Below, piece after piece: positions 1 to 64,000 of a stretch of 64,000 nucleotides of DNA. The notes under the pieces were generated by a model. That model had not been told where the DNA came from. It saw only the letters and a program-made list of their open reading frames with translations, and made no database searches. The position numbers and the translations under genes were made by a program. How positions within the stretch are numbered: position 1 is the first letter of the stretch; each line of letters begins with the position of its first letter. This stretch comes from an uncultured virus (IMG/VR IMGVR_UViG_3300025085_003231) (Duplodnaviria; Heunggongvirae; Uroviricota; Caudoviricetes), in IMG/VR virus record IMGVR_UViG_3300025085_003231, one strand, 5' to 3'.

Positions 1-2
1 GA

Positions 3-1679
3 AGTTATCCAGAACTTAAAAACCTTAGTGATGAGCAATTGTTGGCAAGAGGTATTGATTGTTTAGCCTTACAAACAGCCAATCGGGAATCTTTTGGTGC
101 GGAAGATATAATTTATGTTTCACCAAACGAAGGGATAGATATTGATGCCAAGATAGAAACCATCAAAAACACAGGTCAAAAAGTTGCCCGAATTGATTGG
201 TTTGCAACTCCTAAAGGAAATGGTTTTGGAAGGGCTGAGTTTGAGAACTTTAGGGATTGGGCCTACAAACAAGGTGCTGCATACATCGTGGTAGAGTCTG
301 TGCCAGAAAGTGTTAATTTTTGGAAATGGATGGGTTTTATAGAACCGTTTGGTCTTGTTGAACCAAAAGATGAGTTTTTGGCAACACACCTTGGATTAAA
401 TACTCTAATTTATCTTGCTGAATCGGAAGCGGAAGGCGGACAATTCGCTGCGGAAGATAACTATGATGCTACCTATGGTAAAGCCCAAGCCAAGATTCGC
501 AGGAAACTCAAAAACAAAATCAAGAAACAGGCGATAATGGGGACTAAGGCGGGTCAATGGTCGGCTCGTAAGTCCCAAGAATTGAAACGCCAATACGAGG
601 CTGCTTGTGATAAAAAAGGTTTGAGTCCATACAAGGGCAAGAAAACCAAATCGCAAGATAATCTTAGTAAATGGAGCAAACAAAAGTGGGGAACTGCTTC
701 AGGAAAGAAGTCATCTACTACTGGCGAACCATATTTCCCTGCTAAGGCAGTTGCGGCACTCAAAGACAAAGGATTATACTCCAAAGCCAAGCAACAAAAG
801 AAAGCCGCTACCAAGGCAGGAAAGCAGAACGCTCGGTATAGTGACGACATTCGTGCCGTAGTCAAAAACTATCGCTCCGAAACATATGAGGAAGCAACAG
901 GCGTAGAATTTTCTGAACAAAACCCTGAAAAGATTGAGGCAGACGCTCCACCCGATTGGAGAGAATCTATCATTACTATTCCACAATCAGATTCTTTTGG
1001 CTATGCTTTGTATCGCAAAATGTCAGACCTAACCTATAATCAGGTATGGAGGGTCTTAGAAATTATTGATGACCTAAATCGTATGAGTCATCACCATGCC
1101 CTAACCAAATTCAGTAGCAACTATGTAGAAATTTGGATTTACAGCCATGATAGCGGATTGGTTACGCCGAAAGATTATCACTGGGCCGAAGATTTTAATG
1201 ACATGATTGCTACGGTGGACTGGCAAATGTGGGAGTCCGAAACCGAATGGGATGATGTAGATTGGGAAAATGAAAAACCTGTCAAGCCCAAAAATGATTG
1301 GGGTGATGATATAGAGTGGGATGCTGAAGATGATTGGGGTTCGTTGCGTCCTGAAACTCGCCCAGAATTTCCTACCGTTGATGCTAAAATTGCCTCTATG
1401 CTGCGAAACCACTCTAAAGTAAATGTCAATGGTGAACAAGGATGTCCTCGTTGTGGTCATGAAGATTTATTCTATCGTGAATCCACAGGGACTGGAACTA
1501 AATGGTATTGCTATGGGTGTTTCTATACTGAAAAGACAGAATCTATGAAAAGTCAAAAGGTCATCACTTTAGAAAAATATGGTCTGAAGGTTCGGTGTCC
1601 TGATTGTAATGAAATGATTGTGGCTTATAATCAAGCCTCAGTTAATAGTCACCGTAGAAAATGTGGGGTGACTAAGTGA
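3..1679 (+). CDS. 5'-truncated multi-module (poly)protein: GNAT-like, DUF5872-like basic domain, PCD-like domain, two Zn-ribbons
   Basis: Frame is open from the window edge. PKGNGFGR..SVNFWKWMGF (GNAT); AGQWSARKSQ..SQDNLSKWSKQKWGT..GEPYFP (DUF5872-like); HHH..VEIWIYSHDSGLVTPKD (PCD-like); CPRC/CYGC and CPDC. Modules are separated by FGAE, FAAE, YRSE and WDAE. Confidence 0.7.
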   Translation, partial: SYPELKNLSDEQLLARGIDCLALQTANRESFGAEDIIYVSPNEGIDIDAKIETIKNTGQKVARIDWFATPKGNGFGRAEFENFRDWAYKQGAAYIVVESVPESVNFWKWMGFIEPFGLVEPKDEFLATHLGLNTLIYLAESEAEGGQFAAEDNYDATYGKAQAKIRRKLKNKIKKQAIMGTKAGQWSARKSQELKRQYEAACDKKGLSPYKGKKTKSQDNLSKWSKQKWGTASGKKSSTTGEPYFPAKAVAALKDKGLYSKAKQQKKAATKAGKQNARYSDDIRAVVKNYRSETYEEATGVEFSEQNPEKIEADAPPDWRESIITIPQSDSFGYALYRKMSDLTYNQVWRVLEIIDDLNRMSHHHALTKFSSNYVEIWIYSHDSGLVTPKDYHWAEDFNDMIATVDWQMWESETEWDDVDWENEKPVKPKNDWGDDIEWDAEDDWGSLRPETRPEFPTVDAKIASMLRNHSKVNVNGEQGCPRCGHEDLFYRESTGTGTKWYCYGCFYTEKTESMKSQKVITLEKYGLKVRCPDCNEMIVAYNQASVNSHRRKCGVTK

Positions 1680-2143
1680 ATATCATAAATTGGCTTAGAA
1701 AACCCGCACACCCACCATTATGGACTTTTGCACGAAGTTATCAGAACTTAGGTGAAGAGTTTTTTTATGCTCCATCTCGTGAACACGCCCAAGCAGAAAT
1801 TATACACCATATGAGAATGAATCATGGTGATGAGATAGGTGAATTGAGGTGGGAGCCTTTTGAAAGAGATGGATTAGTCAGTATGTTAAGTGAATACGAT
1901 AATAATAAATTGGTTGAAGGTTCGTGGGGCTACTTAAAATCAGTAAATAGCGATGTTAAAACTTTAAAAGAAATAATGGATAATTCTGTGCAACTCTCAG
2001 ACGAGGAGCAGGTAAAAAAACAAAACAGAGTTGAAGCATACCTGAAATATCTGGTCGGTAGTTCCACACGGGGATGGACCCCAGAATCCGACATTGGTTA
2101 TTATGGCTACGACCCCTCTAACAGAAATCCATTTGAAGAATAA
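1676..2143 (+). CDS. Hypothetical protein
   Basis: 155 aa ORF overlapping the upstream stop by 4 nt. Confidence 0.6.
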   Translation: MNIINWLRKPAHPPLWTFARSYQNLGEEFFYAPSREHAQAEIIHHMRMNHGDEIGELRWEPFERDGLVSMLSEYDNNKLVEGSWGYLKSVNSDVKTLKEIMDNSVQLSDEEQVKKQNRVEAYLKYLVGSSTRGWTPESDIGYYGYDPSNRNPFEE

Positions 2144-2150
2144 GGATTAG

Positions 2151-2157
2151 TTAAATA
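2151..2157 (+). promoter_or_regulatory. TATA box (TTAAATA) for DP2
   Basis: 22 nt before ATG 2180, the same spacing as at about 28 genes. Confidence 0.75.
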
Positions 2158-2179
2158 GGTGATGCGACTACTAAAAGGC

Positions 2180-5100
2180 ATGACTCAGTGGACGCATGAT
2201 GAATACATATCTCGTCTAAACGCTGACGCTGATGCCGCATACCTAATCGCTGATGCTGCCAGAGCCAAAGGATATGACCCACGAATCACTGTGGAAATAC
2301 CTCAAGCGTTTGATTTGGCAGACCGATGCCAGAAATTACTGGAATTTTTACACCCTCGCAGAACTGCTGAACAGATTCGTGCGCTAACTGAATCACACGA
2401 TGGAAACCGTGAAATGGTGGCTCTGGATATTGCTAAAATCGTTACTGCGGAATCATGGTTATATGGTATCAAAAATAAATGTGATTCTTGCGGTGGAGAA
2501 AAGGTCGTCAAAAAGGGAAGACGAACTGTGAGTTGCGATACTTGCGATGGAACGGGGATGATTCTGAACTACTCCGAAGATATTGAATTAGACTATGAAG
2601 AAACACTGCAAAAATTCTCTGATAATGAGCGAATCATCAAAGACGACACTTTCGGCGCATTGTGTATCTATCATGGTGTGTGTGCAGGATTAGCAGTTCT
2701 GACAGAAGGTATTCTGGTGGCTCCATTAGAAGGTGTGGTATCGTGTCGTATTGTCATGAATGAAGACCGCAGTAAATCATTAGCCATCAACTTTGCAGGG
2801 CCTATCCGAAGTGCAGGTGGAACAGGTCAAGCCTTGTCGGTGTTGATTGGAGATATTATCCGTCGTGAGTTCGGATTAGTCCCTCCTCAAATTACTTTTG
2901 AAGAGGCTGAAAGATACAAAGAAGAAGTCAGTAAATACGCTCGTGGTCTACAATACCGACCTTCTAACCCACAATTAGAGATTATTGCTTACAACTGTCC
3001 TGTATATATTGATGGTGAAGGTGTGGGTAATGAAGTCTCAGGGCAGCGTGACTTGCCTCGTGTTCCAACCAACAAGGTTCGGGAAGGGATGCTGCTGGTT
3101 ATGTGTGAGGGTCTGGTATTGAAAGCCCCCAAGATTTTGAAATACACGGAAGCATTGGGATTTGCCGAATGGGATTGGCTAAAGCAATTTACCAGCAAAG
3201 GAGATTCAGATGCTAAGAAAGCATCTATTGAACCTAACTACAAATTCTTGGCTGATATTTTAGCAGGTCGTCCTATTTTTTCTCGTCCTATGGCTCGTGG
3301 TGGTTTCCGACTACGATATGGTCGTAGCAGGTTAGCAGGGTTAGCCACTACTGCTATCCATCCAGCCTCTATGAGAGCCGTAGGTAGTTTCCTTATCGTC
3401 GGAACACAAATGAAATATGAGCGGCCTGGAAAGGCAACTGTGGTAACTCCTTGCGATACTATTGAAGGGCCATATGTAGAATTTACTGATGGTTCGGCTC
3501 GTCGCATACAAGAAATGGATGATTTAGAAGATGCTGTTCCCACAGAAGAAGAGTGGAATATCGCTCGTGTGTGGGATTTGGGAGAAATTCTGGTTCCTGT
3601 GGGTGAGTTCTTGGAAAATAACCATCCTTTAGCACCCAGCCCTTATGTTCACGAATGGCACGAGTTGATTGTTAGTAAAGAAGAACTTACTTATCCAGAA
3701 ACATTTTCTGAAGCATTAAATCAGTCCCAGAAATTTAATATCCCGATGGCTCCTGAGTATATTGCTCATTATAGTGACTTGCTCCCTGAAGAATTGCAGA
3801 CTCTTTTGCAAGGCATGACAATCACTGATGGTTCGGCGCAAGTGGAGCCAGATGTATTAGAAATCATTTATCGGCTCAACATTGATGTAGATGTTAATCG
3901 GTGTTTATCTGGGGACAAATCGGAGTTACTTTTGAATCTCTGGAATTCAAAATCTCAATTGGATTTTAAATCTGACTCGGACGGTTCAGCATTGGGAGTT
4001 ATCCGAAACTTTTACAATTTTCCAATTGAAAATCCCATTTCTATCCGTATTGGTGGACGAATGGGAAAGCCTGAAGGAAGCAAACTACGAGAAATGAAAC
4101 CTCCGATTCATTGCAACTTCCCTGTGGGCTTCAATGTAGGTAGTCAAAGGCTGCTACGAACTGCGGCAGACCAGCAAGAAGATGTAGAAACTGGGTGGCG
4201 TATGTGTGATGTTTGTGAGGAAGCAACTATCTGGGGCGTTTGTTGTGGTGCCGAAACTCGTTTCGTCGGATTGAAGTGGGATAAAGTGGGAATAAAAGAT
4301 TTGTATGAGTCTGCCTTGGAATCTGCGGCGATTGCTGATGGAAAAATCAAAGGTGTAAAAGGAATCACCAGTTCGGAGAAAATCCCTGAGCATCCTCTCA
4401 AGGGTGTGTTAAGATACAAGCATGGAATTTCCATGTTCCGAGATGGAACAATTCGTTTTGACATGGTGGACATTACCATGACTCACTTCCGACCCAGAGA
4501 AATTGGGATGACAGTGGAACAAGCGCAAGAATTAGGATATGACTGTTCAACTCTGGACGATGTTTTAGAGTTGAGACCGCAAGATGTGGTGTTGCCTAAG
4601 AATTGCTCAGAGAAAATTCTGGCTACGGCAAATTATATGGATGACTTGTTAGGCTCTATGTATGAATTGGAACCCTATTATAATTGTGATACCGTTAATG
4701 ACTTGATTGGACATTATGTGATGGGTATTGCCCCTCACACCAGCGGAGCAATCTTGGCACGAATTATTGGGTTTGCGGATGTGAAAGGACATTATGGACA
4801 TCATTACTATCACGCAGCCAAACGCCGTAATTGTGATGGAGACATTGACGCAGTATTATTGTTGCTGGATGGATTGATTAACTTTAGTAAAAAATTCTTG
4901 CCAGGACACCGAGGCGGGCAAATGGATGCACCTTTGATTTTAACTACCAAGATTGTGCCGTCCGAAATTGATAAAGAAGCCTTGAATGTAGAGATTGTAG
5001 ACCACTATCCGTTGGAGTTCTATGAATTAACTCAAGGCATTGAAGATGAAGACGGAGATTTGGTCCCACCACCTGCTAAAGCAGCCGTAGAAGCAGGAGT

Positions 5101-5707
5101 AACCATTGTGGAGTCGGTGTTAGGCACAGACTTGCAGTATGTCGGCCAGAAATTTACTCACGACACACGAGATTGCAGCGAAGGGCCAGCCAACAACCCT
5201 TACAACACTTTGGACTCTATGCGACAGAAAACCATGGCTCAATTTGCTTTAGGCGATTGCTTACAATCCGTAGATAACAAAGAACAGTCATCCCGATTGA
5301 TTCAACGACACCTAATTCGTGACATGAGGGGTAATCTCAGAGCCTATGGGCAACAAAAAGTCCGTTGTCCTAAGTGCGGAGGTAAATACCGCCGTCCACC
5401 CATTTCGGGACGCTGTATGACGATTTTGGAAACCAAGCAGAATCCATTTTCGGGCGAAACCGAGCAAATTTATTGTGACGGTAAAATTATCCTGACGGTA
5501 ACACATGGTTCAGTTGCTAAGTATGATAAACTCATGGCTGAATTAGTGAATCGCTACGGTGCTGATGATTATACCGAAGGATTGTATGAGCAAGTTAGTC
5601 GCTGGGTAAAAGATACTTTTGAAGATAAAAATATTCTGAGTCAATCAAAATTACCATTACCTGAGAGCGAATCAACCGAAGGTTCAAATAGCAGCAAAAC
5701 CAAATAA
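2180..5707 (+). CDS. polC: DNA polymerase D large subunit DP2
   Basis: TEGILVAPLEG, FAGPIRSAGGT, GGFRLRYGRSR, GTQMKYERPGK, IGGRMGKPE, FRDGTIRFD, catalytic AAKRRNCDGD, GGQMDAPL and a C-terminal CPKC Zn site. Start moved to ATG 2180 by promoter spacing. Confidence 0.97.
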   Translation: MTQWTHDEYISRLNADADAAYLIADAARAKGYDPRITVEIPQAFDLADRCQKLLEFLHPRRTAEQIRALTESHDGNREMVALDIAKIVTAESWLYGIKNKCDSCGGEKVVKKGRRTVSCDTCDGTGMILNYSEDIELDYEETLQKFSDNERIIKDDTFGALCIYHGVCAGLAVLTEGILVAPLEGVVSCRIVMNEDRSKSLAINFAGPIRSAGGTGQALSVLIGDIIRREFGLVPPQITFEEAERYKEEVSKYARGLQYRPSNPQLEIIAYNCPVYIDGEGVGNEVSGQRDLPRVPTNKVREGMLLVMCEGLVLKAPKILKYTEALGFAEWDWLKQFTSKGDSDAKKASIEPNYKFLADILAGRPIFSRPMARGGFRLRYGRSRLAGLATTAIHPASMRAVGSFLIVGTQMKYERPGKATVVTPCDTIEGPYVEFTDGSARRIQEMDDLEDAVPTEEEWNIARVWDLGEILVPVGEFLENNHPLAPSPYVHEWHELIVSKEELTYPETFSEALNQSQKFNIPMAPEYIAHYSDLLPEELQTLLQGMTITDGSAQVEPDVLEIIYRLNIDVDVNRCLSGDKSELLLNLWNSKSQLDFKSDSDGSALGVIRNFYNFPIENPISIRIGGRMGKPEGSKLREMKPPIHCNFPVGFNVGSQRLLRTAADQQEDVETGWRMCDVCEEATIWGVCCGAETRFVGLKWDKVGIKDLYESALESAAIADGKIKGVKGITSSEKIPEHPLKGVLRYKHGISMFRDGTIRFDMVDITMTHFRPREIGMTVEQAQELGYDCSTLDDVLELRPQDVVLPKNCSEKILATANYMDDLLGSMYELEPYYNCDTVNDLIGHYVMGIAPHTSGAILARIIGFADVKGHYGHHYYHAAKRRNCDGDIDAVLLLLDGLINFSKKFLPGHRGGQMDAPLILTTKIVPSEIDKEALNVEIVDHYPLEFYELTQGIEDEDGDLVPPPAKAAVEAGVTIVESVLGTDLQYVGQKFTHDTRDCSEGPANNPYNTLDSMRQKTMAQFALGDCLQSVDNKEQSSRLIQRHLIRDMRGNLRAYGQQKVRCPKCGGKYRRPPISGRCMTILETKQNPFSGETEQIYCDGKIILTVTHGSVAKYDKLMAELVNRYGADDYTEGLYEQVSRWVKDTFEDKNILSQSKLPLPESESTEGSNSSKTK
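5684..5690 (+). promoter_or_regulatory. TATA box (TCAAATA) inside the DP2 3' end
   Basis: GGTTCAAATAGCAGCA, 22 nt before ATG 5713. Confidence 0.7.
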
Positions 5708-5712
5708 ACACT

Positions 5713-5958
5713 ATGTCAGAATTTCCCGACGATATGGATGTCGGAAAAAACGATACACCTGATGTGGTAGAGGACATTACCATGCAAATGATGTTCTCAA
5801 AAATATCTGAGGTGTTGGAAATGAATGATTTGTTGCATTCCGAAATGACTGAAATCAAGAAAACCCTCAAAGCCATTGTAGAAGTTGCTAAAGCGGCTAC
5901 TGAAGAGAAAAAACCTGCGGCTTTCAAGGAAGATACCAATAATTCTATGTATGGTTAA
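5713..5958 (+). CDS. Small acidic helical protein ending in SMYG (HbYX-like)
   Basis: 81 aa with its own promoter; stop overlaps the convergent gene. Confidence 0.75.
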   Translation: MSEFPDDMDVGKNDTPDVVEDITMQMMFSKISEVLEMNDLLHSEMTEIKKTLKAIVEVAKAATEEKKPAAFKEDTNNSMYG

Positions 5959-6296
5959 TCCTGCATTAGTGGGGATTCTCGGACAGCATCTACCATCACT
6001 TGTAGTGGAGCGGTAGGAACTACTCGTATGTCTTCCATTTCTATCCCTACATTGGCTGCGGCACTGATAATACTTTCTATTGATTCAATAATCAGCCGAA
6101 TACCTTGACGATATGCCTCTAACTGCCTTTCAGCGGCTTGTCGCATCTCTTCTACATCTCCTAATATGTTCTCCAGACCTTGTTCGGTTGCACCAACCGC
6201 AGCACCCATAGCCTTTTTTAGCATTTGATTTTCCAATTCTAATCTTTCAATCTTGGCACTGGTCAATAACCAATTGATAGGAGCAGGGAGTGACAA
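5955..6296 (-). CDS. Hypothetical coiled-coil protein
   Basis: 113 aa with a heptad-like pattern; TTG start just after the upstream stop. Confidence 0.65.
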   Translation of the reverse strand: MSLPAPINWLLTSAKIERLELENQMLKKAMGAAVGATEQGLENILGDVEEMRQAAERQLEAYRQGIRLIIESIESIISAAANVGIEMEDIRVVPTAPLQVMVDAVRESPLMQD

Positions 6297-6298
6297 TT

Positions 6299-6550
6299 CT
6301 AAGCCTCCAGACCCAAACCTGACATTTCATCAATTACTTCTTCTGAAGGAGTGTTTTCCAAATAGAGGTTTTCATATTCTGAATTAGATGTTTTCTTCTC
6401 ATAAGCCATATCTGCACCACCCAATAGCAAAAGTGTTAAGCCAGCCGTAGAAACCGACGGGCTGCTGTTGTGGTAGTTAGTAAAAGACAAAATTCGCCCT
6501 GCTACTAACATGACGGCTCCGAGCCCAATGATTTTAGAACCATCTATCAT
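6299..6550 (-). CDS. Small membrane protein (2 hydrophobic segments)
   Basis: Promoter at 6573-6579; IIGLGAVMLVAG and AGLTLLLLGG. Confidence 0.75.
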   Translation of the reverse strand: MIDGSKIIGLGAVMLVAGRILSFTNYHNSSPSVSTAGLTLLLLGGADMAYEKKTSNSEYENLYLENTPSEEVIDEMSGLGLEA

Positions 6551-6583
6551 GGTTAATATGGGTCGCTACTGTTATTTAAGTTC

Positions 6584-6751
6584 TTACTCGTCTGCAACGG
6601 GTGGGTTTAACACAGCATCCGAAAGATGTGGCGTGATTTGTTCTAAAATACCGCTCACAATCAAAATAGCAGACCGACCTGCCAGATTGACATTATCCAG
6701 CAAATTGTAAAGAAACTCGCACTGTTCAGTGGTGAGTGTTACTTCGGGCAT
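6584..6751 (-). CDS. Small 55 aa protein absent from the ORF track (MPEVTLTTEQCEFLYNLLDN...)
   Basis: Read by hand; fills the gap; TTAAATA at 6774-6780 is 22 nt from the ATG. Confidence 0.75.
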   Translation of the reverse strand: MPEVTLTTEQCEFLYNLLDNVNLAGRSAILIVSGILEQITPHLSDAVLNPPVADE

Positions 6752-6786
6752 AGTTAATCACTAAGGTTCTACCTATTTAACCCTTA

Positions 6787-7479
6787 TCATTGTAGCAATC
6801 CGTAGGCTTGAAGTGCTACGATAATCTCTTCTATTGAGACTTGGACATTGTTTAAGTTTGCATCTGTGGTTCCAGCGAGACTGCCCAAAGATGTCGGGTC
6901 AGATGGACTCGGAGCATACGGGGTTGCGATTTGTTGAGCCACAGGGGTTGCTCCCATGAATCCTACTGTGCTGGAAGGGTCTACTCCGACTGAGAGATTA
7001 CCAGTGACTGTCAAAGTTGTGCCGTCAAAAGTTAAATTGGCTTCACCTTGTAGGGCGTTAGCACCAGTGACTGTGGAAATGGTATTGTTGGTGCTTCCTG
7101 AAAGAGTCACGCCTCCCGAACCGCTTGATGCGGCTGTTATTCTGCCTTGTGCATCCACGGTAATGTCAGCACTTGTGTAACTTCCTGCGGTAACGGCTGT
7201 ATTGGCTAAACTGATTGTTCCTGTGGTAGTGATTGGACCACCCGATAAACCTGTTCCTGTGGCGACCTCAGTAACTGTTCCTGAGCCACCTCCACCACCA
7301 GAAGAGGAAATTAAAACTGTGTTGCTGGAAGTTCCATTGAGAGTAATTCCTGTGCCAGCCACTAAGTTTAGCGTGGGGTCGGGAGTAATTGTGGTCTGTC
7401 CTGAAACAGTTCCACCATCAGCAGATGTCTTGATAGTGGGACTTCCTGCTCCACCTTGACCTGAATAGCCATTTGCCAT
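6787..7479 (-). CDS. Gly/Thr-rich fibre/spike protein
   Basis: GTVTEVATGTGLSGGPITTTGTISLANT..ITVDAQGRITAAS phage-fibre-type repeat; promoter at 7502-7508. Confidence 0.75.
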   Translation of the reverse strand: MANGYSGQGGAGSPTIKTSADGGTVSGQTTITPDPTLNLVAGTGITLNGTSSNTVLISSSGGGGGSGTVTEVATGTGLSGGPITTTGTISLANTAVTAGSYTSADITVDAQGRITAASSGSGGVTLSGSTNNTISTVTGANALQGEANLTFDGTTLTVTGNLSVGVDPSSTVGFMGATPVAQQIATPYAPSPSDPTSLGSLAGTTDANLNNVQVSIEEIIVALQAYGLLQ

Positions 7480-7522
7480 AATAAATATTAGGTGGTGCTG
7501 CTATTTGAATCTAATGATTGCT

Positions 7523-8311
7523 TCATTGATAAACTGGAATGAACATGGGTCCTAATCCGACATCAATTTCTAACCAACCTGCGGGATTCAAAGGACCGCC
7601 CGTAGGTGAATCGGGGAATACTGCGGCAACAGGTGGAGCGGCAGGTGGCGCAAAATTACCTATTTGCTGTGCATCAATATAATTTGCGTCATTGTTTAAT
7701 GTTGTAATATTGTCCCCTGCGGCCAATTTATTATTGAATGTAGTCCAATTTGCACTTGACAAATAACCATCAGCACCTCCGCTTGCTTGGGTGATACCGA
7801 TTGTTCCCGTTCCTGTGATAGTGCCTCCTGTAATCGGGGCTGATGTAGCAACCGAAGTAACTCCGCCTCCGCCTCCGCCCGAACCGTTTGAAGCAGCAGT
7901 TATTCTTCCTTGAGCATCAACCGTAATGTCGGCACTTGTATAATTACCTGCGGTAACTGCTGTGTTTGCTAAAGCCACAGTTCCAGAAGCGGTAATAGTC
8001 CCTCCACTTAATCCAGTTCCTGCGACAATTTGTGTAACCGTTCCTGCATTAGCCGTATATCCTGCATCATTGGCTAACAAAGATACGGGTTGTCCTGCTT
8101 GAATGGCTGAATCGGCTTTGACTCCTTGTGCAGCAGTGGCGAAATCTCCTGTGTTATCCTGAGCAGCCGTTCCTAATGTAATTCCTGAGAGTTGGTTCAA
8201 TTCTGCGGAAGTAGAAGTAACTGCTACATTGTTAAGAAATAATTTGCTGTTCCCAATTTTTACTTCGTCTGATGCCGTAGCATCATTAACACGAAATGGT
8301 TGTTCGGCCAT
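7523..8311 (-). CDS. Gly/Thr-rich fibre/spike protein
   Basis: Same ITVDAQGRITAAS block, plus FATAAQGVKADSA and GYLSSANWTTFNNK motifs; promoter at 8334-8340. Confidence 0.75.
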   Translation of the reverse strand: MAEQPFRVNDATASDEVKIGNSKLFLNNVAVTSTSAELNQLSGITLGTAAQDNTGDFATAAQGVKADSAIQAGQPVSLLANDAGYTANAGTVTQIVAGTGLSGGTITASGTVALANTAVTAGNYTSADITVDAQGRITAASNGSGGGGGGVTSVATSAPITGGTITGTGTIGITQASGGADGYLSSANWTTFNNKLAAGDNITTLNNDANYIDAQQIGNFAPPAAPPVAAVFPDSPTGGPLNPAGWLEIDVGLGPMFIPVYQ

Positions 8312-8346
8312 GGATAACTATTATGGCTGCTGCTATTTGAACCTTA

Positions 8347-9360
8347 TCAAGCAATAGTTTGTCGCATAAATCTGACAGTTAGACTATTACTTCCTGTGCG
8401 AGTAACTTGAACTGCGGGACTGGCAGCCGAAGTGACATTGACCGTAAATAGCGGTCCTGCGCCTGTGAAAACATCAGCGAATGGAACGAAAGAAGAACCA
8501 GCCCCGTCTGCCGCTACCACTAATTCAGTAGTCTGTGATTCTCCTGCGGTAGCATCAAAAGCCGTAATAACATATTTGGCTCCTTTGTAAGAACCTCCTG
8601 CAAAAGAGTCAATGGTGGTAGCAGAACCTGATGATACAGCAGTGGTGTTGCTCTTGAAACTTCCATAAACCGAACCTCCTGCACCGATTTGCAATAATTC
8701 GTTAGTGGTATCAATATTAAATGAGGCATCTACGGAGAATCCACCGCTACCATCTGATAGCAAAATATCTCCTGCGGCTCCAGGTGTTGAGGCTCCTGCA
8801 TCGGCAGCCCAAGTTACAGTTCCTGCGCCGTCAGTCTTTAGAACTTGATTAGCAGAACCATCTGTGACAGGCAGAGCAAACCCACCAACGGTAAAACTTG
8901 AGGCACCTGAATAATCCATGGCTCCTGAAACTGTTGAGCCTCCTGTTCCTGTTAAGGGTCCCGCTCCAGCAGACACACCGACACCAGAAATTTGTCCCGA
9001 TGCTGTAATAGTGGTGGCACCTGTGACTGCACCGCCTGTGATGTTGAGTTGTCCATCAGTAAGGCTTCCACCTGTGAGGGCTCCAGAAGCATTGACTGAA
9101 ACGGCATTTGTGATACTTCCTGCGTTGATGGTGAGTGTGCCATCAGTGAAACTACCTGCGGTGACCAATCCTGAAGCATTAACAGTAGTGGCTCCTGCAA
9201 TTGCACCTGCATTAACAAGACCTCCTGCACTTGCATCTAATCCAACACCAGTAATCAAACCAGTGGCTGTGATGGTGGTGGCTCCAGCGATTGCACCGCC
9301 CGAACCAATTGTGATTGTGCCGTCGGTGGCTTGGGTAAAGCGAAACGCTTGTTGTGCCAT
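8347..9360 (-). CDS. Fibre/spike protein with ITGATTITASG-type repeats and a C-terminal beta domain
   Basis: Repeats plus IDSF..YKGAKYVI..QTTEL; promoter at 9383-9389. Confidence 0.75.
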   Translation of the reverse strand: MAQQAFRFTQATDGTITIGSGGAIAGATTITATGLITGVGLDASAGGLVNAGAIAGATTVNASGLVTAGSFTDGTLTINAGSITNAVSVNASGALTGGSLTDGQLNITGGAVTGATTITASGQISGVGVSAGAGPLTGTGGSTVSGAMDYSGASSFTVGGFALPVTDGSANQVLKTDGAGTVTWAADAGASTPGAAGDILLSDGSGGFSVDASFNIDTTNELLQIGAGGSVYGSFKSNTTAVSSGSATTIDSFAGGSYKGAKYVITAFDATAGESQTTELVVAADGAGSSFVPFADVFTGAGPLFTVNVTSAASPAVQVTRTGSNSLTVRFMRQTIA

Positions 9361-9395
9361 ACCCTACTATTCTGGTTTTTGCTATTTAAATTTGT

Positions 9396-10055
9396 CTAAC
9401 TTAACAACGACCGAATTACTTTAACGGTGTGATTATTAGCAGAGCCTGGAGTGAATTGCAAGACAAAATTAGCCCCAGAAATTACACCATTAAAACTTCC
9501 TAACGGTGCATCACTAAAGATGGTGCCATATTCTACTACATATCCTGTGGTTCCATCGTGAACGCCCAATAATTCTGAGGTCTGATATTCTCCTGCGGTA
9601 GTGTCTGCTACTTGAATAATGTATTTTACTGAGCGATAACTGCCAAAACCCCACGAATCTATGTTGGAAACTGCGGCTCCCGTAGTGGTTTGAGAACGAG
9701 TGGTGAGATTCATATCATTGATAGACAGACTTCCAGAACCTGTGAGGCTTAAAATGTTGCTGGTGGCATCAAAAGAAAATTCATTTTTGCCGCCGATAGT
9801 ATCTAATGCTGTGGCGTAGGCTACTTGCGTGGGTTGAATAGTCCCTCCGATTGAGCCGCCACCACCTCCGCCTCCAGAAGACTGAATGGTGATGGTATTT
9901 GGGTCACTTCCTGTTAAGGTGATATTAGACCCAGCGACTAAGTTAATTTCTTGGGAGCCATCTAAAGTTGTATCTCCTGCAACAGCACCAGCACCTGCTG
10001 ATAAATTGATTTGAGGCCGCCCTGCAAACCCTGTCCCAGAAAACTTTTCAGCCAT
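9396..10055 (-). CDS. Fibre/spike protein
   Basis: N-terminus like 6787..7479; C-terminal IDSW..YRSVKYIIQ..YQTSELLGVHDGT like 8347..9360. Confidence 0.75.
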   Translation of the reverse strand: MAEKFSGTGFAGRPQINLSAGAGAVAGDTTLDGSQEINLVAGSNITLTGSDPNTITIQSSGGGGGGGSIGGTIQPTQVAYATALDTIGGKNEFSFDATSNILSLTGSGSLSINDMNLTTRSQTTTGAAVSNIDSWGFGSYRSVKYIIQVADTTAGEYQTSELLGVHDGTTGYVVEYGTIFSDAPLGSFNGVISGANFVLQFTPGSANNHTVKVIRSLLS

Positions 10056-10072
10056 AATGGGTCACCATACTA

Positions 10073-11017
10073 TCAGACACCGCCCTCTAAGGCTTGTCGT
10101 CCAGTATCAGTGAATCCTGTTTGTTGCTCAGACCATCCAACGAACACTGCTTGAACATTGCCTGTAAGGGTATCTACACCTGCAACTGCACCAGTGTTGA
10201 TAACACGGAATACAACTTGCTTTTCTACCACCAGTGGAATTTCAAACTTCCATTGGTCGGATTGAGGAACAACTACGCTCCATTGGAAATCGTCCCATTC
10301 AAAAAGTAGTTCTCCGTCTACCCAGATTTGATACCTAACGGTTGATGCGCCATTAGTAGTGGGTTCTGTGTGTCCAAAGCGAGAAACTAAATATAGTTCA
10401 TTCTTACGACCTGCTTCAGTGGCCGTGGAAGTTCCTGTGGTGGTAATTCCTGTGAACAATCCACCGCCGCTACGAGCCCCAGAAGGAGTTCCTACGGAGT
10501 TCGGAGTAAAGACCTGACCACCAACTGAAGTGGATGCGGTAGACGGAAAGGTTGGAACGGTAGAATCGGGAAGAGCGGATGCTGCGGGTGAGCCGCTGAC
10601 CCAACTTTGAGTTCCCAAGACACGAGCATCATTGACATTGATAACCACTGCATCAATATATTCTCCAGCATCTAAAAATCCACCTGCTAATCCTGTGAGA
10701 GAAACCACTTGGCGTTGAATAACATTCGCAGAATTGCTTTTAGGAACCAAATGCCACGGATAATTCTCTGAATTGACATTGTTAGGGTGCAACATCAGAT
10801 TTTCCATAGCGGGGCGAACTGGACGCTTATAGGTTGAAGGGTCAATTCCAACTCGCTGCGGAGAAGTAGCAACCGAAGTTTCGGTGCTGTATGAAGAATA
10901 AGGAACAGGAGTTGAATTAACTGCATCGCCCTTCTGTGAATATCCTGTTTGGAAAGCCTTCTTACGGTAGGCTCGTTTGAGCCCACGGATGTTATCGTTG
11001 GTATCTCCTGACGGCAT
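10073..11017 (-). CDS. Putative virion structural protein with a beta-rich C-terminal domain
   Basis: Alternating beta pattern (VRYQIWVDGE, PLVVEKQVVFRVIN, VQAVFVGW); GGTGAT RBS; promoter at 11052-11058. Confidence 0.55.
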   Translation of the reverse strand: MPSGDTNDNIRGLKRAYRKKAFQTGYSQKGDAVNSTPVPYSSYSTETSVATSPQRVGIDPSTYKRPVRPAMENLMLHPNNVNSENYPWHLVPKSNSANVIQRQVVSLTGLAGGFLDAGEYIDAVVINVNDARVLGTQSWVSGSPAASALPDSTVPTFPSTASTSVGGQVFTPNSVGTPSGARSGGGLFTGITTTGTSTATEAGRKNELYLVSRFGHTEPTTNGASTVRYQIWVDGELLFEWDDFQWSVVVPQSDQWKFEIPLVVEKQVVFRVINTGAVAGVDTLTGNVQAVFVGWSEQQTGFTDTGRQALEGGV

Positions 11018-11031
11018 GAAATCACCTATAA

Positions 11032-11754
11032 TTACTTTTGGTCCTTCCTGTTATTTAAGGTTAAGCCAAGTTTGGGAGCCATTTTTTGTGCTTCCCTTTG
11101 TTCTTTCCAATATTGAGCGGATGTGGCTAAATACCACTCCCAAGAACTGGTGTCTAATCCCCGACTCAATAATAGTTGTCTACGGAACCACTCTACATTA
11201 TCTACACTTACTTCAATACCCAGCGATAGCAATTGTTCACAAATCAAAGCATCAGAACCTGAAAAAGTCCAATATTGAACAAAAACCTGTGCCGCAGGTC
11301 GGGAAAGAGCCCAAGTTCCTGTGGGATATTCATTAAGTATAACATATCTGACATCCCAAGTTTGAAAGGGCCTCACATACACATCAGGTTTCAGCAAATA
11401 ACCATAATTAGAGGTTAAATCTTTAGGAAATGACGATGAATCTCCTGAAACGCCCCAAGATTTGATATTTTCGGGATTCTGATAATAATGTGTGGTGTTG
11501 ATTACTATCTGAACAAAGCCATTGGGTCTCCATTGCTCAATATTTCCCAGAGTTACTACGGGTGCGGCTGAAATTCCTGGGGTGCTTCCAAAATCGTCTA
11601 TCACAACGAAATGGTCTTCTCTCACCATCGCTGTTTCCGTAATATTGTTACCATATCCGCTGGTAAAGATAGAAAATTGGTTCGCAGGATTGGGTAGATT
11701 ACTTCCATCTGCCGCAGGAATTAGTTCCCACAAGTATATTTGTTTGCGAATCAT
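11032..11754 (-). CDS. Minor capsid-like paralog
   Basis: RKQIYLW, IFTSGYGNNITE, INTTHYYQNPE, PDVYVRPFQTW and GSDALI match 27858/28553; TGATG coupling. Confidence 0.7.
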   Translation of the reverse strand: MIRKQIYLWELIPAADGSNLPNPANQFSIFTSGYGNNITETAMVREDHFVVIDDFGSTPGISAAPVVTLGNIEQWRPNGFVQIVINTTHYYQNPENIKSWGVSGDSSSFPKDLTSNYGYLLKPDVYVRPFQTWDVRYVILNEYPTGTWALSRPAAQVFVQYWTFSGSDALICEQLLSLGIEVSVDNVEWFRRQLLLSRGLDTSSWEWYLATSAQYWKEQREAQKMAPKLGLTLNNRKDQK

Positions 11755-12524
11755 CAACTTAACCTCCTTGGAACTTCTTCTAAAGCCTGTTCGTATTCGT
11801 TTCTTTCAGAAATATCAGCCATCAATTTGTTGCGAATTATCATTCTTTTGTGCGCCTGAACTGTCTTGACATTAACAGGGATGTTCTGAGACATTAAAAA
11901 ATTGGCTATCAGTGCATCAGAACCATCAAATAAAACATACTCCAGATAAACACGAGGAATCCAAATATCTCCATCCTCGTCGTCAATGGCGGTGGTGACG
12001 GAATAATCCCAACTTCGGGTAGTTACACCAGAAGTTTGCCTATCATATGCTACTTGAGTCTGTTGCAATTGATTGATTGAATAATATACACCCCAAGTTT
12101 GGCCTGGGATTACATACATTGGAGTATCACTGAGATAAAAAGATGGGCTAATTGATTGAGGCCCATAGCGTAATCCTGGGGACGGGCCATAGGGTGAAGC
12201 ATTACCTGAAATTCCAGGGCCTACTACATTATCAGGCTGTTGAAAATACTGGGTGGTTTCTACCCAAATATTAGCACTGGCAGGAGGAGGCCATAATGAG
12301 AGTTCATCAATAACAATAAATTGAGTCGCTTTAACATAGCCAGGAATGTCTAAATTATTGCCCAATCCTCCGACAAAAATGTCTACTTGGGCATTAGCAT
12401 TAGTTCCCCACGCAGGAATCGCAGGAGATAAAGTCAAAATTGGGTCTTGGTTAAGAACATATGGTGTCGGGTAGGTAGTAGAGGGAATCAAACCTCTCCA
12501 CTCATAAGCCTGACGACGCATCAT
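11754..12524 (-). CDS. Minor capsid-like paralog
   Basis: RRQAYEW, IFVGGLGNN, TQYFQQPD, YVIPGQTW, FDGSDALIAN; promoter at 12547-12553. Confidence 0.7.
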   Translation of the reverse strand: MMRRQAYEWRGLIPSTTYPTPYVLNQDPILTLSPAIPAWGTNANAQVDIFVGGLGNNLDIPGYVKATQFIVIDELSLWPPPASANIWVETTQYFQQPDNVVGPGISGNASPYGPSPGLRYGPQSISPSFYLSDTPMYVIPGQTWGVYYSINQLQQTQVAYDRQTSGVTTRSWDYSVTTAIDDEDGDIWIPRVYLEYVLFDGSDALIANFLMSQNIPVNVKTVQAHKRMIIRNKLMADISERNEYEQALEEVPRRLS

Positions 12525-12562
12525 ACAATATAATAACCCTTGTTGCTATTTGAACCTTCGGT

Positions 12563-13090
12563 TCAATAGACGGTCTTTTGAATTTCAAGTTCGCCAATAA
12601 GTGTTACTTTGACACGAACCGTAGCCACATCTGTTCCTGCACTGACCATATCGTGTGCAGCAATAGCGGCGTTATTGGAAACAGAAACTTGTAGCGGTTG
12701 CTGGAACAGCACCAAAACAGGGCTGGTAAAAGCAATATATCGTTGGTTTGCAGCACCTGGCATTACCAATCGCTGGATAGAAATGTCGTTAGTTGGAATG
12801 CGGTTGCCTCCGACCAGAATTTCCACATCAAAATCTGTGAAAGTTCCAAATGGAGCGGTGTTAGGAGCGACATAATTGTAATAGTAAGGATTAGTTACGG
12901 TTTCTACCTTGAGTTGGTTGCCCGCAGCATCAAGAGGGACAATGTCAATTGCGAAACCATGAATCCTAACATCTTCGTTGTTAGCCTGATTGGTATAAAT
13001 TGTGGCAATATTTGATGTCCCATTAGTAGCAGGGACAGAAAAATCGTGATTTGTAGTCAGAATTTTTGGTTCAGGGTCTTGATTTGCCAT
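12563..13090 (-). CDS. Beta-rich penton/vertex-like protein, paralog A
   Basis: MANQDP..HDFSV..TNQANNEDVR..PVLVLFQQPL shared with the next gene. Confidence 0.55.
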   Translation of the reverse strand: MANQDPEPKILTTNHDFSVPATNGTSNIATIYTNQANNEDVRIHGFAIDIVPLDAAGNQLKVETVTNPYYYNYVAPNTAPFGTFTDFDVEILVGGNRIPTNDISIQRLVMPGAANQRYIAFTSPVLVLFQQPLQVSVSNNAAIAAHDMVSAGTDVATVRVKVTLIGELEIQKTVY

Positions 13091-13103
13091 ATTTTATCCC
13101 TCC

Positions 13104-13592
13104 TCAAGCAACACGACGGGCCGCAATCTTCTGAATAGAAAGTTCGGAGATAAGAGAAATCTTGGCACGAATCGTAGATACTGTGGTTCCGTTGTAAGAA
13201 AATACTCCGACACCTGAGTTAGCCGTGAGGTTAATCTTGAGAGGTTGTTGGAAAAGCACAATCACTGGAACTGTGAAACTCATGGTCTGGTCTTGTTGTC
13301 CGTAAATCCAGGCAATATCAAAAGCATTGGATGGAATGTTGTTCGGTCCAACACTCAAAGCCATGGTAAAATCTGTGGGCATAGTGAATTTCGGGTCAGT
13401 TGTGCTGGTAATTTGGTTTCCTGCTCCATCAATCAAAGCAAAATCAACTGCCACTGCATAAACACGAACTTCTTCGTTATTTGCTTGGTTGGTGAAAATA
13501 GAGACAGCACTCTGCGTTCCACTTGCTAATGGGGCCACACTGAAATCGTGGACGGTGGTATAGACTTCTGGCTGCGGGTCTTGATTTGCCAT
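13104..13592 (-). CDS. Beta-rich penton/vertex-like protein, paralog B
   Basis: Tandem paralog; GGAGAT RBS; promoter at 13630-13636. Confidence 0.55.
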   Translation of the reverse strand: MANQDPQPEVYTTVHDFSVAPLASGTQSAVSIFTNQANNEEVRVYAVAVDFALIDGAGNQITSTTDPKFTMPTDFTMALSVGPNNIPSNAFDIAWIYGQQDQTMSFTVPVIVLFQQPLKINLTANSGVGVFSYNGTTVSTIRAKISLISELSIQKIAARRVA

Positions 13593-13633
13593 ATTGGTTA
13601 ATCTCCTATGTCAGATTGGTTCTTCTTGCTATT

Positions 13634-13879
13634 TCAATCTATCGCTTCAAATCGGGCTTTAGCCCTCCACCACAGCCACGACCACCTCAATAATAGAATA
13701 CCTACCAGTAAATCAATGATAAAAAACCAAGCACCGTAACTTTCCAGGTGTTTTGACATAGTTACTAAGACCTCATCTGGAGGAACCATGCCGTCTTTTA
13801 GAATAACTGTGACCCAAATCATGGCTCCCAAAAAGGCTAACCAGAAGGTAAAAAACAATTCTTTCCAGACTTTATCCAT
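13634..13879 (-). CDS. Small membrane protein (2 TM)
   Basis: Two long hydrophobic segments. Confidence 0.7.
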   Translation of the reverse strand: MDKVWKELFFTFWLAFLGAMIWVTVILKDGMVPPDEVLVTMSKHLESYGAWFFIIDLLVGILLLRWSWLWWRAKARFEAID

Positions 13880-13895
13880 AATATCTCTTCACTTG

Positions 13896-14381
13896 TCAAT
13901 CTCTAAATAATTCTGATTCGTCAGCAACTTTGGGGGCGGGTGCTACATCTACTTCAGGAGGGGTAATGCCCTCTTCAATAGCCCTGACATCTACATATTT
14001 TCTGGCAAATCCATATAGTTTCGGAGCCAAATCTTGTAATTCTTCATCCATGGAACGGCCATCTTTTGAGGCTTCCTGACGAATCAAACCATCTAATGAT
14101 GAAATGGTATTCATGGTGCGATAAAAATTGGGTGTGAATACTGCCCGATAGGTTTTGCTAATTCTATCCGTTTGTCGCTGCGCCTGAATTGCTAACAATA
14201 CTGCGCCTAAATTGGTAGCCGTAATGAATCCTAACAACTGCCAAGTCCACCAATCTGTGGGTTTCACTACCAATGAAAATGTTTGAATTATAATTTCTAC
14301 CATCACTAATACCCCAATCATAAATCGGGTAGACAAAATATCATTAGATACTAATTCATTAAATTGGTCGTTATTCTTCAT
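13896..14381 (-). CDS. Membrane protein (2 N-terminal TM plus helical tail)
   Basis: FMIGVLVMVEIIIQ and LLGFITATNLGAVLLAI. Confidence 0.7.
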   Translation of the reverse strand: MKNNDQFNELVSNDILSTRFMIGVLVMVEIIIQTFSLVVKPTDWWTWQLLGFITATNLGAVLLAIQAQRQTDRISKTYRAVFTPNFYRTMNTISSLDGLIRQEASKDGRSMDEELQDLAPKLYGFARKYVDVRAIEEGITPPEVDVAPAPKVADESELFRD

Positions 14382-14874
14382 ATGCAGGTCTCCTGAAAAC
14401 TATATACATGATGTCGTTAGTTGGTGCGTATCCATCTTTTTCGTATCCGTGTTCCACCACAGAAGCGACACATTTTTTCTCCCAACGGCGTTCTTTGTCT
14501 ATGGCAAAAATATCGGCTCGGAAAATACCTTGGTTGCTTAACATAATGAAGTCTGAAATAGTGTAGATGGGTATTAAATTAGTTTCATAGTCTACATATT
14601 CTACCTCGTGAGATACAATATTTACTTCCATTTCTGCTAATTTTCTTTCAAAAAAATCTTCACCTAATTGTCTTTTAACTGCCTCGGCTACACCAAAACC
14701 TGTGTGCAAGTTCTCTTCAATAACTTTCCATTCTCTTTCAGCCAATGTGTCCCAATGGCGTGAATTGGAATCATATTCTCTTCCGATGGTTTGACGATAG
14801 GCTTGCAAGTATTGGATTTTACGAGTAATTAAATACTCGGTCCAAACCTCATCTTCAGGGGGATTGGACTCCAT
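14371..14874 (-). CDS. Hypothetical protein
   Basis: 167 aa; promoter variant at 14897-14903. Confidence 0.7.
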   Translation of the reverse strand: MESNPPEDEVWTEYLITRKIQYLQAYRQTIGREYDSNSRHWDTLAEREWKVIEENLHTGFGVAEAVKRQLGEDFFERKLAEMEVNIVSHEVEYVDYETNLIPIYTISDFIMLSNQGIFRADIFAIDKERRWEKKCVASVVEHGYEKDGYAPTNDIMYIVFRRPAYEE

Positions 14875-14907
14875 AAGGTTATTGAGGTCTGCTACCTATA
14901 TCAACCT

Positions 14908-16053
14908 TCACTCGTATTCTCTCAGGACTTTTCCTCGGGCTTCACGGGGTTTTCCACCATTAGTCCAACCTGTATGTTCTACTGTGAGTGGGGCTCGTCG
15001 GGCTACGATAGCATCTCTTTCCGCCCACAATCTATAATTATATTCACGAGTTCCATTCATAGCCACATTAAATCGTTCTCCTGCTTCGTTTTCACAAATC
15101 CAAATTGGAGTTCCTGCCGCAGTTCCCTGCCCCTCAGTATATCCTACAATTGGAAATTCAGTATCTTCATAACGCTTGACCTTCATTAAGTCTGATGACT
15201 TACCATTGAGTTTATAGACAGAATTTAGGTTGCGAACCATGCCGCCCTCATAACCCTCTTCTACAAACTGGTCGGTATAGGTTTCCACATCTTCATAATT
15301 ATTGATTGGGTAATTTTCTACAAAACGAACCCGAGTGCGTCTGGACGCAGGAACTTGATTAAGAATACGAACCATCAAGCGATACCGATTAGCAAAAGTC
15401 ATATCCAGATTGTCCAAATCTATCAAATCATAGACTCGTAATTTCATGTATTGCAATGCTTGAATATCACTTTCGGATAAATTTTCTGGGTTTTTACGGA
15501 CTAATCCGCTGGCTCTTTCAAATTCCACATCATCAGGTTCCGCATATAATTCACCGTCCAAAATAATGTTGCTGGGCAAATTAAGATTCATAATGTCTTC
15601 TCGGATAGCGTTCATTCCTGGGAATAGTTTATTCTTTCTTGACATTAGAATTACTTGTCCAACAGTAGGCGTAGAGGCCAAACATCTAACGCCATCAAAT
15701 TTTCTTTGTATGGCGGCGGGGAATTGGGTCCAGCGTCGGCCACCTACGGAAAACTTTTTTGCCAACATGGGAAGCACCACAGTTTGATTTCGGGCTCCTG
15801 CCATAGAGACCACATATCCTCGGTCCATTTTCTTGAGCCATTCTGAACGAGCCTCTAACTCAGCCTGTTCTAAAACGGTGCGTCCTTGATTACCTGCTGC
15901 TATGATGGTAGGGACTCCTGTAATTATGGTTCCTCCTACTTGTCCATAACGAGTGTTAATTGAGTAAGTTGAATCGCCATTAGAAGTAACTGAGATAGTC
16001 CATTCTCGCAAATTATTGTTGGAGTCGGTCTTGTATAGCGTGTCAAAAGGCAT
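14908..16053 (-). CDS. lig: ATP-dependent DNA ligase (viral type, WGR-like N-terminus)
   Basis: PMLAK, motif I KFDG, ILDGELY, VYDL, EGYEGGMVR, LMKVK and an OB domain. Start at ATG 16053 by promoter spacing (16076-16082). Confidence 0.93.
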   Translation of the reverse strand: MPFDTLYKTDSNNNLREWTISVTSNGDSTYSINTRYGQVGGTIITGVPTIIAAGNQGRTVLEQAELEARSEWLKKMDRGYVVSMAGARNQTVVLPMLAKKFSVGGRRWTQFPAAIQRKFDGVRCLASTPTVGQVILMSRKNKLFPGMNAIREDIMNLNLPSNIILDGELYAEPDDVEFERASGLVRKNPENLSESDIQALQYMKLRVYDLIDLDNLDMTFANRYRLMVRILNQVPASRRTRVRFVENYPINNYEDVETYTDQFVEEGYEGGMVRNLNSVYKLNGKSSDLMKVKRYEDTEFPIVGYTEGQGTAAGTPIWICENEAGERFNVAMNGTREYNYRLWAERDAIVARRAPLTVEHTGWTNGGKPREARGKVLREYE

Positions 16054-16083
16054 AGTTATCTCTCCGTGTGTCACCTATTTAAC

Positions 16084-16446
16084 TTATTCACCTAACTTCC
16101 AAAATTTGAGTGCCTTCATGCGTTGCCACCAAGAAGATTCATAACCGAATTTTCGGTGCGACTGGCGCAAATCATCCAATACCAATTCAGAAATAACATT
16201 TCCTAAGACTGTGGCTAAAACTCCGACAATAACACCACCCAGAATAAATCCTGTTAAAAATTCTTTCTTGTCTTGAACCACTTTGACAGGAACTGTTTCG
16301 GGTTCAGCCTCAGTGGTTTCCGAGCGAAATTGGGTTCTAACTGCCCGATGAGAGTCACCATCAAAAACAATTACAAAACCTTGAGACTCTAAACGATTCC
16401 TAAGTCGGGAATCCTGTGCTTGTTGAGGGGTAAGAGGAATACTCAA
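16084..16446 (-). CDS. Small membrane protein
   Basis: FLTGFILGGVIVGVLATVLG; FRSE motif. Confidence 0.65.
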   Translation of the reverse strand: MSIPLTPQQAQDSRLRNRLESQGFVIVFDGDSHRAVRTQFRSETTEAEPETVPVKVVQDKKEFLTGFILGGVIVGVLATVLGNVISELVLDDLRQSHRKFGYESSWWQRMKALKFWKLGE

Positions 16447-16727
16447 GCCACATCACCAGCCTCATCACCATTGGCAGATTCCACTAAGAAATAACTGATA
16501 ACCAAGATAGGGAGGCTAAATAAAATCATGTCGTGAGTTTCTAATTGCTTAAGAGGATTTCCATGGGCTTTGTAAGTTTTACCCAGATTTCCCAATGTTG
16601 ATAAAAAGAATGCTAACGAACCTACGGCACCCAGCATGACTCCACGCCATGCTTTACGAGCCACATTGATTTCTACTTCTTTCTGAGCATCTACTCGGTC
16701 AGAAATTTCAGCCTTATCGGAATCCAT
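16443..16727 (-). CDS. Small membrane protein (2 TM)
   Basis: Two hydrophobic segments. Confidence 0.7.
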   Translation of the reverse strand: MDSDKAEISDRVDAQKEVEINVARKAWRGVMLGAVGSLAFFLSTLGNLGKTYKAHGNPLKQLETHDMILFSLPILVISYFLVESANGDEAGDVA

Positions 16728-16733
16728 TTACTT

Positions 16734-17324
16734 TCACCGACTTTTTTTAATCAATAGTGTTGCTCCGACTAATACCGCAGCACCCAGAGCGAATTTGTGT
16801 GCTGAAATAGTTGAATCTCCTGTGTCTTCTGCATTAAACCAACCGAAATATTTGTTATACCATGCTTCGGAACCAGCATTATTGGCATCAGTAGGTGCAG
16901 TGGTTACTGTGTTGCTGGATTCTGGGTCAGAGGTTCGGCATCCCAGTGTCGGCCACAAAGGATTGCAAACACGAGAATTATACATTTTACGAGAATAACT
17001 TCCTGGTGCGACATTGGTAATGTAATTCCAATCTTGAGGGTCTGCACCACCAGAGGGCATAATACCAAAAATTCCTGCCAGCCCACTCATAGTCCACGGC
17101 ATACCAGCAGCCCCATAGGGTTGATACGCATTACCTTGGTCATCAAGGGTGGTGTAGTTGATTTGCCATGCTGTTCCAGCGGCTGTGGTGGCTCCTTTGG
17201 AAAGTGGATTACCTGCGGAATCATAGCCAATAATTTCTTCTTTAGCACCCGTGGTGGGGTTAGTAGTATAACAACGGCGAGAATATAGGTCGCCAGGGTC
17301 GCAGGAGATGTTGTAACCAGTCAT
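16734..17324 (-). CDS. Gly/Thr/Cys-containing protein with a C-terminal membrane anchor
   Basis: WFNAE, then FALGAAVLVGATLLIKKSR; promoter at 17347-17353. Confidence 0.7.
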   Translation of the reverse strand: MTGYNISCDPGDLYSRRCYTTNPTTGAKEEIIGYDSAGNPLSKGATTAAGTAWQINYTTLDDQGNAYQPYGAAGMPWTMSGLAGIFGIMPSGGADPQDWNYITNVAPGSYSRKMYNSRVCNPLWPTLGCRTSDPESSNTVTTAPTDANNAGSEAWYNKYFGWFNAEDTGDSTISAHKFALGAAVLVGATLLIKKSR

Positions 17325-17356
17325 ACAGATACATTCTCTGCACTGTTATTTAAGGA

Positions 17357-18313
17357 TTACGCCTTGCGACTAAACCACCATGCAGCACCAATCGCTAATG
17401 ATGCGGCAATAACAGCAGCGGTTTGCTTGTTAAATCGGGATTCTGTGGAACCTTCTTCCATAGAATCTACCATTGATTGAGCATCCATCGTCATTTCTGG
17501 GAAATCCTCACGGTCGTAATAACCGTCATAGTCTTGTTCATCAACACGAGTCTGAAATTCTGCGATTGCATCAACCACATCTTCAGAAAAACTGTATGGG
17601 AAAGCAATTTCAAATTCTCCATTAGTGGATTCAGAAATAACCACCAGTCCGTTTCGGATGTCATCATCCAGCACATCGGAAAGATAGTTCTTAATTGGTT
17701 CATCAACCACAAATACTTCTCGTCCGTCGGAATCTTCATAGACATTTTGCACAGATTCTGTGACTTCGGAAAACTCGGCTTCCATTTCTTCGTCTCGGAG
17801 CCCTTCTTCCATAGGAATAGCGACTTCTTCGGGTGAATTGGTGTTAATGGCTCGCTTAAGTCGGCTCAGAGCGGAACCACCTTCTGCACGACCAGCCCAG
17901 ACATAATCATGAGCAGGAAGAGAAGGAGCAGCGTCAGTAGCAGAAACAATTTCTCCGCCAGTGTGTTGTCCAATAATTCTACCATCGCCTACTGGGTCAG
18001 TAGATGGCTCAGGAACTAAAAGTTCTGCGCCCGATTCAGATGGTTCAGAGGCTTCAGCCGCAAAAGCCGAAGGAGTTGCTTCTTCAGCAGCATAAACTGG
18101 GAGAGTTTTTCCCAATTGTTCACAAATAGTAGCAGCATCTTGGGCTCCAATTAGACTCTGACATTTGTGTTCTTTGCCAGTTTCTGGGTTGTTGTAGTAG
18201 CCAATAACTTGATAACGACTGCCTCCACCCTTGGTTTTGGTAGCAATAATATCATGAACCTCACACATAACTTTCTTTTTGAGTCCTGTGGAGTAAATTT
18301 CTCTGCTGACCAT
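17357..18313 (-). CDS. AE-motif polyprotein: Cren7-like N-module, acidic modules, C-terminal TM
   Basis: YAAE, FAAE, GRAE, MEAE; AAVIAASLAIGAAWWFSRKA; promoter at 18336-18342. Confidence 0.65.
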   Translation of the reverse strand: MVSREIYSTGLKKKVMCEVHDIIATKTKGGGSRYQVIGYYNNPETGKEHKCQSLIGAQDAATICEQLGKTLPVYAAEEATPSAFAAEASEPSESGAELLVPEPSTDPVGDGRIIGQHTGGEIVSATDAAPSLPAHDYVWAGRAEGGSALSRLKRAINTNSPEEVAIPMEEGLRDEEMEAEFSEVTESVQNVYEDSDGREVFVVDEPIKNYLSDVLDDDIRNGLVVISESTNGEFEIAFPYSFSEDVVDAIAEFQTRVDEQDYDGYYDREDFPEMTMDAQSMVDSMEEGSTESRFNKQTAAVIAASLAIGAAWWFSRKA

Positions 18314-18350
18314 ACTTACACTTCCGTATTCCGACTATTTAGGTGTTTGC

Positions 18351-18899
18351 TCAAAATCCAAATGTGTCACGCTGGAAGGACGCTCGTGTTCCCAAAGGCT
18401 CTTGACCGAAGGCAGTAGAATAAATTCCTGTGGTATTTGCATTAGGAGATGCTTCAGCATTCAGGAAAAAGGTAGTCATCCCTCCGTTGCTTTCTGCACC
18501 ATATTTTTCTTGCATTTCTTCTGAGGAGTTTCCTTCTTCGGCTTCCAAGACTTCTGATTCCAGACGGTCCATTTCGGCTTCAGCAACTTCAATAACTTGC
18601 TCATATTTTTCTTCATCTGCGGCGGCTTGTAGGCCACGGAATAATCCTCCGAGTCCAAAACCAAGAGGGAACAGACCCATTAAAGAAAAGACTAATGGAC
18701 GATAATTGTATTCTCCATCTTCGGAAAGTAGTTCTCCATTTTGGAACCACTTATCAAAACCCCAAAGAGTCAAAGAACCCATTCCTAACAAGAGAGGGAA
18801 TCCAACCATTGAATCGCGCAATTGGTCTCTGAGGGGTGTAGCGGTTGGAACTTCTTCCTCGCCTTCAAAAATATTGGAGCGGAGTTGAGCAAAGTCCAT
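18351..18899 (-). CDS. Membrane protein with an acidic AE-motif tail
   Basis: 2 TM, then LEAE, YGAE, LNAE; promoter at 18933-18939 with GAGGT RBS. Confidence 0.7.
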   Translation of the reverse strand: MDFAQLRSNIFEGEEEVPTATPLRDQLRDSMVGFPLLLGMGSLTLWGFDKWFQNGELLSEDGEYNYRPLVFSLMGLFPLGFGLGGLFRGLQAAADEEKYEQVIEVAEAEMDRLESEVLEAEEGNSSEEMQEKYGAESNGGMTTFFLNAEASPNANTTGIYSTAFGQEPLGTRASFQRDTFGF

Positions 18900-18957
18900 A
18901 ATTATACCTCATTATTACTTGGTGCGTTTTGTTATTTAAGTTCTCGGTCACCAAACC

Positions 18958-18975
18958 TTTGATTCGTAAATCAAA
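18958..18975 (-). terminator. Intergenic hairpin (7 bp stem, TACG loop)
   Basis: TTTGATT-TACG-AATCAAA between a stop and the next promoter. Confidence 0.3.
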
Positions 18976-18988
18976 TTACTGGATAACA

Positions 18989-19348
18989 TCAGTTTGCACC
19001 AACCGCAGCACCAGTATAGTTCTGTCCGAAACTCGGTGTTGTGGCTGCCATACTCAAAGTATAGGCTGAGAGGTCAGGTCCATAAGCGATTTTACCATAA
19101 GGTGTGGAATTGCTAAGGTTGTATGTTTGTCCAACCATTCGTCCTGCCATGATTCCTCGTTCGGTAGAAACCTTTTGAATCTCTCCGTAATTATTGACAA
19201 TTTCTTGCCCTGTGTTTTCGTTGATGAGAACTTCAGTTTCAGAGTTAAAAGATTCTTTTGCCATACGAAATCCATAATTAAATACCAGAGCAAGAACTCC
19301 TGCTCCAGCCATCACCATTATAGTTTCTTTAGGATTCAAAAAATCCAC
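18989..19348 (-). CDS. N-terminally anchored membrane protein (start uncertain)
   Basis: VMAGAGVLALVF TM, then ESFNSE; the ORF-track extension overlaps the upstream gene. Confidence 0.6.
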   Translation of the reverse strand: MDFLNPKETIMVMAGAGVLALVFNYGFRMAKESFNSETEVLINENTGQEIVNNYGEIQKVSTERGIMAGRMVGQTYNLSNSTPYGKIAYGPDLSAYTLSMAATTPSFGQNYTGAAVGAN

Positions 19349-19349
19349 C

Positions 19350-20417
19350 TCAGTTGTCGCCCAGAAGCATACCAAGAGCCGATGCAGCAATAACGGAGCC
19401 AGCAGATAGTAGCATGAATCCAAGTCCAATCTTAGCACCAGTTTCAACAGGCTTTGCCAATTCAACTTGGTCAGCCCACATGATGTCATTTGGTGGAGAG
19501 GAAGCAGCACTCATTCCCGAATCGTCTTCCCACTGAACAATAGCGTTAGTGAGTGATTCAGCGTGGTGTGCAACCTTAGCGTCACCCAAGCCTCGGAATC
19601 CTACGGGTTTCTGTGACTTAGCGTTGCTTCGGCGGTCTTGACGGAGAGAGCGTCCCACATCAACATTAGAAATAAATTCGCCCTTAGCGTTGCGAGCCAC
19701 ATAGCGTTGGTTACCGTTCAACTTGTATCGGTTACGCTTGCCGTATTTCTGGGCTTCAAATGTTTCCGCAGCCTTGGTCTTACTGTAACCCTTACGCATT
19801 TTCTGTCCCATTTTCTTGTTATATTGAGAAGAACTCATAGGTCCGTAGACTTTAGGAGCATATCCAATACGACCGTAGCCGTTGAATCCGCCCATGTTGG
19901 AGTTAATGAAAACATGGAATTTGTTAGCGGAACCGCTGCGTTCAGTTAGATAAACTGGGTCGCCTTGGAAACGAACACCTGGATTTGCCGCACGAATAGC
20001 AGCCTTAACAGCCTCAATATCTTGACGGCCAGGTGGTAGTGATGCCATGGCTTCAAAAGTTTCAGCGTGTTTGTGGCCGTTAGCGTCACCCATACCACGC
20101 TTTCCTGCCTTAGCATAGCGAGTTGGTTTTGGTTCACGCTTGTCAGCAGCAAGGCTGCGTCCCATGTCTACATTGGAAATAAACTTTCCTTTGCTGTCAC
20201 GAGCAACATATCGGTAATTACCATTTAGTTTGTATCGGTTTCGGGTTCCATATTCGGCATTTTTTTCCATAGTTTCACTTCCATAGGTTTCAGCATCCAT
20301 GGTTTTAGTGCAAGACGCACAGAAAATGGATTCAGCATTCAGGTCATGCGAATTACAACCTGCACAATGTTGGTGAGAATCAGATTCTGCACTTTTACAT
20401 CCACAGGTGTTACACAT
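19350..20417 (-). CDS. AE-motif polyprotein: Cys mini-modules, two basic repeats, WGR-like module, C-terminal TM
   Basis: KSAE, LNAE, MDAE, KNAE, HAETFEA, AAETFEA, HHAE; duplicated RNRYKLNGNxRYVAR..GxFISNVDxGRSL; promoter at 20440-20446. Confidence 0.75.
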   Translation of the reverse strand: MCNTCGCKSAESDSHQHCAGCNSHDLNAESIFCASCTKTMDAETYGSETMEKNAEYGTRNRYKLNGNYRYVARDSKGKFISNVDMGRSLAADKREPKPTRYAKAGKRGMGDANGHKHAETFEAMASLPPGRQDIEAVKAAIRAANPGVRFQGDPVYLTERSGSANKFHVFINSNMGGFNGYGRIGYAPKVYGPMSSSQYNKKMGQKMRKGYSKTKAAETFEAQKYGKRNRYKLNGNQRYVARNAKGEFISNVDVGRSLRQDRRSNAKSQKPVGFRGLGDAKVAHHAESLTNAIVQWEDDSGMSAASSPPNDIMWADQVELAKPVETGAKIGLGFMLLSAGSVIAASALGMLLGDN

Positions 20418-20449
20418 AATAATAGTTAGGGCGTTTTGCTATTTAAGTT

Positions 20450-22789
20450 TTATTCCCATTCCGAGGCCCAGTAATCCTGACCCCACTTGTAATTCATTAA
20501 CATATCTGTAACAAAAACGGCACGAGAAGCGGCTTGTTGGTTGTCTGCTGAACCACTCATCAGTGCTTCAAAAGCAGCCATATTAGCAGCATCATTTAAT
20601 GATTGTAGCATTTCCACATCTGCGGATGAAATATGACTTTGTAAGGTATTTACAAAACTGGAATCCATCAATCGCATAGGCAAGTCATCATCGTTAATCA
20701 TAGAATTTACGAAATCAACAGTTTGTTCAGTGGTGTAGGTGGCCTCAATTGAAATTTCTGGGATGGCTTCGGGCTCCAGTTCCATAAAATCAGCGATGTC
20801 AATTTCTTCTACAAAACCTTTGGTGAATTTGCCTGAACTATCTCGGTTCTGAATTCTCCAAGATTTGGTTTCCGCAGAAAAATTCTGAGATAGCCTGTCA
20901 TTAGTGACTTGAGCGACTCGTGACCAATCTTCTATGCTGTCGGGTTGGAGTTCACGACTCACCTTGGCTAATTCCAGAGCAGGAGTAAAATCATCATTAG
21001 TTCCTGCGGTTCGTAATACCCGATTTCCCTTATCGTAAAAATTAAGGTTGTTAGCGACCACTGCTCCTCCGCCTACGACCTTTCCAAAGACACTACAACC
21101 ATAGTGCATGGTTCTTCCTAAAACACTCCATCCATTACGGTTACAATTGCGGTAGAAATTTGAGGCAGTGTCGGCTTCAAAGGATTCTGCTCCGTGATAG
21201 GTGGTGCATTTATCACAGTATTGTGTTCTATGTGCCTTACAAGGCCACGCTTCCAGGCTTTTACTAACTGATTTACACATCCTTAAAGCATCATCATAAG
21301 GTATGCCTAAGTTCTTCTCCATGCGTCTTGCAGTTTCCTCATCCGATTCTCCTTCAAAGGTTTCAGCCATAGCAGCCCAATCGGGTTTATCTCTTGACTG
21401 GCATTTTTGAGAACAATAACCGTTTCCAAACTCCACTATAACAGGTTTTGTGCAATAAGGTTTTACACATTTTGGGTATTTGGTTTCAGCAAGCATTTCT
21501 TTGAACCCATGGGATGAAATGTGTGACTTAATCCTCTTCTCTTCGGGACCACCACTAATAATAAACGAAGCATAGCCTCTCGGATTAACAGGGTCAAAAT
21601 TGAAATTATCATAAATCCAATTGTAATCATTTGTATCATTAGGATTTATCATGAAGGGTGAAGTATGATTAGAAGCATCAAAGTGAAATCTTAAGAAATA
21701 AAAAGCATTTTTCTTGCTTTTATCCTCATACATTACTTCTGTAATTAGAATCGGGCCACTTGCATAATCCTCTAATATGCCGTCAAATTCCCAATCTGTT
21801 CTACTTGATAAAGGAACTTTGCTTCCATCTTTGGGGTTTTGATAAGCGTATTCTCTTTCTTTGCGATTGTCTTTGTATATTTTATCCATTTCCTTAGAAG
21901 TTATGTGCAAATCATTAGCCCCTAAGCCATCATATTCGGGGTCTGCTTCAAAAGTTTCAGCATCCCAGACGCTATCTTCAAACCACAAACTCCCATAACT
22001 CACAATACTGCCTTCCTTGAATTGAGGCTCGTGAGGATATTCATTAAGGAAACATGAAAGACAACCTTGCTCATCACATTCACAAGGATTCAATTTCGTA
22101 TCTTCGTAGTAGTCTCGGTAATCTTTTTTACTCACCACAGAATAGGACTTTAGTTCTTCTCCATCCCCGAATCCACCCTCATTATCGTAAATGCCTTCGT
22201 AGAAAAGTTTAATATCGTCTTCGGCATCATAAGACATTTTATTTTCTCTCATGTATTGTCCTTCGCATCCATCGCCACAGAATTTATATTCTGAACTATC
22301 TCCCCACTTATTTACAATTGATGTGGTTTGTGTTGATGGTGATTCACAATTTTGACAGGAATCGCCTTCTGCGTTAAAATCTTCTTCTTCCATTAAATAA
22401 TCTACGGCTCTTTCAATAAGTGATTGACGGGCAGATGGCTTATCAGGGCCTTGTCCATAACTACTGATACGAGAGCGTCCATTATTGGGTAGTCCAAACA
22501 TTACATCTCCAAAGACAAAGGTTTCTCCATCTCGTTCCATAGAGTGATTGACATTAACCATTATAACTTCGTAATCTTCTTCCGCAGAAAATTCTTCGCT
22601 GGCAAAAATTGGGTTGGCTTCCAGCCACTGTTCCACAAACCATTTAGGAATCTCTACCTCTCCATGAATAATGTCTTCAAAGTATTGGTCTACCTCTATC
22701 TGACCCTCCCATTCGTCAGAGTCCTCTGAGTTGATTACTTCTTGCAAATATTCTGCGTAGGCATATCCTAATGATTTCATTCGTCCCAT
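20450..22789 (-). CDS. Large acidic AE-motif polyprotein with several Cys-rich modules
   Basis: FSAE, FNAE, YDAE, WDAETFEAD, MLAE, MAETFEGE, GAESFEAD, FSAE; GAGGTG RBS. Confidence 0.75.
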   Translation of the reverse strand: MGRMKSLGYAYAEYLQEVINSEDSDEWEGQIEVDQYFEDIIHGEVEIPKWFVEQWLEANPIFASEEFSAEEDYEVIMVNVNHSMERDGETFVFGDVMFGLPNNGRSRISSYGQGPDKPSARQSLIERAVDYLMEEEDFNAEGDSCQNCESPSTQTTSIVNKWGDSSEYKFCGDGCEGQYMRENKMSYDAEDDIKLFYEGIYDNEGGFGDGEELKSYSVVSKKDYRDYYEDTKLNPCECDEQGCLSCFLNEYPHEPQFKEGSIVSYGSLWFEDSVWDAETFEADPEYDGLGANDLHITSKEMDKIYKDNRKEREYAYQNPKDGSKVPLSSRTDWEFDGILEDYASGPILITEVMYEDKSKKNAFYFLRFHFDASNHTSPFMINPNDTNDYNWIYDNFNFDPVNPRGYASFIISGGPEEKRIKSHISSHGFKEMLAETKYPKCVKPYCTKPVIVEFGNGYCSQKCQSRDKPDWAAMAETFEGESDEETARRMEKNLGIPYDDALRMCKSVSKSLEAWPCKAHRTQYCDKCTTYHGAESFEADTASNFYRNCNRNGWSVLGRTMHYGCSVFGKVVGGGAVVANNLNFYDKGNRVLRTAGTNDDFTPALELAKVSRELQPDSIEDWSRVAQVTNDRLSQNFSAETKSWRIQNRDSSGKFTKGFVEEIDIADFMELEPEAIPEISIEATYTTEQTVDFVNSMINDDDLPMRLMDSSFVNTLQSHISSADVEMLQSLNDAANMAAFEALMSGSADNQQAASRAVFVTDMLMNYKWGQDYWASEWE

Positions 22790-22944
22790 GTCTTCACCTC
22801 AAAACTATCGCATAACTGCTTGGCATTAACGGAGAAATCGTATTGAATACAGTGGTTATTCTCAAACCACTTGCAAATACCACAACTGTTGGGTTGCCTT
22901 GCCGTAAGTTGCACCGCTTCTCTAAGGTTTGGCGGCGACTCCAT
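22777..22944 (-). CDS. Small 55 aa four-Cys protein absent from the ORF track (MESPPNLREAVQ..CGICKWF..C..C)
   Basis: Read by hand; promoter at 22967-22973 is 22 nt from the ATG. Confidence 0.75.
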   Translation of the reverse strand: MESPPNLREAVQLTARQPNSCGICKWFENNHCIQYDFSVNAKQLCDSFEVKTWDE

Positions 22945-22982
22945 ACCTTAATATGAGTCGTTTTGCTATTTCAACCTTGCGT

Positions 22983-24341
22983 TCAACCATAGAGGTTGTC
23001 CGTGGTTTCAGTAATGCCTCGTTCCTTTTTAGACATCTTTCTTTGATTCAGCAGGATTTCCAAGGCTTGTTCCATGTGGGTCTGAAGAATTTTAGTTTTG
23101 GATTCATCAAAATCAGAATCTTCAAAAGCCAGCATGAAAGCATTTTGAACTAACTCTTGGAGATACGCTCCAGAAAAATTATCTGTGCGCTTGACAATCT
23201 GCTTCAAGTTAATTTTGGCTTGGAAAGGTTCTAAATACTTTTCCAAAATCTCCTTGCGGGCTTCTGGTTTTGGATAACCGAACTCAATTCTGCTATCAAA
23301 CCTTCCAGGTCTGTCGGCCAAAGCCCAATCCAAATGTTGGGGATAGTTAGTTGTGGCTAAGGTGATAACTCCTGTGTTGCGTTCTACACCCGAAAGAGCA
23401 TTCAAAAATTCTCCGAGTAGTGGGTGGTCGTGAACTTCTCGGCGGTCTAATCCTCCGAGTGTGTCAATATCTTCAATAATAACCAGCGTGGGTGCTAAAT
23501 GGCGAGCCATTTTATAGAGTCGTGTGATTTGTCCTTCTTGTTTGATAGCATCTCGGGAGGCGTAAATGGTGGTAATATTGGTATTATTCATGACCACATT
23601 ACAGCACAAGGTTTTTCCTGTTCCTGGTGGGCCTGAAATCAAAACACCACGGGATGCACGAAGATTTTTAGCACGATAAACTTCCATGTGTGGGACAAAG
23701 TTAATGATGTGTCGGTTTAACAATTCTGTGGAGTCATCATCTACGATAATGTCTTGCCATCCAGCACCTGGAACATCTAAGAAACGGAAATCTGCGGTGA
23801 ATTTAGAGCCTTTCAATAGACCTTTTGTGTTGAAGTGAAGTTGCACTTTATCCCACAATTCTGTGTAGCGGTTTCCGTATTTTTGGTTGGTTTCAAAGTA
23901 GAATTTAATATCAATTTCATACTGGTCATAAGGCCAAAAAGAAACCACCAGTGGGTGTGAATCTTCTCGGTGTTGCAAAAAGAGAGAGAGTTTGTAAGGA
24001 ATCTTAAATTTTTCTCCGTTAAAGACTTCTTCGTTCCAAATAGGAGGAGTTTCAGCATTCCCATATTTGTGATTTTCTACCTTAATGGTTTCATACTCTT
24101 CTTCTAAAATCTGCATCAAGGAATACGCCCACATGATATATTCTCTTCCAGAATAGTCTCGGTGTTTGACTTCTAAGTTGTTGATGTCTGTTTGGAAAAA
24201 ATCAGAAATAGAGGCATCCATCTGGTCGGTCTTTTCAATTGAGTCGCTAAGATACTGCAACATATCTTTGAGTGGTTCAGTGGGTATTGAAATAGGTCCC
24301 ATTGGGGAAGTGATTTCAAGATTTGTAGGCATTGCGGTCAT
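22983..24341 (-). CDS. Classical AAA ATPase (FtsH/CDC48/PAN-like domain) ending in LYG
   Basis: GPPGTGKT, IIEDID, TTNYP..LD.AL.DRPGRFD, FSGA. Start at ATG 24341 by promoter spacing. Confidence 0.9.
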   Translation of the reverse strand: MTAMPTNLEITSPMGPISIPTEPLKDMLQYLSDSIEKTDQMDASISDFFQTDINNLEVKHRDYSGREYIMWAYSLMQILEEEYETIKVENHKYGNAETPPIWNEEVFNGEKFKIPYKLSLFLQHREDSHPLVVSFWPYDQYEIDIKFYFETNQKYGNRYTELWDKVQLHFNTKGLLKGSKFTADFRFLDVPGAGWQDIIVDDDSTELLNRHIINFVPHMEVYRAKNLRASRGVLISGPPGTGKTLCCNVVMNNTNITTIYASRDAIKQEGQITRLYKMARHLAPTLVIIEDIDTLGGLDRREVHDHPLLGEFLNALSGVERNTGVITLATTNYPQHLDWALADRPGRFDSRIEFGYPKPEARKEILEKYLEPFQAKINLKQIVKRTDNFSGAYLQELVQNAFMLAFEDSDFDESKTKILQTHMEQALEILLNQRKMSKKERGITETTDNLYG

Positions 24342-24371
24342 ACAGTTAAGTTGTGACATTACCTATATGAA

Positions 24372-25325
24372 TCAAAGCGCACTCAATCCCGAACTATTAA
24401 ATACCTGTGAGTCACTAAATGTAGTTAATAGCCAATACCAATGCTCGCCATTATTACGATACGACTCTCCATAGCGATTCTCAAATCCTGGGAGTTGAGA
24501 TACTGCTTCGGGAGACAACTGTAAAAATATTTGATGCTCTTTTTGTTCGTGAATAGCCCGAATCAACTCGTTAGTGTTTCCTTGGTGTGCCGCAGTTTGT
24601 ATGCCTCCTGCGGTGGTTTGTTCGTCGTGACAATGATAATAACCTATCAAATCGGGCTCATAACTCAAACGATACAAGTCATCAGATTCCAAGGGATTAC
24701 CCATCAAACGCTGCCACAAATCAGTATCTTCGCCAAAGAACAAATTTTCATCAAATCCTCCGATGTTTTCAAATCTTGAACGGCGAATGATGCAAGCCGA
24801 AGTCATGATTGGTCTTAATGCTGCAAAGAAATAATCTTGTCCACGCTCCCAATTATTCTGAAACTTATTCCAGTCTTCAGGAGGGAGGAATCCTGCCAAT
24901 CTTTCCGTAGAATAGGAGTCGCCTGACTGTCCGACAAGTGTTTTGGTAACATTCATTACACCCCACCACAGAACTTGTTCTGAAGGGCGGGCAGGTAGGT
25001 CTAAAGAAGCCCATAACAAGCGTTCACTATACCATTTATCGTCGGAATCTAAGAAGGCTAAATAAGGACGAGAACCTTGAGATATGGCTTGGTTTCTGGC
25101 TTGAGATACACCTGTTCCTGATTGGCGTAAAAAGTGGAATTTAATTTCTGAGTCAGCAAACTCTTGATAAACGGCGTTAATGGAATCATAGCGTTCGTGG
25201 TCTTCGGGAGTCCCATCTACTACCCACACTTCAAAATCTTTGAAGGCTTGTTGATGCAAAGAAGTTAAACAAGTGCGAACCAATTCTGGCTGGGTCTTGA
25301 AAACAGGAACGATAACATCAAACAT
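24372..25325 (-). CDS. Glycosyltransferase family 2
   Basis: DVIVPVF, VVDG, GVSQARN, AFLDSDD, GGFDE, EDTDL. Confidence 0.9.
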   Translation of the reverse strand: MFDVIVPVFKTQPELVRTCLTSLHQQAFKDFEVWVVDGTPEDHERYDSINAVYQEFADSEIKFHFLRQSGTGVSQARNQAISQGSRPYLAFLDSDDKWYSERLLWASLDLPARPSEQVLWWGVMNVTKTLVGQSGDSYSTERLAGFLPPEDWNKFQNNWERGQDYFFAALRPIMTSACIIRRSRFENIGGFDENLFFGEDTDLWQRLMGNPLESDDLYRLSYEPDLIGYYHCHDEQTTAGGIQTAAHQGNTNELIRAIHEQKEHQIFLQLSPEAVSQLPGFENRYGESYRNNGEHWYWLLTTFSDSQVFNSSGLSAL

Positions 25326-25358
25326 AATGTTTTTGGGAGTTGCCTCCTATATGAATCT

Positions 25359-26300
25359 TTACAAATTCATAATTTCCCATTCATCACGAGAGATGATGTT
25401 GAAAGTCATACCTTGGTTGAGTTGATAGCGATTGCGGGCTCCTTCATCTCGTTGAAACATTTGGAAAGTTTTCTTCCAAGAGTGGGGCAGTGTGGCTAAA
25501 AACTCCTCTGTTATGTGACAATCACTGTGGCGAGCCAAAAGCAATTCAGAAACCTGAGTCATAATTTCTGGGTCTTGGCTAAGGTTTCCTAATTGTCCTT
25601 CCCAGTGATTTTTGATAACCAATGGACTGTCTACGGATAAACAACGAACTTGGTAGTCAGCCTTGACCCATTGAAGCATGAGTTCGGTATCTTCGGCCAG
25701 ACGAAACTCAGGAGAAAACTGGTGGGAGTCTACACATTTTCTGCGACACATTAGCCCTGAAAAGTATGCCGCAGCACGGAACCAAAAATGCTTTTGTAAT
25801 TCACGGGGCAAGAAGTTGAGGATTTCATAACACTGCAAGTGATTGTGCATAATTTTCTGCATACCAATTTCAGCAGGAATGCCTAAGCGTTGTAACTCCA
25901 ACAAATGGGTGGAACTAACGCTGCTCAGAATTTCTGTGACCCAAATATCGGCTTCTTGAGTTTCCAATGCTTGTGACATCAAAGTCAGATACAAAGGATG
26001 CCACAAATCATCAGAATCTAAAAAGGCAACTAATGGATTGGAACTGGATTCTAACAATTGATTACGGGCGGCGGCCACACCACCTTCTTTAGTTTGTCGC
26101 TGATAGTTCCAACGAGAACCAAATGCCTCAGAATATTCGGCTAACAGTTGCTGATACGAGTCCCAACGAATCCAATCTTCGGGAGTATCGTCACATATCC
26201 ATAATTGAAAATCTTGCGTTGATTGATTTAGAACGGAGTCTAAAGTGTCTCGCAATAAGTTGAGAGGGGTGGAGCGAATCGGCATGATAATATCAATCAT
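25359..26300 (-). CDS. Glycosyltransferase family 2
   Basis: DIIMP, ICDD, GVAAARN, AFLDSDD, AEDTEL; start at 26300 by promoter spacing. Confidence 0.88.
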   Translation of the reverse strand: MIDIIMPIRSTPLNLLRDTLDSVLNQSTQDFQLWICDDTPEDWIRWDSYQQLLAEYSEAFGSRWNYQRQTKEGGVAAARNQLLESSSNPLVAFLDSDDLWHPLYLTLMSQALETQEADIWVTEILSSVSSTHLLELQRLGIPAEIGMQKIMHNHLQCYEILNFLPRELQKHFWFRAAAYFSGLMCRRKCVDSHQFSPEFRLAEDTELMLQWVKADYQVRCLSVDSPLVIKNHWEGQLGNLSQDPEIMTQVSELLLARHSDCHITEEFLATLPHSWKKTFQMFQRDEGARNRYQLNQGMTFNIISRDEWEIMNL

Positions 26301-26331
26301 AATGATGGTTAATACCGCCACCTATTTGAAA

Positions 26332-27036
26332 CTAACCAAACAATGAGCCTAATCCTTCAAAACCTAAGTTATCTTCAACATAAGAGACATAACTTTTTAT
26401 CAACACAATACAAAAAGATTGCCAAACCGTTTCATACACATCAGCATCAAATTGATAAACACCATCCTTGAAATTGTGGGCTACGATAATAGATTCGGGG
26501 CTACTGACACCAAATAGTTCGCCTCCAATGCCTAAGAAAGCGAGTATTGCTTGTGAAAAATGGTTCGTTAAGATTCCTGGTCCGATTCCTTCAAAAGTGA
26601 TATTTGGTTGTCGGCCCATCCCTATGTCTTTTAACCACGAAAAGAATTGGTCTTTCATGTCTACGGATTTTTCTCTGCTCTGGTCAGCAATTGTCAAATA
26701 ACGAACTCTAAGAGATGGCTGGTTCAATTGAAACCAGCGTTCCATTTCAGAATAAACTGCTGTTTGGAAATAAGAAAATGCTCTCCAGTCATCCATGAAT
26801 TGGGATTGAGCCCACTTTAACATAGCCTTTTCAAAAAAATCAAAATATTCATCATCTGCTAAATCTTTTTTCTCACCTGTGGATGTAAAAGCCTCTCCGA
26901 TACTTGTTTGTCGTGAATACTTTTCCAAATTATCCTCGCTGATAAAATTTTGCAGAAATTGACCAAATGGTGCAAATGTTTGCCAAAAGTCTGGCATTGA
27001 AGGTCGTTGTAGCCAATTGATAGGAGTCGGCAACAT
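26332..27036 (-). CDS. Hypothetical protein
   Basis: Start at 27036 by promoter 27059-27065. Confidence 0.7.
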   Translation of the reverse strand: MLPTPINWLQRPSMPDFWQTFAPFGQFLQNFISEDNLEKYSRQTSIGEAFTSTGEKKDLADDEYFDFFEKAMLKWAQSQFMDDWRAFSYFQTAVYSEMERWFQLNQPSLRVRYLTIADQSREKSVDMKDQFFSWLKDIGMGRQPNITFEGIGPGILTNHFSQAILAFLGIGGELFGVSSPESIIVAHNFKDGVYQFDADVYETVWQSFCIVLIKSYVSYVEDNLGFEGLGSLFG

Positions 27037-27068
27037 GGTTTTTCCTCGGATACCCACCTATTTAATGT

Positions 27069-27260
27069 TTAGGGTTGATGTAGTGCTGAAGCAATTAGAT
27101 TACTTCCCACATTTAACATCACAACTCCGCCTAAAACACCCATGCCATATGACAAAACAGGTGCTTTATTACGATTTACCAAGAGCAAATTCAAATGAAA
27201 TGCTGATACGGCCAATCCTGCTGTGATAAAACCGATACCCAGTTTGGCATCACGCTTCAT
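27069..27260 (-). CDS. Small membrane protein (2 TM)
   Basis: Hydrophobic Gly-rich segments; ATGA coupling. Confidence 0.65.
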   Translation of the reverse strand: MKRDAKLGIGFITAGLAVSAFHLNLLLVNRNKAPVLSYGMGVLGGVVMLNVGSNLIASALHQP

Positions 27261-27556
27261 ACTGATTCCTCTATGGCATCAGTCAATTCTAACAGAGATT
27301 GCCTCAAATCATAACATTCATCTAAGTTCCAACGCTTTTTCAGTTTTTCCGTAGTGTAGCCTACGATGAGGCTGGTTGCTACGGCCACAGTGCAGAGGTT
27401 AAACAATTCTTGACCCGAAGGAATTCTGATATTCTTGAATAAACCTGGGATTGTTCCATTAGACTTGCCCAGTGAATACATCACTACGCCTTGGATAAGG
27501 TCAGAGGCGCATAAAACACCAAACAGAACCAAAGAACTTTTCAGTTTAGGGTGCAT
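27257..27556 (-). CDS. Small membrane protein (2 TM)
   Basis: TGATG coupling; hydrophobic segments. Confidence 0.65.
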   Translation of the reverse strand: MHPKLKSSLVLFGVLCASDLIQGVVMYSLGKSNGTIPGLFKNIRIPSGQELFNLCTVAVATSLIVGYTTEKLKKRWNLDECYDLRQSLLELTDAIEESV

Positions 27557-27750
27557 CACGCTTTCCCTCCTGAGTGAATTGCTACATAGCCACCGATTGC
27601 AACTCCGACTCCAGCCATAGCCAAAGCAGGAACAATCTGAATCACACTAACATTAGCGGGAACAAAGAGATATTGACCTACTCCCCAGCCAACAACGAAT
27701 CCCGTTAAGGCTCCGAGTTGGATTTTGCGAGCGTCGGCTTCTAATCCCAT
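27556..27750 (-). CDS. Small membrane protein (2 TM, GxxxG-rich)
   Basis: LGALTGFVVGWGVG and AMAGVGVAIGG; likely start at ATG 27750. Confidence 0.65.
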   Translation of the reverse strand: MGLEADARKIQLGALTGFVVGWGVGQYLFVPANVSVIQIVPALAMAGVGVAIGGYVAIHSGGKA

Positions 27751-27857
27751 GTAGTTCACATTCCTGTCGCAGAACCTTACGGCCCCCAGAATCATTGTCA
27801 CGGCCTAACCGTGTCTCATCTGAGGGCTAAGGCCCACATTTCACCAGTTTAGCGAAC
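27751..27857 (-). other. GC-rich intergenic segment with predicted hairpins downstream of the capsid-like genes
   Basis: GGCCTTAGCC..GGTTAGGCC and GGGGCC-GTAA-GGTTCT (GNRA loop). Confidence 0.4.
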
Positions 27858-28508
27858 TCACATTCCTTGAGCGGAAAGGAGTGAACGCTTATACCAGTCC
27901 ACATTTCCTGGGTTGATGGAGATACCCATTTCCAACAACTTGTTGGCGATGAGTGCATCAGGACCGTCGTAAAGAGTGTATTTGGTGAATGCGTAGTGGT
28001 CTACTCCGCTTGCTGCTCCCCAAGAACCTGCGTTGAAAGCAGTGTAAAGGATGTCCCAAACTTGTCCTGGCAACACATATACATCAGGGTATAGGTTGAA
28101 GGAAGGCTGGAAATCAAGGGAACGAGGGTAAGGACTGGCCGAACCTGGGATACCTTGGTTTGCAACATTGTCTGGGTCAAGGAAGTAGTCCGTGGTGTTG
28201 ATACGAACTTGCACATAGGCACGAGGACCGAGTGTTCCGTTTCCTGGGGTGAAATCACCAAGTTGTCCTCGGTAATCTGTTGAGACAGTAGCCGCAGTTG
28301 CAGTTGCTGGCAGAGTTGGTGTGCAAGCAATGTCTTCAATGACAACGAATTCTGTGGCGGTTGTTTCTGCTGGCTTGGTAATGTTGTTACCGAATCCACC
28401 GATAAAGATAGAAACTGCTCGTCCCGCTTGCGCTGCGACGAAGTTGTTTGCGGTTACACCATTTGGCCCGAGGCCGTTCCATTCATAAATTTGACTTCTC
28501 ATACTCAT
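27858..28508 (-). CDS. Putative major capsid protein 2 (beta-rich, possibly single jelly roll)
   Basis: 216 aa tandem paralog of the next gene; beta-strand pattern plus C-terminal helices; AAGTGATTATTATG start context. Confidence 0.6.
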   Translation of the reverse strand: MSMRSQIYEWNGLGPNGVTANNFVAAQAGRAVSIFIGGFGNNITKPAETTATEFVVIEDIACTPTLPATATAATVSTDYRGQLGDFTPGNGTLGPRAYVQVRINTTDYFLDPDNVANQGIPGSASPYPRSLDFQPSFNLYPDVYVLPGQVWDILYTAFNAGSWGAASGVDHYAFTKYTLYDGPDALIANKLLEMGISINPGNVDWYKRSLLSAQGM

Positions 28509-28552
28509 AATAATCACTTTCCATAGTTAGTTTTCCCAAAGGAACCCCGAAC

Positions 28553-29209
28553 TCAGACTCCTCCGTTAGCAGGGGCCATTGAAGCACGGGTTTGTTGCTC
28601 AATGAGGGAACGCTTATACCAATCAACATTGTTTGGATTGATGGTGACACCAAGTTCCAAAAGTTTGTTTGCGATGAGTGCATCAGGACCGTCGTAAAGA
28701 GTGTATTTCACGAAAGCAGCAACAACTTGTGTAGTTGTGCCGTCCATTGCGGAGTTGATACTGTAAAGAATCTGGAAGACTTGACCAGGTAGAACATAAA
28801 CATCTGGGTAGAGGTCAAAAGACTTCAAGAGGTTGTCCTTGGTGTATGTCAAAACAGTTCCTGCAACGCCGACTCCAGAAGGAGAGCCACGAGGGTAAGG
28901 ACTTGCAAGACCTGGGATACCACGCTGACGGGTAACATCTGGGTTCTGGAAGTAATCAGTGGTGTTGATTCGGATTTGGACTGAGCCACCGAGCCAAGGA
29001 GAACAAGCAATGTCCTCAATAACGATAAACTGGGTTGCAGTTGTTTCGGCTGGCTTGGTAATGTTGTTTCCGTATCCGCCGATAAAAATATCAATTTCTT
29101 GTTCGGTCGGAACTGTAACAGGAACATCACCTGTGGTTCTTCGTAGGCTACTGGATTGACCTGTTGGGGCAAGGTTACTCCATTCATATACTTGGCTTCT
29201 CATACTCAT
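28553..29209 (-). CDS. Putative major capsid protein 1 (beta-rich, possibly single jelly roll)
   Basis: 218 aa; GNNITKPAETTAT, INTTDYF, LYPDVYVLPGQV and KYTLYDGPDALIANKLLE are identical in both paralogs. Confidence 0.6.
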   Translation of the reverse strand: MSMRSQVYEWSNLAPTGQSSSLRRTTGDVPVTVPTEQEIDIFIGGYGNNITKPAETTATQFIVIEDIACSPWLGGSVQIRINTTDYFQNPDVTRQRGIPGLASPYPRGSPSGVGVAGTVLTYTKDNLLKSFDLYPDVYVLPGQVFQILYSINSAMDGTTTQVVAAFVKYTLYDGPDALIANKLLELGVTINPNNVDWYKRSLIEQQTRASMAPANGGV

Positions 29210-29265
29210 AATAATCACTTTTTGTTGCACAGTTGCTGTGTCTAATATTATATGGTATTTTTGAC

Positions 29266-29272
29266 TATATAA
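29266..29272 (-). promoter_or_regulatory. TATA box (TTATATA) for the capsid-like operon
   Basis: AACCTTATATAGTC, giving a leader of about 35 nt with an RBS. Confidence 0.65.
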
Positions 29273-29295
29273 GGTTTTACCCATTTCGGGGGATT

Positions 29296-29922
29296 TTAGA
29301 CAATCTTGTTGGTGTTGAAGGGGTAATTACTCCAGTTGATAAATGGGAATCCATAAGAATAAGTAGTGATGGGTGGAGCAATCATATTAACAAATACTTG
29401 AACATCCATCTGAGCACGAGTCATAATTAGTGCGGTCCGACCAGCAACTAATAAAAATACATTGCCATCACTCCAAATCCAATACCTGTGGCGGCCTTGA
29501 GTAATAGAAAGAGTTTTTTTTCCACGAGTAGATTCAAACCACTCTGAAGCAGAGAGGAATTCTCGCTGGGTAGCGTAGTGTGGAACCCCAGTTTTTTGTA
29601 AATTGACATAAGTGGCTAACCATTCACCATCTACAATCGGATAGTAATCTGGAGCAATAGCGGTCACGGCTTGTTTCCAAGTGTCAATAATTTCATTTAT
29701 CAGAGCATCTTGACTCTCGTTTCGGGTATCCATCAAATAATATATTCCCTCGTAATCAATAATGCCGTGGGTGGTGTCATCGTTAATACAGCCAGGATAT
29801 TTTTTCCTCAAGTCCCTCACAATTTCTGCTCGGCTATGGGAATCATCTCCTGAATATGCAGGAACGGAAGTATTAAAAACATTAAGAAAGAAAGTTTCCA
29901 GACTATTTTGAAAGTCTTGCAT
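29296..29922 (-). CDS. Hypothetical protein
   Basis: About 208 aa; start uncertain. Confidence 0.6.
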   Translation of the reverse strand: MQDFQNSLETFFLNVFNTSVPAYSGDDSHSRAEIVRDLRKKYPGCINDDTTHGIIDYEGIYYLMDTRNESQDALINEIIDTWKQAVTAIAPDYYPIVDGEWLATYVNLQKTGVPHYATQREFLSASEWFESTRGKKTLSITQGRHRYWIWSDGNVFLLVAGRTALIMTRAQMDVQVFVNMIAPPITTYSYGFPFINWSNYPFNTNKIV

Positions 29923-29936
29923 GGGCGATACCCACT

Positions 29937-30656
29937 TCAATTCTTGTTATAGAGTTCCTTGGCACGGTTGTAAAGAGCGGAGCCTTTACGGATAGGTTCA
30001 AAACCTGTGATTCCTAAATCCTTGCGAGCCATACCGACTGCACCAGACCAAGATGAAGAACCTTCAGCCCGCTTGCTCATGCGCCATGGCTTGTCTTTAC
30101 CCTTTGGCTTAGATGTATCGGTGGACATCTTGGTTTTTGGCTTGCGGGAAACTCGCTTGGTAGTAAATCTCTTTTCCATAGCGGCTTCATCAATTTCTGC
30201 GGCGAATGATTCGCCTGTTTCAGTTCCTGCATCAGAAACATCATATCCATCAGGAGATGCTGTGGCTTGAGGGGTGTATGATTCAGGAGATGCTCCTTCC
30301 ATACCAGCAGGTCCACCTTCAGCAGACATTAACTTAGAATCCTTTTTGATAACAATTCCCATATCGTCGCCCAAATCTTGGACAAATCCAGCCATGGTAG
30401 ACACAACAGGTAGGTCTACAACACGGTCTACGAGAGGAGCCTTTCGCATCTTGCCGAGCAAAACACCAAGACCCATAGTAAGAGGAACGATTCCCATAAC
30501 ACGGCCCACAGTTACATCCATACCGCCCAATAGTGGGAGTTGTGAAGGTAGTGACCCGATTCGGTAAGCCAAGACATCAGAAAAACGAGTGCTAAAAAAT
30601 CCTGCTCCAATCAATAAGAGAGAGCCACCGACTGTCCAATCATTCAAAATCTTCAT
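29937..30656 (-). CDS. Membrane-anchored AE-motif polyprotein with a C-terminal DVNP-like module
   Basis: 2 TM; MSAE, FAAE, KRAE; WSGAVGMARKDLGITGFEPIRKGSALYNRAKELY. Confidence 0.7.
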   Translation of the reverse strand: MKILNDWTVGGSLLLIGAGFFSTRFSDVLAYRIGSLPSQLPLLGGMDVTVGRVMGIVPLTMGLGVLLGKMRKAPLVDRVVDLPVVSTMAGFVQDLGDDMGIVIKKDSKLMSAEGGPAGMEGASPESYTPQATASPDGYDVSDAGTETGESFAAEIDEAAMEKRFTTKRVSRKPKTKMSTDTSKPKGKDKPWRMSKRAEGSSSWSGAVGMARKDLGITGFEPIRKGSALYNRAKELYNKN

Positions 30657-30666
30657 GTATATCAAC

Positions 30667-30918
30667 TCACATAGGTAGTTCAAAGGCTGCGCCAGAGCGA
30701 GCCTCAATGCTGAATGGGTCTACGCCAGTCAAAGTAGCGACACCCATAAGTAGTGGAACGAGTCCCATGGTTTTACCCCATGTCCAGTTCAATCGTCCTG
30801 TGAAGCCCCAAGGCTTGCTCATCCAACTTCGTTCTGTTGCAAATCCGACGAAAATTGCGCCTGTGAGGAGCAAAGAGCCGCCGATAGTCCATTTGTTAAG
30901 TAGTGTTCCTTCAATCAT
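30667..30918 (-). CDS. Small membrane protein, paralog of the 29937 N-terminus
   Basis: WTIGGSLLL..MGLVPLLMG versus WTVGGSLLL..MGIVPLTMG; GGTGA RBS. Confidence 0.7.
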   Translation of the reverse strand: MIEGTLLNKWTIGGSLLLTGAIFVGFATERSWMSKPWGFTGRLNWTWGKTMGLVPLLMGVATLTGVDPFSIEARSGAAFELPM

Positions 30919-30932
30919 ATTATTCACCTGTT

Positions 30933-32027
30933 TTAAATTTGTCCCATTACGGCTCCAGTTCCTTCTGCGCTAACCATGTGACGGCCAACGACTCCAGTTT
31001 TTGCACCTTCGGCGTAATAGAATGTGACTCCACGGCCAGAATTTCCAGCAGAGGGCATAACATGGCTGAGGTAAGTATCTGACTCAGCAGATGTTCCTGG
31101 TTTGACATAGGAACCGAACTCATCATAGATACTACCTGTTTGGTTAGCATAGGCATTTCCTGAAACAGTCATTGTTGCGGCTTCAGCACCGTATGAAACT
31201 GGAGGTTGTGTAGATGCAGCACCTGGATAACGAGATGCGACGAAAGAATTACGGCCACCGAGACCTTCTGCCACAGCACCGCCCACATCTACTGAGTTGA
31301 TGTAAGCACCGACTTCATCTTCCACTGGGGAATTAGTAGTAGAAGATTCTGGGGTTCCTCCGCCATAGGCTTGTTCCACTCCACCAGTTGGTGAAACTTC
31401 TTCAGCACCAAGAGTAAAATCTGCTCCGTGTCCGAGAGGTGAGCGAACCATATGAGAATACATTGGCTCTTTGCCCACGCCACGCTGCTTCATAGATAGT
31501 GTAGCAGCAACGAATGGTTCTTGGTCACCTGCGAATTGTCCCGCAGCAGTTGTGCCAGCATCGGATTCCACAGGTTGCATTTCTTCGCCTTCTGCATTCT
31601 TGATGTCAGAGTAGGAATAACCTGCACCTTCTGGGGTGATACCTTGTTGTCCGATAACACTTCCACTACCAGACTGAGGTAGTGATTCAGAAGCCATCAT
31701 TAGTGGAGCAAAGTTTCGGAAGAAAGGAACATTTAGTAGAGTCAAAGTTTGTCCCAGTCCGTATGCGATTAGAACAATACCGCCTGTCTTAGAAGCAGCA
31801 GCAAAATCAGAACTCATTTTCTGGGAGCGAACCAATAGTGCGCTACCGATTCCCAAAGTGGTTAGAACACGAAGTCCATTACCCACAACTCGGCCAGCCT
31901 TGTAAAAAGGAATCATTGTCAGGGCAATCCCTGTTACATTCGCCACAATTACACCCGCAACTCCCATATAGGTGCTACGGTCTGTGAGGGTGGACATGGT
32001 ATCGTCTACTACATTTGCGGTCATCAT
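30933..32027 (-). CDS. 3-TM protein with a Gly/Ser-rich AE-motif tail
   Basis: MASE, KNAE, LGAE, YGAE, TSAE, YYAE, VSAE; promoter at 32051-32057. Confidence 0.75.
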   Translation of the reverse strand: MMTANVVDDTMSTLTDRSTYMGVAGVIVANVTGIALTMIPFYKAGRVVGNGLRVLTTLGIGSALLVRSQKMSSDFAAASKTGGIVLIAYGLGQTLTLLNVPFFRNFAPLMMASESLPQSGSGSVIGQQGITPEGAGYSYSDIKNAEGEEMQPVESDAGTTAAGQFAGDQEPFVAATLSMKQRGVGKEPMYSHMVRSPLGHGADFTLGAEEVSPTGGVEQAYGGGTPESSTTNSPVEDEVGAYINSVDVGGAVAEGLGGRNSFVASRYPGAASTQPPVSYGAEAATMTVSGNAYANQTGSIYDEFGSYVKPGTSAESDTYLSHVMPSAGNSGRGVTFYYAEGAKTGVVGRHMVSAEGTGAVMGQI

Positions 32028-32063
32028 GTTTATTATCTCCGTGTTTTTGCTATTTAAGTTTGT

Positions 32064-32897
32064 CTAAAAAGACCTGGATGTGCGAGTGTAATTTCCTGCA
32101 TCGGCCATCTTGGTAGGTGGACGGTTAATCAGACCCGCAGAATTCTGATTAAATCCAGTTGCTGCTGTGTTTTGATACACTTGAGCACGGCTAACTGGTG
32201 CTGGAATGATTGAATCTCCCATAAAGGTATGATTCTTTTGCTTGGTGACTCCACCATAGGTTTCGGCCAAATTCATTTCCATTTGTCCGTTGTTGAAACT
32301 GCTGGCTGACACAGGAGTAGTTCCTGCAATATCTCCTGCGGTAGACATAACAGAGGTGTCGGCCACAGTGAGTCCTTCTTGGTAGGCTTCAATAGAAACA
32401 TCTCCATTAAGAGTAGAAACCACACGGTTAGCAATAGCCAACTTGGTTTCGTGAGTAATGTTTTCATCGGTTTCCAAAGCGGTGAGGAATCGGTGAGCCG
32501 AACCTTTTCCGTATTTGACAATAGAAATTGAGTTGTTATTTTCTGGCTTGTTATTGAGTCTACGCCAGAAACGACCTAACAAGGATGGTTGGTCTTCAAC
32601 AGGCGCAATACGAGAAAGACTCCACTTGCTACCGTCGGGTGACCAGTTTAGTTGCATATCTCCAAAGTCGGCTGCGAAAGCAGGAATAACTGGAGCGGGT
32701 TCTCGGAGCGTAGCGGAAGCGGCGGAATTGGGGCGCATAACTGCCACAGTTTCTCCGAACATATCATTAACATTTCTAAGGGTCTGGGGAAGTGCCTTGA
32801 GTGTGTATCCAGCACCCATGTTTTCTTCTACGCCGTGCATAGCCGAGTCCATTGGTGAACGCTTTAGTTCTCGTTGAATAGCCAAATCAAGATTCAT
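32064..32897 (-). CDS. Hypothetical protein (FAAD, NLAE motifs)
   Basis: 277 aa; promoter at 32933-32939 with AGGAG RBS. Confidence 0.7.
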   Translation of the reverse strand: MNLDLAIQRELKRSPMDSAMHGVEENMGAGYTLKALPQTLRNVNDMFGETVAVMRPNSAASATLREPAPVIPAFAADFGDMQLNWSPDGSKWSLSRIAPVEDQPSLLGRFWRRLNNKPENNNSISIVKYGKGSAHRFLTALETDENITHETKLAIANRVVSTLNGDVSIEAYQEGLTVADTSVMSTAGDIAGTTPVSASSFNNGQMEMNLAETYGGVTKQKNHTFMGDSIIPAPVSRAQVYQNTAATGFNQNSAGLINRPPTKMADAGNYTRTSRSF

Positions 32898-32945
32898 CTT
32901 TAAGACTCCTATGTTTTTATCGTGGTTCTTGCTATTTAAGTTTAT

Positions 32946-34085
32946 TCAGAAAACAGCATGGCCGTTACGAGGGAAAATTGTTTCTGCATTCAGCACAGTG
33001 GGGTCTGTTTTGGCAGTGGTTCCTGCATAAGTATCATATTTGGCGGCTTTCTCGGCATCATTCCAAGTATCGGTAATTCGGGAGGGTGCATCAGCAGGAA
33101 GGTATTGTTTAACAACTCGGCCTCCTGAAACCTTAGCAATATTCCACTCATCAATCTTCCACTGAGGGCATCCTGACTCGCAATCGGAGTTATCAATAAA
33201 AACAAAATCTGGGACTGTATAGGTAATAGTTTCGGTGAATTCACAAGTTTCTAACCAAGATTCTCCCTTTCCTCCGTGGTCTCGGTCCATCATAAGAGTC
33301 AAGTCTAATTCTGCCCAGCCACTTTCCATTAACTCAAAAGCATCGCTGGCAACACCGAATCGGAAATAGGTGGTGTCTCCTGAATTCCAAGTATTGTCTA
33401 AAAAGAGTCCATTGTAATTATATTCTTTCTCGGCTCCTTTCCAAGTTAAATTTGCCTTGTAACCATTTCGGGGAGAAATTTCAATATTAGCAAATGCTAA
33501 ACCACTTCTAATTCCTGATGGGATGGCATCCCAAGTATAAGAACCTCCGCCACCGCTTTGACAACGGCCTGAACTTTGCTGACGAATCATGCCTTGAACC
33601 TCAATGGTAAAGTAAAATCGTTTATCTTGAATCGGCTTGGAAAGTCGCTGAGGACGAACCCGAATTGCGGCTCCACCCTTCATGGGACGGATGGGTGAAC
33701 AATAACACGCAATATCTTCATCGGTTAAAGAAGTTCCGCCTCCTTGCCAATCGTAAAATTTACCTTGGCTGTTACCCTCTCCGAACCAAGAAAAAGTAGT
33801 GGCTAAATATGGCTCTAAACAATTATTGGAACACGCATTCAAGACTGAATCAGGACAGTATTCTTCTTCAGGACTCCATCCACAACTGGTGGTGTATAGA
33901 TTGCTGGAACCTGTGATATATTCCAAGCCTACTCTGGCACGAGAGCCCCAGCGAGGTTTGCTATCACTTAAACTGGAATTTCCAGTATCATCATCTCCAG
34001 AACTTTCTGGAGATGTGGTTTTAGAATAGAGCCAAGCGGCAGTTCCAAGAACTCCTGCTCCTGCGATAAGCCATGTGTTATCCAT
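32946..34085 (-). CDS. N-anchored Cys-rich beta protein, possibly surface-exposed
   Basis: WLIAGAGVLGTAAWLY; multiple Cys; NDAE and LNAE near the C-terminus. Confidence 0.7.
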   Translation of the reverse strand: MDNTWLIAGAGVLGTAAWLYSKTTSPESSGDDDTGNSSLSDSKPRWGSRARVGLEYITGSSNLYTTSCGWSPEEEYCPDSVLNACSNNCLEPYLATTFSWFGEGNSQGKFYDWQGGGTSLTDEDIACYCSPIRPMKGGAAIRVRPQRLSKPIQDKRFYFTIEVQGMIRQQSSGRCQSGGGGSYTWDAIPSGIRSGLAFANIEISPRNGYKANLTWKGAEKEYNYNGLFLDNTWNSGDTTYFRFGVASDAFELMESGWAELDLTLMMDRDHGGKGESWLETCEFTETITYTVPDFVFIDNSDCESGCPQWKIDEWNIAKVSGGRVVKQYLPADAPSRITDTWNDAEKAAKYDTYAGTTAKTDPTVLNAETIFPRNGHAVF

Positions 34086-34091
34086 TAACCA

Positions 34092-34952
34092 TCACCTTCG
34101 GCGCAATAGCATCAAAGGTGCAATCAAAGCAACTCCACAAGCGGCAATAAGAGCATAAGGTGTGGGTGTTGGTTCATCACGAGTAGATTGCATTTCTTCA
34201 ATCACAGAAATTGCTTCAGAAGCATTACGGGGAATAAGAGGTAGTATTTCCATCGGTGGGGCTCTTTCTAATTCTCGGCGGGTGCTTTCAACATCGCCAT
34301 GATTGTAATTTAATCGGCTCCAAAGTGCTGCACCAATTTTTATTTGCCAAGGTTCAGCAACTGTGCGTCCACCATTAGCAGCCTTAAGAGATGCTTCAAC
34401 ACGACTCAAACACATTTGTCCTCGTAGGTAATCAGGTGAGTGATTATCTGGGAACAACCATGCTTCGTATTCGGCTAAAGGCATTGAGGCAACTCGCTGA
34501 CTCATAGAGTGTGCAGAATAAATTTCTCGGTATTGGTCGGGAGAAACTTCAGGTGCTTGAAATGCTTCAGGCTCTTCAGGAACCATCACTTCTGGTTCAG
34601 CAGGTTCTGGGACGGCTTGCCAAGGCTCTTCAGTTTCTGGGCCAGCAGGTGTGATTTCATCTCCAGGAATTTCTGCGGCAACATCCATTTCTGGTCCCGT
34701 AGGTTCTGATTCTTCTGATTCAGCAGATTTACCTTCCTTCTTAGCCAGAATTGCCTTTTGCAATGCTTCGGGAAGATTCTTTTTCTGATTTTCAGTTAAT
34801 CCGCCTGTATTTTCTGATTCTTTAATCTCGGAAGTGACATCTTTTGCCTTGTCGGTTGCTTCAGAAGGCAACTCATTAACAATTTCGGTAGAGGTCTTAC
34901 TCAGGGTATCCTGCAAATCAACCAATTCAGGTGTTAGCACATCCTCTGCCAT
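34092..34952 (-). CDS. Acidic AE-motif protein with a C-terminal TM
   Basis: LTENQKKNLPEALQKAILAKK module, KSAE, VAAE; ALIAACGVALIAPLMLLRRR; promoter at 34975-34981. Confidence 0.7.
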   Translation of the reverse strand: MAEDVLTPELVDLQDTLSKTSTEIVNELPSEATDKAKDVTSEIKESENTGGLTENQKKNLPEALQKAILAKKEGKSAESEESEPTGPEMDVAAEIPGDEITPAGPETEEPWQAVPEPAEPEVMVPEEPEAFQAPEVSPDQYREIYSAHSMSQRVASMPLAEYEAWLFPDNHSPDYLRGQMCLSRVEASLKAANGGRTVAEPWQIKIGAALWSRLNYNHGDVESTRRELERAPPMEILPLIPRNASEAISVIEEMQSTRDEPTPTPYALIAACGVALIAPLMLLRRR

Positions 34953-34992
34953 GCTCTATAATTAGGGCTGCTGATATTTAAGTTTAATCAGT

Positions 34993-35469
34993 TCACAATT
35001 CAAACCAAGGATGTTGAAACTCTTCTTTCCAATCAATTTCTGTGGAATCTAAAATCTCAATTTCTACACTATCTCCGTGGATTCCTCGGAGTTGCTCTCT
35101 AATCCATTCAGGGGTGCTGGCTACTACTATCCAAGGCTGGTGGTAAAATCGGGAGGTAGATTCTAATTGTAAAAATGCTACTTGTGTTCCACAAGGTCTT
35201 TCTGCACACGAAAGGCGAGTCACTGTGGCTTGCATAATTTCGGGCGCAATTGGGTTTATATCTCGGGGGTCAATTTCTCCACAAGAAAATTCATAAGCGG
35301 CTACTAAAAAGCGAGGTCCAGCAGGTGTGGTGCGAATAAGCCCCGTAAAAGCATAACCTGAGAATGTATCTGGGTGAGTTATTTGCATGGCTTCGGGGTG
35401 TGCTAAAGCATATGGACCCCAAAAAGAAAAGTTATCTGGCAGCGTGTCTGCCATAAAGTCTTGAGTCAT
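34993..35469 (-). CDS. Hypothetical protein
   Basis: Start at 35469 by promoter 35492-35498. Confidence 0.7.
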   Translation of the reverse strand: MTQDFMADTLPDNFSFWGPYALAHPEAMQITHPDTFSGYAFTGLIRTTPAGPRFLVAAYEFSCGEIDPRDINPIAPEIMQATVTRLSCAERPCGTQVAFLQLESTSRFYHQPWIVVASTPEWIREQLRGIHGDSVEIEILDSTEIDWKEEFQHPWFEL

Positions 35470-35515
35470 AGGACACACTAATTGTATTACCTATTTATAG
35501 TTATGAGGTAGGCAT

Positions 35516-36310
35516 CTAACGACGGTAACGGTTAGAGTAGCCGTTAGAGTCTGGACGAGAAGCCAAATCTAATGAATAAGCACGAAGTAGTTGCTTTAAG
35601 TCCTCTGAGATAGCATCCATGTCATAATTTTGTCCTTTGTAAGCGTTTAAAATCCTTGCGATTTCAAGGGTAAATCGGGGGTAATACCATTCCCATACGG
35701 CTACATAGTCTGGCTTGTAGGCAACACATTCTTGCAAAAAAGTGGTAAAACCAACATTATATAATTGCTGTTTGTTCTTTGTTGCGCTATGATAATGTCC
35801 ACCCTGGTTTAAGCCATTCATTTGGAAAAATGGCAGAGGAACAAAAGAAGATGAAAAATTTCCTGCCAACTTCTTTCGTCGTTCAAAAATATACTGTAAT
35901 TTAGAAATTCCCCGCCTTTGACCTTCCGTAACTGGAACTGGGAAAATCTGGCCGTTACGAATAGTGGCATTTGATAGTTGTTCTTCCAACCAAGTTGAAA
36001 CTACTTCGGGGTTGGTCATAAATTGTATGGCATTTATTTTGCTATTTGTCACCCTCCTATCCAAATCGTCTCCCTGCCAAATCCACGAAGCAGAGAAATC
36101 AGCCCAATCATTATCCTTCCTTATATCTCGGAGTTCAGAAGCAAAAATTTCTTCCAAATACTTGCCGACAAAACGATTCCCGTAATAATCAATTCTACGG
36201 ATTACTTCCGTGGCTTTAGGTTCGTGCAAGCCACAAAATACTTTTCTTCCTTTCCCACACGCTTGACCTCTGCGGGGTCCAGTAGTTAATCTCCATTGGC
36301 AAGACACCAT
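35516..36310 (-). CDS. Protein with an N-terminal C3H Zn-finger-like motif
   Basis: CQWRLTTGPRRGQACGKGRKVFCGLH; start at 36310 by promoter 36333-36339. Confidence 0.7.
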   Translation of the reverse strand: MVSCQWRLTTGPRRGQACGKGRKVFCGLHEPKATEVIRRIDYYGNRFVGKYLEEIFASELRDIRKDNDWADFSASWIWQGDDLDRRVTNSKINAIQFMTNPEVVSTWLEEQLSNATIRNGQIFPVPVTEGQRRGISKLQYIFERRKKLAGNFSSSFVPLPFFQMNGLNQGGHYHSATKNKQQLYNVGFTTFLQECVAYKPDYVAVWEWYYPRFTLEIARILNAYKGQNYDMDAISEDLKQLLRAYSLDLASRPDSNGYSNRYRR

Positions 36311-36348
36311 ACTTATCAATTACCGTTACAACTATTTTAACCTTTCGG

Positions 36349-36591
36349 TCAAAAAGGAATCAAATTACGATGCCAATAATGTCCATCGCCAATGAATGTA
36401 GGAATTTGTTGCCAAAATAGTAGGGCTGCAATAGCGGCCAACATAGCCACATTCCAGTTAGAACCGATACTTTCACGAACGGCTACATAGGCTGAACCTA
36501 AGAATCCTACGGTAAATCCTACACTAATCAGTTGATTAAGTCGGAAATTAAAATTTCTGGGAACATCGTCAATTTGTTGGTTATCAGTCAT
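36349..36591 (-). CDS. Small membrane protein (2 TM)
   Basis: Hydrophobic segments. Confidence 0.65.
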   Translation of the reverse strand: MTDNQQIDDVPRNFNFRLNQLISVGFTVGFLGSAYVAVRESIGSNWNVAMLAAIAALLFWQQIPTFIGDGHYWHRNLIPF

Positions 36592-36595
36592 GGTA

Positions 36596-37309
36596 TTAGC
36601 CCCTATGTCTTCCTATTAAATATCCGCCAACGGCTGCTACGCCTGTAAATAAAATCGTCATGCCTGTAAATCTTGTGGCTTGCTTTTTCAAATCATCAAA
36701 CAATGGTTGCATATCTTCAGCACCGAACATCATGCTGATGCGGGCAGGGATTACCATTTCAGTATTGCAATTGTTACAACAACGGCCATCAAATAATGGT
36801 TGAGCATTGTTTCCATAGCGTCCATAATCGGCTCCACAAAAACAACATCCATCATCTACATCCTCGGTGATTTCTGCATCCATGCGAGTCAATTCGCCAT
36901 ATCTAATTTCTAAATTACGATAATTCTTCAAATCTTCTTCCGAAGGTTCTTTCATATCTTCAATCTCATAAAGTTGGGCCAAAATTGTATCTTCTTCAGC
37001 AGCCATCCCGTATTCTTCAAACAACTCTTTTGTTTTTAAATCCATAGGTTTTTTATTATAGACGCTTACTAAGGTATTGCCAACCCAATAATAATCGTTT
37101 CCATCATCTTCAGCCTCTCCGAACTCTTCCGTAATCAATTCTTCATCTGACATATCTTTGATAGATTCTGGGTAAATTGTTTGAGGGTAGTATTGTGAAT
37201 CACCATCTCTCACATCAAAAGTAACTAAGTAAAAGGTTTCTCCGACACGATGCTTTTTCATTCTGCTCTTTACGGAGCCATCATCTTCAGCATCAAATGG
37301 TGAATCCAT
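36596..37309 (-). CDS. AE-motif polyprotein with a Cys-rich module and C-terminal TM
   Basis: FDAE, MAAE, MDAE, FGAE; CCFCG..GNNAQP..GRCCNNCN..VIPAR. Confidence 0.75.
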   Translation of the reverse strand: MDSPFDAEDDGSVKSRMKKHRVGETFYLVTFDVRDGDSQYYPQTIYPESIKDMSDEELITEEFGEAEDDGNDYYWVGNTLVSVYNKKPMDLKTKELFEEYGMAAEEDTILAQLYEIEDMKEPSEEDLKNYRNLEIRYGELTRMDAEITEDVDDGCCFCGADYGRYGNNAQPLFDGRCCNNCNTEMVIPARISMMFGAEDMQPLFDDLKKQATRFTGMTILFTGVAAVGGYLIGRHRG

Positions 37310-37313
37310 AAAA

Positions 37314-39218
37314 TCACTCTTCAGGTTCTTCAGGTTCTTCAGGTTCGTCAGAACCTTGGACCTTTCGTGAAAGTGTGTAGGCGGTCAATGCTCCGAGAAC
37401 TGCGGCTCCGATAGCCATAGCCATTTTTGTTTCTGATTTCTGAACCTTAACTACTGGTTCGGCATCCATGGTCATAACATCGTCATACTTACGACCCATC
37501 GTTGAATGTCCTTTGTCCATAGCAGAGGCTTCATCACGACGGTCTTTCATAGATTGTGAATGAGAACCACGATGACGCATTCCAAGGGATTCGTCCATCT
37601 TGTCATTATAGCCTTGTTCCGCATTTTTCTGTGTCTGGCTTGGCAAATAGAAACTCATTAAAGTCTCACTCATATCCAAGTATTCTGGGCTTTGTCGGCC
37701 TCGGTATCCCAGAGCAGTAGCAATTTGAGCCATATTCTCAAGGTGACTTAACGCCTCTTCATTGATTTCTTCATCCCCAGGAACAATTTGGTGGAAAGAT
37801 GTGAAACCATTATTCATAAGCCATTGTTGATGAGTTCGGAATTGAGATACCAATTCATCATCTGTCATATTCGTAAGTGCTGTTGTAGATTCCGCACTTC
37901 CATACCATTGTGGAACGCCTTGTCCAAAGGTAGAAGAATCTTCTCCATAGGAATTAGGATAGAAACCATCGTCTACTGCGGGCATACCGACTCCAACACC
38001 CAGTTCTTCTGCACTTCCATACCATTGTGGAACGCCTTGTCCTGAAATTGAAGCGGAATTTTCTCCCATACCATTGTAGGCTTCTTCAGCAGAGCCATAC
38101 CAAACAGGAACGCCATAGTCAGAAACTGAGGCAGAGTTTTCTCCGAATCCATTAGTGAGAGGTCCTGTGTAATCTCCCAGCCCTTCAGCACTCATTTTCT
38201 TAGCGGCACGACGAGCATAATCTTCAGCATCATCGTAGTCTTCGCCCATATCCATGTATTCATCAGCGATAGCATCTCTGGCTGAACCATCACGAACTGA
38301 AACAAATTCATCTTGTTCCCACATAACTTCTGGACCCTCATCTCCTTCGGCTTGATAACCGAATGGTGTAGAATCCCAGTTTCCAATGGCTTGTCCAACG
38401 ACTGAGCCATCAGTTCCATACATAACTTCTGCTTCAAAGGCCATTGGGCTCATAGAATTAGTTCCGTAATATTCTGGGACACCATATCCACTACCAGCCG
38501 CTGAGTCTTGAGCAAAATCTCCGACGGTGTGATTAAAATTATATCCTTCTGAAGCAAAGTAATCTTCTACGGCAGCCGAATTATCGTCTACATCATATCC
38601 AACAGGGGTTGCTTCGGGGCGAGCCACATATGCTTCAGGTTCTGCACCATCATATTCAAAAGGTGTGGCTTCTTCGGCACTAAAATTCTCTGCTGCGGAA
38701 TCGTCTGTCTCAATACCTGCAACTGTGTTGATGGTATCAACAACTGCTTCTTGATTGTAAATCAATCCTGAAATATCAAATCCGCCCACAGGAAGGCTTC
38801 CTGCTTCAGCAGCACTTTCAATGGCTTCGTAAGAATCTCCTTCACCCTTTAGCATTGACATACTGGCATATCCTGGGATAGCATAACCTTGTTCAGTTCC
38901 CAAACGATAGGTGCGAACTTCTTGGTCACCTTGACGGTTAATTCCCATCACACGACCCATAGAAACTGTGTCATCATCTTCCACACGACATCCGATACGA
39001 CGAGGTTGGAATCCATGGTTATCAGTCTCTCCTGCATAATAGAATAGAGCGCAAGGGAAAAATCGTCCCTTATCGGAATCATCCATACTTGCATACTGGG
39101 ATTGAGTGATAATAAAGGTATATGGGTAAAAATTAACGGCTGGGTCAAAATCTCCAGCGTGTCCCCAATAATCGTCAGAGGTGATTAGCAGCATTTCGGT
39201 TTCTACATTTTGTGGCAT
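37314..39218 (-). CDS. Large acidic AE-motif polyprotein with GVPxWYGSAE repeats and C-terminal TM
   Basis: More than 10 xAE sites; AMAIGAAVLGALTAYTLSRK; EPE tail. Confidence 0.75.
   Translation of the reverse strand: MPQNVETEMLLITSDDYWGHAGDFDPAVNFYPYTFIITQSQYASMDDSDKGRFFPCALFYYAGETDNHGFQPRRIGCRVEDDDTVSMGRVMGINRQGDQEVRTYRLGTEQGYAIPGYASMSMLKGEGDSYEAIESAAEAGSLPVGGFDISGLIYNQEAVVDTINTVAGIETDDSAAENFSAEEATPFEYDGAEPEAYVARPEATPVGYDVDDNSAAVEDYFASEGYNFNHTVGDFAQDSAAGSGYGVPEYYGTNSMSPMAFEAEVMYGTDGSVVGQAIGNWDSTPFGYQAEGDEGPEVMWEQDEFVSVRDGSARDAIADEYMDMGEDYDDAEDYARRAAKKMSAEGLGDYTGPLTNGFGENSASVSDYGVPVWYGSAEEAYNGMGENSASISGQGVPQWYGSAEELGVGVGMPAVDDGFYPNSYGEDSSTFGQGVPQWYGSAESTTALTNMTDDELVSQFRTHQQWLMNNGFTSFHQIVPGDEEINEEALSHLENMAQIATALGYRGRQSPEYLDMSETLMSFYLPSQTQKNAEQGYNDKMDESLGMRHRGSHSQSMKDRRDEASAMDKGHSTMGRKYDDVMTMDAEPVVKVQKSETKMAMAIGAAVLGALTAYTLSRKVQGSDEPEEPEEPEE
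37894..38042. repeat. 32 nt exact intragenic direct repeat (37894-37925 and 38011-38042)
   Basis: gcacttccataccattgtggaacgccttgtcc, encoding GQGVPQWYGSA; diverged copies near 38090 and 38465. Confidence 0.85.
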
Positions 39219-39220
39219 TT

Positions 39221-40084
39221 TTAGACTCTCCTGAGTGTTGTTTCAAATCCGCCAGACATTGGCACGGCTTTTACTTCAGTATCAGATACTCTGATAATGT
39301 TGTGAGTATTTCTCCAGACACTTAAGTTTTTCGTCATTCCTGTGCTGGTATCTAAATATCCTGAATCAACATCTGGGGTCAAACTCAAACGACCTTCACG
39401 ACCATTGACATTGCTATCTTCAGAATTGCGACTCAAATCACCAAATCGGTTATCACCCAAAAATGGGGTAGACATTTCTTGGAAAGGAACGGCTTCTGGA
39501 GGAATCATAGATACTAAATATGGGTAATTGTTGTTCACTTCTGGAGGAACACGAGGAGGAACATCTCGTCCCGAGTAATCAATTCCTGTGGTTGCCGTAG
39601 TAGCGTTGTCCAAAGAGCGAGGGAAATTGTTCTTGCGCTGCTTGAATGGGTCAGTAGAAACTGCATATTCTAAATATGATTTACCTTGTCCTGGTGCCAG
39701 AGCGTCAAAAACACGAGAGGTTTGTTCGGCTTGGTATTCGGTAACTACTTCATCAGAAAGTGTGAATCCGTTGTCATACGGGTTGATGTAACGAGGTTGA
39801 ACATCAGAAATTCCTGGTCCAAATGGGTCGGTATTAACTACCATGTTAGTAGATTGCAAATCCAAGAATTTGTATCCCATAAAAGATTCTGAGAGTGAAT
39901 CTGGGATAACATCCGCAGTTACTCCTGAGCGTTCAATCTGAATTTGCTCAAAATCGGCGTAAGTGAACTCATCAGCCGCAAAACCGAGTCGTTGTTTTAG
40001 TCCAAAAGGGTTAAGGAAGCCTACTGCCAGAACCGTTAAGCCTCCAATAGCAAACATTCCTAATGGGGAGCGCAGCATACTCAT
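39221..40084 (-). CDS. N-anchored membrane protein (FAAD, YQAE)
   Basis: MFAIGGLTVLAVGFL; promoter at 40107-40113. Confidence 0.7.
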   Translation of the reverse strand: MSMLRSPLGMFAIGGLTVLAVGFLNPFGLKQRLGFAADEFTYADFEQIQIERSGVTADVIPDSLSESFMGYKFLDLQSTNMVVNTDPFGPGISDVQPRYINPYDNGFTLSDEVVTEYQAEQTSRVFDALAPGQGKSYLEYAVSTDPFKQRKNNFPRSLDNATTATTGIDYSGRDVPPRVPPEVNNNYPYLVSMIPPEAVPFQEMSTPFLGDNRFGDLSRNSEDSNVNGREGRLSLTPDVDSGYLDTSTGMTKNLSVWRNTHNIIRVSDTEVKAVPMSGGFETTLRRV

Positions 40085-40119
40085 ACCTATTCATCCTTCG
40101 TTTTGATATTTAAGTTTAA

Positions 40120-41040
40120 TCAATAATCTTCTGGTAAAGTTTGAGAATCTTGAAGTTCTTCGGAGGTTAAATCTGGCAATTTGGGTGCAGTTATGGCTGA
40201 AGCCACCACAGAATTTACATACTTCATAATGGCATCATTTTCACCCCAAACATCTTGCGAACGAGGTAATGGATTAGGACGATAGAAATCAATACCGACA
40301 GGTCTGGCATTAGCAGCCCACTTTGGAGCAGGGCCTGACATCTGGGATTCAATGCTTAATTCATCTTCTATTGAATTAGTGGAATAGGGATTGACTAATG
40401 GGTGATAGTATGATTCCGCAGAAAATTCTTTTTCACGAGTCCAAGCAGCATCATGGGAAACAAAAATCAAAGAAGTTTTCTTCTCTTCAGTAGTCCATGG
40501 CTGTGGGTGAAGTGCGTCAGCGGGCCACTCTATCATAGCAGAAGTGGGGTAAATGCGAACCACATGGCCCAATGTCAAACCTCCGCCATCTTGAGAAGGA
40601 CGGCTAACATTGACTACATCTCCTGGTCGCCACGAATCTCCGTCGGGAGATAATGGATTTTCCATTACACGAGTTCCTGTATCTCGGAAAGAAGAGGTTG
40701 GATAAACCAGACTGTTAATTTCGGAAACAACTTGCTTCCACAATTGTTGCTGAGTTAAAAAATCTGTGTTTTCCAAAACTTGTTCAGAATATATTCCTTC
40801 GGGCTGGTCAGAAAAAATCTGGATAACAATCCCTAATCTGTTGGCGGTATCTGATGAAACTTGCTGCGTTCCAACTCCCGTAGAATATCCTGACCAAACT
40901 GCGGTAGGAATCAATTGAACCACGGTGAATGGCCCAATTTTTTCCCGACGGAATTCAGACCAATCTGAAGAAGTCCACTGACGGGGCTCCAGATTTACTC
41001 CTAATGGTCTTAACGAACGAACCACTTCTATCAAATTCAT
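40120..41040 (-). CDS. Protein with an SH3/KOW-like beta-barrel module and an FSAE motif
   Basis: WRPGDVV..GHVVRI..MIEW. Confidence 0.6.
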   Translation of the reverse strand: MNLIEVVRSLRPLGVNLEPRQWTSSDWSEFRREKIGPFTVVQLIPTAVWSGYSTGVGTQQVSSDTANRLGIVIQIFSDQPEGIYSEQVLENTDFLTQQQLWKQVVSEINSLVYPTSSFRDTGTRVMENPLSPDGDSWRPGDVVNVSRPSQDGGGLTLGHVVRIYPTSAMIEWPADALHPQPWTTEEKKTSLIFVSHDAAWTREKEFSAESYYHPLVNPYSTNSIEDELSIESQMSGPAPKWAANARPVGIDFYRPNPLPRSQDVWGENDAIMKYVNSVVASAITAPKLPDLTSEELQDSQTLPEDY

Positions 41041-41438
41041 ATCAATCCTCTCCTGGCAATAAATTGTTCACGAGATAGACGACGAGCATCTTCAATTTTA
41101 GAAGCATTAGAAATTGGTAAATCTACTTGTAAATCAATAATTGCTAAAGGTAACTCCCGATGTCCCAAAATTTTAGAACTGGGTTGGTTTTCAAAACGAA
41201 TTTCTATGGGACGGATTACAGAGGCTTCAAAAACCTTATTTCCAATCCAGGAGTTGGCTTGATTTTTCCAATTGGCTTCTGTGCCATTGTAAATCAAATC
41301 TTGGTATCTTTCGGTGCTACGGCGACCATCGCTCCAAATAACACCTGCTCCATCCCAATGAGTGTCATAAATAACTCCTTGGTCTTGCCCCATAACGGCA
41401 ATACTGGTAACCAAGTCTCCAGGACGGAAGGCTCTCAT
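41037..41438 (-). CDS. SH3/KOW-like beta-barrel protein
   Basis: FRPGDLV..GVIY..GVIW; start at 41438 by promoter 41461-41467. Confidence 0.6.
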   Translation of the reverse strand: MRAFRPGDLVTSIAVMGQDQGVIYDTHWDGAGVIWSDGRRSTERYQDLIYNGTEANWKNQANSWIGNKVFEASVIRPIEIRFENQPSSKILGHRELPLAIIDLQVDLPISNASKIEDARRLSREQFIARRGLI

Positions 41439-41470
41439 GATAAATAATTGGTTGGCTTGATATTTAAGTT

Positions 41471-41863
41471 TCACTTACTGCTACGAACGCCAGCCCAGTA
41501 AATTCCACCCACAACGGCCACACCGATTAAGGTGTATCCCAGATTTTGAGTAATCCAATCGTTGAAACTTTTAACAACTTCTCCCAATCGCGGGGTAGTT
41601 GGCTCCACTTTAAGTCCAGGAATTGGTTCTTCAACAGTGGAGTTTTCTTCTTCAGCCGCAAATGTTTCGGGTTCAGGAGTGGGAAGTCCCAATTCTGATT
41701 CAGTGTAGTTAGTCATAGGGACACTATCTCCAAAAGCACCAGCATGAATGGTAAATCCATCTTCCATAGCCATAACGGTATCTCGTGGATTAGGAGGGTT
41801 CAAATTAGCATCCCATCGGTTTTGGGTGTCACGGGTAATAAAGTTGTTTTGCATTGTAGTCAT
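41471..41863 (-). CDS. AE-motif protein with a C-terminal TM
   Basis: ETFAAE; TLIGVAVVGGIYWAGVRSSK. Confidence 0.7.
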   Translation of the reverse strand: MTTMQNNFITRDTQNRWDANLNPPNPRDTVMAMEDGFTIHAGAFGDSVPMTNYTESELGLPTPEPETFAAEEENSTVEEPIPGLKVEPTTPRLGEVVKSFNDWITQNLGYTLIGVAVVGGIYWAGVRSSK

Positions 41864-41872
41864 AATTATCCC

Positions 41873-42436
41873 TCAAGCAGTGTTATAAAGTTGGTCATCA
41901 GCAGGTCGCCACGAATCCAAAGGATTGTAAGCAACGGAAGTAAAATCTGGGAATTGATACTGCGGACGAGAATCGTTTGCCACATCATACATATTTATTC
42001 CATGGGGTTGGTGAGCAGAAGCATAACTTCCATCATAATACCGAGGATTAGTAGGCATAGATTCCATAGCATTTGGTAGTTCAAAAGGAGAATAGTAAGG
42101 TCCAGATTTTTGTGGAGTCAAGTCATTCCAAGGTTGCATAAAAACATAGTTGTTATTAGCAGAAACTCCTTCGGCTCCCATAATATCTTCAGCACCTTCT
42201 ACCACAGTTGGGTTGAGACGGTTAAGTTCTCCTTGAGGTGCAGCCATACTTTCTGTCATTTCGCTGCGAAAGGACTCGGCTTCATTTTTATCATCGGAAG
42301 TAACTTTTTTAGTAGTGGTCAAGCGGGCTTGAACGGTTGGGAAAATCATTACTGCGCTGAGACCCATAACAAATAGAGCCACATATTTCGGAAGAGGTCC
42401 CAGAATTTGTGATTTAGTCTGTGAAAGGTATGACAT
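41873..42436 (-). CDS. N-anchored AE-motif protein
   Basis: TM, then EAESFRSE, EGAE, MGAE. Confidence 0.7.
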   Translation of the reverse strand: MSYLSQTKSQILGPLPKYVALFVMGLSAVMIFPTVQARLTTTKKVTSDDKNEAESFRSEMTESMAAPQGELNRLNPTVVEGAEDIMGAEGVSANNNYVFMQPWNDLTPQKSGPYYSPFELPNAMESMPTNPRYYDGSYASAHQPHGINMYDVANDSRPQYQFPDFTSVAYNPLDSWRPADDQLYNTA

Positions 42437-42807
42437 CAGAGAATCCCTCCTGTTATCAAACTACTCATATCCGAAACGGTAACTGGAGGGACACCTCCGA
42501 ACAATTCTAACATTTGAAGATTACTGCGCTCACGAACAGTCATGTTACGAGCCACCATCTTAGCATGAGGAATCCTCATTTCGTCCCATGGTAGAGTGTC
42601 GGGTTGGCGGTAATCAGATTCGGCACAGTTGCAATCCATGTTGGAACAACCGCATCCCAATCCTTCAGCGTTTTTAGCCACTGAGTCAGATTTTTCGGTA
42701 ATTTCAGACATATCTTTAGGAGTCATCATTTTAGTAACTCCGATGATTCCTGCATAGGTCAATGCGACAATTGCGGCAGTTTGTAAAGATTCTTTTAAAG
42801 TTATCAT
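42436..42807 (-). CDS. N-anchored AE-motif protein with a Cys mini-module
   Basis: TM; KNAE-GLGCGCSNMDCNC-AE; start at ATG 42807. Confidence 0.65.
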   Translation of the reverse strand: MITLKESLQTAAIVALTYAGIIGVTKMMTPKDMSEITEKSDSVAKNAEGLGCGCSNMDCNCAESDYRQPDTLPWDEMRIPHAKMVARNMTVRERSNLQMLELFGGVPPVTVSDMSSLITGGIL

Positions 42808-42811
42808 AGTA

Positions 42812-44236
42812 TCACTTCTTAGATTTGCGCTCTCGTTGTTGTGCTGGGACGAATGGGTATCCGACGATGCCGTGAGGATTAACGAAACTTCCACGGAGTT
42901 TTTCACCCATGGATTTTCCTGCGAGGTCAGTATCTGGAATTGGTCCTGCAACTGGAGTTCCTAATCCACGCTCTTGATACCAAGCCTTTCCAGAGTTGGC
43001 GAAACGAGTGGTGTGTCCTCCTGATGGTGTCCAAGAACCTGTGCGGTCACCCTTTTGATAAACTTGGGAACGACCTGCTCCTCCGACACGACCTTCAGAG
43101 TATCGGCGTGGGCCTGACTTGGTTCCACGAACCTTACCACGAACCTTTGGAGATGCTCGCTTTTGCTTAATACCGAAATGCTTGTAGATTTTAACACCTT
43201 TGTCAATACCATACTTAGCCACTAATCTTTGAACAATAGTCAAATGTTTGCCATTTCTTCCTGTTTTTCGGGCTCCAGATAGGGCTGAACTAAGGGTTGA
43301 TGGGCCAGAATATTCAGCAGAAAATGATTCTGCACCGTAGTAATCAGGAACACAGCAAAGGCCACGGTTCGTTCCATCGCCTATAATATCATCTTCTGCA
43401 ATTACTTCGCTACAAGATGCACAAGTAGTTTCTGCATTCATTTTCTTATGGTGCATCTCTTCTACGGCAGCCATTATCGCTGCGGTTCCATATTTATCAT
43501 AAACTGCTTTCATGTGTTTATTGCTGACTTCACCACGAGCATAAACATAACGGTTTGTAGAGGCATTACTATTCAGAGTGTCTTCCATATCTTTGCGTTG
43601 TGCTTGCTGATATTCATCTGCAATTTGTTGAGCAGAGACTTTGTTAGGTTCTTCTGCATTCATTCGGTTTCTGTCTCCAGCGATTTCAAGAACTGCTTGT
43701 GCCATATCAAAATCGTCATCACCGTATCCATTCATGCTTATTAGACGGTCATATTCTTGTTGAGTAAATTGGTCAGGGCTGTCATCATTAAGATATTTAT
43801 TCAAAATATCACCTGTTTCGGCTCGCTTTCGCTTTAGACCTTCGCTTCCATCAAGAGGTGTCCAATTTGCCATCTCTCCAAATTCCATAGGGTCTTGAAC
43901 AGGGGCTGAACCTTCTTCACTCATAAATGTATTGATACTTCCCTGACTGTCTTGACTGAGGTATCCTGAAACATCAGGACTATCAGAAGGTCCCGTAGGG
44001 GTATAGTAGTCATGGGGGGTATGGTTATGAGTTTCAGCATCAAAATCTTCAATATCCCCTCGGACTTCATCATCTTCAAGTAGAATCATGTTGCCTTCTT
44101 CATCTTCAGTCCATGTTCCTATTCTGCCGAGGGACTCTGCAATAGCGTCAAGAGCATTTTCATATAAACGAACACTACTATTTCGCAACGCATCAACGAG
44201 TTCTCGGGCATTGAATGTAATATCGCCATCAGTCAT
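42812..44236 (-). CDS. AE-motif polyprotein: acidic modules followed by a very basic C-terminal module
   Basis: FDAE, KRAE, MNAE twice, YGAESFSAE, then a K/R/G-rich domain; promoter at 44259-44265. Confidence 0.75.
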   Translation of the reverse strand: MTDGDITFNARELVDALRNSSVRLYENALDAIAESLGRIGTWTEDEEGNMILLEDDEVRGDIEDFDAETHNHTPHDYYTPTGPSDSPDVSGYLSQDSQGSINTFMSEEGSAPVQDPMEFGEMANWTPLDGSEGLKRKRAETGDILNKYLNDDSPDQFTQQEYDRLISMNGYGDDDFDMAQAVLEIAGDRNRMNAEEPNKVSAQQIADEYQQAQRKDMEDTLNSNASTNRYVYARGEVSNKHMKAVYDKYGTAAIMAAVEEMHHKKMNAETTCASCSEVIAEDDIIGDGTNRGLCCVPDYYGAESFSAEYSGPSTLSSALSGARKTGRNGKHLTIVQRLVAKYGIDKGVKIYKHFGIKQKRASPKVRGKVRGTKSGPRRYSEGRVGGAGRSQVYQKGDRTGSWTPSGGHTTRFANSGKAWYQERGLGTPVAGPIPDTDLAGKSMGEKLRGSFVNPHGIVGYPFVPAQQRERKSKK

Positions 44237-44277
44237 AACTATTATTTGATGGTTTTGCTATTTAAGTTTAAGGTTAA

Positions 44278-44640
44278 TCACTCAGCATCTTCACTATCGC
44301 CATCTGATTCATCTTCAGCCTCTTCTTCTTGTTCTGCCTCTAAAGCATCGCAAACTACATCATAATCTGCGGTGTGCAAGGCATCATCCATGTCAGAGGT
44401 GACTAAACCATATCCAGTTCCTGTAATACTCCCAATAAATAGAGGTAGAAGGCGGTAAAAATGTGAAATCTTCTCACCTGTGTAGTGAGAGTAGCCAAAA
44501 AATACCAGTGAAACAAGAGTTCCTGTTCCTAATCCTGCAATAACACCTTTGCTAACACGGGATTGATGTTTATCACGAAGATAACTCGCTAATCCTGCAT
44601 CACACATGGTTTGCGCTTCGGCTTTGTAGCGGGATTTCAT
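44278..44640 (-). CDS. Membrane protein with an acidic tail
   Basis: 2 TM; LEAE..EDAE. Confidence 0.7.
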   Translation of the reverse strand: MKSRYKAEAQTMCDAGLASYLRDKHQSRVSKGVIAGLGTGTLVSLVFFGYSHYTGEKISHFYRLLPLFIGSITGTGYGLVTSDMDDALHTADYDVVCDALEAEQEEEAEDESDGDSEDAE

Positions 44641-44654
44641 GGAAAAGCCTCCGA

Positions 44655-44873
44655 TTAAACTACGGAAGCACCAGAAACATCTTTCTTGAGTCCGAGAGGG
44701 TCAAAGCCAACCAGGACTGCAACACCCAAAAGTGTCACCAAAGCACCACCGACTTGAAGCAACGAAATGTTAGCAACAAGAGGTGTTGTAAAGAGAGAAG
44801 CCGTGCCGCCAACAGCAGCGAGTAGACCAACAAGAACAAGGGAGCCGCCAACAATCATCTTCATCATGTTCAC
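44655..44873 (-). CDS. Small membrane protein (2 TM)
   Basis: Highly hydrophobic 72 aa. Confidence 0.7.
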   Translation of the reverse strand: MNMMKMIVGGSLVLVGLLAAVGGTASLFTTPLVANISLLQVGGALVTLLGVAVLVGFDPLGLKKDVSGASVV

Positions 44874-45124
44874 TCACCACCCATCATTCCAGAGCCGCCC
44901 ATAGGAAGGCAGCAAGCACCAAGAAGGCAAAGGCCGCCAGCAGTAGCGACAACACCAAGAGCCTTTAGAGGAGTAACTCCCATAAAGAGATTCATGCTGC
45001 CAAATTCATCACGGCTAAAGAAGGGCAACAGATTAAACTGATGCACACCAATCAATACCATAGTCGTTCCCAGAACGATTTGTCCTGTTTTTCCAGTTGT
45101 CCAATTACAGAGTTTGTTAATCAT
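44870..45124 (-). CDS. Small membrane protein (2 TM)
   Basis: GGTGA RBS; hydrophobic segments. Confidence 0.7.
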   Translation of the reverse strand: MINKLCNWTTGKTGQIVLGTTMVLIGVHQFNLLPFFSRDEFGSMNLFMGVTPLKALGVVATAGGLCLLGACCLPMGGSGMMGGE

Positions 45125-45135
45125 ATTTTTTCACC

Positions 45136-45981
45136 TTACTTTGTCATACCAACCGTGCGTCCATTAAAGTTTGCAACACCGCCGACTTTACTGGTGCTGT
45201 TTAGGCTACCACCAAGGTCTGCGCCACGGATTGGAGGGGCTACATACTGCATTTCCATCTTGATAGGCTTTACTGGGCCGACAAGTTTGCCAATATTTGG
45301 AATATTTGGCGTAGTTGGAGCGGGCATAACAGGCAAATCACGAACTGGAATTTGCTGTCGGGTCTGAGGAACAACAACTTCAGGACCTGCCTTGAAGAAT
45401 TGTCGTGGGTTAGTTGGACGGATGGTAGCCATTTCTGCTTCAAATACTGGGTCGCCACCTGTGTTAGCCTGTGGTTGATGAGCGTTAATCTTGCCCATCA
45501 ATTCTTCTGGCTTTATTCGGTTAAGACCTGAAACATCTGGGCCTGAATCAAAGTTGTATAGTTCCAACGGAGAAGTGGGTCGCAAGTATTGACCTTCGGG
45601 AGATAGTCCGTCCCAAGTCAAATCATAATCTTTAAGGTTATAATCTTGCGATAGGTAACTTTGGTCCAGCGAAATTGCTGGAGCGGTAACTGTTGATGGA
45701 GCAGGACGAGGACCGTTTGGAACAATACCTTGTCCAAATCCGCCACCCATAATTTGCTGATACTCGCTCATAGCAGATGATTGAGGAACATTTATCTGAG
45801 GCATATTGATAATAGGTGCCGCAGGTCGTGGTCCTGTTTGAGTCAAACCTTGTGAAATCATTTCACGAGCATTGTGGGCAGGGAGTGTGTCCCTAACCAA
45901 AGATACCTCATCAAAGGTGGGCATTTTGGGTGAGTGTGGTAGGTCTGGTAAGACTGTTCCTTTTCCGAGCATTCGTGCCAT
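45136..45981 (-). CDS. Pro-rich protein (FEAE motif)
   Basis: Start at 45981 by promoter 46004-46010. Confidence 0.7.
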   Translation of the reverse strand: MARMLGKGTVLPDLPHSPKMPTFDEVSLVRDTLPAHNAREMISQGLTQTGPRPAAPIINMPQINVPQSSAMSEYQQIMGGGFGQGIVPNGPRPAPSTVTAPAISLDQSYLSQDYNLKDYDLTWDGLSPEGQYLRPTSPLELYNFDSGPDVSGLNRIKPEELMGKINAHQPQANTGGDPVFEAEMATIRPTNPRQFFKAGPEVVVPQTRQQIPVRDLPVMPAPTTPNIPNIGKLVGPVKPIKMEMQYVAPPIRGADLGGSLNSTSKVGGVANFNGRTVGMTK

Positions 45982-46012
45982 GATAATCATTCCGTGTTTT
46001 TGCTATTTAAGT

Positions 46013-46426
46013 TTATTGTGATGCAAGGAAGCCAAACATACCTGCGACGATGGCTGTAACTCCGACTGCAACCGCTATGCCACGAGCATAATTTGGCTTA
46101 TCCTTAACTTCTTCGTCCTCGCCTTCTGCTCGCTTGGTGTGACTTCCGACTGAAGCCGTGGCTTCTTTTTCTTCATCAGTCATACGAGAGCGTTGTTCAG
46201 TGTTATCATCTTTGTCTACTTTTGCTTCCACAGACATTTCTGAACGAGCGTCCATAGCAGGAGCCATCATTTGAGTAAATGGATTGCTGGATGCAACTGA
46301 AGCGGAATTAAGATGGTAAGAGCGTGTAGCACCAAATGTAGAATCTTCCCAAGGGAATAATCCAACGGTGGTGTTCGGGTCAAAGGTCACAGGTTGGTTC
46401 ATTGAACTATCTTCTGCCAGAGTCAT
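46013..46426 (-). CDS. AE-motif protein with a C-terminal TM
   Basis: KRAE; GIAVAVGVTAIVAGMFGFL; promoter at 46449-46455. Confidence 0.7.
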   Translation of the reverse strand: MTLAEDSSMNQPVTFDPNTTVGLFPWEDSTFGATRSYHLNSASVASSNPFTQMMAPAMDARSEMSVEAKVDKDDNTEQRSRMTDEEKEATASVGSHTKRAEGEDEEVKDKPNYARGIAVAVGVTAIVAGMFGFLASQ

Positions 46427-47250
46427 ACCACTAATATATTGCTTCCGTTATTTAAGGTTTGTGTTGAGGCAATACTAAATAAGTGTTGAAATCCTGAGAA
46501 ACACCAGTTAATGGAAAACCAAGACTTAGAAGAGGCAGGAGTGTTAAATTGAAACGCCCACTCTATACGATTGATAGGGATATAAAAATAATCGTATCCT
46601 GAATCTGATTGGGTAATATACTCGGAGGCGAGATTATTTTTCCAACCTTTATAGTATCGGACAGTGTTTTCAGGAACTTTGACTATGTATCCTGCGCCTG
46701 TTTTACTATGGGAGGCACGAGAACGATTGCGATGAATCCAAGGAAGACCTGTGACAAAATCTACTACTTCTATGGCTTCCCATTTTTTACGGGGTGAGAA
46801 ACAAGCCACATTATCACTATCTATATGGTGCAAACCTATCCACCTATTATTGTGTAATAATACTGAGGGTCGGCCTGAATCCAACGGAGGCAGTGGGATA
46901 GAAGTGAGGTTTCCTGATTGATAACAAGATAACGGAGACCACGAGAATTTTGAGTTCTGTTTATGGGGTTCGGCACAACCTGGCAATATTTCTGAAGGTG
47001 TCACAGTTTTTAATTTACCTGTTTGGGAATTGATAATTTTGATACGATTACGAGGTGTGTTTATCACAAACCAAGGAATAAAACGATAAGATTGATTGCT
47101 GGCTTCACCGTTCAGCCATTGATTTTGAGTATAGCCATACTTACTTTGAAATTCTGGTTGATGCAAACGCAAGTCATCCCACTCAATTCCGTTGGTAACT
47201 AAATGCGGTTCTAACTCTGAACGAAGCACTACTGCCGTTCCGATTCGCAT
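46423..47250 (-). CDS. Hypothetical protein
   Basis: 275 aa; promoter at 47273-47279. Confidence 0.7.
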   Translation of the reverse strand: MRIGTAVVLRSELEPHLVTNGIEWDDLRLHQPEFQSKYGYTQNQWLNGEASNQSYRFIPWFVINTPRNRIKIINSQTGKLKTVTPSEILPGCAEPHKQNSKFSWSPLSCYQSGNLTSIPLPPLDSGRPSVLLHNNRWIGLHHIDSDNVACFSPRKKWEAIEVVDFVTGLPWIHRNRSRASHSKTGAGYIVKVPENTVRYYKGWKNNLASEYITQSDSGYDYFYIPINRIEWAFQFNTPASSKSWFSINWCFSGFQHLFSIASTQTLNNGSNILVV

Positions 47251-47271
47251 GATGTAAAATCATGTTGTGTC

Positions 47272-48510
47272 CTATTTAAGATTGCGAATCAAAGTCCACG
47301 CACCAGCCGAAGCCATCACCGTTCCGACAATTGCTAACAAAGGTGTGCGACGAGTGTTCCGATTAGACAAATCTGAGGCAGGGTCGTATTCTACTTGAGG
47401 ACGAGAATCTATGGATTCTGCCGTCCAAGAATTAGCGACTTTAGATTTCAATAATTCATCTTCGGGAGCCACATCTAAATTAGGATAAAAACTGGCTGCT
47501 TCTCGGAGGCGGTCGCGGGGTGATGGGCTCTGAGTGGGAACTGATGGAGCAGAGTGTTCAGGAATTGCAGCCATATTTTCTGGGGCTGACATTGACTCTA
47601 ATTGAGATAAATCAGAAATTTCAGAGATGGACGAGGGAATTGGGTTAGCAGTTCCAGCGTGTTCACCATAATTGGCTTGCACATCAATGTTGTTTCCTTT
47701 GTGTTCTACTCGTCGGTCACCACGAATCTTATCTACCACAATATATCCTCGGTCTCGGAAAAATTCTGGGGCATAAGCCACACACTCTCCTTTGCGAGCC
47801 GCTGCAATACCATTAAGTAATCGTTTCACTACCTTTTTATCAGTTCCGAAACTCAGTTGTTCGTCCAAAGCCTTGAGGTCACGATTGTTGATAACATTGT
47901 GAACCAGATAAATTGAGGCTTGAGATAGTGCTTCCTTGTTCACACCAGCAGGTCGCTGGCTCACCAGAGTAGCACCATAACCCAATGCTCGTCCTAATTT
48001 GCATAAGCGCACGATAGGGTCAAAAGAAACGGGTCTTCCCATTTGAGGGATAAAGTCTTGACACTCTTCAACTACGGTGTGAATACCTTTGCCAAGATGT
48101 GCCTCTAACAAGGCTTCACAGTAATCTGCTACCAATTCTTGTTGAGTCAATAGTGGTAATCCTGCGAGTTTGATAACCAATGATTTACTGGTTTCTCCCA
48201 ATCTTTTAACCAAGGCTTTCATATCTACGGATTGTCCAATCGCAGGGGTTAAACCTTCAACTCCTTCTAAGTCAGGGAGGTTTCCGTGAGCATCCAGAGC
48301 ATCAAAACAAACAAATTGCAGTCCTAAACGGTTAAACTCTTCCATCATTACCGCAGTAGTCCATGATTTACCAGACCCACGCTTTCCTGTGACAAAAAAT
48401 ACGGATGAGATGACGGAATCCTCACCATATGCAGGGAGGTGTAGATGTTTCCCCAAAACAACTTGTTTCGGGTCTATGCCATTATCTTGTATAAAATTCA
48501 TAACGCCCAT
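47272..48510 (-). CDS. HerA/FtsK-superfamily ATPase (candidate packaging ATPase) with a C-terminal TM
   Basis: GKRGSGKS, FVCFD, Walker B TVVEECQ, GRALG..LVSQRPA; WTAE, then LLAIVGTVMASAGAWTLIR. Confidence 0.85.
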   Translation of the reverse strand: MGVMNFIQDNGIDPKQVVLGKHLHLPAYGEDSVISSVFFVTGKRGSGKSWTTAVMMEEFNRLGLQFVCFDALDAHGNLPDLEGVEGLTPAIGQSVDMKALVKRLGETSKSLVIKLAGLPLLTQQELVADYCEALLEAHLGKGIHTVVEECQDFIPQMGRPVSFDPIVRLCKLGRALGYGATLVSQRPAGVNKEALSQASIYLVHNVINNRDLKALDEQLSFGTDKKVVKRLLNGIAAARKGECVAYAPEFFRDRGYIVVDKIRGDRRVEHKGNNIDVQANYGEHAGTANPIPSSISEISDLSQLESMSAPENMAAIPEHSAPSVPTQSPSPRDRLREAASFYPNLDVAPEDELLKSKVANSWTAESIDSRPQVEYDPASDLSNRNTRRTPLLAIVGTVMASAGAWTLIRNLK

Positions 48511-48558
48511 TATGTTTTTGTGCTTCTTGTTATTTGAACCTATCGGTCTATGAGAGCC

Positions 48559-49743
48559 TCAGTTATAATCTCCGTCTGGATGAGTTAATCGCACTAATGC
48601 GGCAAATGTTCCTGCTAATGTTATCATCCCGTCTCCTCGGTCGGGAGCCAACATAACTGCTTTGAAGAATTGTCCCATATCGGGACCCGTATGAGGCCAA
48701 ACAGGTAATCCTGAAATAACAACACTGCTGGGTCTTACGGCCATAGGGAGGTCAATTCCAGCGGCTTTTGAATAACCTACTTCGGCTTGCAACCTCATGG
48801 TTCCTGGGAAATAAGTCCATTCTCCTGTGGCTATGGTTCCTCGGTAACTACCTGAATCATAATCTTGTCCTCCGCCTGTGTTTCGCATGGTTCCACCAAA
48901 ATATGGGATAATCTGGTCCTCAAAATTTTGTGAACCTATTCCGACATAAAAAACAGGGCCATAAGAACGCATATACTGGTCTAATGGAACATTGTTTTCA
49001 AATTCCAAGGTTGCCCAATGCTGACGATACCAATCATAACAAGTGTCGCTAAAACAAATTGTAACTGCTCTGTCTATCTTTAATCTCTCTCCATCGGGAG
49101 TGGGAATTCCTCCTTTCATACCATCACAAGCAATTTGACATCCTGATGAATGCAGGGCTTGTCCTGAAGGAACAAACGCTTGAGAATTACTTCCTAACAA
49201 AAATTCTAATGCACCATCGTAATCATCAGAAGGTCCAGGCCAATCCACATGACCTACTTCATTAAAAGAGTAGAGGGCAAAATGAGATTTAGATGATTTA
49301 CACTGAGCCACCACAATTGCTGCTAAGGCACGAGCCAAGTCACATTTCAAAAGCGTGGTGCCGTTGAAAGTTCCTGCAACTTGATTCATTCCTTCACTGC
49401 GGTCCATAACCAATTGCACGAAAGTATTATAACTGGTATCTCCTGTGACGGCGGGAGACATAGCCGTAGCCTGTGCTTCTCCTGAGCCAATCGCAATAGC
49501 GGGATTTGGGCCTGTGGTAGATTCAATTAACTCTCCTTGAGATTGACCCATAACATAAACATTTTGTCCTTCTGGTGCTTCTGAACCCTTGAATGTCAAA
49601 ACCTTGACGAAATCGGCCATACCTGCAAAAAAGGCAGCCGCAGGATTTTGGAACTCTACCATTTGAGGGTCATTGGTAGGAATCTGCGACTGTCTGGTAA
49701 ATATATATGGGTTATCGTCTGCTCCGCCTGTTTGTCCACTCAT
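48559..49743 (-). CDS. VWA-like protein, paralog A
   Basis: VQLVMDRSEGM (degenerate DxSxS), ALYSF, ICFSD, FYVGIG. Confidence 0.65.
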   Translation of the reverse strand: MSGQTGGADDNPYIFTRQSQIPTNDPQMVEFQNPAAAFFAGMADFVKVLTFKGSEAPEGQNVYVMGQSQGELIESTTGPNPAIAIGSGEAQATAMSPAVTGDTSYNTFVQLVMDRSEGMNQVAGTFNGTTLLKCDLARALAAIVVAQCKSSKSHFALYSFNEVGHVDWPGPSDDYDGALEFLLGSNSQAFVPSGQALHSSGCQIACDGMKGGIPTPDGERLKIDRAVTICFSDTCYDWYRQHWATLEFENNVPLDQYMRSYGPVFYVGIGSQNFEDQIIPYFGGTMRNTGGGQDYDSGSYRGTIATGEWTYFPGTMRLQAEVGYSKAAGIDLPMAVRPSSVVISGLPVWPHTGPDMGQFFKAVMLAPDRGDGMITLAGTFAALVRLTHPDGDYN

Positions 49744-49752
49744 AATATCACT

Positions 49753-51021
49753 TCACTCATAATCTCCGTCAGGATGGGTCATGCAAACTAAATCTGCAAA
49801 TGTTCCTGCTAATGTTATCATCCCGTCTGCTCGGTCAGGAGCCAACATAACACATTTGAAAAATGATTCCATATCCACTCCGTTGTGCGGCCAAGTTTCT
49901 GGTAGTTCATTACCATCCGAATGGCTTCTTGAAGAGGTGATGTTAATTCCATTAGCCCGACTCCAACAAACTTCGGCAGCCAATCGCATAGTTCCTGGGA
50001 AATAAACCCAATCTCCTCCTCGTCCCATTGGGTCATAGGGCAAACGGTCATTTTCTGAATCATACTGATAGGGAGCATAATCATTATACAAAGCGTCTTG
50101 CTGCTCGGTGCGACCTCCGCCTGTGTTTCGCATGACTCCTCCAAAATAAGGAATAATCTGGTCTTCACGACCTCCGCCCGAAGGAGATACTCCAACATAA
50201 TAAACAGGACCTTTGGTTCGCATATACTGGTCTAATGGAACATTGTTGTTAAATTCTAAAGAATCCCAATGTTGCATCGGCCAGTTGTAACATTGATTGG
50301 AAAATACAATTGAGACGGCACGGTCTATATTCAACCTATTGCCTTCCAAATCAAATCCTGAGAACATATAATCGCAAGCGGTTTGACAACCAGAACCTGG
50401 TTCATGTCCTGCTATTATCTCTCCGCTTATGCTTCGGGTCTCAGGAACAAACGCTTGAGAATTACTTCCTAACAAAAATTCTATGGCTCCGTCGTAATCT
50501 TGAGAAGGTCCAGGCCAATCAACATATCCTGTCCAACTATATGAAAACAGACAAAAATGTGATTTAGTAGCACGGCACTGTTCTACGGCAATAGCGGCTA
50601 ATGCTCTTCCTAAATCCCAGAGAAGCATGGTTTGTCCGTTGTAAGTTCCTGCCACATTGTCCATTCCTACGCTGCGGTCCATAATAATTGCTACCAAAGT
50701 ATTGTATTCTTCAGTTTGAGTTGGGATAATCATAGAAGAACGAGCCTGTGCTTCACGAGCCGCAATAGCCAGACCTGGATTCGGTCCCGCAGTATCTTCT
50801 TTAAATTCTCCTTGTGATTGACCCATAATGAATGCAGTGGTGCCTATTTGTTCGTTCGCAGGTCGGGTTTTCATAACTCGCACAAAATCTGCCATTCCGT
50901 CAAAGAAAGCAGCCGCAGGATTTTTAAAGTTTATCATTTCTGGGTCGCCCATATTCCGACGGCCAATCTGTTCGGTAAAAACATATGGATTATCGTCTGT
51001 GCCGCCTGTTTGCCCACTCAT
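49753..51021 (-). CDS. VWA-like protein, paralog B
   Basis: VAIIMDRSVGM; colinear with paralog A. Confidence 0.65.
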   Translation of the reverse strand: MSGQTGGTDDNPYVFTEQIGRRNMGDPEMINFKNPAAAFFDGMADFVRVMKTRPANEQIGTTAFIMGQSQGEFKEDTAGPNPGLAIAAREAQARSSMIIPTQTEEYNTLVAIIMDRSVGMDNVAGTYNGQTMLLWDLGRALAAIAVEQCRATKSHFCLFSYSWTGYVDWPGPSQDYDGAIEFLLGSNSQAFVPETRSISGEIIAGHEPGSGCQTACDYMFSGFDLEGNRLNIDRAVSIVFSNQCYNWPMQHWDSLEFNNNVPLDQYMRTKGPVYYVGVSPSGGGREDQIIPYFGGVMRNTGGGRTEQQDALYNDYAPYQYDSENDRLPYDPMGRGGDWVYFPGTMRLAAEVCWSRANGINITSSRSHSDGNELPETWPHNGVDMESFFKCVMLAPDRADGMITLAGTFADLVCMTHPDGDYE

Positions 51022-51030
51022 CTTATCGCC

Positions 51031-54000
51031 TCAGTATCGGTAATCTCCACCTTCAACAAGTTCGGCTCTGAATCTTAATGCCCACTTCCACCATCCAGGA
51101 GGGATAGTGACTTCTCTGGCTCGGCCACCTTCATCAGCAACACTATCAATTCCTGGTTCGGTTTCCCAAGCGACAGCACCCTCAAAATATCCTTGTGATA
51201 ATCCGCTGGTTCGGGAGGGTAATAGTTGTAAATCTCCAGAAGGGGATATTAAATTGTCAAGAGATTGTAATTGACCTGTGTTAATATAGTGCTGAATAGC
51301 AGCATATCCTGGATAATATCTTCCTGTTTGCAGGGCTTCTAACAGTGTGCTTGCTTCTCCACGAACTGCCGCAGCCTGTCCTACTTGAGAAATTGCTTCA
51401 CATTCTCGGCAAAGATAATAACGAACTGCGATTCCTTGTTGTGGAACTTCTGATGTTTCCACCAATTGAATACGGTGCGAGCCTTGAATGATAGCATTGT
51501 TGCCTCCTGGCGCACGAGCAGCCAAGATAGCCGCTAAACCACCGTTGGCTCTTCCTGTCCAATCTTGAACTAATTGATTTGCAGGGATTTCTCTATCATT
51601 GATGTGGCAGTAATCATATCCTGTTTCGCTCTGAATCTCATAATCAGAAGGGATGTTATTATCCATCATGTATTGCAACGAAGCATTCATCGGAACTCCT
51701 GTTAATCCAGGCCCAGACCAATTTACGCTTCCTGATTCCATAACTCCTGTGACATCGGGGAATTGGGTCCATCGTGGAGTTTTATTGCCTCGTTGGTCGG
51801 TGACCATAGGGGATATATCAATCCATCGGCCCTGAATGAGAGAGAAGTATGCTTCCGCAGACTTGCCTTCGGTAACGGCAAAGGTATAATTATTAGGGGC
51901 TCCTGAACAACAACTCATAGACCCTGCTGCTCCCGCAGCGGTCAGAGGATTTTTAACTATTTCGGCTACTCTTGGTGCGGTAAAAATGGTAACTTCTGTG
52001 GGTCTGCCCGTAGCAGCGTCTAAATTTCCTGCGGCTCGGACAACGGGATTAGAAATAGTAATGACTCCTCCAGTAATTGCTACGGCTTGAGTTCCCACAG
52101 GTATTCCATCAGCATTAAGATAATCTCCGACAGCAATTTTTTCGGGATTGCTAACTACCAGTGTGGTATCTCCTTCACTGTATTCGGCGGTGATTAGAGT
52201 TTGATTTTCGTTGAGGGATTCGGCAGAAGGAACAGGTGCAGAAGTGGTGCTGTTGTTAGTAATCCATTCTGCTTCGTATGTTAGTGGGCCTTGTCTTTCG
52301 TTAGGACAAGTAAATCCTTCAATATTCCTATCTGAAACGGGTTGCGGTGGTTGGGGTGTGAACTGAGTTGGGATGACATCGCCCATATAGACTTGAGGGA
52401 GTTCCAGACGAAGATTGTATCTTTCCTGCGTGTCTACTTGTGATTTCAAAACTAAACTCCATTGAGGTCGGTCGGCAAATGCTTGTGCTATCATTGCTCC
52501 GTTAGGCAAAATACCGACTGAATCTTCTGCGGTAAGTGGCTGCCGATTCATAATGGTGTATGGCATCGGAGGCATAATAAAATTCTGTGGGTGAGGTTCA
52601 ATAAATTTAGCGTCACCATTAACTCCACAAGTGGGACAATAATCCATAGCCTGTCCTCGGCCATCAATCAATGGCTGGTAATTTGTCTGTTCTCGGGCAT
52701 TTGAACCAGGATATTGCCATCCAACATTTTTATGGTCTGGATTTTTACAAACTGCCATTATTGACCGAACGAAAGCATACCGACACATAGAGAGTGCGAA
52801 CGATGCAGGGAAAGCATTCTTTTGACGAAGTGTTTGTAATTGCTTAATTGCCTCATGTGCTGCGGTTGCATTTCTAACAGCAACAGTGCCAAACTCTGCA
52901 TAAACCGCTCGTATAGCATCATCTTGGACAGCACCACGAGCATAAGTAGCGTAATCCGAAGACTCACCACTTCCTGAACTTATGCCTCTAAAACCGCCCG
53001 TTCGCCCTAATTGACGAGTAGTTTGGGACATACCCTCTGCCTGTGCCGCCCGTATTCTGTTGTAGACCATGAGTTGTTCATCTGTTAATGCTTGGATTTT
53101 GAGCATAGGTTCAAAAACTCCACCACAATTACAACCGAAAAATCCATCCAATCCTGCATAACTTCGCTGAACATCACCGATATTACGACATAATCCTCCG
53201 TGTTGGTCGCCCTGATACTGAGATTGATTAAAGTAGGTTTTACGAGGATAAATATCAAAATTAGTATTAAAGTCTGCATTTACGGGTGCAAACCTTTCAA
53301 TTCCACAAGAGTTACAGACATAGGCATTAGGTCGTGAGTTATTTCGGTCTTTAGTAGAGGTATATCCTACTTGAAGATAAGGAATATATTTCAAACATTC
53401 GGCTTGAGTAGTGAGGTAGGTGTTTTCAGGAGGCAAACCTTGATAATAAATACGATAAAATGCTTGAGAAGATGCAGAATCCTCTACAAACTTGGCGTTA
53501 TTGATAATACCTACCATGTTAGGTGGCATTTCCGAATTTGCTCCTCTAATCGGTGCGCCATTGACAAACTGTGATGTTGTTTCTGTGGAATCATCACGAT
53601 GTCGCTGTCCTGTGGTCCAATAATCTCGGAGTGGGTGGCTGGTATTAACCTTGAAAATAGCATAACTTTCGGTTCCACAACCTCCGACTCTTTTAGGTGT
53701 GCTGGAACTACAATATGGGCTGGGACATCTGCCCGAGCCTCTCCAAGTGGTTCCACATCCTCCATTTTCTGGGTCGCAAGTATTAACTTGATTGCATTTA
53801 ACTCGTCCCACAACTACTTGAAATCTTTCTCCACGGTATGTTGGGTCGTGTAGATTTCGTTGCCATTGCTCTAATCCGACTGACGAGCCCCAATTAGCAG
53901 GGTTGTTGTAAAGTCCAAAATCTGTGAACTCCCACCACCACAAGAAATCTCTTCGGCCACAACCTCGTGTTTTAGAAGCATCAGGCCCTGTGGCACCACC

Positions 54001-54297
54001 ACCAGTTCTTCCTGCCTCTCCAAATGCTACGGGATTACAAACAAAAATACCTGAATCTCCTGCATTACTGGTCTGAACATGAGTATTTCCTGTGAGGAAT
54101 CGTCGCATCATCATTACAATTCGGGGTGCATTAGACTTGAAATTGCTAACTATTTCAGGCATCTGGGTATTTGCGGTTGCCAAACGATTGGGAGAGTTCC
54201 TTCGGGAACCAGGATTTTTAAGATAAATTAAATCATAAATGTCTCGTAAAATTCGGACACCGATAGGTCTGTTAATTGGATTATCTCTATATCCCAT
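51031..54297 (-). CDS. Large Cys-rich protein of unknown function
   Basis: 1088 aa with many CxxC-type pairs; a TTLVV..IAVGD..GIPVGT..ITISNP beta module. Confidence 0.75.
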   Translation of the reverse strand: MGYRDNPINRPIGVRILRDIYDLIYLKNPGSRRNSPNRLATANTQMPEIVSNFKSNAPRIVMMMRRFLTGNTHVQTSNAGDSGIFVCNPVAFGEAGRTGGGATGPDASKTRGCGRRDFLWWWEFTDFGLYNNPANWGSSVGLEQWQRNLHDPTYRGERFQVVVGRVKCNQVNTCDPENGGCGTTWRGSGRCPSPYCSSSTPKRVGGCGTESYAIFKVNTSHPLRDYWTTGQRHRDDSTETTSQFVNGAPIRGANSEMPPNMVGIINNAKFVEDSASSQAFYRIYYQGLPPENTYLTTQAECLKYIPYLQVGYTSTKDRNNSRPNAYVCNSCGIERFAPVNADFNTNFDIYPRKTYFNQSQYQGDQHGGLCRNIGDVQRSYAGLDGFFGCNCGGVFEPMLKIQALTDEQLMVYNRIRAAQAEGMSQTTRQLGRTGGFRGISSGSGESSDYATYARGAVQDDAIRAVYAEFGTVAVRNATAAHEAIKQLQTLRQKNAFPASFALSMCRYAFVRSIMAVCKNPDHKNVGWQYPGSNAREQTNYQPLIDGRGQAMDYCPTCGVNGDAKFIEPHPQNFIMPPMPYTIMNRQPLTAEDSVGILPNGAMIAQAFADRPQWSLVLKSQVDTQERYNLRLELPQVYMGDVIPTQFTPQPPQPVSDRNIEGFTCPNERQGPLTYEAEWITNNSTTSAPVPSAESLNENQTLITAEYSEGDTTLVVSNPEKIAVGDYLNADGIPVGTQAVAITGGVITISNPVVRAAGNLDAATGRPTEVTIFTAPRVAEIVKNPLTAAGAAGSMSCCSGAPNNYTFAVTEGKSAEAYFSLIQGRWIDISPMVTDQRGNKTPRWTQFPDVTGVMESGSVNWSGPGLTGVPMNASLQYMMDNNIPSDYEIQSETGYDYCHINDREIPANQLVQDWTGRANGGLAAILAARAPGGNNAIIQGSHRIQLVETSEVPQQGIAVRYYLCRECEAISQVGQAAAVRGEASTLLEALQTGRYYPGYAAIQHYINTGQLQSLDNLISPSGDLQLLPSRTSGLSQGYFEGAVAWETEPGIDSVADEGGRAREVTIPPGWWKWALRFRAELVEGGDYRY

Positions 54298-54301
54298 AAT
54301 A

Positions 54302-55615
54302 TCACCGTGCCAAATCCTCGTTTATTCCTACTCCACCAGCCTCAAGTGTGGAGGCATGAAGTGTGTAACTAACATCTTGTAACCACTGGTAAGCAGCCTC
54401 GTCACCTTTTCTTCCACTATATCCTTCTGGACGGGTGGCATAGTTAGCCGCCCATTCCATCACCAATAAAAATCTAACTTCAAAACCATTGCGTTGTTGC
54501 GCCTCGCCCATCAACCCACGATAATTAAACCAATATCCATAGGTTTGTTTAGCAGGAAGTCCTGTGTCGGGACATATTTCTCTACAATATCTGGCTGGAA
54601 TCCACTTTCCATTGATTCGGTAAGCCATAATTGGTTCAAATCCATCAAAACTGGTGCGATTATCATAGGTCATTGCGGCTTCCACCACTTGAATTCCTGG
54701 GGTGAAAGTTCCTTCTATAACAGTAGGTTCCGAGCAGATTTCACACACACCTGCGGTAGTCTGGAATCCTTGATATTGCGAGCAAGAGGAACAATAATGG
54801 CTGGTAATTCGGCTTGCTATTTCTACGGAGTTCCAGTTATTCGGGAATGGCTGTCCTGTATCTGGATTGTCGTTTTGAATGCACCAACTAACAGGAGGGT
54901 AAATCTGAGGTCCTCGGCCATAACCCATCAATTGTTGAAAAAGTGGGGTCTCCGCAGTAGCGATAGAAGCATTTCCTGACTCTCCAGGATTGAAATCTCC
55001 TTGAATTAGTCCTGTTGATGCAGGAGGTATGTAGCGATTGTCCTCCACAGGCTGTCCATAAGAATTTTGTCCGTTCTGTAAAACTCGTGCTAATGCTTGT
55101 CTTCCGCTTTCATCTGAGTAAGGAGTTCCGCAGATACGGAAAAAACTGTCGGCAAAATGTCCATAACTCAAAGTTTTTATCATCTCTCTTCCAAAAGCCG
55201 TATCTTCAATAAAATTGTTGCCTCGGCTGACATTGAAATTGACGATAATATCTGAAATCACATTGCTCCAATCAAATTGTTCGTGAGCATCCACAGGAAG
55301 GTCTCTAACTTCGGCTTTCCAATCTGAAACACGGCCTGGGTGAACGGTAATATGTCCTATCTCGTGCGCTACTGTGAAAGCAACTCCCGCCGCAATATAT
55401 TCGCTGGGGAATCCATGATAATTCTGGGGTAGTGTCCATGAAACATAGTTCTGACCTAATGAAATCATTTTCATATCCGTAGCAGCACCATGCTGGTCGC
55501 TTCTTTTAATATCTACTGGTGTGTTGGTAGTTCCTGTCAAAGCCCGAAGGCTGGTGAGCAACTCTTGAACATTTTCTCCCAAATGGTAATCTCCATCACG
55601 GAATACTTCGTCCAT
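54302..55615 (-). CDS. HExxH putative metallopeptidase (DUF2201_N-like) with Zn-ribbon inserts
   Basis: AATD..FTVAHEIGH..NVISDIIVN; promoter at 55638-55644. Confidence 0.7.
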   Translation of the reverse strand: MDEVFRDGDYHLGENVQELLTSLRALTGTTNTPVDIKRSDQHGAATDMKMISLGQNYVSWTLPQNYHGFPSEYIAAGVAFTVAHEIGHITVHPGRVSDWKAEVRDLPVDAHEQFDWSNVISDIIVNFNVSRGNNFIEDTAFGREMIKTLSYGHFADSFFRICGTPYSDESGRQALARVLQNGQNSYGQPVEDNRYIPPASTGLIQGDFNPGESGNASIATAETPLFQQLMGYGRGPQIYPPVSWCIQNDNPDTGQPFPNNWNSVEIASRITSHYCSSCSQYQGFQTTAGVCEICSEPTVIEGTFTPGIQVVEAAMTYDNRTSFDGFEPIMAYRINGKWIPARYCREICPDTGLPAKQTYGYWFNYRGLMGEAQQRNGFEVRFLLVMEWAANYATRPEGYSGRKGDEAAYQWLQDVSYTLHASTLEAGGVGINEDLAR

Positions 55616-55652
55616 GAACTTAATTGGGTCTTGCTGCTATTTAAAAGTTGTC

Positions 55653-58600
55653 TTAACGACGACGAGGTTGCAAAGCATCTCCAAGAATTCCTAAATATTC
55701 TTGACGGTCGGATTTAGTAATATTTCCTGAATCTCCAAGTCCATTCTGCCCGATTGAGTTAGATGAATAACATCGTGGGTCATTTATTGGCAAAAAGTTA
55801 ATAGTTCCTGTGATTTCTCCAGGAGTATTCAAAATTGTGGCTCCTTCCATTGGGTGGTATTGACCAAAGTTGGAGGTCACTGTTGCCGACAAAATAAATG
55901 TCATGTATTCACCATTTTCCAAAGGTTCTCCAGAGCCAGATTCTCCTGCTGGAATGGAGCGAAGACAAACCCACAATCTCAAGAAATCGTTCTCATCGTC
56001 TGCCCACATATTGATGTTGTTATCACGAACCAAGGAACGGGCTGGACGAGTGATTTCACGAGTATCGCCAGCAAAGCCTACTTCTTGAGTAATATCTCCT
56101 GTGACAAACTCGCTTAGTTCAGAGTGAGGTAGTTGGAAACAAGCCATCAAAGATGCGTCTTCCTTACCCCAATCAATACTTTCATTTTGACCTGCCATAG
56201 TGAATACTCGGGAGCCGTTGTAGGATTTGTTGTCTTCATCAAGTTTGATTAACTCCGAGGCTACTTGCATAAATTGTGAAAAAGAAACCTCAACATTGCC
56301 GCTTTGAGAGCCAGCATCAAAAATCCATCGTCCATTATCAGAAGAGAGTTTAGCACTCATTTTGTTAGTAAATGCAGTTAATGAGGTGTGGAATCGGCCA
56401 TAATCTGGCGAATCTCCTCCTAAAATACCGTCCTTAATACGGCCAATCAATTTAACTTGTTGATTGCTGAGTGCGGTGTGTGCTGAATCATTAGCATAAT
56501 GGCTGGAAGAGATGCTAAGTCCTGACATACGCTTGCTAACACCTGACATTATGGCACTCATATCGGACTTGCTGGTAGTAACTGCGGCCCACGCTCCAAG
56601 TGTATCTCCATAAGTTGGTAGGGTCAGGTTGGCAGTAGCACCCATATTAGCAAGATTAGTTCCTACGGCAGCGGCATTGATTTCGGAATTGAAATATGCA
56701 GCCTTTCCTCCACTGAGTCCAGCGGCGTAAATGGAAATCTCTTCGTCACATAGTCCGAGCAAACGAGCCTTATCGTCTGTGAACAAATTACCATTATTAG
56801 CAATTGCATATCGGGTAGCATACATATCATTCAAACACGCCTCGCCCATGTTTCCAGAAACTGGGTTGCTGATTCGCTGCATAAAGTTTTCATACATTTC
56901 TGGGTAACCTTGAGTATTGTTTTCTCCATACGACCGAAGTGTGGTGTTGCCCATTCTTTCTGACTCAGAAACCATGGTAGCAATATGCCAGTGAACTGGG
57001 GTGATAGAAGTTGATAAGTTAGCATTTCCAATCATTTGGTCTTGCATAACCTTGAGAACTGCGGTTTCATATTCGTGAGCGTAGTCGGAAGATTGCAAAA
57101 TACTGACACATCGTTCATAGAAGGAATCCAACATCTCCAAAAGTGAGGCACCTCTTCCTTGTCCAATATCTACATCACGGTTGATATATCCACGAACCAA
57201 GAATTCCCGAAGGAAGTCCTGTTCGGAGTTATAAGCCAAATCCGCCGACATAGCCTTGCCGATACCCTTGGTGTTTCCATTAACATCTGTCAAACCTTCT
57301 TTGCTACGACCGATACGGTGGGCCACAGTATATGGGATGGCATCTACAATGTCTTCACGAGATACATACGACTTTCCACGAAGGAAGGCGAATGATTTAG
57401 CCAATTTGATAATAGAATTGGTGAAACGGAATCCAAGAACACGAGTGAAAATTGCGGGTAATTGGGCGGTGACTTGGGCTCCTCTAAGCGGGTCAGCAGT
57501 TTGCATTTTCGCCTGGTCTCCAGCGAATGCCCGAGTTCCTTGACCCAAAACAGCGGCTTCAGTTCCATCGTTTCCACTGGAGGTGTTAGTGGTAGTAGAG
57601 AAATCAACCAATGGGGCTTCGTGAGGATTAGAAACCCAAGAATATTGTTTGTTATTGCCCACAGGCAAAATATGTTCACGAGTTCGGTAGGCTTGAGAGA
57701 ACAAAACTGAGATAGCCGAAACATCACGGTAACCATCATATGAGCCACCATTTTGAACCATAGAAATTCCTGTGGAGTCGTCTTCAATCATGCTCCAAAT
57801 ATCTCGGATTTCATAGAATCTCAAGGGAGCCATAGCGTTAGACATGGTGAGATTCTTAATCAATTGTTCCACAGGTCGTCCTGCACGATTACTCAAAATG
57901 TTATATCGTCCACCCATAGATACAGACTTGAACAGAATTTCCATGTCAATTCGGTCAGTAAATGCCAAATCGTTTCCTTTTTGGTGAGGGTTGGTATCCA
58001 TCCAAGCCACAAAGTTAGGTGAGTCAAACTCTTTTCCACGGTATTCTACCTTTCGCTCGGCAATCAGTCCCAGAATTGCGTCTTCCATTCCAGGTTTAGA
58101 ACGGTTGGCTTCGTTAAAGAACTTAACTGGTTGTGTAACAATCGGGCGAGGAACTGGTTCAAAGTCAAAAGTATTAACATTGGCTCCCTTAGCAGGGTCA
58201 AAAGATTGGGTTTCACGAATTTCCATACCATAAAGAACTTCGTCGGCTCGCTTTTCAAAGTCTACCTTAGCAATACCAATTTCTCCCAGCATTTCTGAAG
58301 AGAGAGATTTCCACTGCAAAGAACCTGGAGTGGCACGAGAGTCAAAACAAGTGTGTTGCAAAAACTCTCGCAACCAATATCCTTCGTTACGACCTGCATC
58401 GGTCCACATTCCTGTTAATCCTGATTGAGCAATATATTCTTGCACTACGGAACGACCTGATGCTTGAGTGTTGGCAGCCATGTGTGATGAAATGTCATCA
58501 AACAAAGAACGAACTGCTGTGCCATTCATTTCTGGGTGCGCCAAGCGCATAATCAAATCTTCGGTGTCATCGGTTCCAGAAGATAACACGACTTGATTAG

Positions 58601-59942
58601 GGAACAACACAGAGGTTCCATCAGCATTACAGATTTTAACAGGCTTGACCAAACGCTTCTTGGCGACACCTTCTGGAATAATTGCCAATCCTGCATCGTT
58701 AAACTTAGGCCAAGTTTCTGGGTCTGATAGCATAGTATTAACAGGGACATCTACGAAATAATGTTGCAAGAGTAACTTCTTGAAAGATTCTGGTTGAAGC
58801 GACAACTTAGCAAATGTGGTGTTGGGTTGTAGGAACTTGAAATCATACAAGTATGCTCCCGACATTTGTTGATTAGGAATTTGAGAGGCATTCTTACCTG
58901 CATAGGTGTGGTTTCCTGTGGAACCTTTCGGTGTCTTCCAAGGAGTGAACCTCCATGATTCCCACAAATCGTTAATTTCTGGGCGGGCAGCGTTACCGTA
59001 AATAATGGAATATTCTTGTCCTGCGGGCAACATAGTTGGGCTGTAAATGTTATCGGAGGAATTATTGGAATTGAAAAGTTCTCCTGTGGTCATGGCGACA
59101 TAATCTTGGGGCGGGATAATCCTCATAGAAGTATTGAACCCATAAGAGTTGGATAGCAAAGTTGCTGCACACTCAATAACTGTGGTTTTTCCAGTTCCAG
59201 GAACCCCAGATAGACGGCAAGTTGAATCTTTCATCAACCAAGCAGCCATGAATACTTCCAAGTGTCGGTAATCGTCAAAAGCGAAAACCTTACCCAGAGC
59301 CGAGGAAAGAGAGCGAACACGCTTGAGAGTATCTCCCAGTTGTTGCCTCTTAGAACCTGAAGAGTAGGTGGAGATAAATGATTCCAAAATCTCGTCTAAG
59401 GAAGAACCCATGAGGCCATCGCTAAACTCTCCTGCGGAAGCCAAAGAACCACGAACGATTTCTCCGTAGCGGAAAGCAGCCTCTCCGATTTCAGTAGTGA
59501 GTCGGTCATCATCAGCAGGAATTCCCAAAACTTCAGTGCAAAATCGTGCGGTGATGTTGTTATTGTCTGAGTCAGAAATAACCATATAGGTAGGAACATT
59601 GTTTTCATTGTTAAGAATTTCAATGCGTCCAATATCATATCCAATATCTTGGATGGTTACTTGTTCGTCAAAAGACTGGTTGCGTTGCTCAAAAATTTGT
59701 TCCATTTGATTAACGGCATTGGCTCCGACCAAAGAAACTGCATCCATAGCAGTTGCAGAAGTAGGTGATGCTGATGGGTCAGTGGCTCCAGGTGGTGTGT
59801 CACGACCTGCTGCTTTATCTTGTTCCTCCAACAACTTATCCATACCTTGGTTAGCAGCCATGGCATCTTCGCCCATAATTTGGTTTGAAAGTGGTTTCTC
59901 TGCTCCGTCTGCTCCTTGCGCCAATTGTTCTTCGTCGGTCAT
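55653..59942 (-). CDS. Very large MoxR/RavA-like AAA+ ATPase
   Basis: GVPGTGKTT, ADEVLYG, FFNEANR, DAILGLIAERKV, DTNP, AFTDR, AFLRGKSYVSREDI, VAHR. Confidence 0.85.
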   Translation of the reverse strand: MTDEEQLAQGADGAEKPLSNQIMGEDAMAANQGMDKLLEEQDKAAGRDTPPGATDPSASPTSATAMDAVSLVGANAVNQMEQIFEQRNQSFDEQVTIQDIGYDIGRIEILNNENNVPTYMVISDSDNNNITARFCTEVLGIPADDDRLTTEIGEAAFRYGEIVRGSLASAGEFSDGLMGSSLDEILESFISTYSSGSKRQQLGDTLKRVRSLSSALGKVFAFDDYRHLEVFMAAWLMKDSTCRLSGVPGTGKTTVIECAATLLSNSYGFNTSMRIIPPQDYVAMTTGELFNSNNSSDNIYSPTMLPAGQEYSIIYGNAARPEINDLWESWRFTPWKTPKGSTGNHTYAGKNASQIPNQQMSGAYLYDFKFLQPNTTFAKLSLQPESFKKLLLQHYFVDVPVNTMLSDPETWPKFNDAGLAIIPEGVAKKRLVKPVKICNADGTSVLFPNQVVLSSGTDDTEDLIMRLAHPEMNGTAVRSLFDDISSHMAANTQASGRSVVQEYIAQSGLTGMWTDAGRNEGYWLREFLQHTCFDSRATPGSLQWKSLSSEMLGEIGIAKVDFEKRADEVLYGMEIRETQSFDPAKGANVNTFDFEPVPRPIVTQPVKFFNEANRSKPGMEDAILGLIAERKVEYRGKEFDSPNFVAWMDTNPHQKGNDLAFTDRIDMEILFKSVSMGGRYNILSNRAGRPVEQLIKNLTMSNAMAPLRFYEIRDIWSMIEDDSTGISMVQNGGSYDGYRDVSAISVLFSQAYRTREHILPVGNNKQYSWVSNPHEAPLVDFSTTTNTSSGNDGTEAAVLGQGTRAFAGDQAKMQTADPLRGAQVTAQLPAIFTRVLGFRFTNSIIKLAKSFAFLRGKSYVSREDIVDAIPYTVAHRIGRSKEGLTDVNGNTKGIGKAMSADLAYNSEQDFLREFLVRGYINRDVDIGQGRGASLLEMLDSFYERCVSILQSSDYAHEYETAVLKVMQDQMIGNANLSTSITPVHWHIATMVSESERMGNTTLRSYGENNTQGYPEMYENFMQRISNPVSGNMGEACLNDMYATRYAIANNGNLFTDDKARLLGLCDEEISIYAAGLSGGKAAYFNSEINAAAVGTNLANMGATANLTLPTYGDTLGAWAAVTTSKSDMSAIMSGVSKRMSGLSISSSHYANDSAHTALSNQQVKLIGRIKDGILGGDSPDYGRFHTSLTAFTNKMSAKLSSDNGRWIFDAGSQSGNVEVSFSQFMQVASELIKLDEDNKSYNGSRVFTMAGQNESIDWGKEDASLMACFQLPHSELSEFVTGDITQEVGFAGDTREITRPARSLVRDNNINMWADDENDFLRLWVCLRSIPAGESGSGEPLENGEYMTFILSATVTSNFGQYHPMEGATILNTPGEITGTINFLPINDPRCYSSNSIGQNGLGDSGNITKSDRQEYLGILGDALQPRRR

Positions 59943-59944
59943 AA

Positions 59945-62290
59945 TTAGTCCCTCCTGATGTCTAAATCAATCTTCATTATCTTAAAACCTTCAGAGGTTT
60001 CTGCCAAAACAAAGTATTCTTTGGTAGTTGGCGAGGATTTGAAGGCAATACTGCGGGTAACTACCGCACCTGTTTCATCTCGGTTGGTGAATCGTTCACT
60101 TTGTTTTTCTCTGCGACGGGCCTTACGGCGTTCGTTCCAGGCTTCGGTAGCACTTTCATTTAGAATAACAATTTCTGGGGCTGGTGGAGAAAGTTCTCCG
60201 CCTTTGATAGTGCCTCCTACTGATTTTCCATTAGGGTCTTGCAACCAAAATTCTCCTGTGTCTTGAGTGGTTGGGATGTCAATTACTTTATCGCCATCAC
60301 AGTAAAGTCGGACACCACGAGCCACCAAAGTCCCATCTACTACAATAGAAGATGGCTTATCATAAGTAATATAGTTGATTTGACCTTTACCCACATTGAC
60401 TTCATTTCCGTCTACATCTTTGAAAACCAGGTGTTGTTCATCTCCTGGCAAAACATAGGTCTTCTTCTGACTGGAACCGAAATATTCTGAGGCATCTCCA
60501 CCCGTAACTTCAAAGTTGAGGACTCGTGACCACACAGCATCCTCTATATCACCATCGTCATCAAAGATAATTTCTGGGGAAATAACTCCTGTGCGCTCAG
60601 TTTCTTGGGGGACTGCTCCTTTGTCGTCTCGTGTCAGAGTTAAGTTGAGTAGTTTAGGAGCCAGATATTCTGGGTGATAGTCCACATAGGTTTTAACATC
60701 TGCGAGAATGTCTTGAGGTCGTGGGTCAAAATTAAAGATAACATTGTCTCCGCCCATAATTGGAGTCAAAACTGATTCAGGGTCGTCTCCCCAACTTTTC
60801 CAGTTGAGGCGAGGGTCTGAGACTCTGCTGTTTCCATAAAAACGACTCATCTGGGTGCGGATAACTGCGGGAACATCCGTAGCCGCATTAACCTTAACGC
60901 TACCTGTGAGTCCTGCTGTGGATGAATTAAGGTTTGCCCAAACCATTGTGTCTATTGGCTCTCCCTCAGAACTTGAAGGAAGCCCTCCAAATCCTATTCC
61001 ACCATGGGAGTAAATAACAACTTCGTTTGATTCAACTTTTTCCATCATTCCTCCGTAGGTGTTGTAAGCACCATCTTCCTGAGACTCATTGTATTTTGCG
61101 CCTTGTGAATCTTTGACTAAATATCCCAACTCGTTCATAGTGAGTTCTATCTTTCTTCCTTCTTGGGTGAGTTCTATCTTGAAGTTTTTAATAGTGTCTG
61201 TTGATTTAAAATCTCCGCTGGGTTCATTCCAAGCAACTTCTACTTTAGTAACCACTGCTGGCGCATCAGTATTAACCAGTGTGATTGGGAACATTTGTCC
61301 TGCATAAGTCTCAGCCGCAGCACCTCCGACTACTTGGAAGTAGGCTGCCTCTCCCATCTTAAATCCAAATTGAATTTCAGGAGTCAAAAAGAAAGGTTGA
61401 TTAGCATTAGCATTTACCACTGCAATTTCTTGAGGAGATTCGTCCATGAAATCGTCCATGTCCATCATGAAATCGTCCACGGATTGAGCACCACCTTGTT
61501 CAGAGGTTTCCGAAATAACAACTGTGTTGGTAGGTTGCATAGATGCGTCAAATTCAGATGGCTTCAAAGTAAAGTTAATATATCCCTCATAAGGCCACAT
61601 TTTATCTGGGTTTTGATTTTCCTTCCATGCTTTGAGTGAAATAGCAATTTGTTCATCTTCGGTGGGCGGGGTGATATTAGTTGAGAGGTCAAAGAAGTTT
61701 GCTCCCCGTGCGGCTCCAAGAATTTTAACTGAGTCGTCAATTTCCACAGTCGGAATAGGTGTCATAATTTCATCTACATCCTCGGTGATTTCTGCAACTT
61801 CTGGAATTTCTGTGGTGGTTGTAGTGGTTGAGCCACCCGTATTCATAGATAAATCTGCTCCATCAGTGAGGGTTTGTTGGAATTCACTGGTTAGTTCTCC
61901 TGTGCGAGCCAAGTTTAGAACATTCGCATCAACCTGTTCGGACTTACGATTGTAATCGGCAAGTTTGAGATTTCGTGTGGGTTGTTTGAATCCATCGTTA
62001 TCTTCTGATGAACCTTGGCGAACCAGACGGTAACCATACGGATAAGTGGATGCACGACCTCCGAAACGACCTCCCAGAGCCGTGCGCTTACCTGCTGTGT
62101 AAAGATTCTGTAATGCGGTTTTGCTAAACATGGTGTCGTTATTAAACAAGGTGGTGTAACCATTGTTAGTCAATAGGGTATCTATCTCTGCCAAAACTAA
62201 TCCATTTTGTTGAAGTTCCTTACCTTTGAAACCCTCTAACATCAAATAGGCGTAGATAGCCTCCATGTTATCTCGTGGAATCTCCGTCAT
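59945..62290 (-). CDS. Large hypothetical protein
   Basis: 781 aa; promoter TTATATA at 62314-62320. Confidence 0.75.
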   Translation of the reverse strand: MTEIPRDNMEAIYAYLMLEGFKGKELQQNGLVLAEIDTLLTNNGYTTLFNNDTMFSKTALQNLYTAGKRTALGGRFGGRASTYPYGYRLVRQGSSEDNDGFKQPTRNLKLADYNRKSEQVDANVLNLARTGELTSEFQQTLTDGADLSMNTGGSTTTTTTEIPEVAEITEDVDEIMTPIPTVEIDDSVKILGAARGANFFDLSTNITPPTEDEQIAISLKAWKENQNPDKMWPYEGYINFTLKPSEFDASMQPTNTVVISETSEQGGAQSVDDFMMDMDDFMDESPQEIAVVNANANQPFFLTPEIQFGFKMGEAAYFQVVGGAAAETYAGQMFPITLVNTDAPAVVTKVEVAWNEPSGDFKSTDTIKNFKIELTQEGRKIELTMNELGYLVKDSQGAKYNESQEDGAYNTYGGMMEKVESNEVVIYSHGGIGFGGLPSSSEGEPIDTMVWANLNSSTAGLTGSVKVNAATDVPAVIRTQMSRFYGNSRVSDPRLNWKSWGDDPESVLTPIMGGDNVIFNFDPRPQDILADVKTYVDYHPEYLAPKLLNLTLTRDDKGAVPQETERTGVISPEIIFDDDGDIEDAVWSRVLNFEVTGGDASEYFGSSQKKTYVLPGDEQHLVFKDVDGNEVNVGKGQINYITYDKPSSIVVDGTLVARGVRLYCDGDKVIDIPTTQDTGEFWLQDPNGKSVGGTIKGGELSPPAPEIVILNESATEAWNERRKARRREKQSERFTNRDETGAVVTRSIAFKSSPTTKEYFVLAETSEGFKIMKIDLDIRRD

Positions 62291-62337
62291 ACTAATTATA
62301 TCTCCTTCTCTGATATATAAGTTTTCTCTTATTTGGG

Positions 62338-62751
62338 TTAGATAGACCTGCCTTCGGCTCGTAGTTTCAATATCAATTCTGCACGGAAAAACTGATACAG
62401 TCTTTTGAACCAGTGTAGATTACGACGGAAGAACAAACAAACCTGTTTGATTTCGGGGTATCTGGGAGCATATAATTCCAAGGCTTCTAAAAATTCTTCA
62501 AAGCCTGAGTTGGCCCACACCAGAACTCCAGCATCAGTAACTTGGCGGAAAAATTCTTCATTGACAATCATGCGGTCAAATAATTCTGAGGCTTCCGATT
62601 GGGAGTTGGAATCGGGAACATAATGAGGATTCAAATCTACAAAGCGTTGAGATAATTCCAAATAACTGCGTATAGAGATATTACGAAGCCAATTTAGCCA
62701 ATTGATGATTTGTTCGGAGCAATATTTTGCCCACACAGGATTCACAGACAT
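62338..62751 (-). CDS. Hypothetical helical protein
   Basis: 137 aa. Confidence 0.7.
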   Translation of the reverse strand: MSVNPVWAKYCSEQIINWLNWLRNISIRSYLELSQRFVDLNPHYVPDSNSQSEASELFDRMIVNEEFFRQVTDAGVLVWANSGFEEFLEALELYAPRYPEIKQVCLFFRRNLHWFKRLYQFFRAELILKLRAEGRSI

Positions 62752-62755
62752 GAGT

Positions 62756-63874
62756 TCACGACCCGAAATAATCGTCTGGAACTTCCGTTAAATCAACCGC
62801 TTCATAAATTTCTCCTGTTTCACGGTGCCGATAGGTGTTAGATGATTCATCAAATTCTAAATCATCATCGTCAATTTCTTCCAATTCCTCAGATTCTGAG
62901 GGAGTTCCTGTGGATGACATTTCTTCTTCAGAGATGCCATAATCTTTCATCAAATCATCTACGGATTGTAAAACTCCGAGAGCAGGTGCTGGTTCAGGAA
63001 TGGTAGCATTAGGTGTGTAAGAAGCGAGAGAATCAGGAGTTTCTAAATCATTAGCGGCAAAATTAACCTTGCTGGTGTTGGCAATCTTCTGTTTTTCAGA
63101 TTGCATGGCCCTCTGGATTTCATCCATGCCACTAAGAACATTGACGGGGGCTCCATTAGAATAATCTGCGGGAGCAACTCCGTTGGTTCGGGATTGACGG
63201 TCATTGGTAATATCATTCATAGAGACTCCTGCTTCTTGGGCTAAGGCTTCTATTCCTGAAATTCCGAAATTGGTTTTCTTAGCCGAGGCAGAATAAGTTC
63301 CTTGCAATCCGCTGAGACCATCGGAATTCTGGGCGTGTTTTGGAACTCCCAATATTTCATCCCAATCCATAGGTCCGTCGGTAAATGGATTAGCGGGGCG
63401 AGGAGTTTGAACCACAGGTTCAGGTTCTGGCTCTTCAGCAGACTCTCCTATCTCGGTTCCAACGAATAAATCGGTGTTAGTTCCTGTGTCTTGGGCTTCA
63501 CGAATGCGGTGTAAAAATGCTTCATCTTCGGCACTCAAATCATTGCGTCGTCCTTGAAAGTATTCGGCTGCGCTTCGGAGAACAGGGGCTACATCAGTCA
63601 AAAATCCGAGCATTCCTGTGGCACGACTGACCGTTGGATTGGTGGAAACAGATTCTCCCACTCCATACTTGTCTAAGAAATTAACCAAGGGAACCAAAAC
63701 TTTTTCTGTCATGTCTCCATCCAGATTAAGTTGCTGGCCTAAAGAATTTAAATCTCCATCAGCCGTGAGCATCTCTACCAAAGATTTGGCTTCGGATTGT
63801 GGAACCGATTGGGTCTGTTTTACAGGTTCTGGTTCTGGCTTAGAACTCCGAATGACATCATCAAAATCAGACAT
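62756..63874 (-). CDS. Acidic hypothetical protein
   Basis: Likely start at ATG 63874; TTAAGAA promoter variant at 63897-63903 has the usual spacing. Confidence 0.7.
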   Translation of the reverse strand: MSDFDDVIRSSKPEPEPVKQTQSVPQSEAKSLVEMLTADGDLNSLGQQLNLDGDMTEKVLVPLVNFLDKYGVGESVSTNPTVSRATGMLGFLTDVAPVLRSAAEYFQGRRNDLSAEDEAFLHRIREAQDTGTNTDLFVGTEIGESAEEPEPEPVVQTPRPANPFTDGPMDWDEILGVPKHAQNSDGLSGLQGTYSASAKKTNFGISGIEALAQEAGVSMNDITNDRQSRTNGVAPADYSNGAPVNVLSGMDEIQRAMQSEKQKIANTSKVNFAANDLETPDSLASYTPNATIPEPAPALGVLQSVDDLMKDYGISEEEMSSTGTPSESEELEEIDDDDLEFDESSNTYRHRETGEIYEAVDLTEVPDDYFGS

Positions 63875-63899
63875 AATACTCACTTGTGTAGTTTCCTTC

Positions 63900-63998
63900 T
63901 TAAATCTTCTGCTTGAATAAGGCTTCTAAACCGATTTTTAAGGATTCTATCCATGCCATGTGCGGAGCGTTAGAGGAACGAATATCTCCAGATTCAAT
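63900..63998 (-). CDS. 3' end of a gene truncated by the window edge
   Basis: Open frame IESGDIRSSNAPHMAWIESLKIGLEALFKQKI*. Confidence 0.45.
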   Translation of the reverse strand: MESGDIRSSNAPHMAWIESLKIGLEALFKQKI

Positions 63999-64000
63999 AG

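Follow-up and report, generated by a model that had tools for sequence, protein, structure and literature searches.

The open reading frame (ORF) at positions 3-1679 (+ strand) of the window, by which we mean the whole 64,000-nucleotide stretch of DNA analysed here, is probably one allele of a cassette polyprotein, whose cutting by a viral protease we infer. In the sequences compared, its modules are bounded by a short word of the form aromatic/hydrophobic-x-[A/S]-E and are exchanged at this word between close strains. The word is a probable protease cut site at which related strains gain, lose and reorder whole enzymes, and one viral gene can thereby serve as an open-ended, strain-variable cargo bay.

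The frame is open throughout (558 aa) and, without an upstream stop, runs off the left window edge, by which the mosaic ORF is 5'-truncated. Its full-length form, P0002 (761 aa, eight modules), is identical to the window ORF at 557 of 558 residues over their overlap, supplies the first 203 aa absent from the latter, and carries, in this order, an N-terminal module, a Zn finger, a helical mini-module, a GNAT, a DUF5872, a PCD (pterin-4a-carbinolamine dehydratase-like), an acidic mini-module and a double Zn-ribbon. The window ORF (all features on the + strand) starts with the end of the 48-aa helical mini-module (3-104), closed by the junction word FGAE (nt 93-104), and continues with a GNAT-like module (105-422, closed by YLAE at 411-422), a short linker (423-455, closed by FAAE at 444-455), a basic DUF5872-like module (456-881, closed by YRSE at 870-881), a linker plus PCD/DCoH-like module (882-1241, with the match at nt 951-1202, closed by WESE at 1230-1241), an acidic Trp-rich mini-module of 29 aa that WESE opens and WDAE (1317-1328) closes (1242-1328), and the double Zn-ribbon module, which is C-terminal here (1329-1679). 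In P0002, 188 of 202 right ends and 159 of 168 left ends of the blocks shared with other proteins fell within six residues (<=6) of eight junctions. Left ends clustered in the linker before the DUF5872-like module (117 of 168 at aa 146-151), and 91 right ends fell at aa 293, the end of that module. Neither IEAD (933-944) nor HWAE (1179-1190) coincided with any homology break, and both lie inside the PCD module. An earlier, sequence-only reading of this DNA had proposed that unrelated domains are joined at AE words; this held for FGAE, FAAE, YRSE and WDAE, failed for IEAD, and the junction at WESE had been overlooked.

The family assignments proposed in that reading also largely stood, at modest scores, and none of the Pfam matches spans any of the six junction words. 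The DUF5872 match (aa 167-271; E 2e-5) reached 25.4 bits, just under the curated cut-off of 27.5, and the Pterin_4a match (aa 317-400; E 1e-5) 25.8 bits compared to a cut-off of 26. For the latter module, an NCBIfam match (E 7e-5) gave 22.9 bits, far under the equivalog cut-off of 80, all five PDB matches were PCDs (E 0.02-0.46), and its HH and SHD residues align to PCD2. The Zn-ribbons after WDAE matched DUF7838/Zn-ribbon families in Pfam (aa 478-555), just under the curated cut-offs. The GNAT segment is weakly supported: neither Pfam nor NCBIfam gave a match, the first ESM Atlas match by features was a GNAT (0.93, 145 shared features), and its counterpart in P0012 had weak GNAT matches (aa 483-527, E 2e-4).

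These families had further been described as normally stand-alone, which was borne out for DUF5872: all 27 other homologs of this module on viral (phage) contigs are stand-alone ORFs of 57-134 aa without the word, and those of full length end near the position of the closing word of the module. GenBank phages gave short matches only (6 records). At least one module derives from a stand-alone phage gene whose stop coincides with a present word. Scanning the viral contigs with the PCD module gave no relative, and with the GNAT module G001, one of the related viral genomes described below, as the only match.

The word is in excess well beyond this ORF. In the 63 ORFs of the window, [FYW]xAE occurred 34 times compared to 9.5 ± 2.7 times in shuffled proteins, and each of four related genomes (G001-G004) carried 44-54 instances vs 17-23 expected after shuffling; together with the enzymes among the modules, this agrees with the earlier proposal of a genome-wide system that includes enzymes. 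By word count, a second word-rich mosaic ORF lies at 20450-22789 (- strand; five strict words), and further ones lie at 37314-39218, 42812-44236, 36596-37309 and 17357-18313. The region 17357-46426 (- strand) encodes about 20 proteins that have a membrane helix at one end and acidic regions bearing the word, and short repeated mini-modules recur in these membrane proteins between genes and genomes.

To relate the word to homology breaks, we used a working set of 123 proteins, selected via one module (DUF5872) and consisting of the best 120 of 319 longer-protein matches, matches of an earlier search, and P0001. Sharp ends of shared blocks were collapsed to 607 distinct contexts, and the word was defined as [FYWLMK]x[AS]E. 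In 391 of these 607 contexts, which are interrelated and therefore not independent, the break lay at most five residues from the word in both partners, while random positions gave 6.1 ± 2.6 (maximum 16 in 500); the other 216 breaks lay away from the word in one or both proteins. This test replaced a smaller one on four genomes, in which 6 of 20 breaks were at the word vs 0.46 expected. When no word was presupposed, the shared stretch ended in E in 36% of 429 break contexts (4.3x background), and the 285 of the 429 contexts that could be registered on AE/SE read F/Y/L (71%), R/A/E/G, A (78%) or S (22%), E, and then D/E/S/A/T. The end of the DUF5872-like module conformed to [YF]R[ASVT][ED] in 122 of the 123 listed proteins.

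The modules of the window ORF recur in varying company. Among 122 listed proteins, the helical mini-module (cluster 5) was found in 30, with six different upstream and seven downstream neighbours, the acidic Trp-rich mini-module (cluster 3) in 49, with 11 and 12, respectively, and the double Zn-ribbon (cluster 1) in 72, being N-terminal or internal in relatives; the GNAT-like module of the window was found in six. Splitting the 122 proteins at the word gave 124 clusters and 101 architectures, both of which are upper estimates because the loose pattern over-splits some domains. The cargo in the 30 alleles that we scanned included Cu/Zn SOD, PolX, NUDIX, several GNATs, a second PCD and a weak PPPDE-like peptidase module, and some alleles carried HExxH modules (clusters 18, 22, 32 and 58). 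On three long viral contigs, the DUF5872 module was present at 62-89% identity, each time within a different chain, next to SOD, zincin, ART-like (by eye), other GNAT or DUF5754 modules.

If the chain is indeed a cut polyprotein, the word would represent the P4-P1 residues recognised by a protease of the virus itself. This enzyme would release the modules, most likely while a membrane-containing virion is being assembled, and would trim the membrane-anchored proteins there as well. Once free, the GNAT, SOD, PolX, NUDIX, PCD-like and Zn-binding products would be carried along or put to use individually, and the basic DUF5872 module may tether the chain to DNA. Ordinary recombination in the word-coding DNA, combined with selection for intact modules, would account for the shuffling without a dedicated recombinase site.

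The alternative that survives best, although we consider it rather unlikely, is that the chain works uncut, as a polyvalent protein, and that the word serves as a tag for docking or packaging, or as a favoured linker cap, to which a partner from the capsid or membrane or an AAA+ protein (MoxR/vWA) binds. The word is repeated many times in the acidic, low-complexity membrane-anchored proteins, a MoxR-like ATPase cluster belongs to the core genes, and enzymes do not avoid the word: in replication and metabolic enzymes (63 proteins), the strict word occurred 12 times vs 11.0 after shuffling, and the looser word is also found inside folded domains (HWAE in PCD, KxSE in PolX). An apparent excess in these enzymes with the loose pattern (54 vs 35) disappeared with the strict one, and depletion was absent with either. 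However, a tag would not be needed at every module border, yet the borders follow the word, and the word stands in place of the stop of a stand-alone homolog. Moreover, Cu/Zn SOD and PCD function as oligomers, which would be awkward within a chain of 8-13 modules. Polyvalent proteins, as described in the available text of PMC5512222, resemble the mosaic chain in combining disparate domains in one polypeptide (GNATs, zincins, Pol-beta-fold, kinase-like and ART-like domains) in many architectures, and the chains studied here share both the unrelated domains and the high architectural mosaicism. Processing has been proposed for them, and N4 vRNAP, ArdC and TraC1 travel whole despite their peptidase domains (PMC5512222), which would be in line with an uncut chain. 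In contrast to the mosaic chain, with its word-exact borders and swaps between close strains, polyvalent proteins come from bacterial hosts, no shared junction word is reported for them in that text (where 'linker' has no occurrence), and processing is attributed to in-chain zincins (PMC5512222), whereas P0002 contains no zincin. None of the polyvalent hub domains (in-chain zincin MPTase, ArdC-N, methylase-helicase, LPDs) was found in P0002, and ArdC-N and LPD had no match in the 30 alleles scanned. The cut polyprotein that we favour would provide a precise candidate cut site and enzyme for a processing that was previously just proposed for polyvalent proteins. Neither the word nor the virus group was found described in the literature searched, which comprised mostly non-subscription journals; the supplementary architecture lists of Iyer et al. 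2017 (PMC5512222) could include some of these proteins.

Cleavage at a short word has precedents in viral maturation. T4 gp21 and phiKZ gp175 are Glu-specific prohead proteases. The structural polyproteins pp220/pp62 of ASFV are cut at GG-X and poxvirus sites are AG-X; these large DNA viruses likewise combine a jelly-roll, an inner membrane and one short word at which a viral protease cuts many proteins, whereas their chains have a fixed composition and their protease is a cysteine protease, compared to the variable accessory cargo, JAMM-fold candidate and archaeal virus described here. In SPN3US, gp245 cuts after A-X-E, including in itself (PMC10052503), and thus exemplifies Glu-specific viral maturation with a short Glu-ending word, many substrates and self-cleavage of the protease. 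Unlike the present case, in which the word reads aromatic-x-A/S-E and separates functional modules, the gp245-type serine protease removes propeptides in tailed HK97 phages, according to the accessible part of PMC10052503. We found no match to the serine prohead protease family in 139 (Pfam) and 78 + 45 (PHROGs) proteins, nor did the core genes match any known protease family in Pfam or PHROGs.

Aligning related genomes revealed a core gene whose product has JAMM ligands and, at its C-terminus, a membrane helix; the gene is present in all four long related contigs (G001-G004) and absent from the 64-kb window. If cleavage is real, this JAMM/MPN-fold metalloprotein is the lead candidate for the enzyme, a proposal that we favour slightly. 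The ligand pattern E..HxH..SxxD is kept (invariant H81, H83, S99, D101 and E29/E31 in A1), also in distant homologs; the H-to-S spacer of the JAMM motif is usually seven and is longer in the candidate. Its model (pLDDT 63.7) ranked MPN/JAMM proteins first in both fold searches, at scores that are modest (Foldseek E about 1e-3; VIA Z up to 6.9, or 'middling', rmsd 3.6, 121 aligned), with matches to BRCC36, Rpn11, PfJAMM1 and Cap3. The protein had no Pfam match, its ESM Atlas neighbours were unnamed or DUF4329, and a PDB sequence search with the alignment returned nothing meaningful. It thus shares fold and ligands with JAMM/MPN+ isopeptidases (Rpn11, BRCC36, PfJAMM1 and CBASS Cap3) and differs from them in its C-terminal membrane helix and in having no Pfam match. 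Known JAMMs cut after ubiquitin-like or CD-NTase tails, and the ubiquitin tail LRGG parallels the word pattern (hydrophobic, often R, small, X); to our knowledge, none acts as a polyprotein maturase. RadC-type JAB domains, on the other hand, have been proposed as nucleases (PMC5512222, as far as its available text goes).

The word itself sits between the JAMM domain and the membrane helix in 13 of the 20 scorable homologs (of 52 representatives). Three distant homologs (P0133, P0141 and P0151) are without the word; we found no mosaic loci in these lineages, and the wider alignment contained no usable word pattern. The JAMM gene is the immediate upstream neighbour of the mosaic gene, 29-102 bp away and in the same orientation, at 8 of 80 metagenome loci (7 of 52 when loci with upstream sequence are counted) and in G004. 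In G001, it shares a core block (31276-39040) with genes for a DNA ligase, a PP2C-like phosphatase and a kinase-like protein (by eye), a hint that assembly may be under phospho-control. A second protease candidate, a zincin-like gene with HExxH (54302-55615, - strand), is located next to a MoxR-like AAA ATPase gene; it had no Pfam or NCBIfam match and keeps HExxH in four of four genomes, and some chains bear their own zincin or PPPDE-like modules, which are alternative candidate cutters. The most far-reaching version of our reading, namely that linear PolD jelly-roll viruses of 150-170 kb, infecting marine Thermoplasmatota, mature via a membrane-anchored JAMM protease whose site is the universal cassette joint, is speculative, and we regard it as possible but doubtful. 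Under this version, whatever gene is captured and joined in frame between two words would turn into released cargo, and strains would reshuffle about a hundred modules combinatorially. Were the JAMM protein the enzyme, the ubiquitin-system fold would extend to viral maturation in the form of a new sequence-specific protease; the system would amount to a protein-level analogue of the integron, and its enzyme would be the first polyprotein maturase of the JAMM type.

That the chain is cut at the word by a host enzyme instead, either signal-peptidase-like or another Thermoplasmatota protease, seems improbable to us. The small A/S beside E recalls the A|E junction of signal peptidase, and the viral protease candidates are putative. 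However, most sites have no preceding hydrophobic stretch and show F/Y/W at the second position ahead of the A, an arrangement disfavoured by signal peptidase I, and the viral JAMM protein bears the word itself and adjoins the mosaic gene in some lineages.

The exchange of modules could be followed at the DNA level by comparing contigs from four independent runs (X3, X6, X12 and X15) with positions 1-2600 of the window. A contig of X15 had position 97 joined to 449, whereby the GNAT module was lost between the two copies of an 11-nt direct repeat (98-108, over the A-E-D codons, and 449-459, both +); the 351 nt between the copies are absent, and the 11 letters could be assigned to either side. 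In X12, a 27.8-kb contig had 97-443, with the GNAT module, swapped for 587 other letters. Contigs of both X12 and X15 carried an insertion at 879-881 (YRSE) of the size of the 612-nt module of locus L061, and X3 and X6 contained the window's own arrangement in overlapping pieces. Deletion, replacement and insertion all fall exactly at junctions. The strains between which modules swap at the word share 90-99% identity. A comparison of 80 distinct alleles with DNA yielded 39 clean indels, 37 of which had a word-like pair at both ends (loose pattern); all 39 are in frame by construction, given that ORFs alone were compared, which carries no evidential weight. Between the mosaic ORF and the DP2 gene, a gene of 155 aa (1676-2143, +) is replaced or divergent in run X15 and represents a second variable slot.

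Such cassette-like, exact indels and the 11-nt repeat that flanks the window's GNAT module could also be expected if the word were the by-product of an integron-like DNA recombination site and AE merely its in-frame reading, an explanation that we consider very improbable and that the codon test largely refuted. In 274 distinct word contexts, all four Ala codons (0.35/0.28/0.26/0.11) and both Glu codons (0.81/0.19) were used at background rates; the codon use of the word is ordinary, and the signal is therefore at the protein level. Repeats of at least 10 nt flanked 6 of the 39 indels vs 3.8% of random word pairs, whereas the median repeat at indel ends was 3 nt, equal to that of random word pairs (p 0.73). 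Given the background codon use and these null-like repeats, an integron-like site is not supported, and the two tests revealed no conserved, coding-independent DNA attachment site; in addition, core genes outside the shuffling keep the word at constant positions. An apparent GAA excess in the word was accounted for by the general scarcity of GCT-GAG. This scarcity (CTGAG) holds for the coding DNA of G001-G004 and suggests restriction-site avoidance. Several DNA methylase-like genes (by eye) lie at 47168-49769 of G001, and G004 has a mild Asn-Pro excess (154 vs 108 ± 10). Lastly, all data are metagenomic assemblies and the linkers are E-rich, but we attach next to no probability to chimeric assembly or to words arising by chance in acidic linkers, given the 34 words vs 9.5 in composition-keeping shuffles, the recurrence of identical joins across many independent records, and the overlapping X3 and X6 pieces with the window's arrangement.

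The carrier of the cassette polyprotein is apparently an undescribed linear archaeal virus of 150-170 kb, as its gene content suggests. G001 (166 kb) and G002 (160 kb), both with inverted terminal repeats, and G003 (150 kb) have their gene order and most genes in common with the window. In G001, these repeats (1-3461 and 162715-166176; about 3 kb) contain several ORFs. G004:C16 (136,324 bp, locus L150) is a contig of the virus group with 91 of 147 ORFs homologous; it is filed under the genome of a Rickettsiales bacterium and was probably mis-binned. The group encodes both PolD subunits, MCM, PCNA, primase, RNR, TBP and TFB. The PolD large subunit (DP2; 2159-5707, +) of the window is 59-60% identical to two viral relatives, and a PolD-related gene of G001 lies at 145642-147030. 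A DP2 scan with a single-protein query gave no match, whereas an alignment query succeeded, and the cellular full-length DP2 matches to it were mostly from Thermoplasmatota (35-45% identity). The records holding relatives are marine, and RNA runs had small shares only (0.07-0.15). The host is likely a marine Thermoplasmatota (MGII/MGIII), and the carrier looks like a widespread group of marine archaeal viruses with their own PolD and transcription factors. The literature searched gave no description of a viral PolD; 'PolD' and 'polyprotein' are absent from the available text on Poseidoniales viruses (PMC11706807), and magroviruses are linked to PolB (PMC7544198, in the portion available). Charybdis elements were considered as relatives and rejected, since they are unrelated 4.6-kb circles according to the accessible text (10.1101/2025.08.03.668216).

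The window encodes a capsid-like protein of the single jelly-roll type (27858-28517, -) and three paralogs (28553-29284, 11032-11757 and 11754-12524, -). The model of this four-paralog family (pLDDT 66) best matched the SPV1 capsid (6oj0; Z 8.5, rmsd 3.5, 136 aligned), compared to Z 6.5 for the second-best match. In a BFVD fold search, the matches were viral proteins without a name and SPV1 VP4 ranked 46th, and a PDB sequence search with the alignment returned nothing meaningful. Other beta-rich core proteins are encoded at 12563-13592 and 10073-11017. Together, the four paralogs and these beta-rich proteins suggest that the capsid encoded by this 150-170 kb genome has multiple components. The single jelly-roll archaeal viruses SPV1, HHIV-2, HCIV-1 and P23-77 resemble the carrier in their capsid-like fold, HerA-like ATPase, many membrane proteins and inverted terminal repeats (as in G001 and G002). 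In contrast, their genomes are about 20-30 kb, and the carrier encodes PolD, MCM, PCNA, primase, RNR, TBP and TFB. One ATPase matches both HerA and a PHROG named terminase large subunit. The core cluster at 47272-59942 (-), which is present in all four genomes compared, comprises a HerA-like ATPase, two vWA-looking paralogs (by eye, without family match), the HExxH protein and a MoxR-like AAA ATPase of 1429 aa. Four Gly/Thr-rich, fibre-like genes at 6787-10055 (-) vary between genomes and probably encode receptor-binding spikes, and a core protein of G001 (121263-122639) carries a long Gly-Gln tract, after which come Asp-rich repeats that look calcium-binding-like.

Follow-up and report, generated by a model that had tools for sequence, protein, structure and literature searches.

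Background

Family D DNA polymerase (PolD) copies most archaeal chromosomes, and published abstracts describe the enzyme as archaea-specific or exclusive to Archaea. A gene for its large catalytic subunit, DP2, amid virus-like genes raises the question of whether the gene belongs to the genome that surrounds it, and whether it copies that genome. In this study, we analysed a stretch of 64,000 nucleotides of an uncultured virus (the window) and report an intact DP2 that belongs to the conserved core of a widespread seawater family of large, linear, virus-like genomes, in which PolD has been unreported. We consider it probable that the gene encodes a viral PolD catalytic subunit and is a core gene of large linear marine elements with their own replisome.

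The DP2 gene and its active site

The plus-strand frame is open from GTG 2159 to 5707, and the best start, ATG 2180, gives a DP2 of 1175 aa. The features of the gene were as follows.

2151..2159, plus strand: promoter-like motif TTAAATAGG (TATA-like), 20 nt upstream of the DP2 ATG
2180..5707, plus strand: catalytic large subunit DP2 of PolD (hits to all three Pfam domains of DP2 and to 6hms_B)
4832..4849, plus strand: active-site motif CDGDID, read from the translation and aligned with NCDGDED of Pyrococcus abyssi DP2

All three Pfam DP2 domains were found in one chain: PF03833 (N-terminal, 3.6e-78), PF24844 (central, 1.8e-90) and PF24846 (catalytic, 1.4e-110). P. abyssi DP2 (6hms_B) aligned with the window protein over its whole length in five aligned stretches (E 4.4e-207). 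The domains, this alignment and the motif at 4832-4849 bear out the initial annotation of a full-length DP2 with an intact CDGD, and the presence of an intact DP2 in a virus-like setting was confirmed.

The aspartates of the N-C-D-G-D-x-D motif, in the second double-psi beta-barrel, presumably have the individual catalytic roles assigned to them in structural work on PolD. The window protein keeps all three, with Ile in place of the cellular Glu. D893, D895 and D897, together with the whole CDGDID motif, were invariant in 19/19 aligned relatives, as were the Cys clusters C108/C111/C126/C129 and C1070/C1073/C1086/C1106. The Cys4 clusters of PolD bind zinc and the C-terminal one contacts DP1, according to the structural literature (PMC7544198), from which those of the window are taken as putative zinc-binding and DP1-contact sites. 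The Ile had been annotated as a departure from the usual CDGDED. It is indeed present, but not as an oddity of one copy: since CDGDID occurs in 41/41 virus-type DP2s, against CDGDED in 93/97 cellular ones, it is a signature of the whole clade.

Genomic context

Four IMG/VR records of 123-166 kb (G001-G004) were colinear with the window, and all carry DP2 at the same position, at 56-59% identity to the window copy. Window ORFs were matched in the same order in G004 (48/71) and G003 (42/71). Inverted terminal repeats (ITRs) were found in two of the four records, as a 3,460-bp repeat at 99.45% identity in G004 and a 99-nt exact repeat in G003; CheckV completeness of the four was just 53-65%.

The 9-mer TYAAATARS occurs 25 times in the window against 6.6 expected, a count reached in 0/100 shuffles. 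Twenty-three copies lie at most 60 nt upstream of the ATG of an ORF no shorter than 50 aa; in 16 of the 25 the spacing to the ATG is exactly 20 nt. Judged by its sequence, the motif is promoter-like, resembling an archaeal TATA element set at a fixed 20 nt before start codons. The copy at 2151-2159 has this spacing, which upholds ATG 2180 as the start and agrees with the earlier proposal that DP2 is driven by the element's own promoter motif. The following genes surround DP2.

3..2143, plus strand: two upstream ORFs on the DP2 strand, 3-1679 (open at its 5' end) and 1676-2143
5713..5958, plus strand: small ORF of 81 aa directly 3' of DP2, with its own promoter motif at 5684-5692
5955..10055, minus strand: variable block with tail-fibre-like and baseplate-like domains (phrog_38058, 2.4e-6; phrog_2885, 3.2e-7)
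14908..16074, minus strand: ATP-dependent DNA ligase (PF01068, 2.5e-23; phrog_114, 3.6e-67)
22983..24359, minus strand: AAA+ ATPase (PF00004, 6e-22), present in all four relatives

The small ORF adjoining DP2 is also kept in G002 and G004. The variable block converges on the DP2 unit, shows contig breaks and depth jumps at 6.9-7.9 kb, and among the four relatives has homologs in G004 only; it probably serves host recognition. For the ligase, ATG 16053 is the likely start, at the 20-nt motif spacing. The AAA+ ATPase is 37-48% identical to its counterparts in G001-G004. Only 6 of the 62 window ORFs scanned reached a curated Pfam cut-off, and PHROGs returned tail-fibre-like, baseplate-like and 'terminase large subunit' matches, the last to a HerA/FtsK ATPase; the virus-like character first ascribed to the flanks was thereby borne out.

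Contiguity of the DP2 region

DP2 could be a cellular chromosomal gene placed beside viral genes by an assembly chimera or at a provirus boundary. The window starts just 2.1 kb left of DP2, and IMG/VR, which classes all four relatives as viral, labels G001 a provirus. Moreover, the ORF left of DP2 has homologs at other places in related genomes: a SOD_Cu/DUF5872 protein of G004 (923 aa) shares 86% identity with ORF 3-1679 over 279 aa, and homologs of this ORF lie close to a genome end in G002, G003 and G004.

The check for a chimera proposed with the initial annotation was run, and no chimera was found. Runs of several studies contained a fraction of 0.94 of the words sampled from positions 1-8000. 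Both flanks of DP2 are bridged by contigs of four independent studies at depths of about 47, 50, 9 and 36, about equal across the flanks. Bridging contigs match the window without a difference over 695-3478 (X1 and X2), and cover 695-3034 in X3. In X13, one 27,766-bp contig spans 1-11737 except for three short diverged or replaced stretches (96-444, 7148-7217 and 7661-7864). Furthermore, DP2 lies beside the morphogenesis module in all four related records, 24.7-55 kb from an end. No Rfam match at the gathering score was found in the window or the first 80 kb of G004; the window has no tRNA, and G003 and G004 have one each.

G003 and G004 were the closest pair in 8/8 compared genes (DP2 71%, ATPase 69%, capsid-like 75-80%), and DP2 thus diverges in step with the virion-module genes. 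On the bridging contigs, the synteny in four records and this co-divergence, a chimera or a chromosomal DP2 beside a provirus was ruled out; with the separation of the virus-type clade from 97/97 sampled cellular DP2s and its own active-site signature, an origin of the gene from a cellular chromosome is scarcely credible. The data support a context that is a conserved virus-like genome, neither chromosome nor chimera.

Phylogeny of DP2

A phylogeny, also proposed earlier, placed the virus-type DP2s in one clade on a long stem. A single branch separates 41 virus-type from 97 cellular DP2s (SH-like support 100, stem 0.90), and IQ-TREE under LG+C20 with 56 rows gave the same picture (SH-aLRT 100, stem 1.14). 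The highest identity to a cellular DP2 was 47% in a set of 401 genomes, 41% in one of 151 and 46% in one of 81. Nitrososphaeria, Asgard, Thermoproteota and most Methanobacteriota were outside the tree sampling, and in the IQ-TREE analysis the phylum sampled around G008 grouped with Archaeoglobi and Methanomicrobia, not with Thermoproteota; the clade may therefore have a nearer relative among cellular DP2s. Rapid evolution in viruses, instead of an ancient split, could also account for the long stem.

Virus-type DP2s are also found in NCBI metagenome-assembled genomes (MAGs) labelled, among others, Thorarchaeota, Flavobacteriaceae, Woesearchaeota and Bacteroidetes. One 'Woesearchaeota' MAG holds a 59% virus-type DP2 plus a separate DP2 at 35-41%. 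Because a DP2-bearing, virus-like family is widespread in the sea, DP2 genes in bacterial and assorted archaeal MAGs are ascribed to mis-binning.

Replication genes and the C-terminal tail

As annotated, the window holds no DP1: PF04042 was absent from the 62 ORFs scanned, and tblastn with the DP1 of a related element was empty. DP1 was found in three of the four relatives (by Pfam in G002 and G004; by tblastn in G002, G003 and G004, and not in G001), about 38-90 kb from DP2 and beyond the stretch covered by the window. Its absence here is thus explained by the location of the window, and by synteny the DP1 of this genome would sit past the right end. A PCNA_N domain was present in 4/4 relatives. 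Neither PCNA nor DP1 of the window's own genome was seen, since only 64 kb of it are in hand. Profile searches of the relatives for other replicative polymerases found DNA_pol_B in 0/4 and DNA_pol_A in 0/4. G004 also carries TBP, TFIIB, a ligase, a flap-endonuclease-like protein and a ribonucleotide reductase, and its DP1 keeps DIH, GDVVD, GNHD and GHTHAH, which we take to be the phosphoesterase motifs.

The C-terminus of DP2 (5642-5707) reads QSKLPLPESESTEGSNSSKTK and contains one further feature.

5642..5662, plus strand: degenerate PIP-like motif QSKLPLP, followed by an acidic Ser-rich tail, read from the translation

The window DP2 has no canonical C-terminal PIP box, and its tail (QSKLPLPESE...) is without aromatic residues. 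In the last 20 aa, a canonical PIP was found in 59/97 cellular DP2s (81/97 with Q, K or N allowed first) and in 0/41 virus-type ones. A shortened Q-x-x-L-[F/W] ending (Qxx[LIVMF][FW]) occurs in 25/41 virus-type DP2s and is missing from the window copy and its two nearest relatives. The degenerate motif noted in the initial annotation is therefore real but restricted to the window's own sublineage, with the short motif kept in those 25.

These features bear on whether DP2 is a captured gene that is no longer a replicase, being inactive, engaged in repair or interfering with host replication, while a host polymerase copies the element. The Glu-to-Ile change within the catalytic motif, the loss of the canonical PIP and the lack of DP1 in the window would fit such a role. 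Against it, neither the three aspartates nor the two Cys4 clusters vary within the clade, and full length is retained even at the 54-60% identity of the clusters that supplied 33 of the 41 virus-type DP2s. The DP1 of G004 retains its motifs, PCNA is present in every relative and an alternative polymerase in none. Loss of the replicase function is accordingly held to be very unlikely, and we favour a DP2 that serves as the replicase of the element.

The putative virion module

The long minus-strand module of the window contains the following candidate virion genes.

11032..12524, minus strand: diverged tandem pair (11032-11757 and 11754-12524), paralogous to the capsid-like pair
27858..28517, minus strand: jelly-roll capsid-like protein, paralog a, 219 aa, 50% identical to paralog b
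28553..29209, minus strand: jelly-roll capsid-like protein, paralog b, 218 aa (AlphaFold2 model)
47272..48510, minus strand: HerA/FtsK-superfamily ATPase, putative genome-packaging ATPase (phrog_2666 'terminase large subunit', 1.7e-13)

Both tandem pairs match the same two G001 proteins, the diverged pair at 36% and 32% and the capsid-like pair at 61% and 59%; 11032-11757 is 37% identical to 27858-28517 (alignment A3). Conservation of the capsid-like paralogs (59-77%) is among the highest in the family, most other genes having 23-58%. Paralog a matched 1643 clusters at E<=1e-5, with identities of 60-98% among the best 120 of the 1643 and contigs as long as 201,303 bp.

The AlphaFold2 model of paralog b is a jelly-roll (pLDDT 92.4, pTM 0.86). 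Its best solved match by Foldseek was the capsid protein 6oj0_A of Sulfolobus polyhedral virus 1 (SPV1; E 1.2e-3, prob 0.99). VIA-align also ranked SPV1 first (6oj0_T, rmsd 2.9 over 128 residues; runner-up Z 6.0), with a Z of 8.6 that barely exceeds the range the program terms unremarkable for a fold that is widespread. Against predicted viral structures, generic jelly-roll matches were obtained, with SPV1 VP4 no higher than rank 10. The predicted complex of paralogs a and b was weak, with ipSAE 0.56 against 0.00 for the best control, on a mark passed by 116/157 solved complexes and 2/215 mismatched pairs, where scores of 0.60 or below include only 18 of the 157 solved complexes and both mismatched pairs that passed. 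The contacts shared by runs were at least 80%, and partner pLDDT was at least 81.

The ATPase was 57-61% identical to its counterparts in all four relatives and was assigned, at superfamily level only, from phrog_2666 and its PDB matches (DUF87 8yho, 1.1e-8; HerA 4d2i, 5.7e-6). Neither Pfam (62 ORFs) nor PHROGs (61 ORFs) matched a portal, an HK97-type or double jelly-roll capsid protein or a canonical terminase or terminase nuclease, profile misses that leave room for divergent forms. The two tandem jelly-roll paralogs and the HerA/FtsK-type ATPase constitute moderate evidence for a virion.

Alternatively, an uncultured marine archaeon may harbour these genes on an extrachromosomal element that is not a virus, be it a giant linear plasmid or something akin to a Borg. 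This element would replicate via its own PolD, and its jelly-roll and ATPase proteins would have functions other than in a capsid. Besides the missing hallmarks and the weak heteromer prediction, jelly-roll domains are known from fibres, lectins and many cellular proteins, and HerA/FtsK ATPases also function in conjugation and defence. Long ITRs with duplicated genes, as seen among the relatives, are also known from linear plasmids and Borgs. On the other hand, two independent aligners gave an archaeal virus capsid protein as the top solved structure, and tandem paralogs that are 50% identical and highly conserved follow the pattern of two-capsid-protein viruses. There are also strain-level breaks in the tail-fibre-like variable genes, all four relatives are viral in IMG/VR, and the closest Atlas clusters of paralog b are labelled 'Viruses 100%'. 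A non-viral element is therefore regarded as unlikely, though with a probability that is not negligible, and a viral genome is the reading retained here.

Proposed role and significance

In the proposed model, the window would come from the middle of a genome that belongs to a family of large linear dsDNA elements, widespread in the sea, with inverted terminal repeats, related contigs of 123-166 kb and contigs with capsid-like genes of up to about 200 kb. DP2 would be a core gene of this family, inherited vertically, and would end a rightward replication and repair arm that converges on the long leftward morphogenesis module. The predicted polymerase would partner the element's own DP1 proofreading subunit and PCNA, which relatives encode outside the stretch corresponding to the window, and DP1-DP2-PCNA may copy the genome without need of the host replicase. 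The altered clamp-binding C-terminus and the Glu-to-Ile change beside the catalytic aspartates would be clade-specific adaptations. Such an element would probably be encapsidated and have an archaeal host.

Viral PolD had been called unusual at the outset, and this holds: no virus-encoded DP2 or PolD was found in the literature searched, and no DP2 among 50,697 GenBank phage and archaeal-virus records. To our knowledge, surveys of viral replication name family A, B, C and protein-primed polymerases, and not family D. A virus family with a core of DP1, DP2 and PCNA and no other polymerase detected would add the last missing major cellular replicase family to viruses. The CDGDID active site and the clamp-binding tail offer natural PolD variants for biochemistry.

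Related contigs are present in many marine data sets and, with the 1643 capsid-like clusters, suggest that a large group of oceanic archaeal viruses has gone unrecognised. It is possible, if rather doubtful, that the PolD elements constitute a high-rank lineage of viruses of marine archaea that is abundant worldwide and has so far escaped description. Such viruses would combine genomes of about 150-200 kb and long ITRs with capsids of two single jelly-roll proteins, a self-sufficient archaeal-type replisome (DP1/DP2/PCNA/ligase) and TBP/TFIIB, and their PolD branch would fall outside cellular diversity. If true, that branch would be no recent acquisition, PolD would have evolved independently among viruses for a long time, and the lineage would bear on models of viruses as reservoirs or donors of replicative polymerases.

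Comparison with known systems

Cellular PolD (P. abyssi 6hms and 6t8h; Thermococcus kodakarensis 6knb) has the three-domain DP2, Asp triad and Cys4 clusters in common with the element, and works with DP1 and PCNA, both of which the relatives of the element likewise encode. In contrast, the element DP2 lies on a virus-like linear genome, has CDGDID in place of CDGDED and a shortened or lost PIP, reaches no more than 47% identity to any cellular DP2 sampled and stands apart in a long-stem clade.

Magroviruses (Magrovirales) of marine Poseidoniales are abundant, have genomes of about 100 kb and encode a near-complete replication apparatus of their own, including in group C a homolog of the DP1 exonuclease subunit; they are described as head-tailed, with an HK97-type capsid protein, portal, terminase and family B polymerase (PMC5434244). 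Compared with these descriptions, the element has DP2, PolB in 0/4 relatives and no caudoviral hallmark detected by profiles.

Among archaeal and bacterial viruses whose capsids have two single jelly-roll proteins are Portogloboviridae (SPV1) and Halopanivirales (HHIV-2, HCIV-1, P23-77). The element resembles them in its two adjacent paralogs of predicted jelly-roll fold, and paralog b matched the fold of SPV1 (VIA-align Z 8.6), HHIV-2 (5.7), P23-77 VP17 (5.2) and HCIV-1 (5.1). A HerA/FtsK-type ATPase is a family trait of Halopanivirales and is found in the element as well. The element differs from both groups in its linear genome with long ITRs, which is five to eight times bigger, its marine mesophilic habitat, its own replisome, and TBP and TFIIB.

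Borgs resemble the element in being large, linear and archaeal, in their long inverted terminal repeats and in having few annotated genes; they are much larger and are tied to Methanoperedens in soils and sediments. We know of no PolD in Borgs. In the preprint (10.1101/2024.11.05.622173) of PMC12660748, the string 'DP2' occurs only in grant numbers. Unlike Borgs, the element family carries capsid-like genes.

Integrity and promoter-like motif of the DP2 gene

An open frame occupies positions 2159-5707 (+) of the window, and the N-terminal (3.6e-78), central (1.8e-90) and catalytic (1.4e-110) Pfam domains of a PolD large subunit were all matched in its product. Pyrococcus abyssi DP2 (6hms_B) aligned with the product over its whole length in five stretches (E 4.4e-207), and the active-site motif CDGDID, for which the P. 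abyssi counterpart is CDGDED, was located at 4832-4849. These results confirmed the intact DP2 with CDGDID described in the initial annotation. Two Cys4 clusters and the three aspartates of the motif were conserved without exception across 19 aligned relatives, and the C-terminal end of the protein was QSKLPLPESESTEGSNSSKTK.

The 9-mer TYAAATARS was found in 25 copies in the window against 6.6 expected, a number reached in none of 100 shuffles. Just 5' of an ATG opening an ORF of 50 aa or more lay 23 of the 25 copies, and the gap to the ATG was exactly 20 nt in 16. The motif is element-wide, as the following copies illustrate.

Copies of TYAAATARS in the window
2151-2159 (+), copy for DP2, with ATG 2180 exactly 20 nt downstream
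5684-5692 (+), further copy
7500-7508 (-), further copy
20438-20446 (-), further copy
55636-55644 (-), further copy

Because its copy sits exactly 20 nt before the ATG, both the DP2 start at 2180 and the proposal that the gene is driven by the element's own promoter motif were supported. For several genes, among them the ligase (16053) and the ORFs at 26300 and 27036, the same spacing pointed to a start codon preferable to that of the longest ORF. Archaeal leaderless transcripts typically show a TATA-like box at such a distance from the ATG, and the fixed 20-nt spacing would imply leaderless transcripts here. GGAGG-like sequences often precede the ATG of internal genes in the leftward block of the window; together with the promoter spacing, these sequence signals point to a probable prokaryotic, archaeal-type host.

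Contiguity of the DP2 region

Marine metagenome runs of several studies contained window 1-8000, with up to 0.94 of the sampled words. Chimerism of the assembly was assessed by aligning to the window contigs of four runs, each from a different study (X1, X2, X3 and X13). X1 and X2 matched 695-3478 without a difference and X3 covered 695-3034, all spanning the junction between the upstream ORFs and DP2; the 3' junction was spanned by 4108-6044 (X1) and 5330-12000 (X3). A single 27,766-bp contig from X13 covered 1-11737 save for three short stretches that had diverged or been replaced (96-444, 7148-7217 and 7661-7864), none of them at either DP2 junction, and ran 14.8 kb further left of window position 1. 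Sequencing depth was level across the region. The bridging contigs and the level depth show that DP2 is truly contiguous with its neighbours and that the genome continues left of the window; the assembly chimera that might have explained the gene was not borne out.

At 6800-8000, every one of the four runs has contigs that end or diverge, and the summed depth jumps from about 18 to about 108. This stretch of tail-fibre-like genes looks like a hot spot of strain-level diversity, with probable host-recognition genes.

Gene content of the window

Only six of the 62 window ORFs scanned reached the curated Pfam cut-off: DP2, an ATP-dependent ligase, an AAA+ ATPase, two family-2 glycosyltransferases and a 1429-aa protein with an AAA-lid domain. 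Genes are oriented rightward left of 5958 and leftward from 5955 to the window end. The flanking of DP2 by virus-like genes, noted in the initial annotation, was upheld by PHROGs matches.

PHROGs matches and other features of the window
6787-10055, tail-fibre-like and baseplate-like matches
11032-12524, diverged second copy of the capsid-like pair
27858-28517 and 28553-29209, capsid-like pair of adjacent genes
47272-48510, 'terminase large subunit' match, resembling HerA/FtsK ATPases among solved structures
48559-49743, 394-aa ORF, neighbour of the HerA/FtsK ATPase

The 394-aa ORF had only 19 homolog clusters, and its structural model was poor (pLDDT 48.1). No tRNA gene was detected in the window, and neither the window nor the initial 80 kb of G004, a related IMG/VR record, matched any Rfam family, ribosomal RNA included. 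Within 36596-39218 (-), a triplet repeat, GAAGAACCT, was observed at the 3' end of a 634-aa ORF, immediately 5' of the next gene; it codes for a short Glu/Pro-rich tail.

Related genomes and synteny

Homologs of DP2 number in the thousands, and the best 120 clusters were all 54-99% identical. A single-protein scan of IMG/VR gave no match; an alignment-based scan of the same database retrieved four records of 123-166 kb (G001-G004) with DP2 at 56-59%. Two of them, G003 and G004, are labelled in IMG/VR as having inverted terminal repeats (ITRs). By measurement, the repeats of G004 are 3,460 bp long and 99.45% identical, and those of G003 are exact over 99 nt. The ITRs of G004 (L089:1-3460 and L097) hold five duplicated ORFs of 91-190 aa without a family match. 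These two relatives, which look complete, have a single tRNA gene each: tRNA-Pro(GGG) in G004 (L095:6957-7034) and tRNA-Ala(TGC) in G003 (L102:312-385).

Gene order was extensively shared: 48 of the 71 window ORFs matched G004 at 54.7-108 kb, and 42 of 71 matched G003, inverted, at 110-51.5 kb. In the relatives DP2 always borders the leftward block. Identity matrices placed G003 and G004 as the closest pair in eight of eight genes (DP2 71%, ATPase 69%, capsid-like proteins 75-80%, others 50-66%), the other pairs being roughly equidistant. Since the same pair was closest in every gene, DP2 diverged together with the module, indicating vertical inheritance within the family.

Over 279 aa, the window ORF left of DP2, 39-1679 (+), shared 86% identity with a section of a G004 protein (L096:11891-14662), a 923-aa Cu/Zn-superoxide-dismutase/DUF5872 protein. 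This value far exceeds the 23-58% of most shared genes, and homologs lie near the genome ends in G002, G003 and G004. The pattern suggests a recent domain exchange or a rearranged terminal arm.

Replication genes of the relatives

DP1, the partner exonuclease subunit, was detected by Pfam in G002 and G004. Using DP1 of a related element, tblastn found it in G002 (62%), G004 and also G003 (79%), which Pfam had missed, and gave no match in G001 or in the window, in agreement with the absence of DP1 from the window noted earlier. The G004 gene is at 145.6 kb, a position that synteny places past the right end of the window, and its product has DIH, GDVVD, GNHD and GHTHAH, which we take to be Mre11-type phosphoesterase motifs.

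PCNA_N matched in all four relatives, three over the cut-off, and DNA_primase_S matched weakly in three, one over the cut-off. The MCM model of Pfam matched three of four, yet it matched 14 of 14 control genomes too and is thus non-discriminating. Neither DNA_pol_B nor DNA_pol_A was found in any of the four by profile search. G004 further encodes TBP, TFIIB, ligase, a 5'-3' exonuclease and an XPD-like helicase; class II ribonucleotide reductase and dCMP deaminase; and ERCC4 nuclease, Holliday-junction resolvase, UvdE, Fpg and four C5 methyltransferases.

Separation from cellular DP2

Cellular DP2s were sampled among the genome-collection matches listed, without Nitrososphaeria, Asgard, Thermoproteota and most Methanobacteriota. 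The best cellular DP2 was 47% identical in the phylum of a Thermoplasmata MAG (G006; 401 genomes), 41% in that of a 'Woesearchaeota' MAG (G005; 151 genomes) and 46% in that of a MAG titled 'Candidatus Bathyarchaeia' (G008; 81 genomes). The NCBI title of this last MAG (L064) disagrees with its collection phylum. Its assignment to Thermoproteota from the title was rejected, as the DP2s fall among Archaeoglobi and Methanomicrobia in the IQ-TREE phylogeny, clustering with these and with Methanotrichaceae.

The phylogeny called for in the initial annotation was built from 138 rows with FastTree, comprising 97 cellular DP2s, each shorter than 1300 aa, and 41 of the virus type, the clade of the window's DP2; intein-bearing frames of at least 1300 aa were left out, as were loci, for the most part truncated at a contig end, in which no CDGD-containing frame was open for 900 aa or more. 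Cellular and virus-type sequences lay on opposite sides of one branch (SH-like 100, stem 0.90), and IQ-TREE under LG+C20 with 56 rows again separated the two groups (SH-aLRT 100, stem 1.14). In IQ-TREE the viral stem joined between the Thermoplasmatota set and the rest; it was nested in no sampled phylum, with flanking supports of 28 and 16 in FastTree. The long stem may reflect fast viral evolution, and a closer cellular relative may exist beyond the sampled groups.

CDGDID was present in 41 of 41 virus-type DP2s, while 93 of the 97 cellular sequences had CDGDED, one had CDGDAD and three were unmatched by the search pattern. The active-site variant and the C-terminus both track the split.

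C-terminal motifs of cellular (n=97) and virus-type (n=41) DP2s
Canonical PIP, last 20 residues: cellular 59 (81 when the first residue may be Q, K or N); virus-type 0
QxxLxxF: cellular 58; virus-type 4
Short Qxx[LIVMF][FW]: cellular 2; virus-type 25
Neither short form: virus-type 12, the window and its two closest relatives included

The PIP-like motif of the window's DP2 is degenerate, as had been suspected.

NCBI labels of virus-type DP2s were inconsistent, naming Thorarchaeota, Flavobacteriaceae, Woesearchaeota and Bacteroidetes (L107/L108 of G005; clusters P0023, P0027 and P0102), and the longest contigs of these clusters reach 130-180 kb. In the 'Woesearchaeota' MAG, a virus-type DP2 at 59% sits on a 5.4-kb contig, and there is a separate DP2 at 35-41%. 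The discordant labels are probably due to mis-binned mobile contigs, which could mislead surveys of PolD distribution.

The capsid-like module

Within the module, conservation is highest for the two genes of the adjacent capsid-like pair, 59-77% identical to relatives and 50% to each other. Homologs of the 27858-28517 product formed 1643 clusters, the longest contig carrying them being 201,303 bp, and the product of 28553-29209 had 248 representatives at E<=0.001. The AlphaFold2 model of the latter was a jelly roll followed by two helices (pLDDT 92.4, pTM 0.86). Foldseek matched it to the SPV1 capsid (6oj0_A; E 1.2e-3, prob 0.99), and VIA-align against about 48,000 chains ranked 6oj0_T first (Z 8.6, rmsd 2.9 over 128 residues), ahead of the next match at Z 6.0 and, lower, HHIV-2 (5.7), P23-77 VP17 (5.2) and HCIV-1 (5.1). 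In the BFVD library of predicted viral structures only generic jelly-roll matches were obtained, with SPV1 VP4 at rank 10.

A heteromer of the two paralogs was weakly predicted, with ipSAE 0.56 (runs 0.49, 0.56 and 0.72) against 0.00 for the best control; contacts agreed by at least 80% between runs and partner pLDDT was at least 81. Of 157 solved complexes 116 attain this mark, as do two of 215 mismatched pairs, and values <=0.60 include only 18 of those 157 complexes and both mismatches that passed.

Taken with the HerA/FtsK ATPase and the fibre-like variable genes, these results support, with moderate confidence, a putative capsid module that combines two single jelly-roll proteins with a packaging ATPase. 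The main rival reading is a non-viral giant linear element.

Host signals and comparison with known viruses

TFIIB of G004 matched the Thermoplasmata-type phylum of G006 at best at 55% (193 of 201 genomes at E<=1e-62) and the phylum of G008 at 53% (100 of 151 genomes at E<=1e-90); in the DPANN-type phylum of G005 none of 151 genomes matched at E<=1e-90. The comparison is non-discriminating for the host and disfavours only the DPANN-type phylum.

A viral PolD had been considered unusual, and this view was sustained: DP2 was found in none of 50,697 GenBank phage and archaeal-virus records, and full-text literature gave no report of DP2 or PolD in a virus, a mention within supplementary tables being possible. 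In PMC7544198, PolD is described as the principal replicative polymerase in most archaea. According to PMC5434244, magroviruses use PolB, and in group C the only PolD component is a DP1 homolog. The relatives of the window differ, in that DNA_pol_B was matched in none of the four and DP2 is present.
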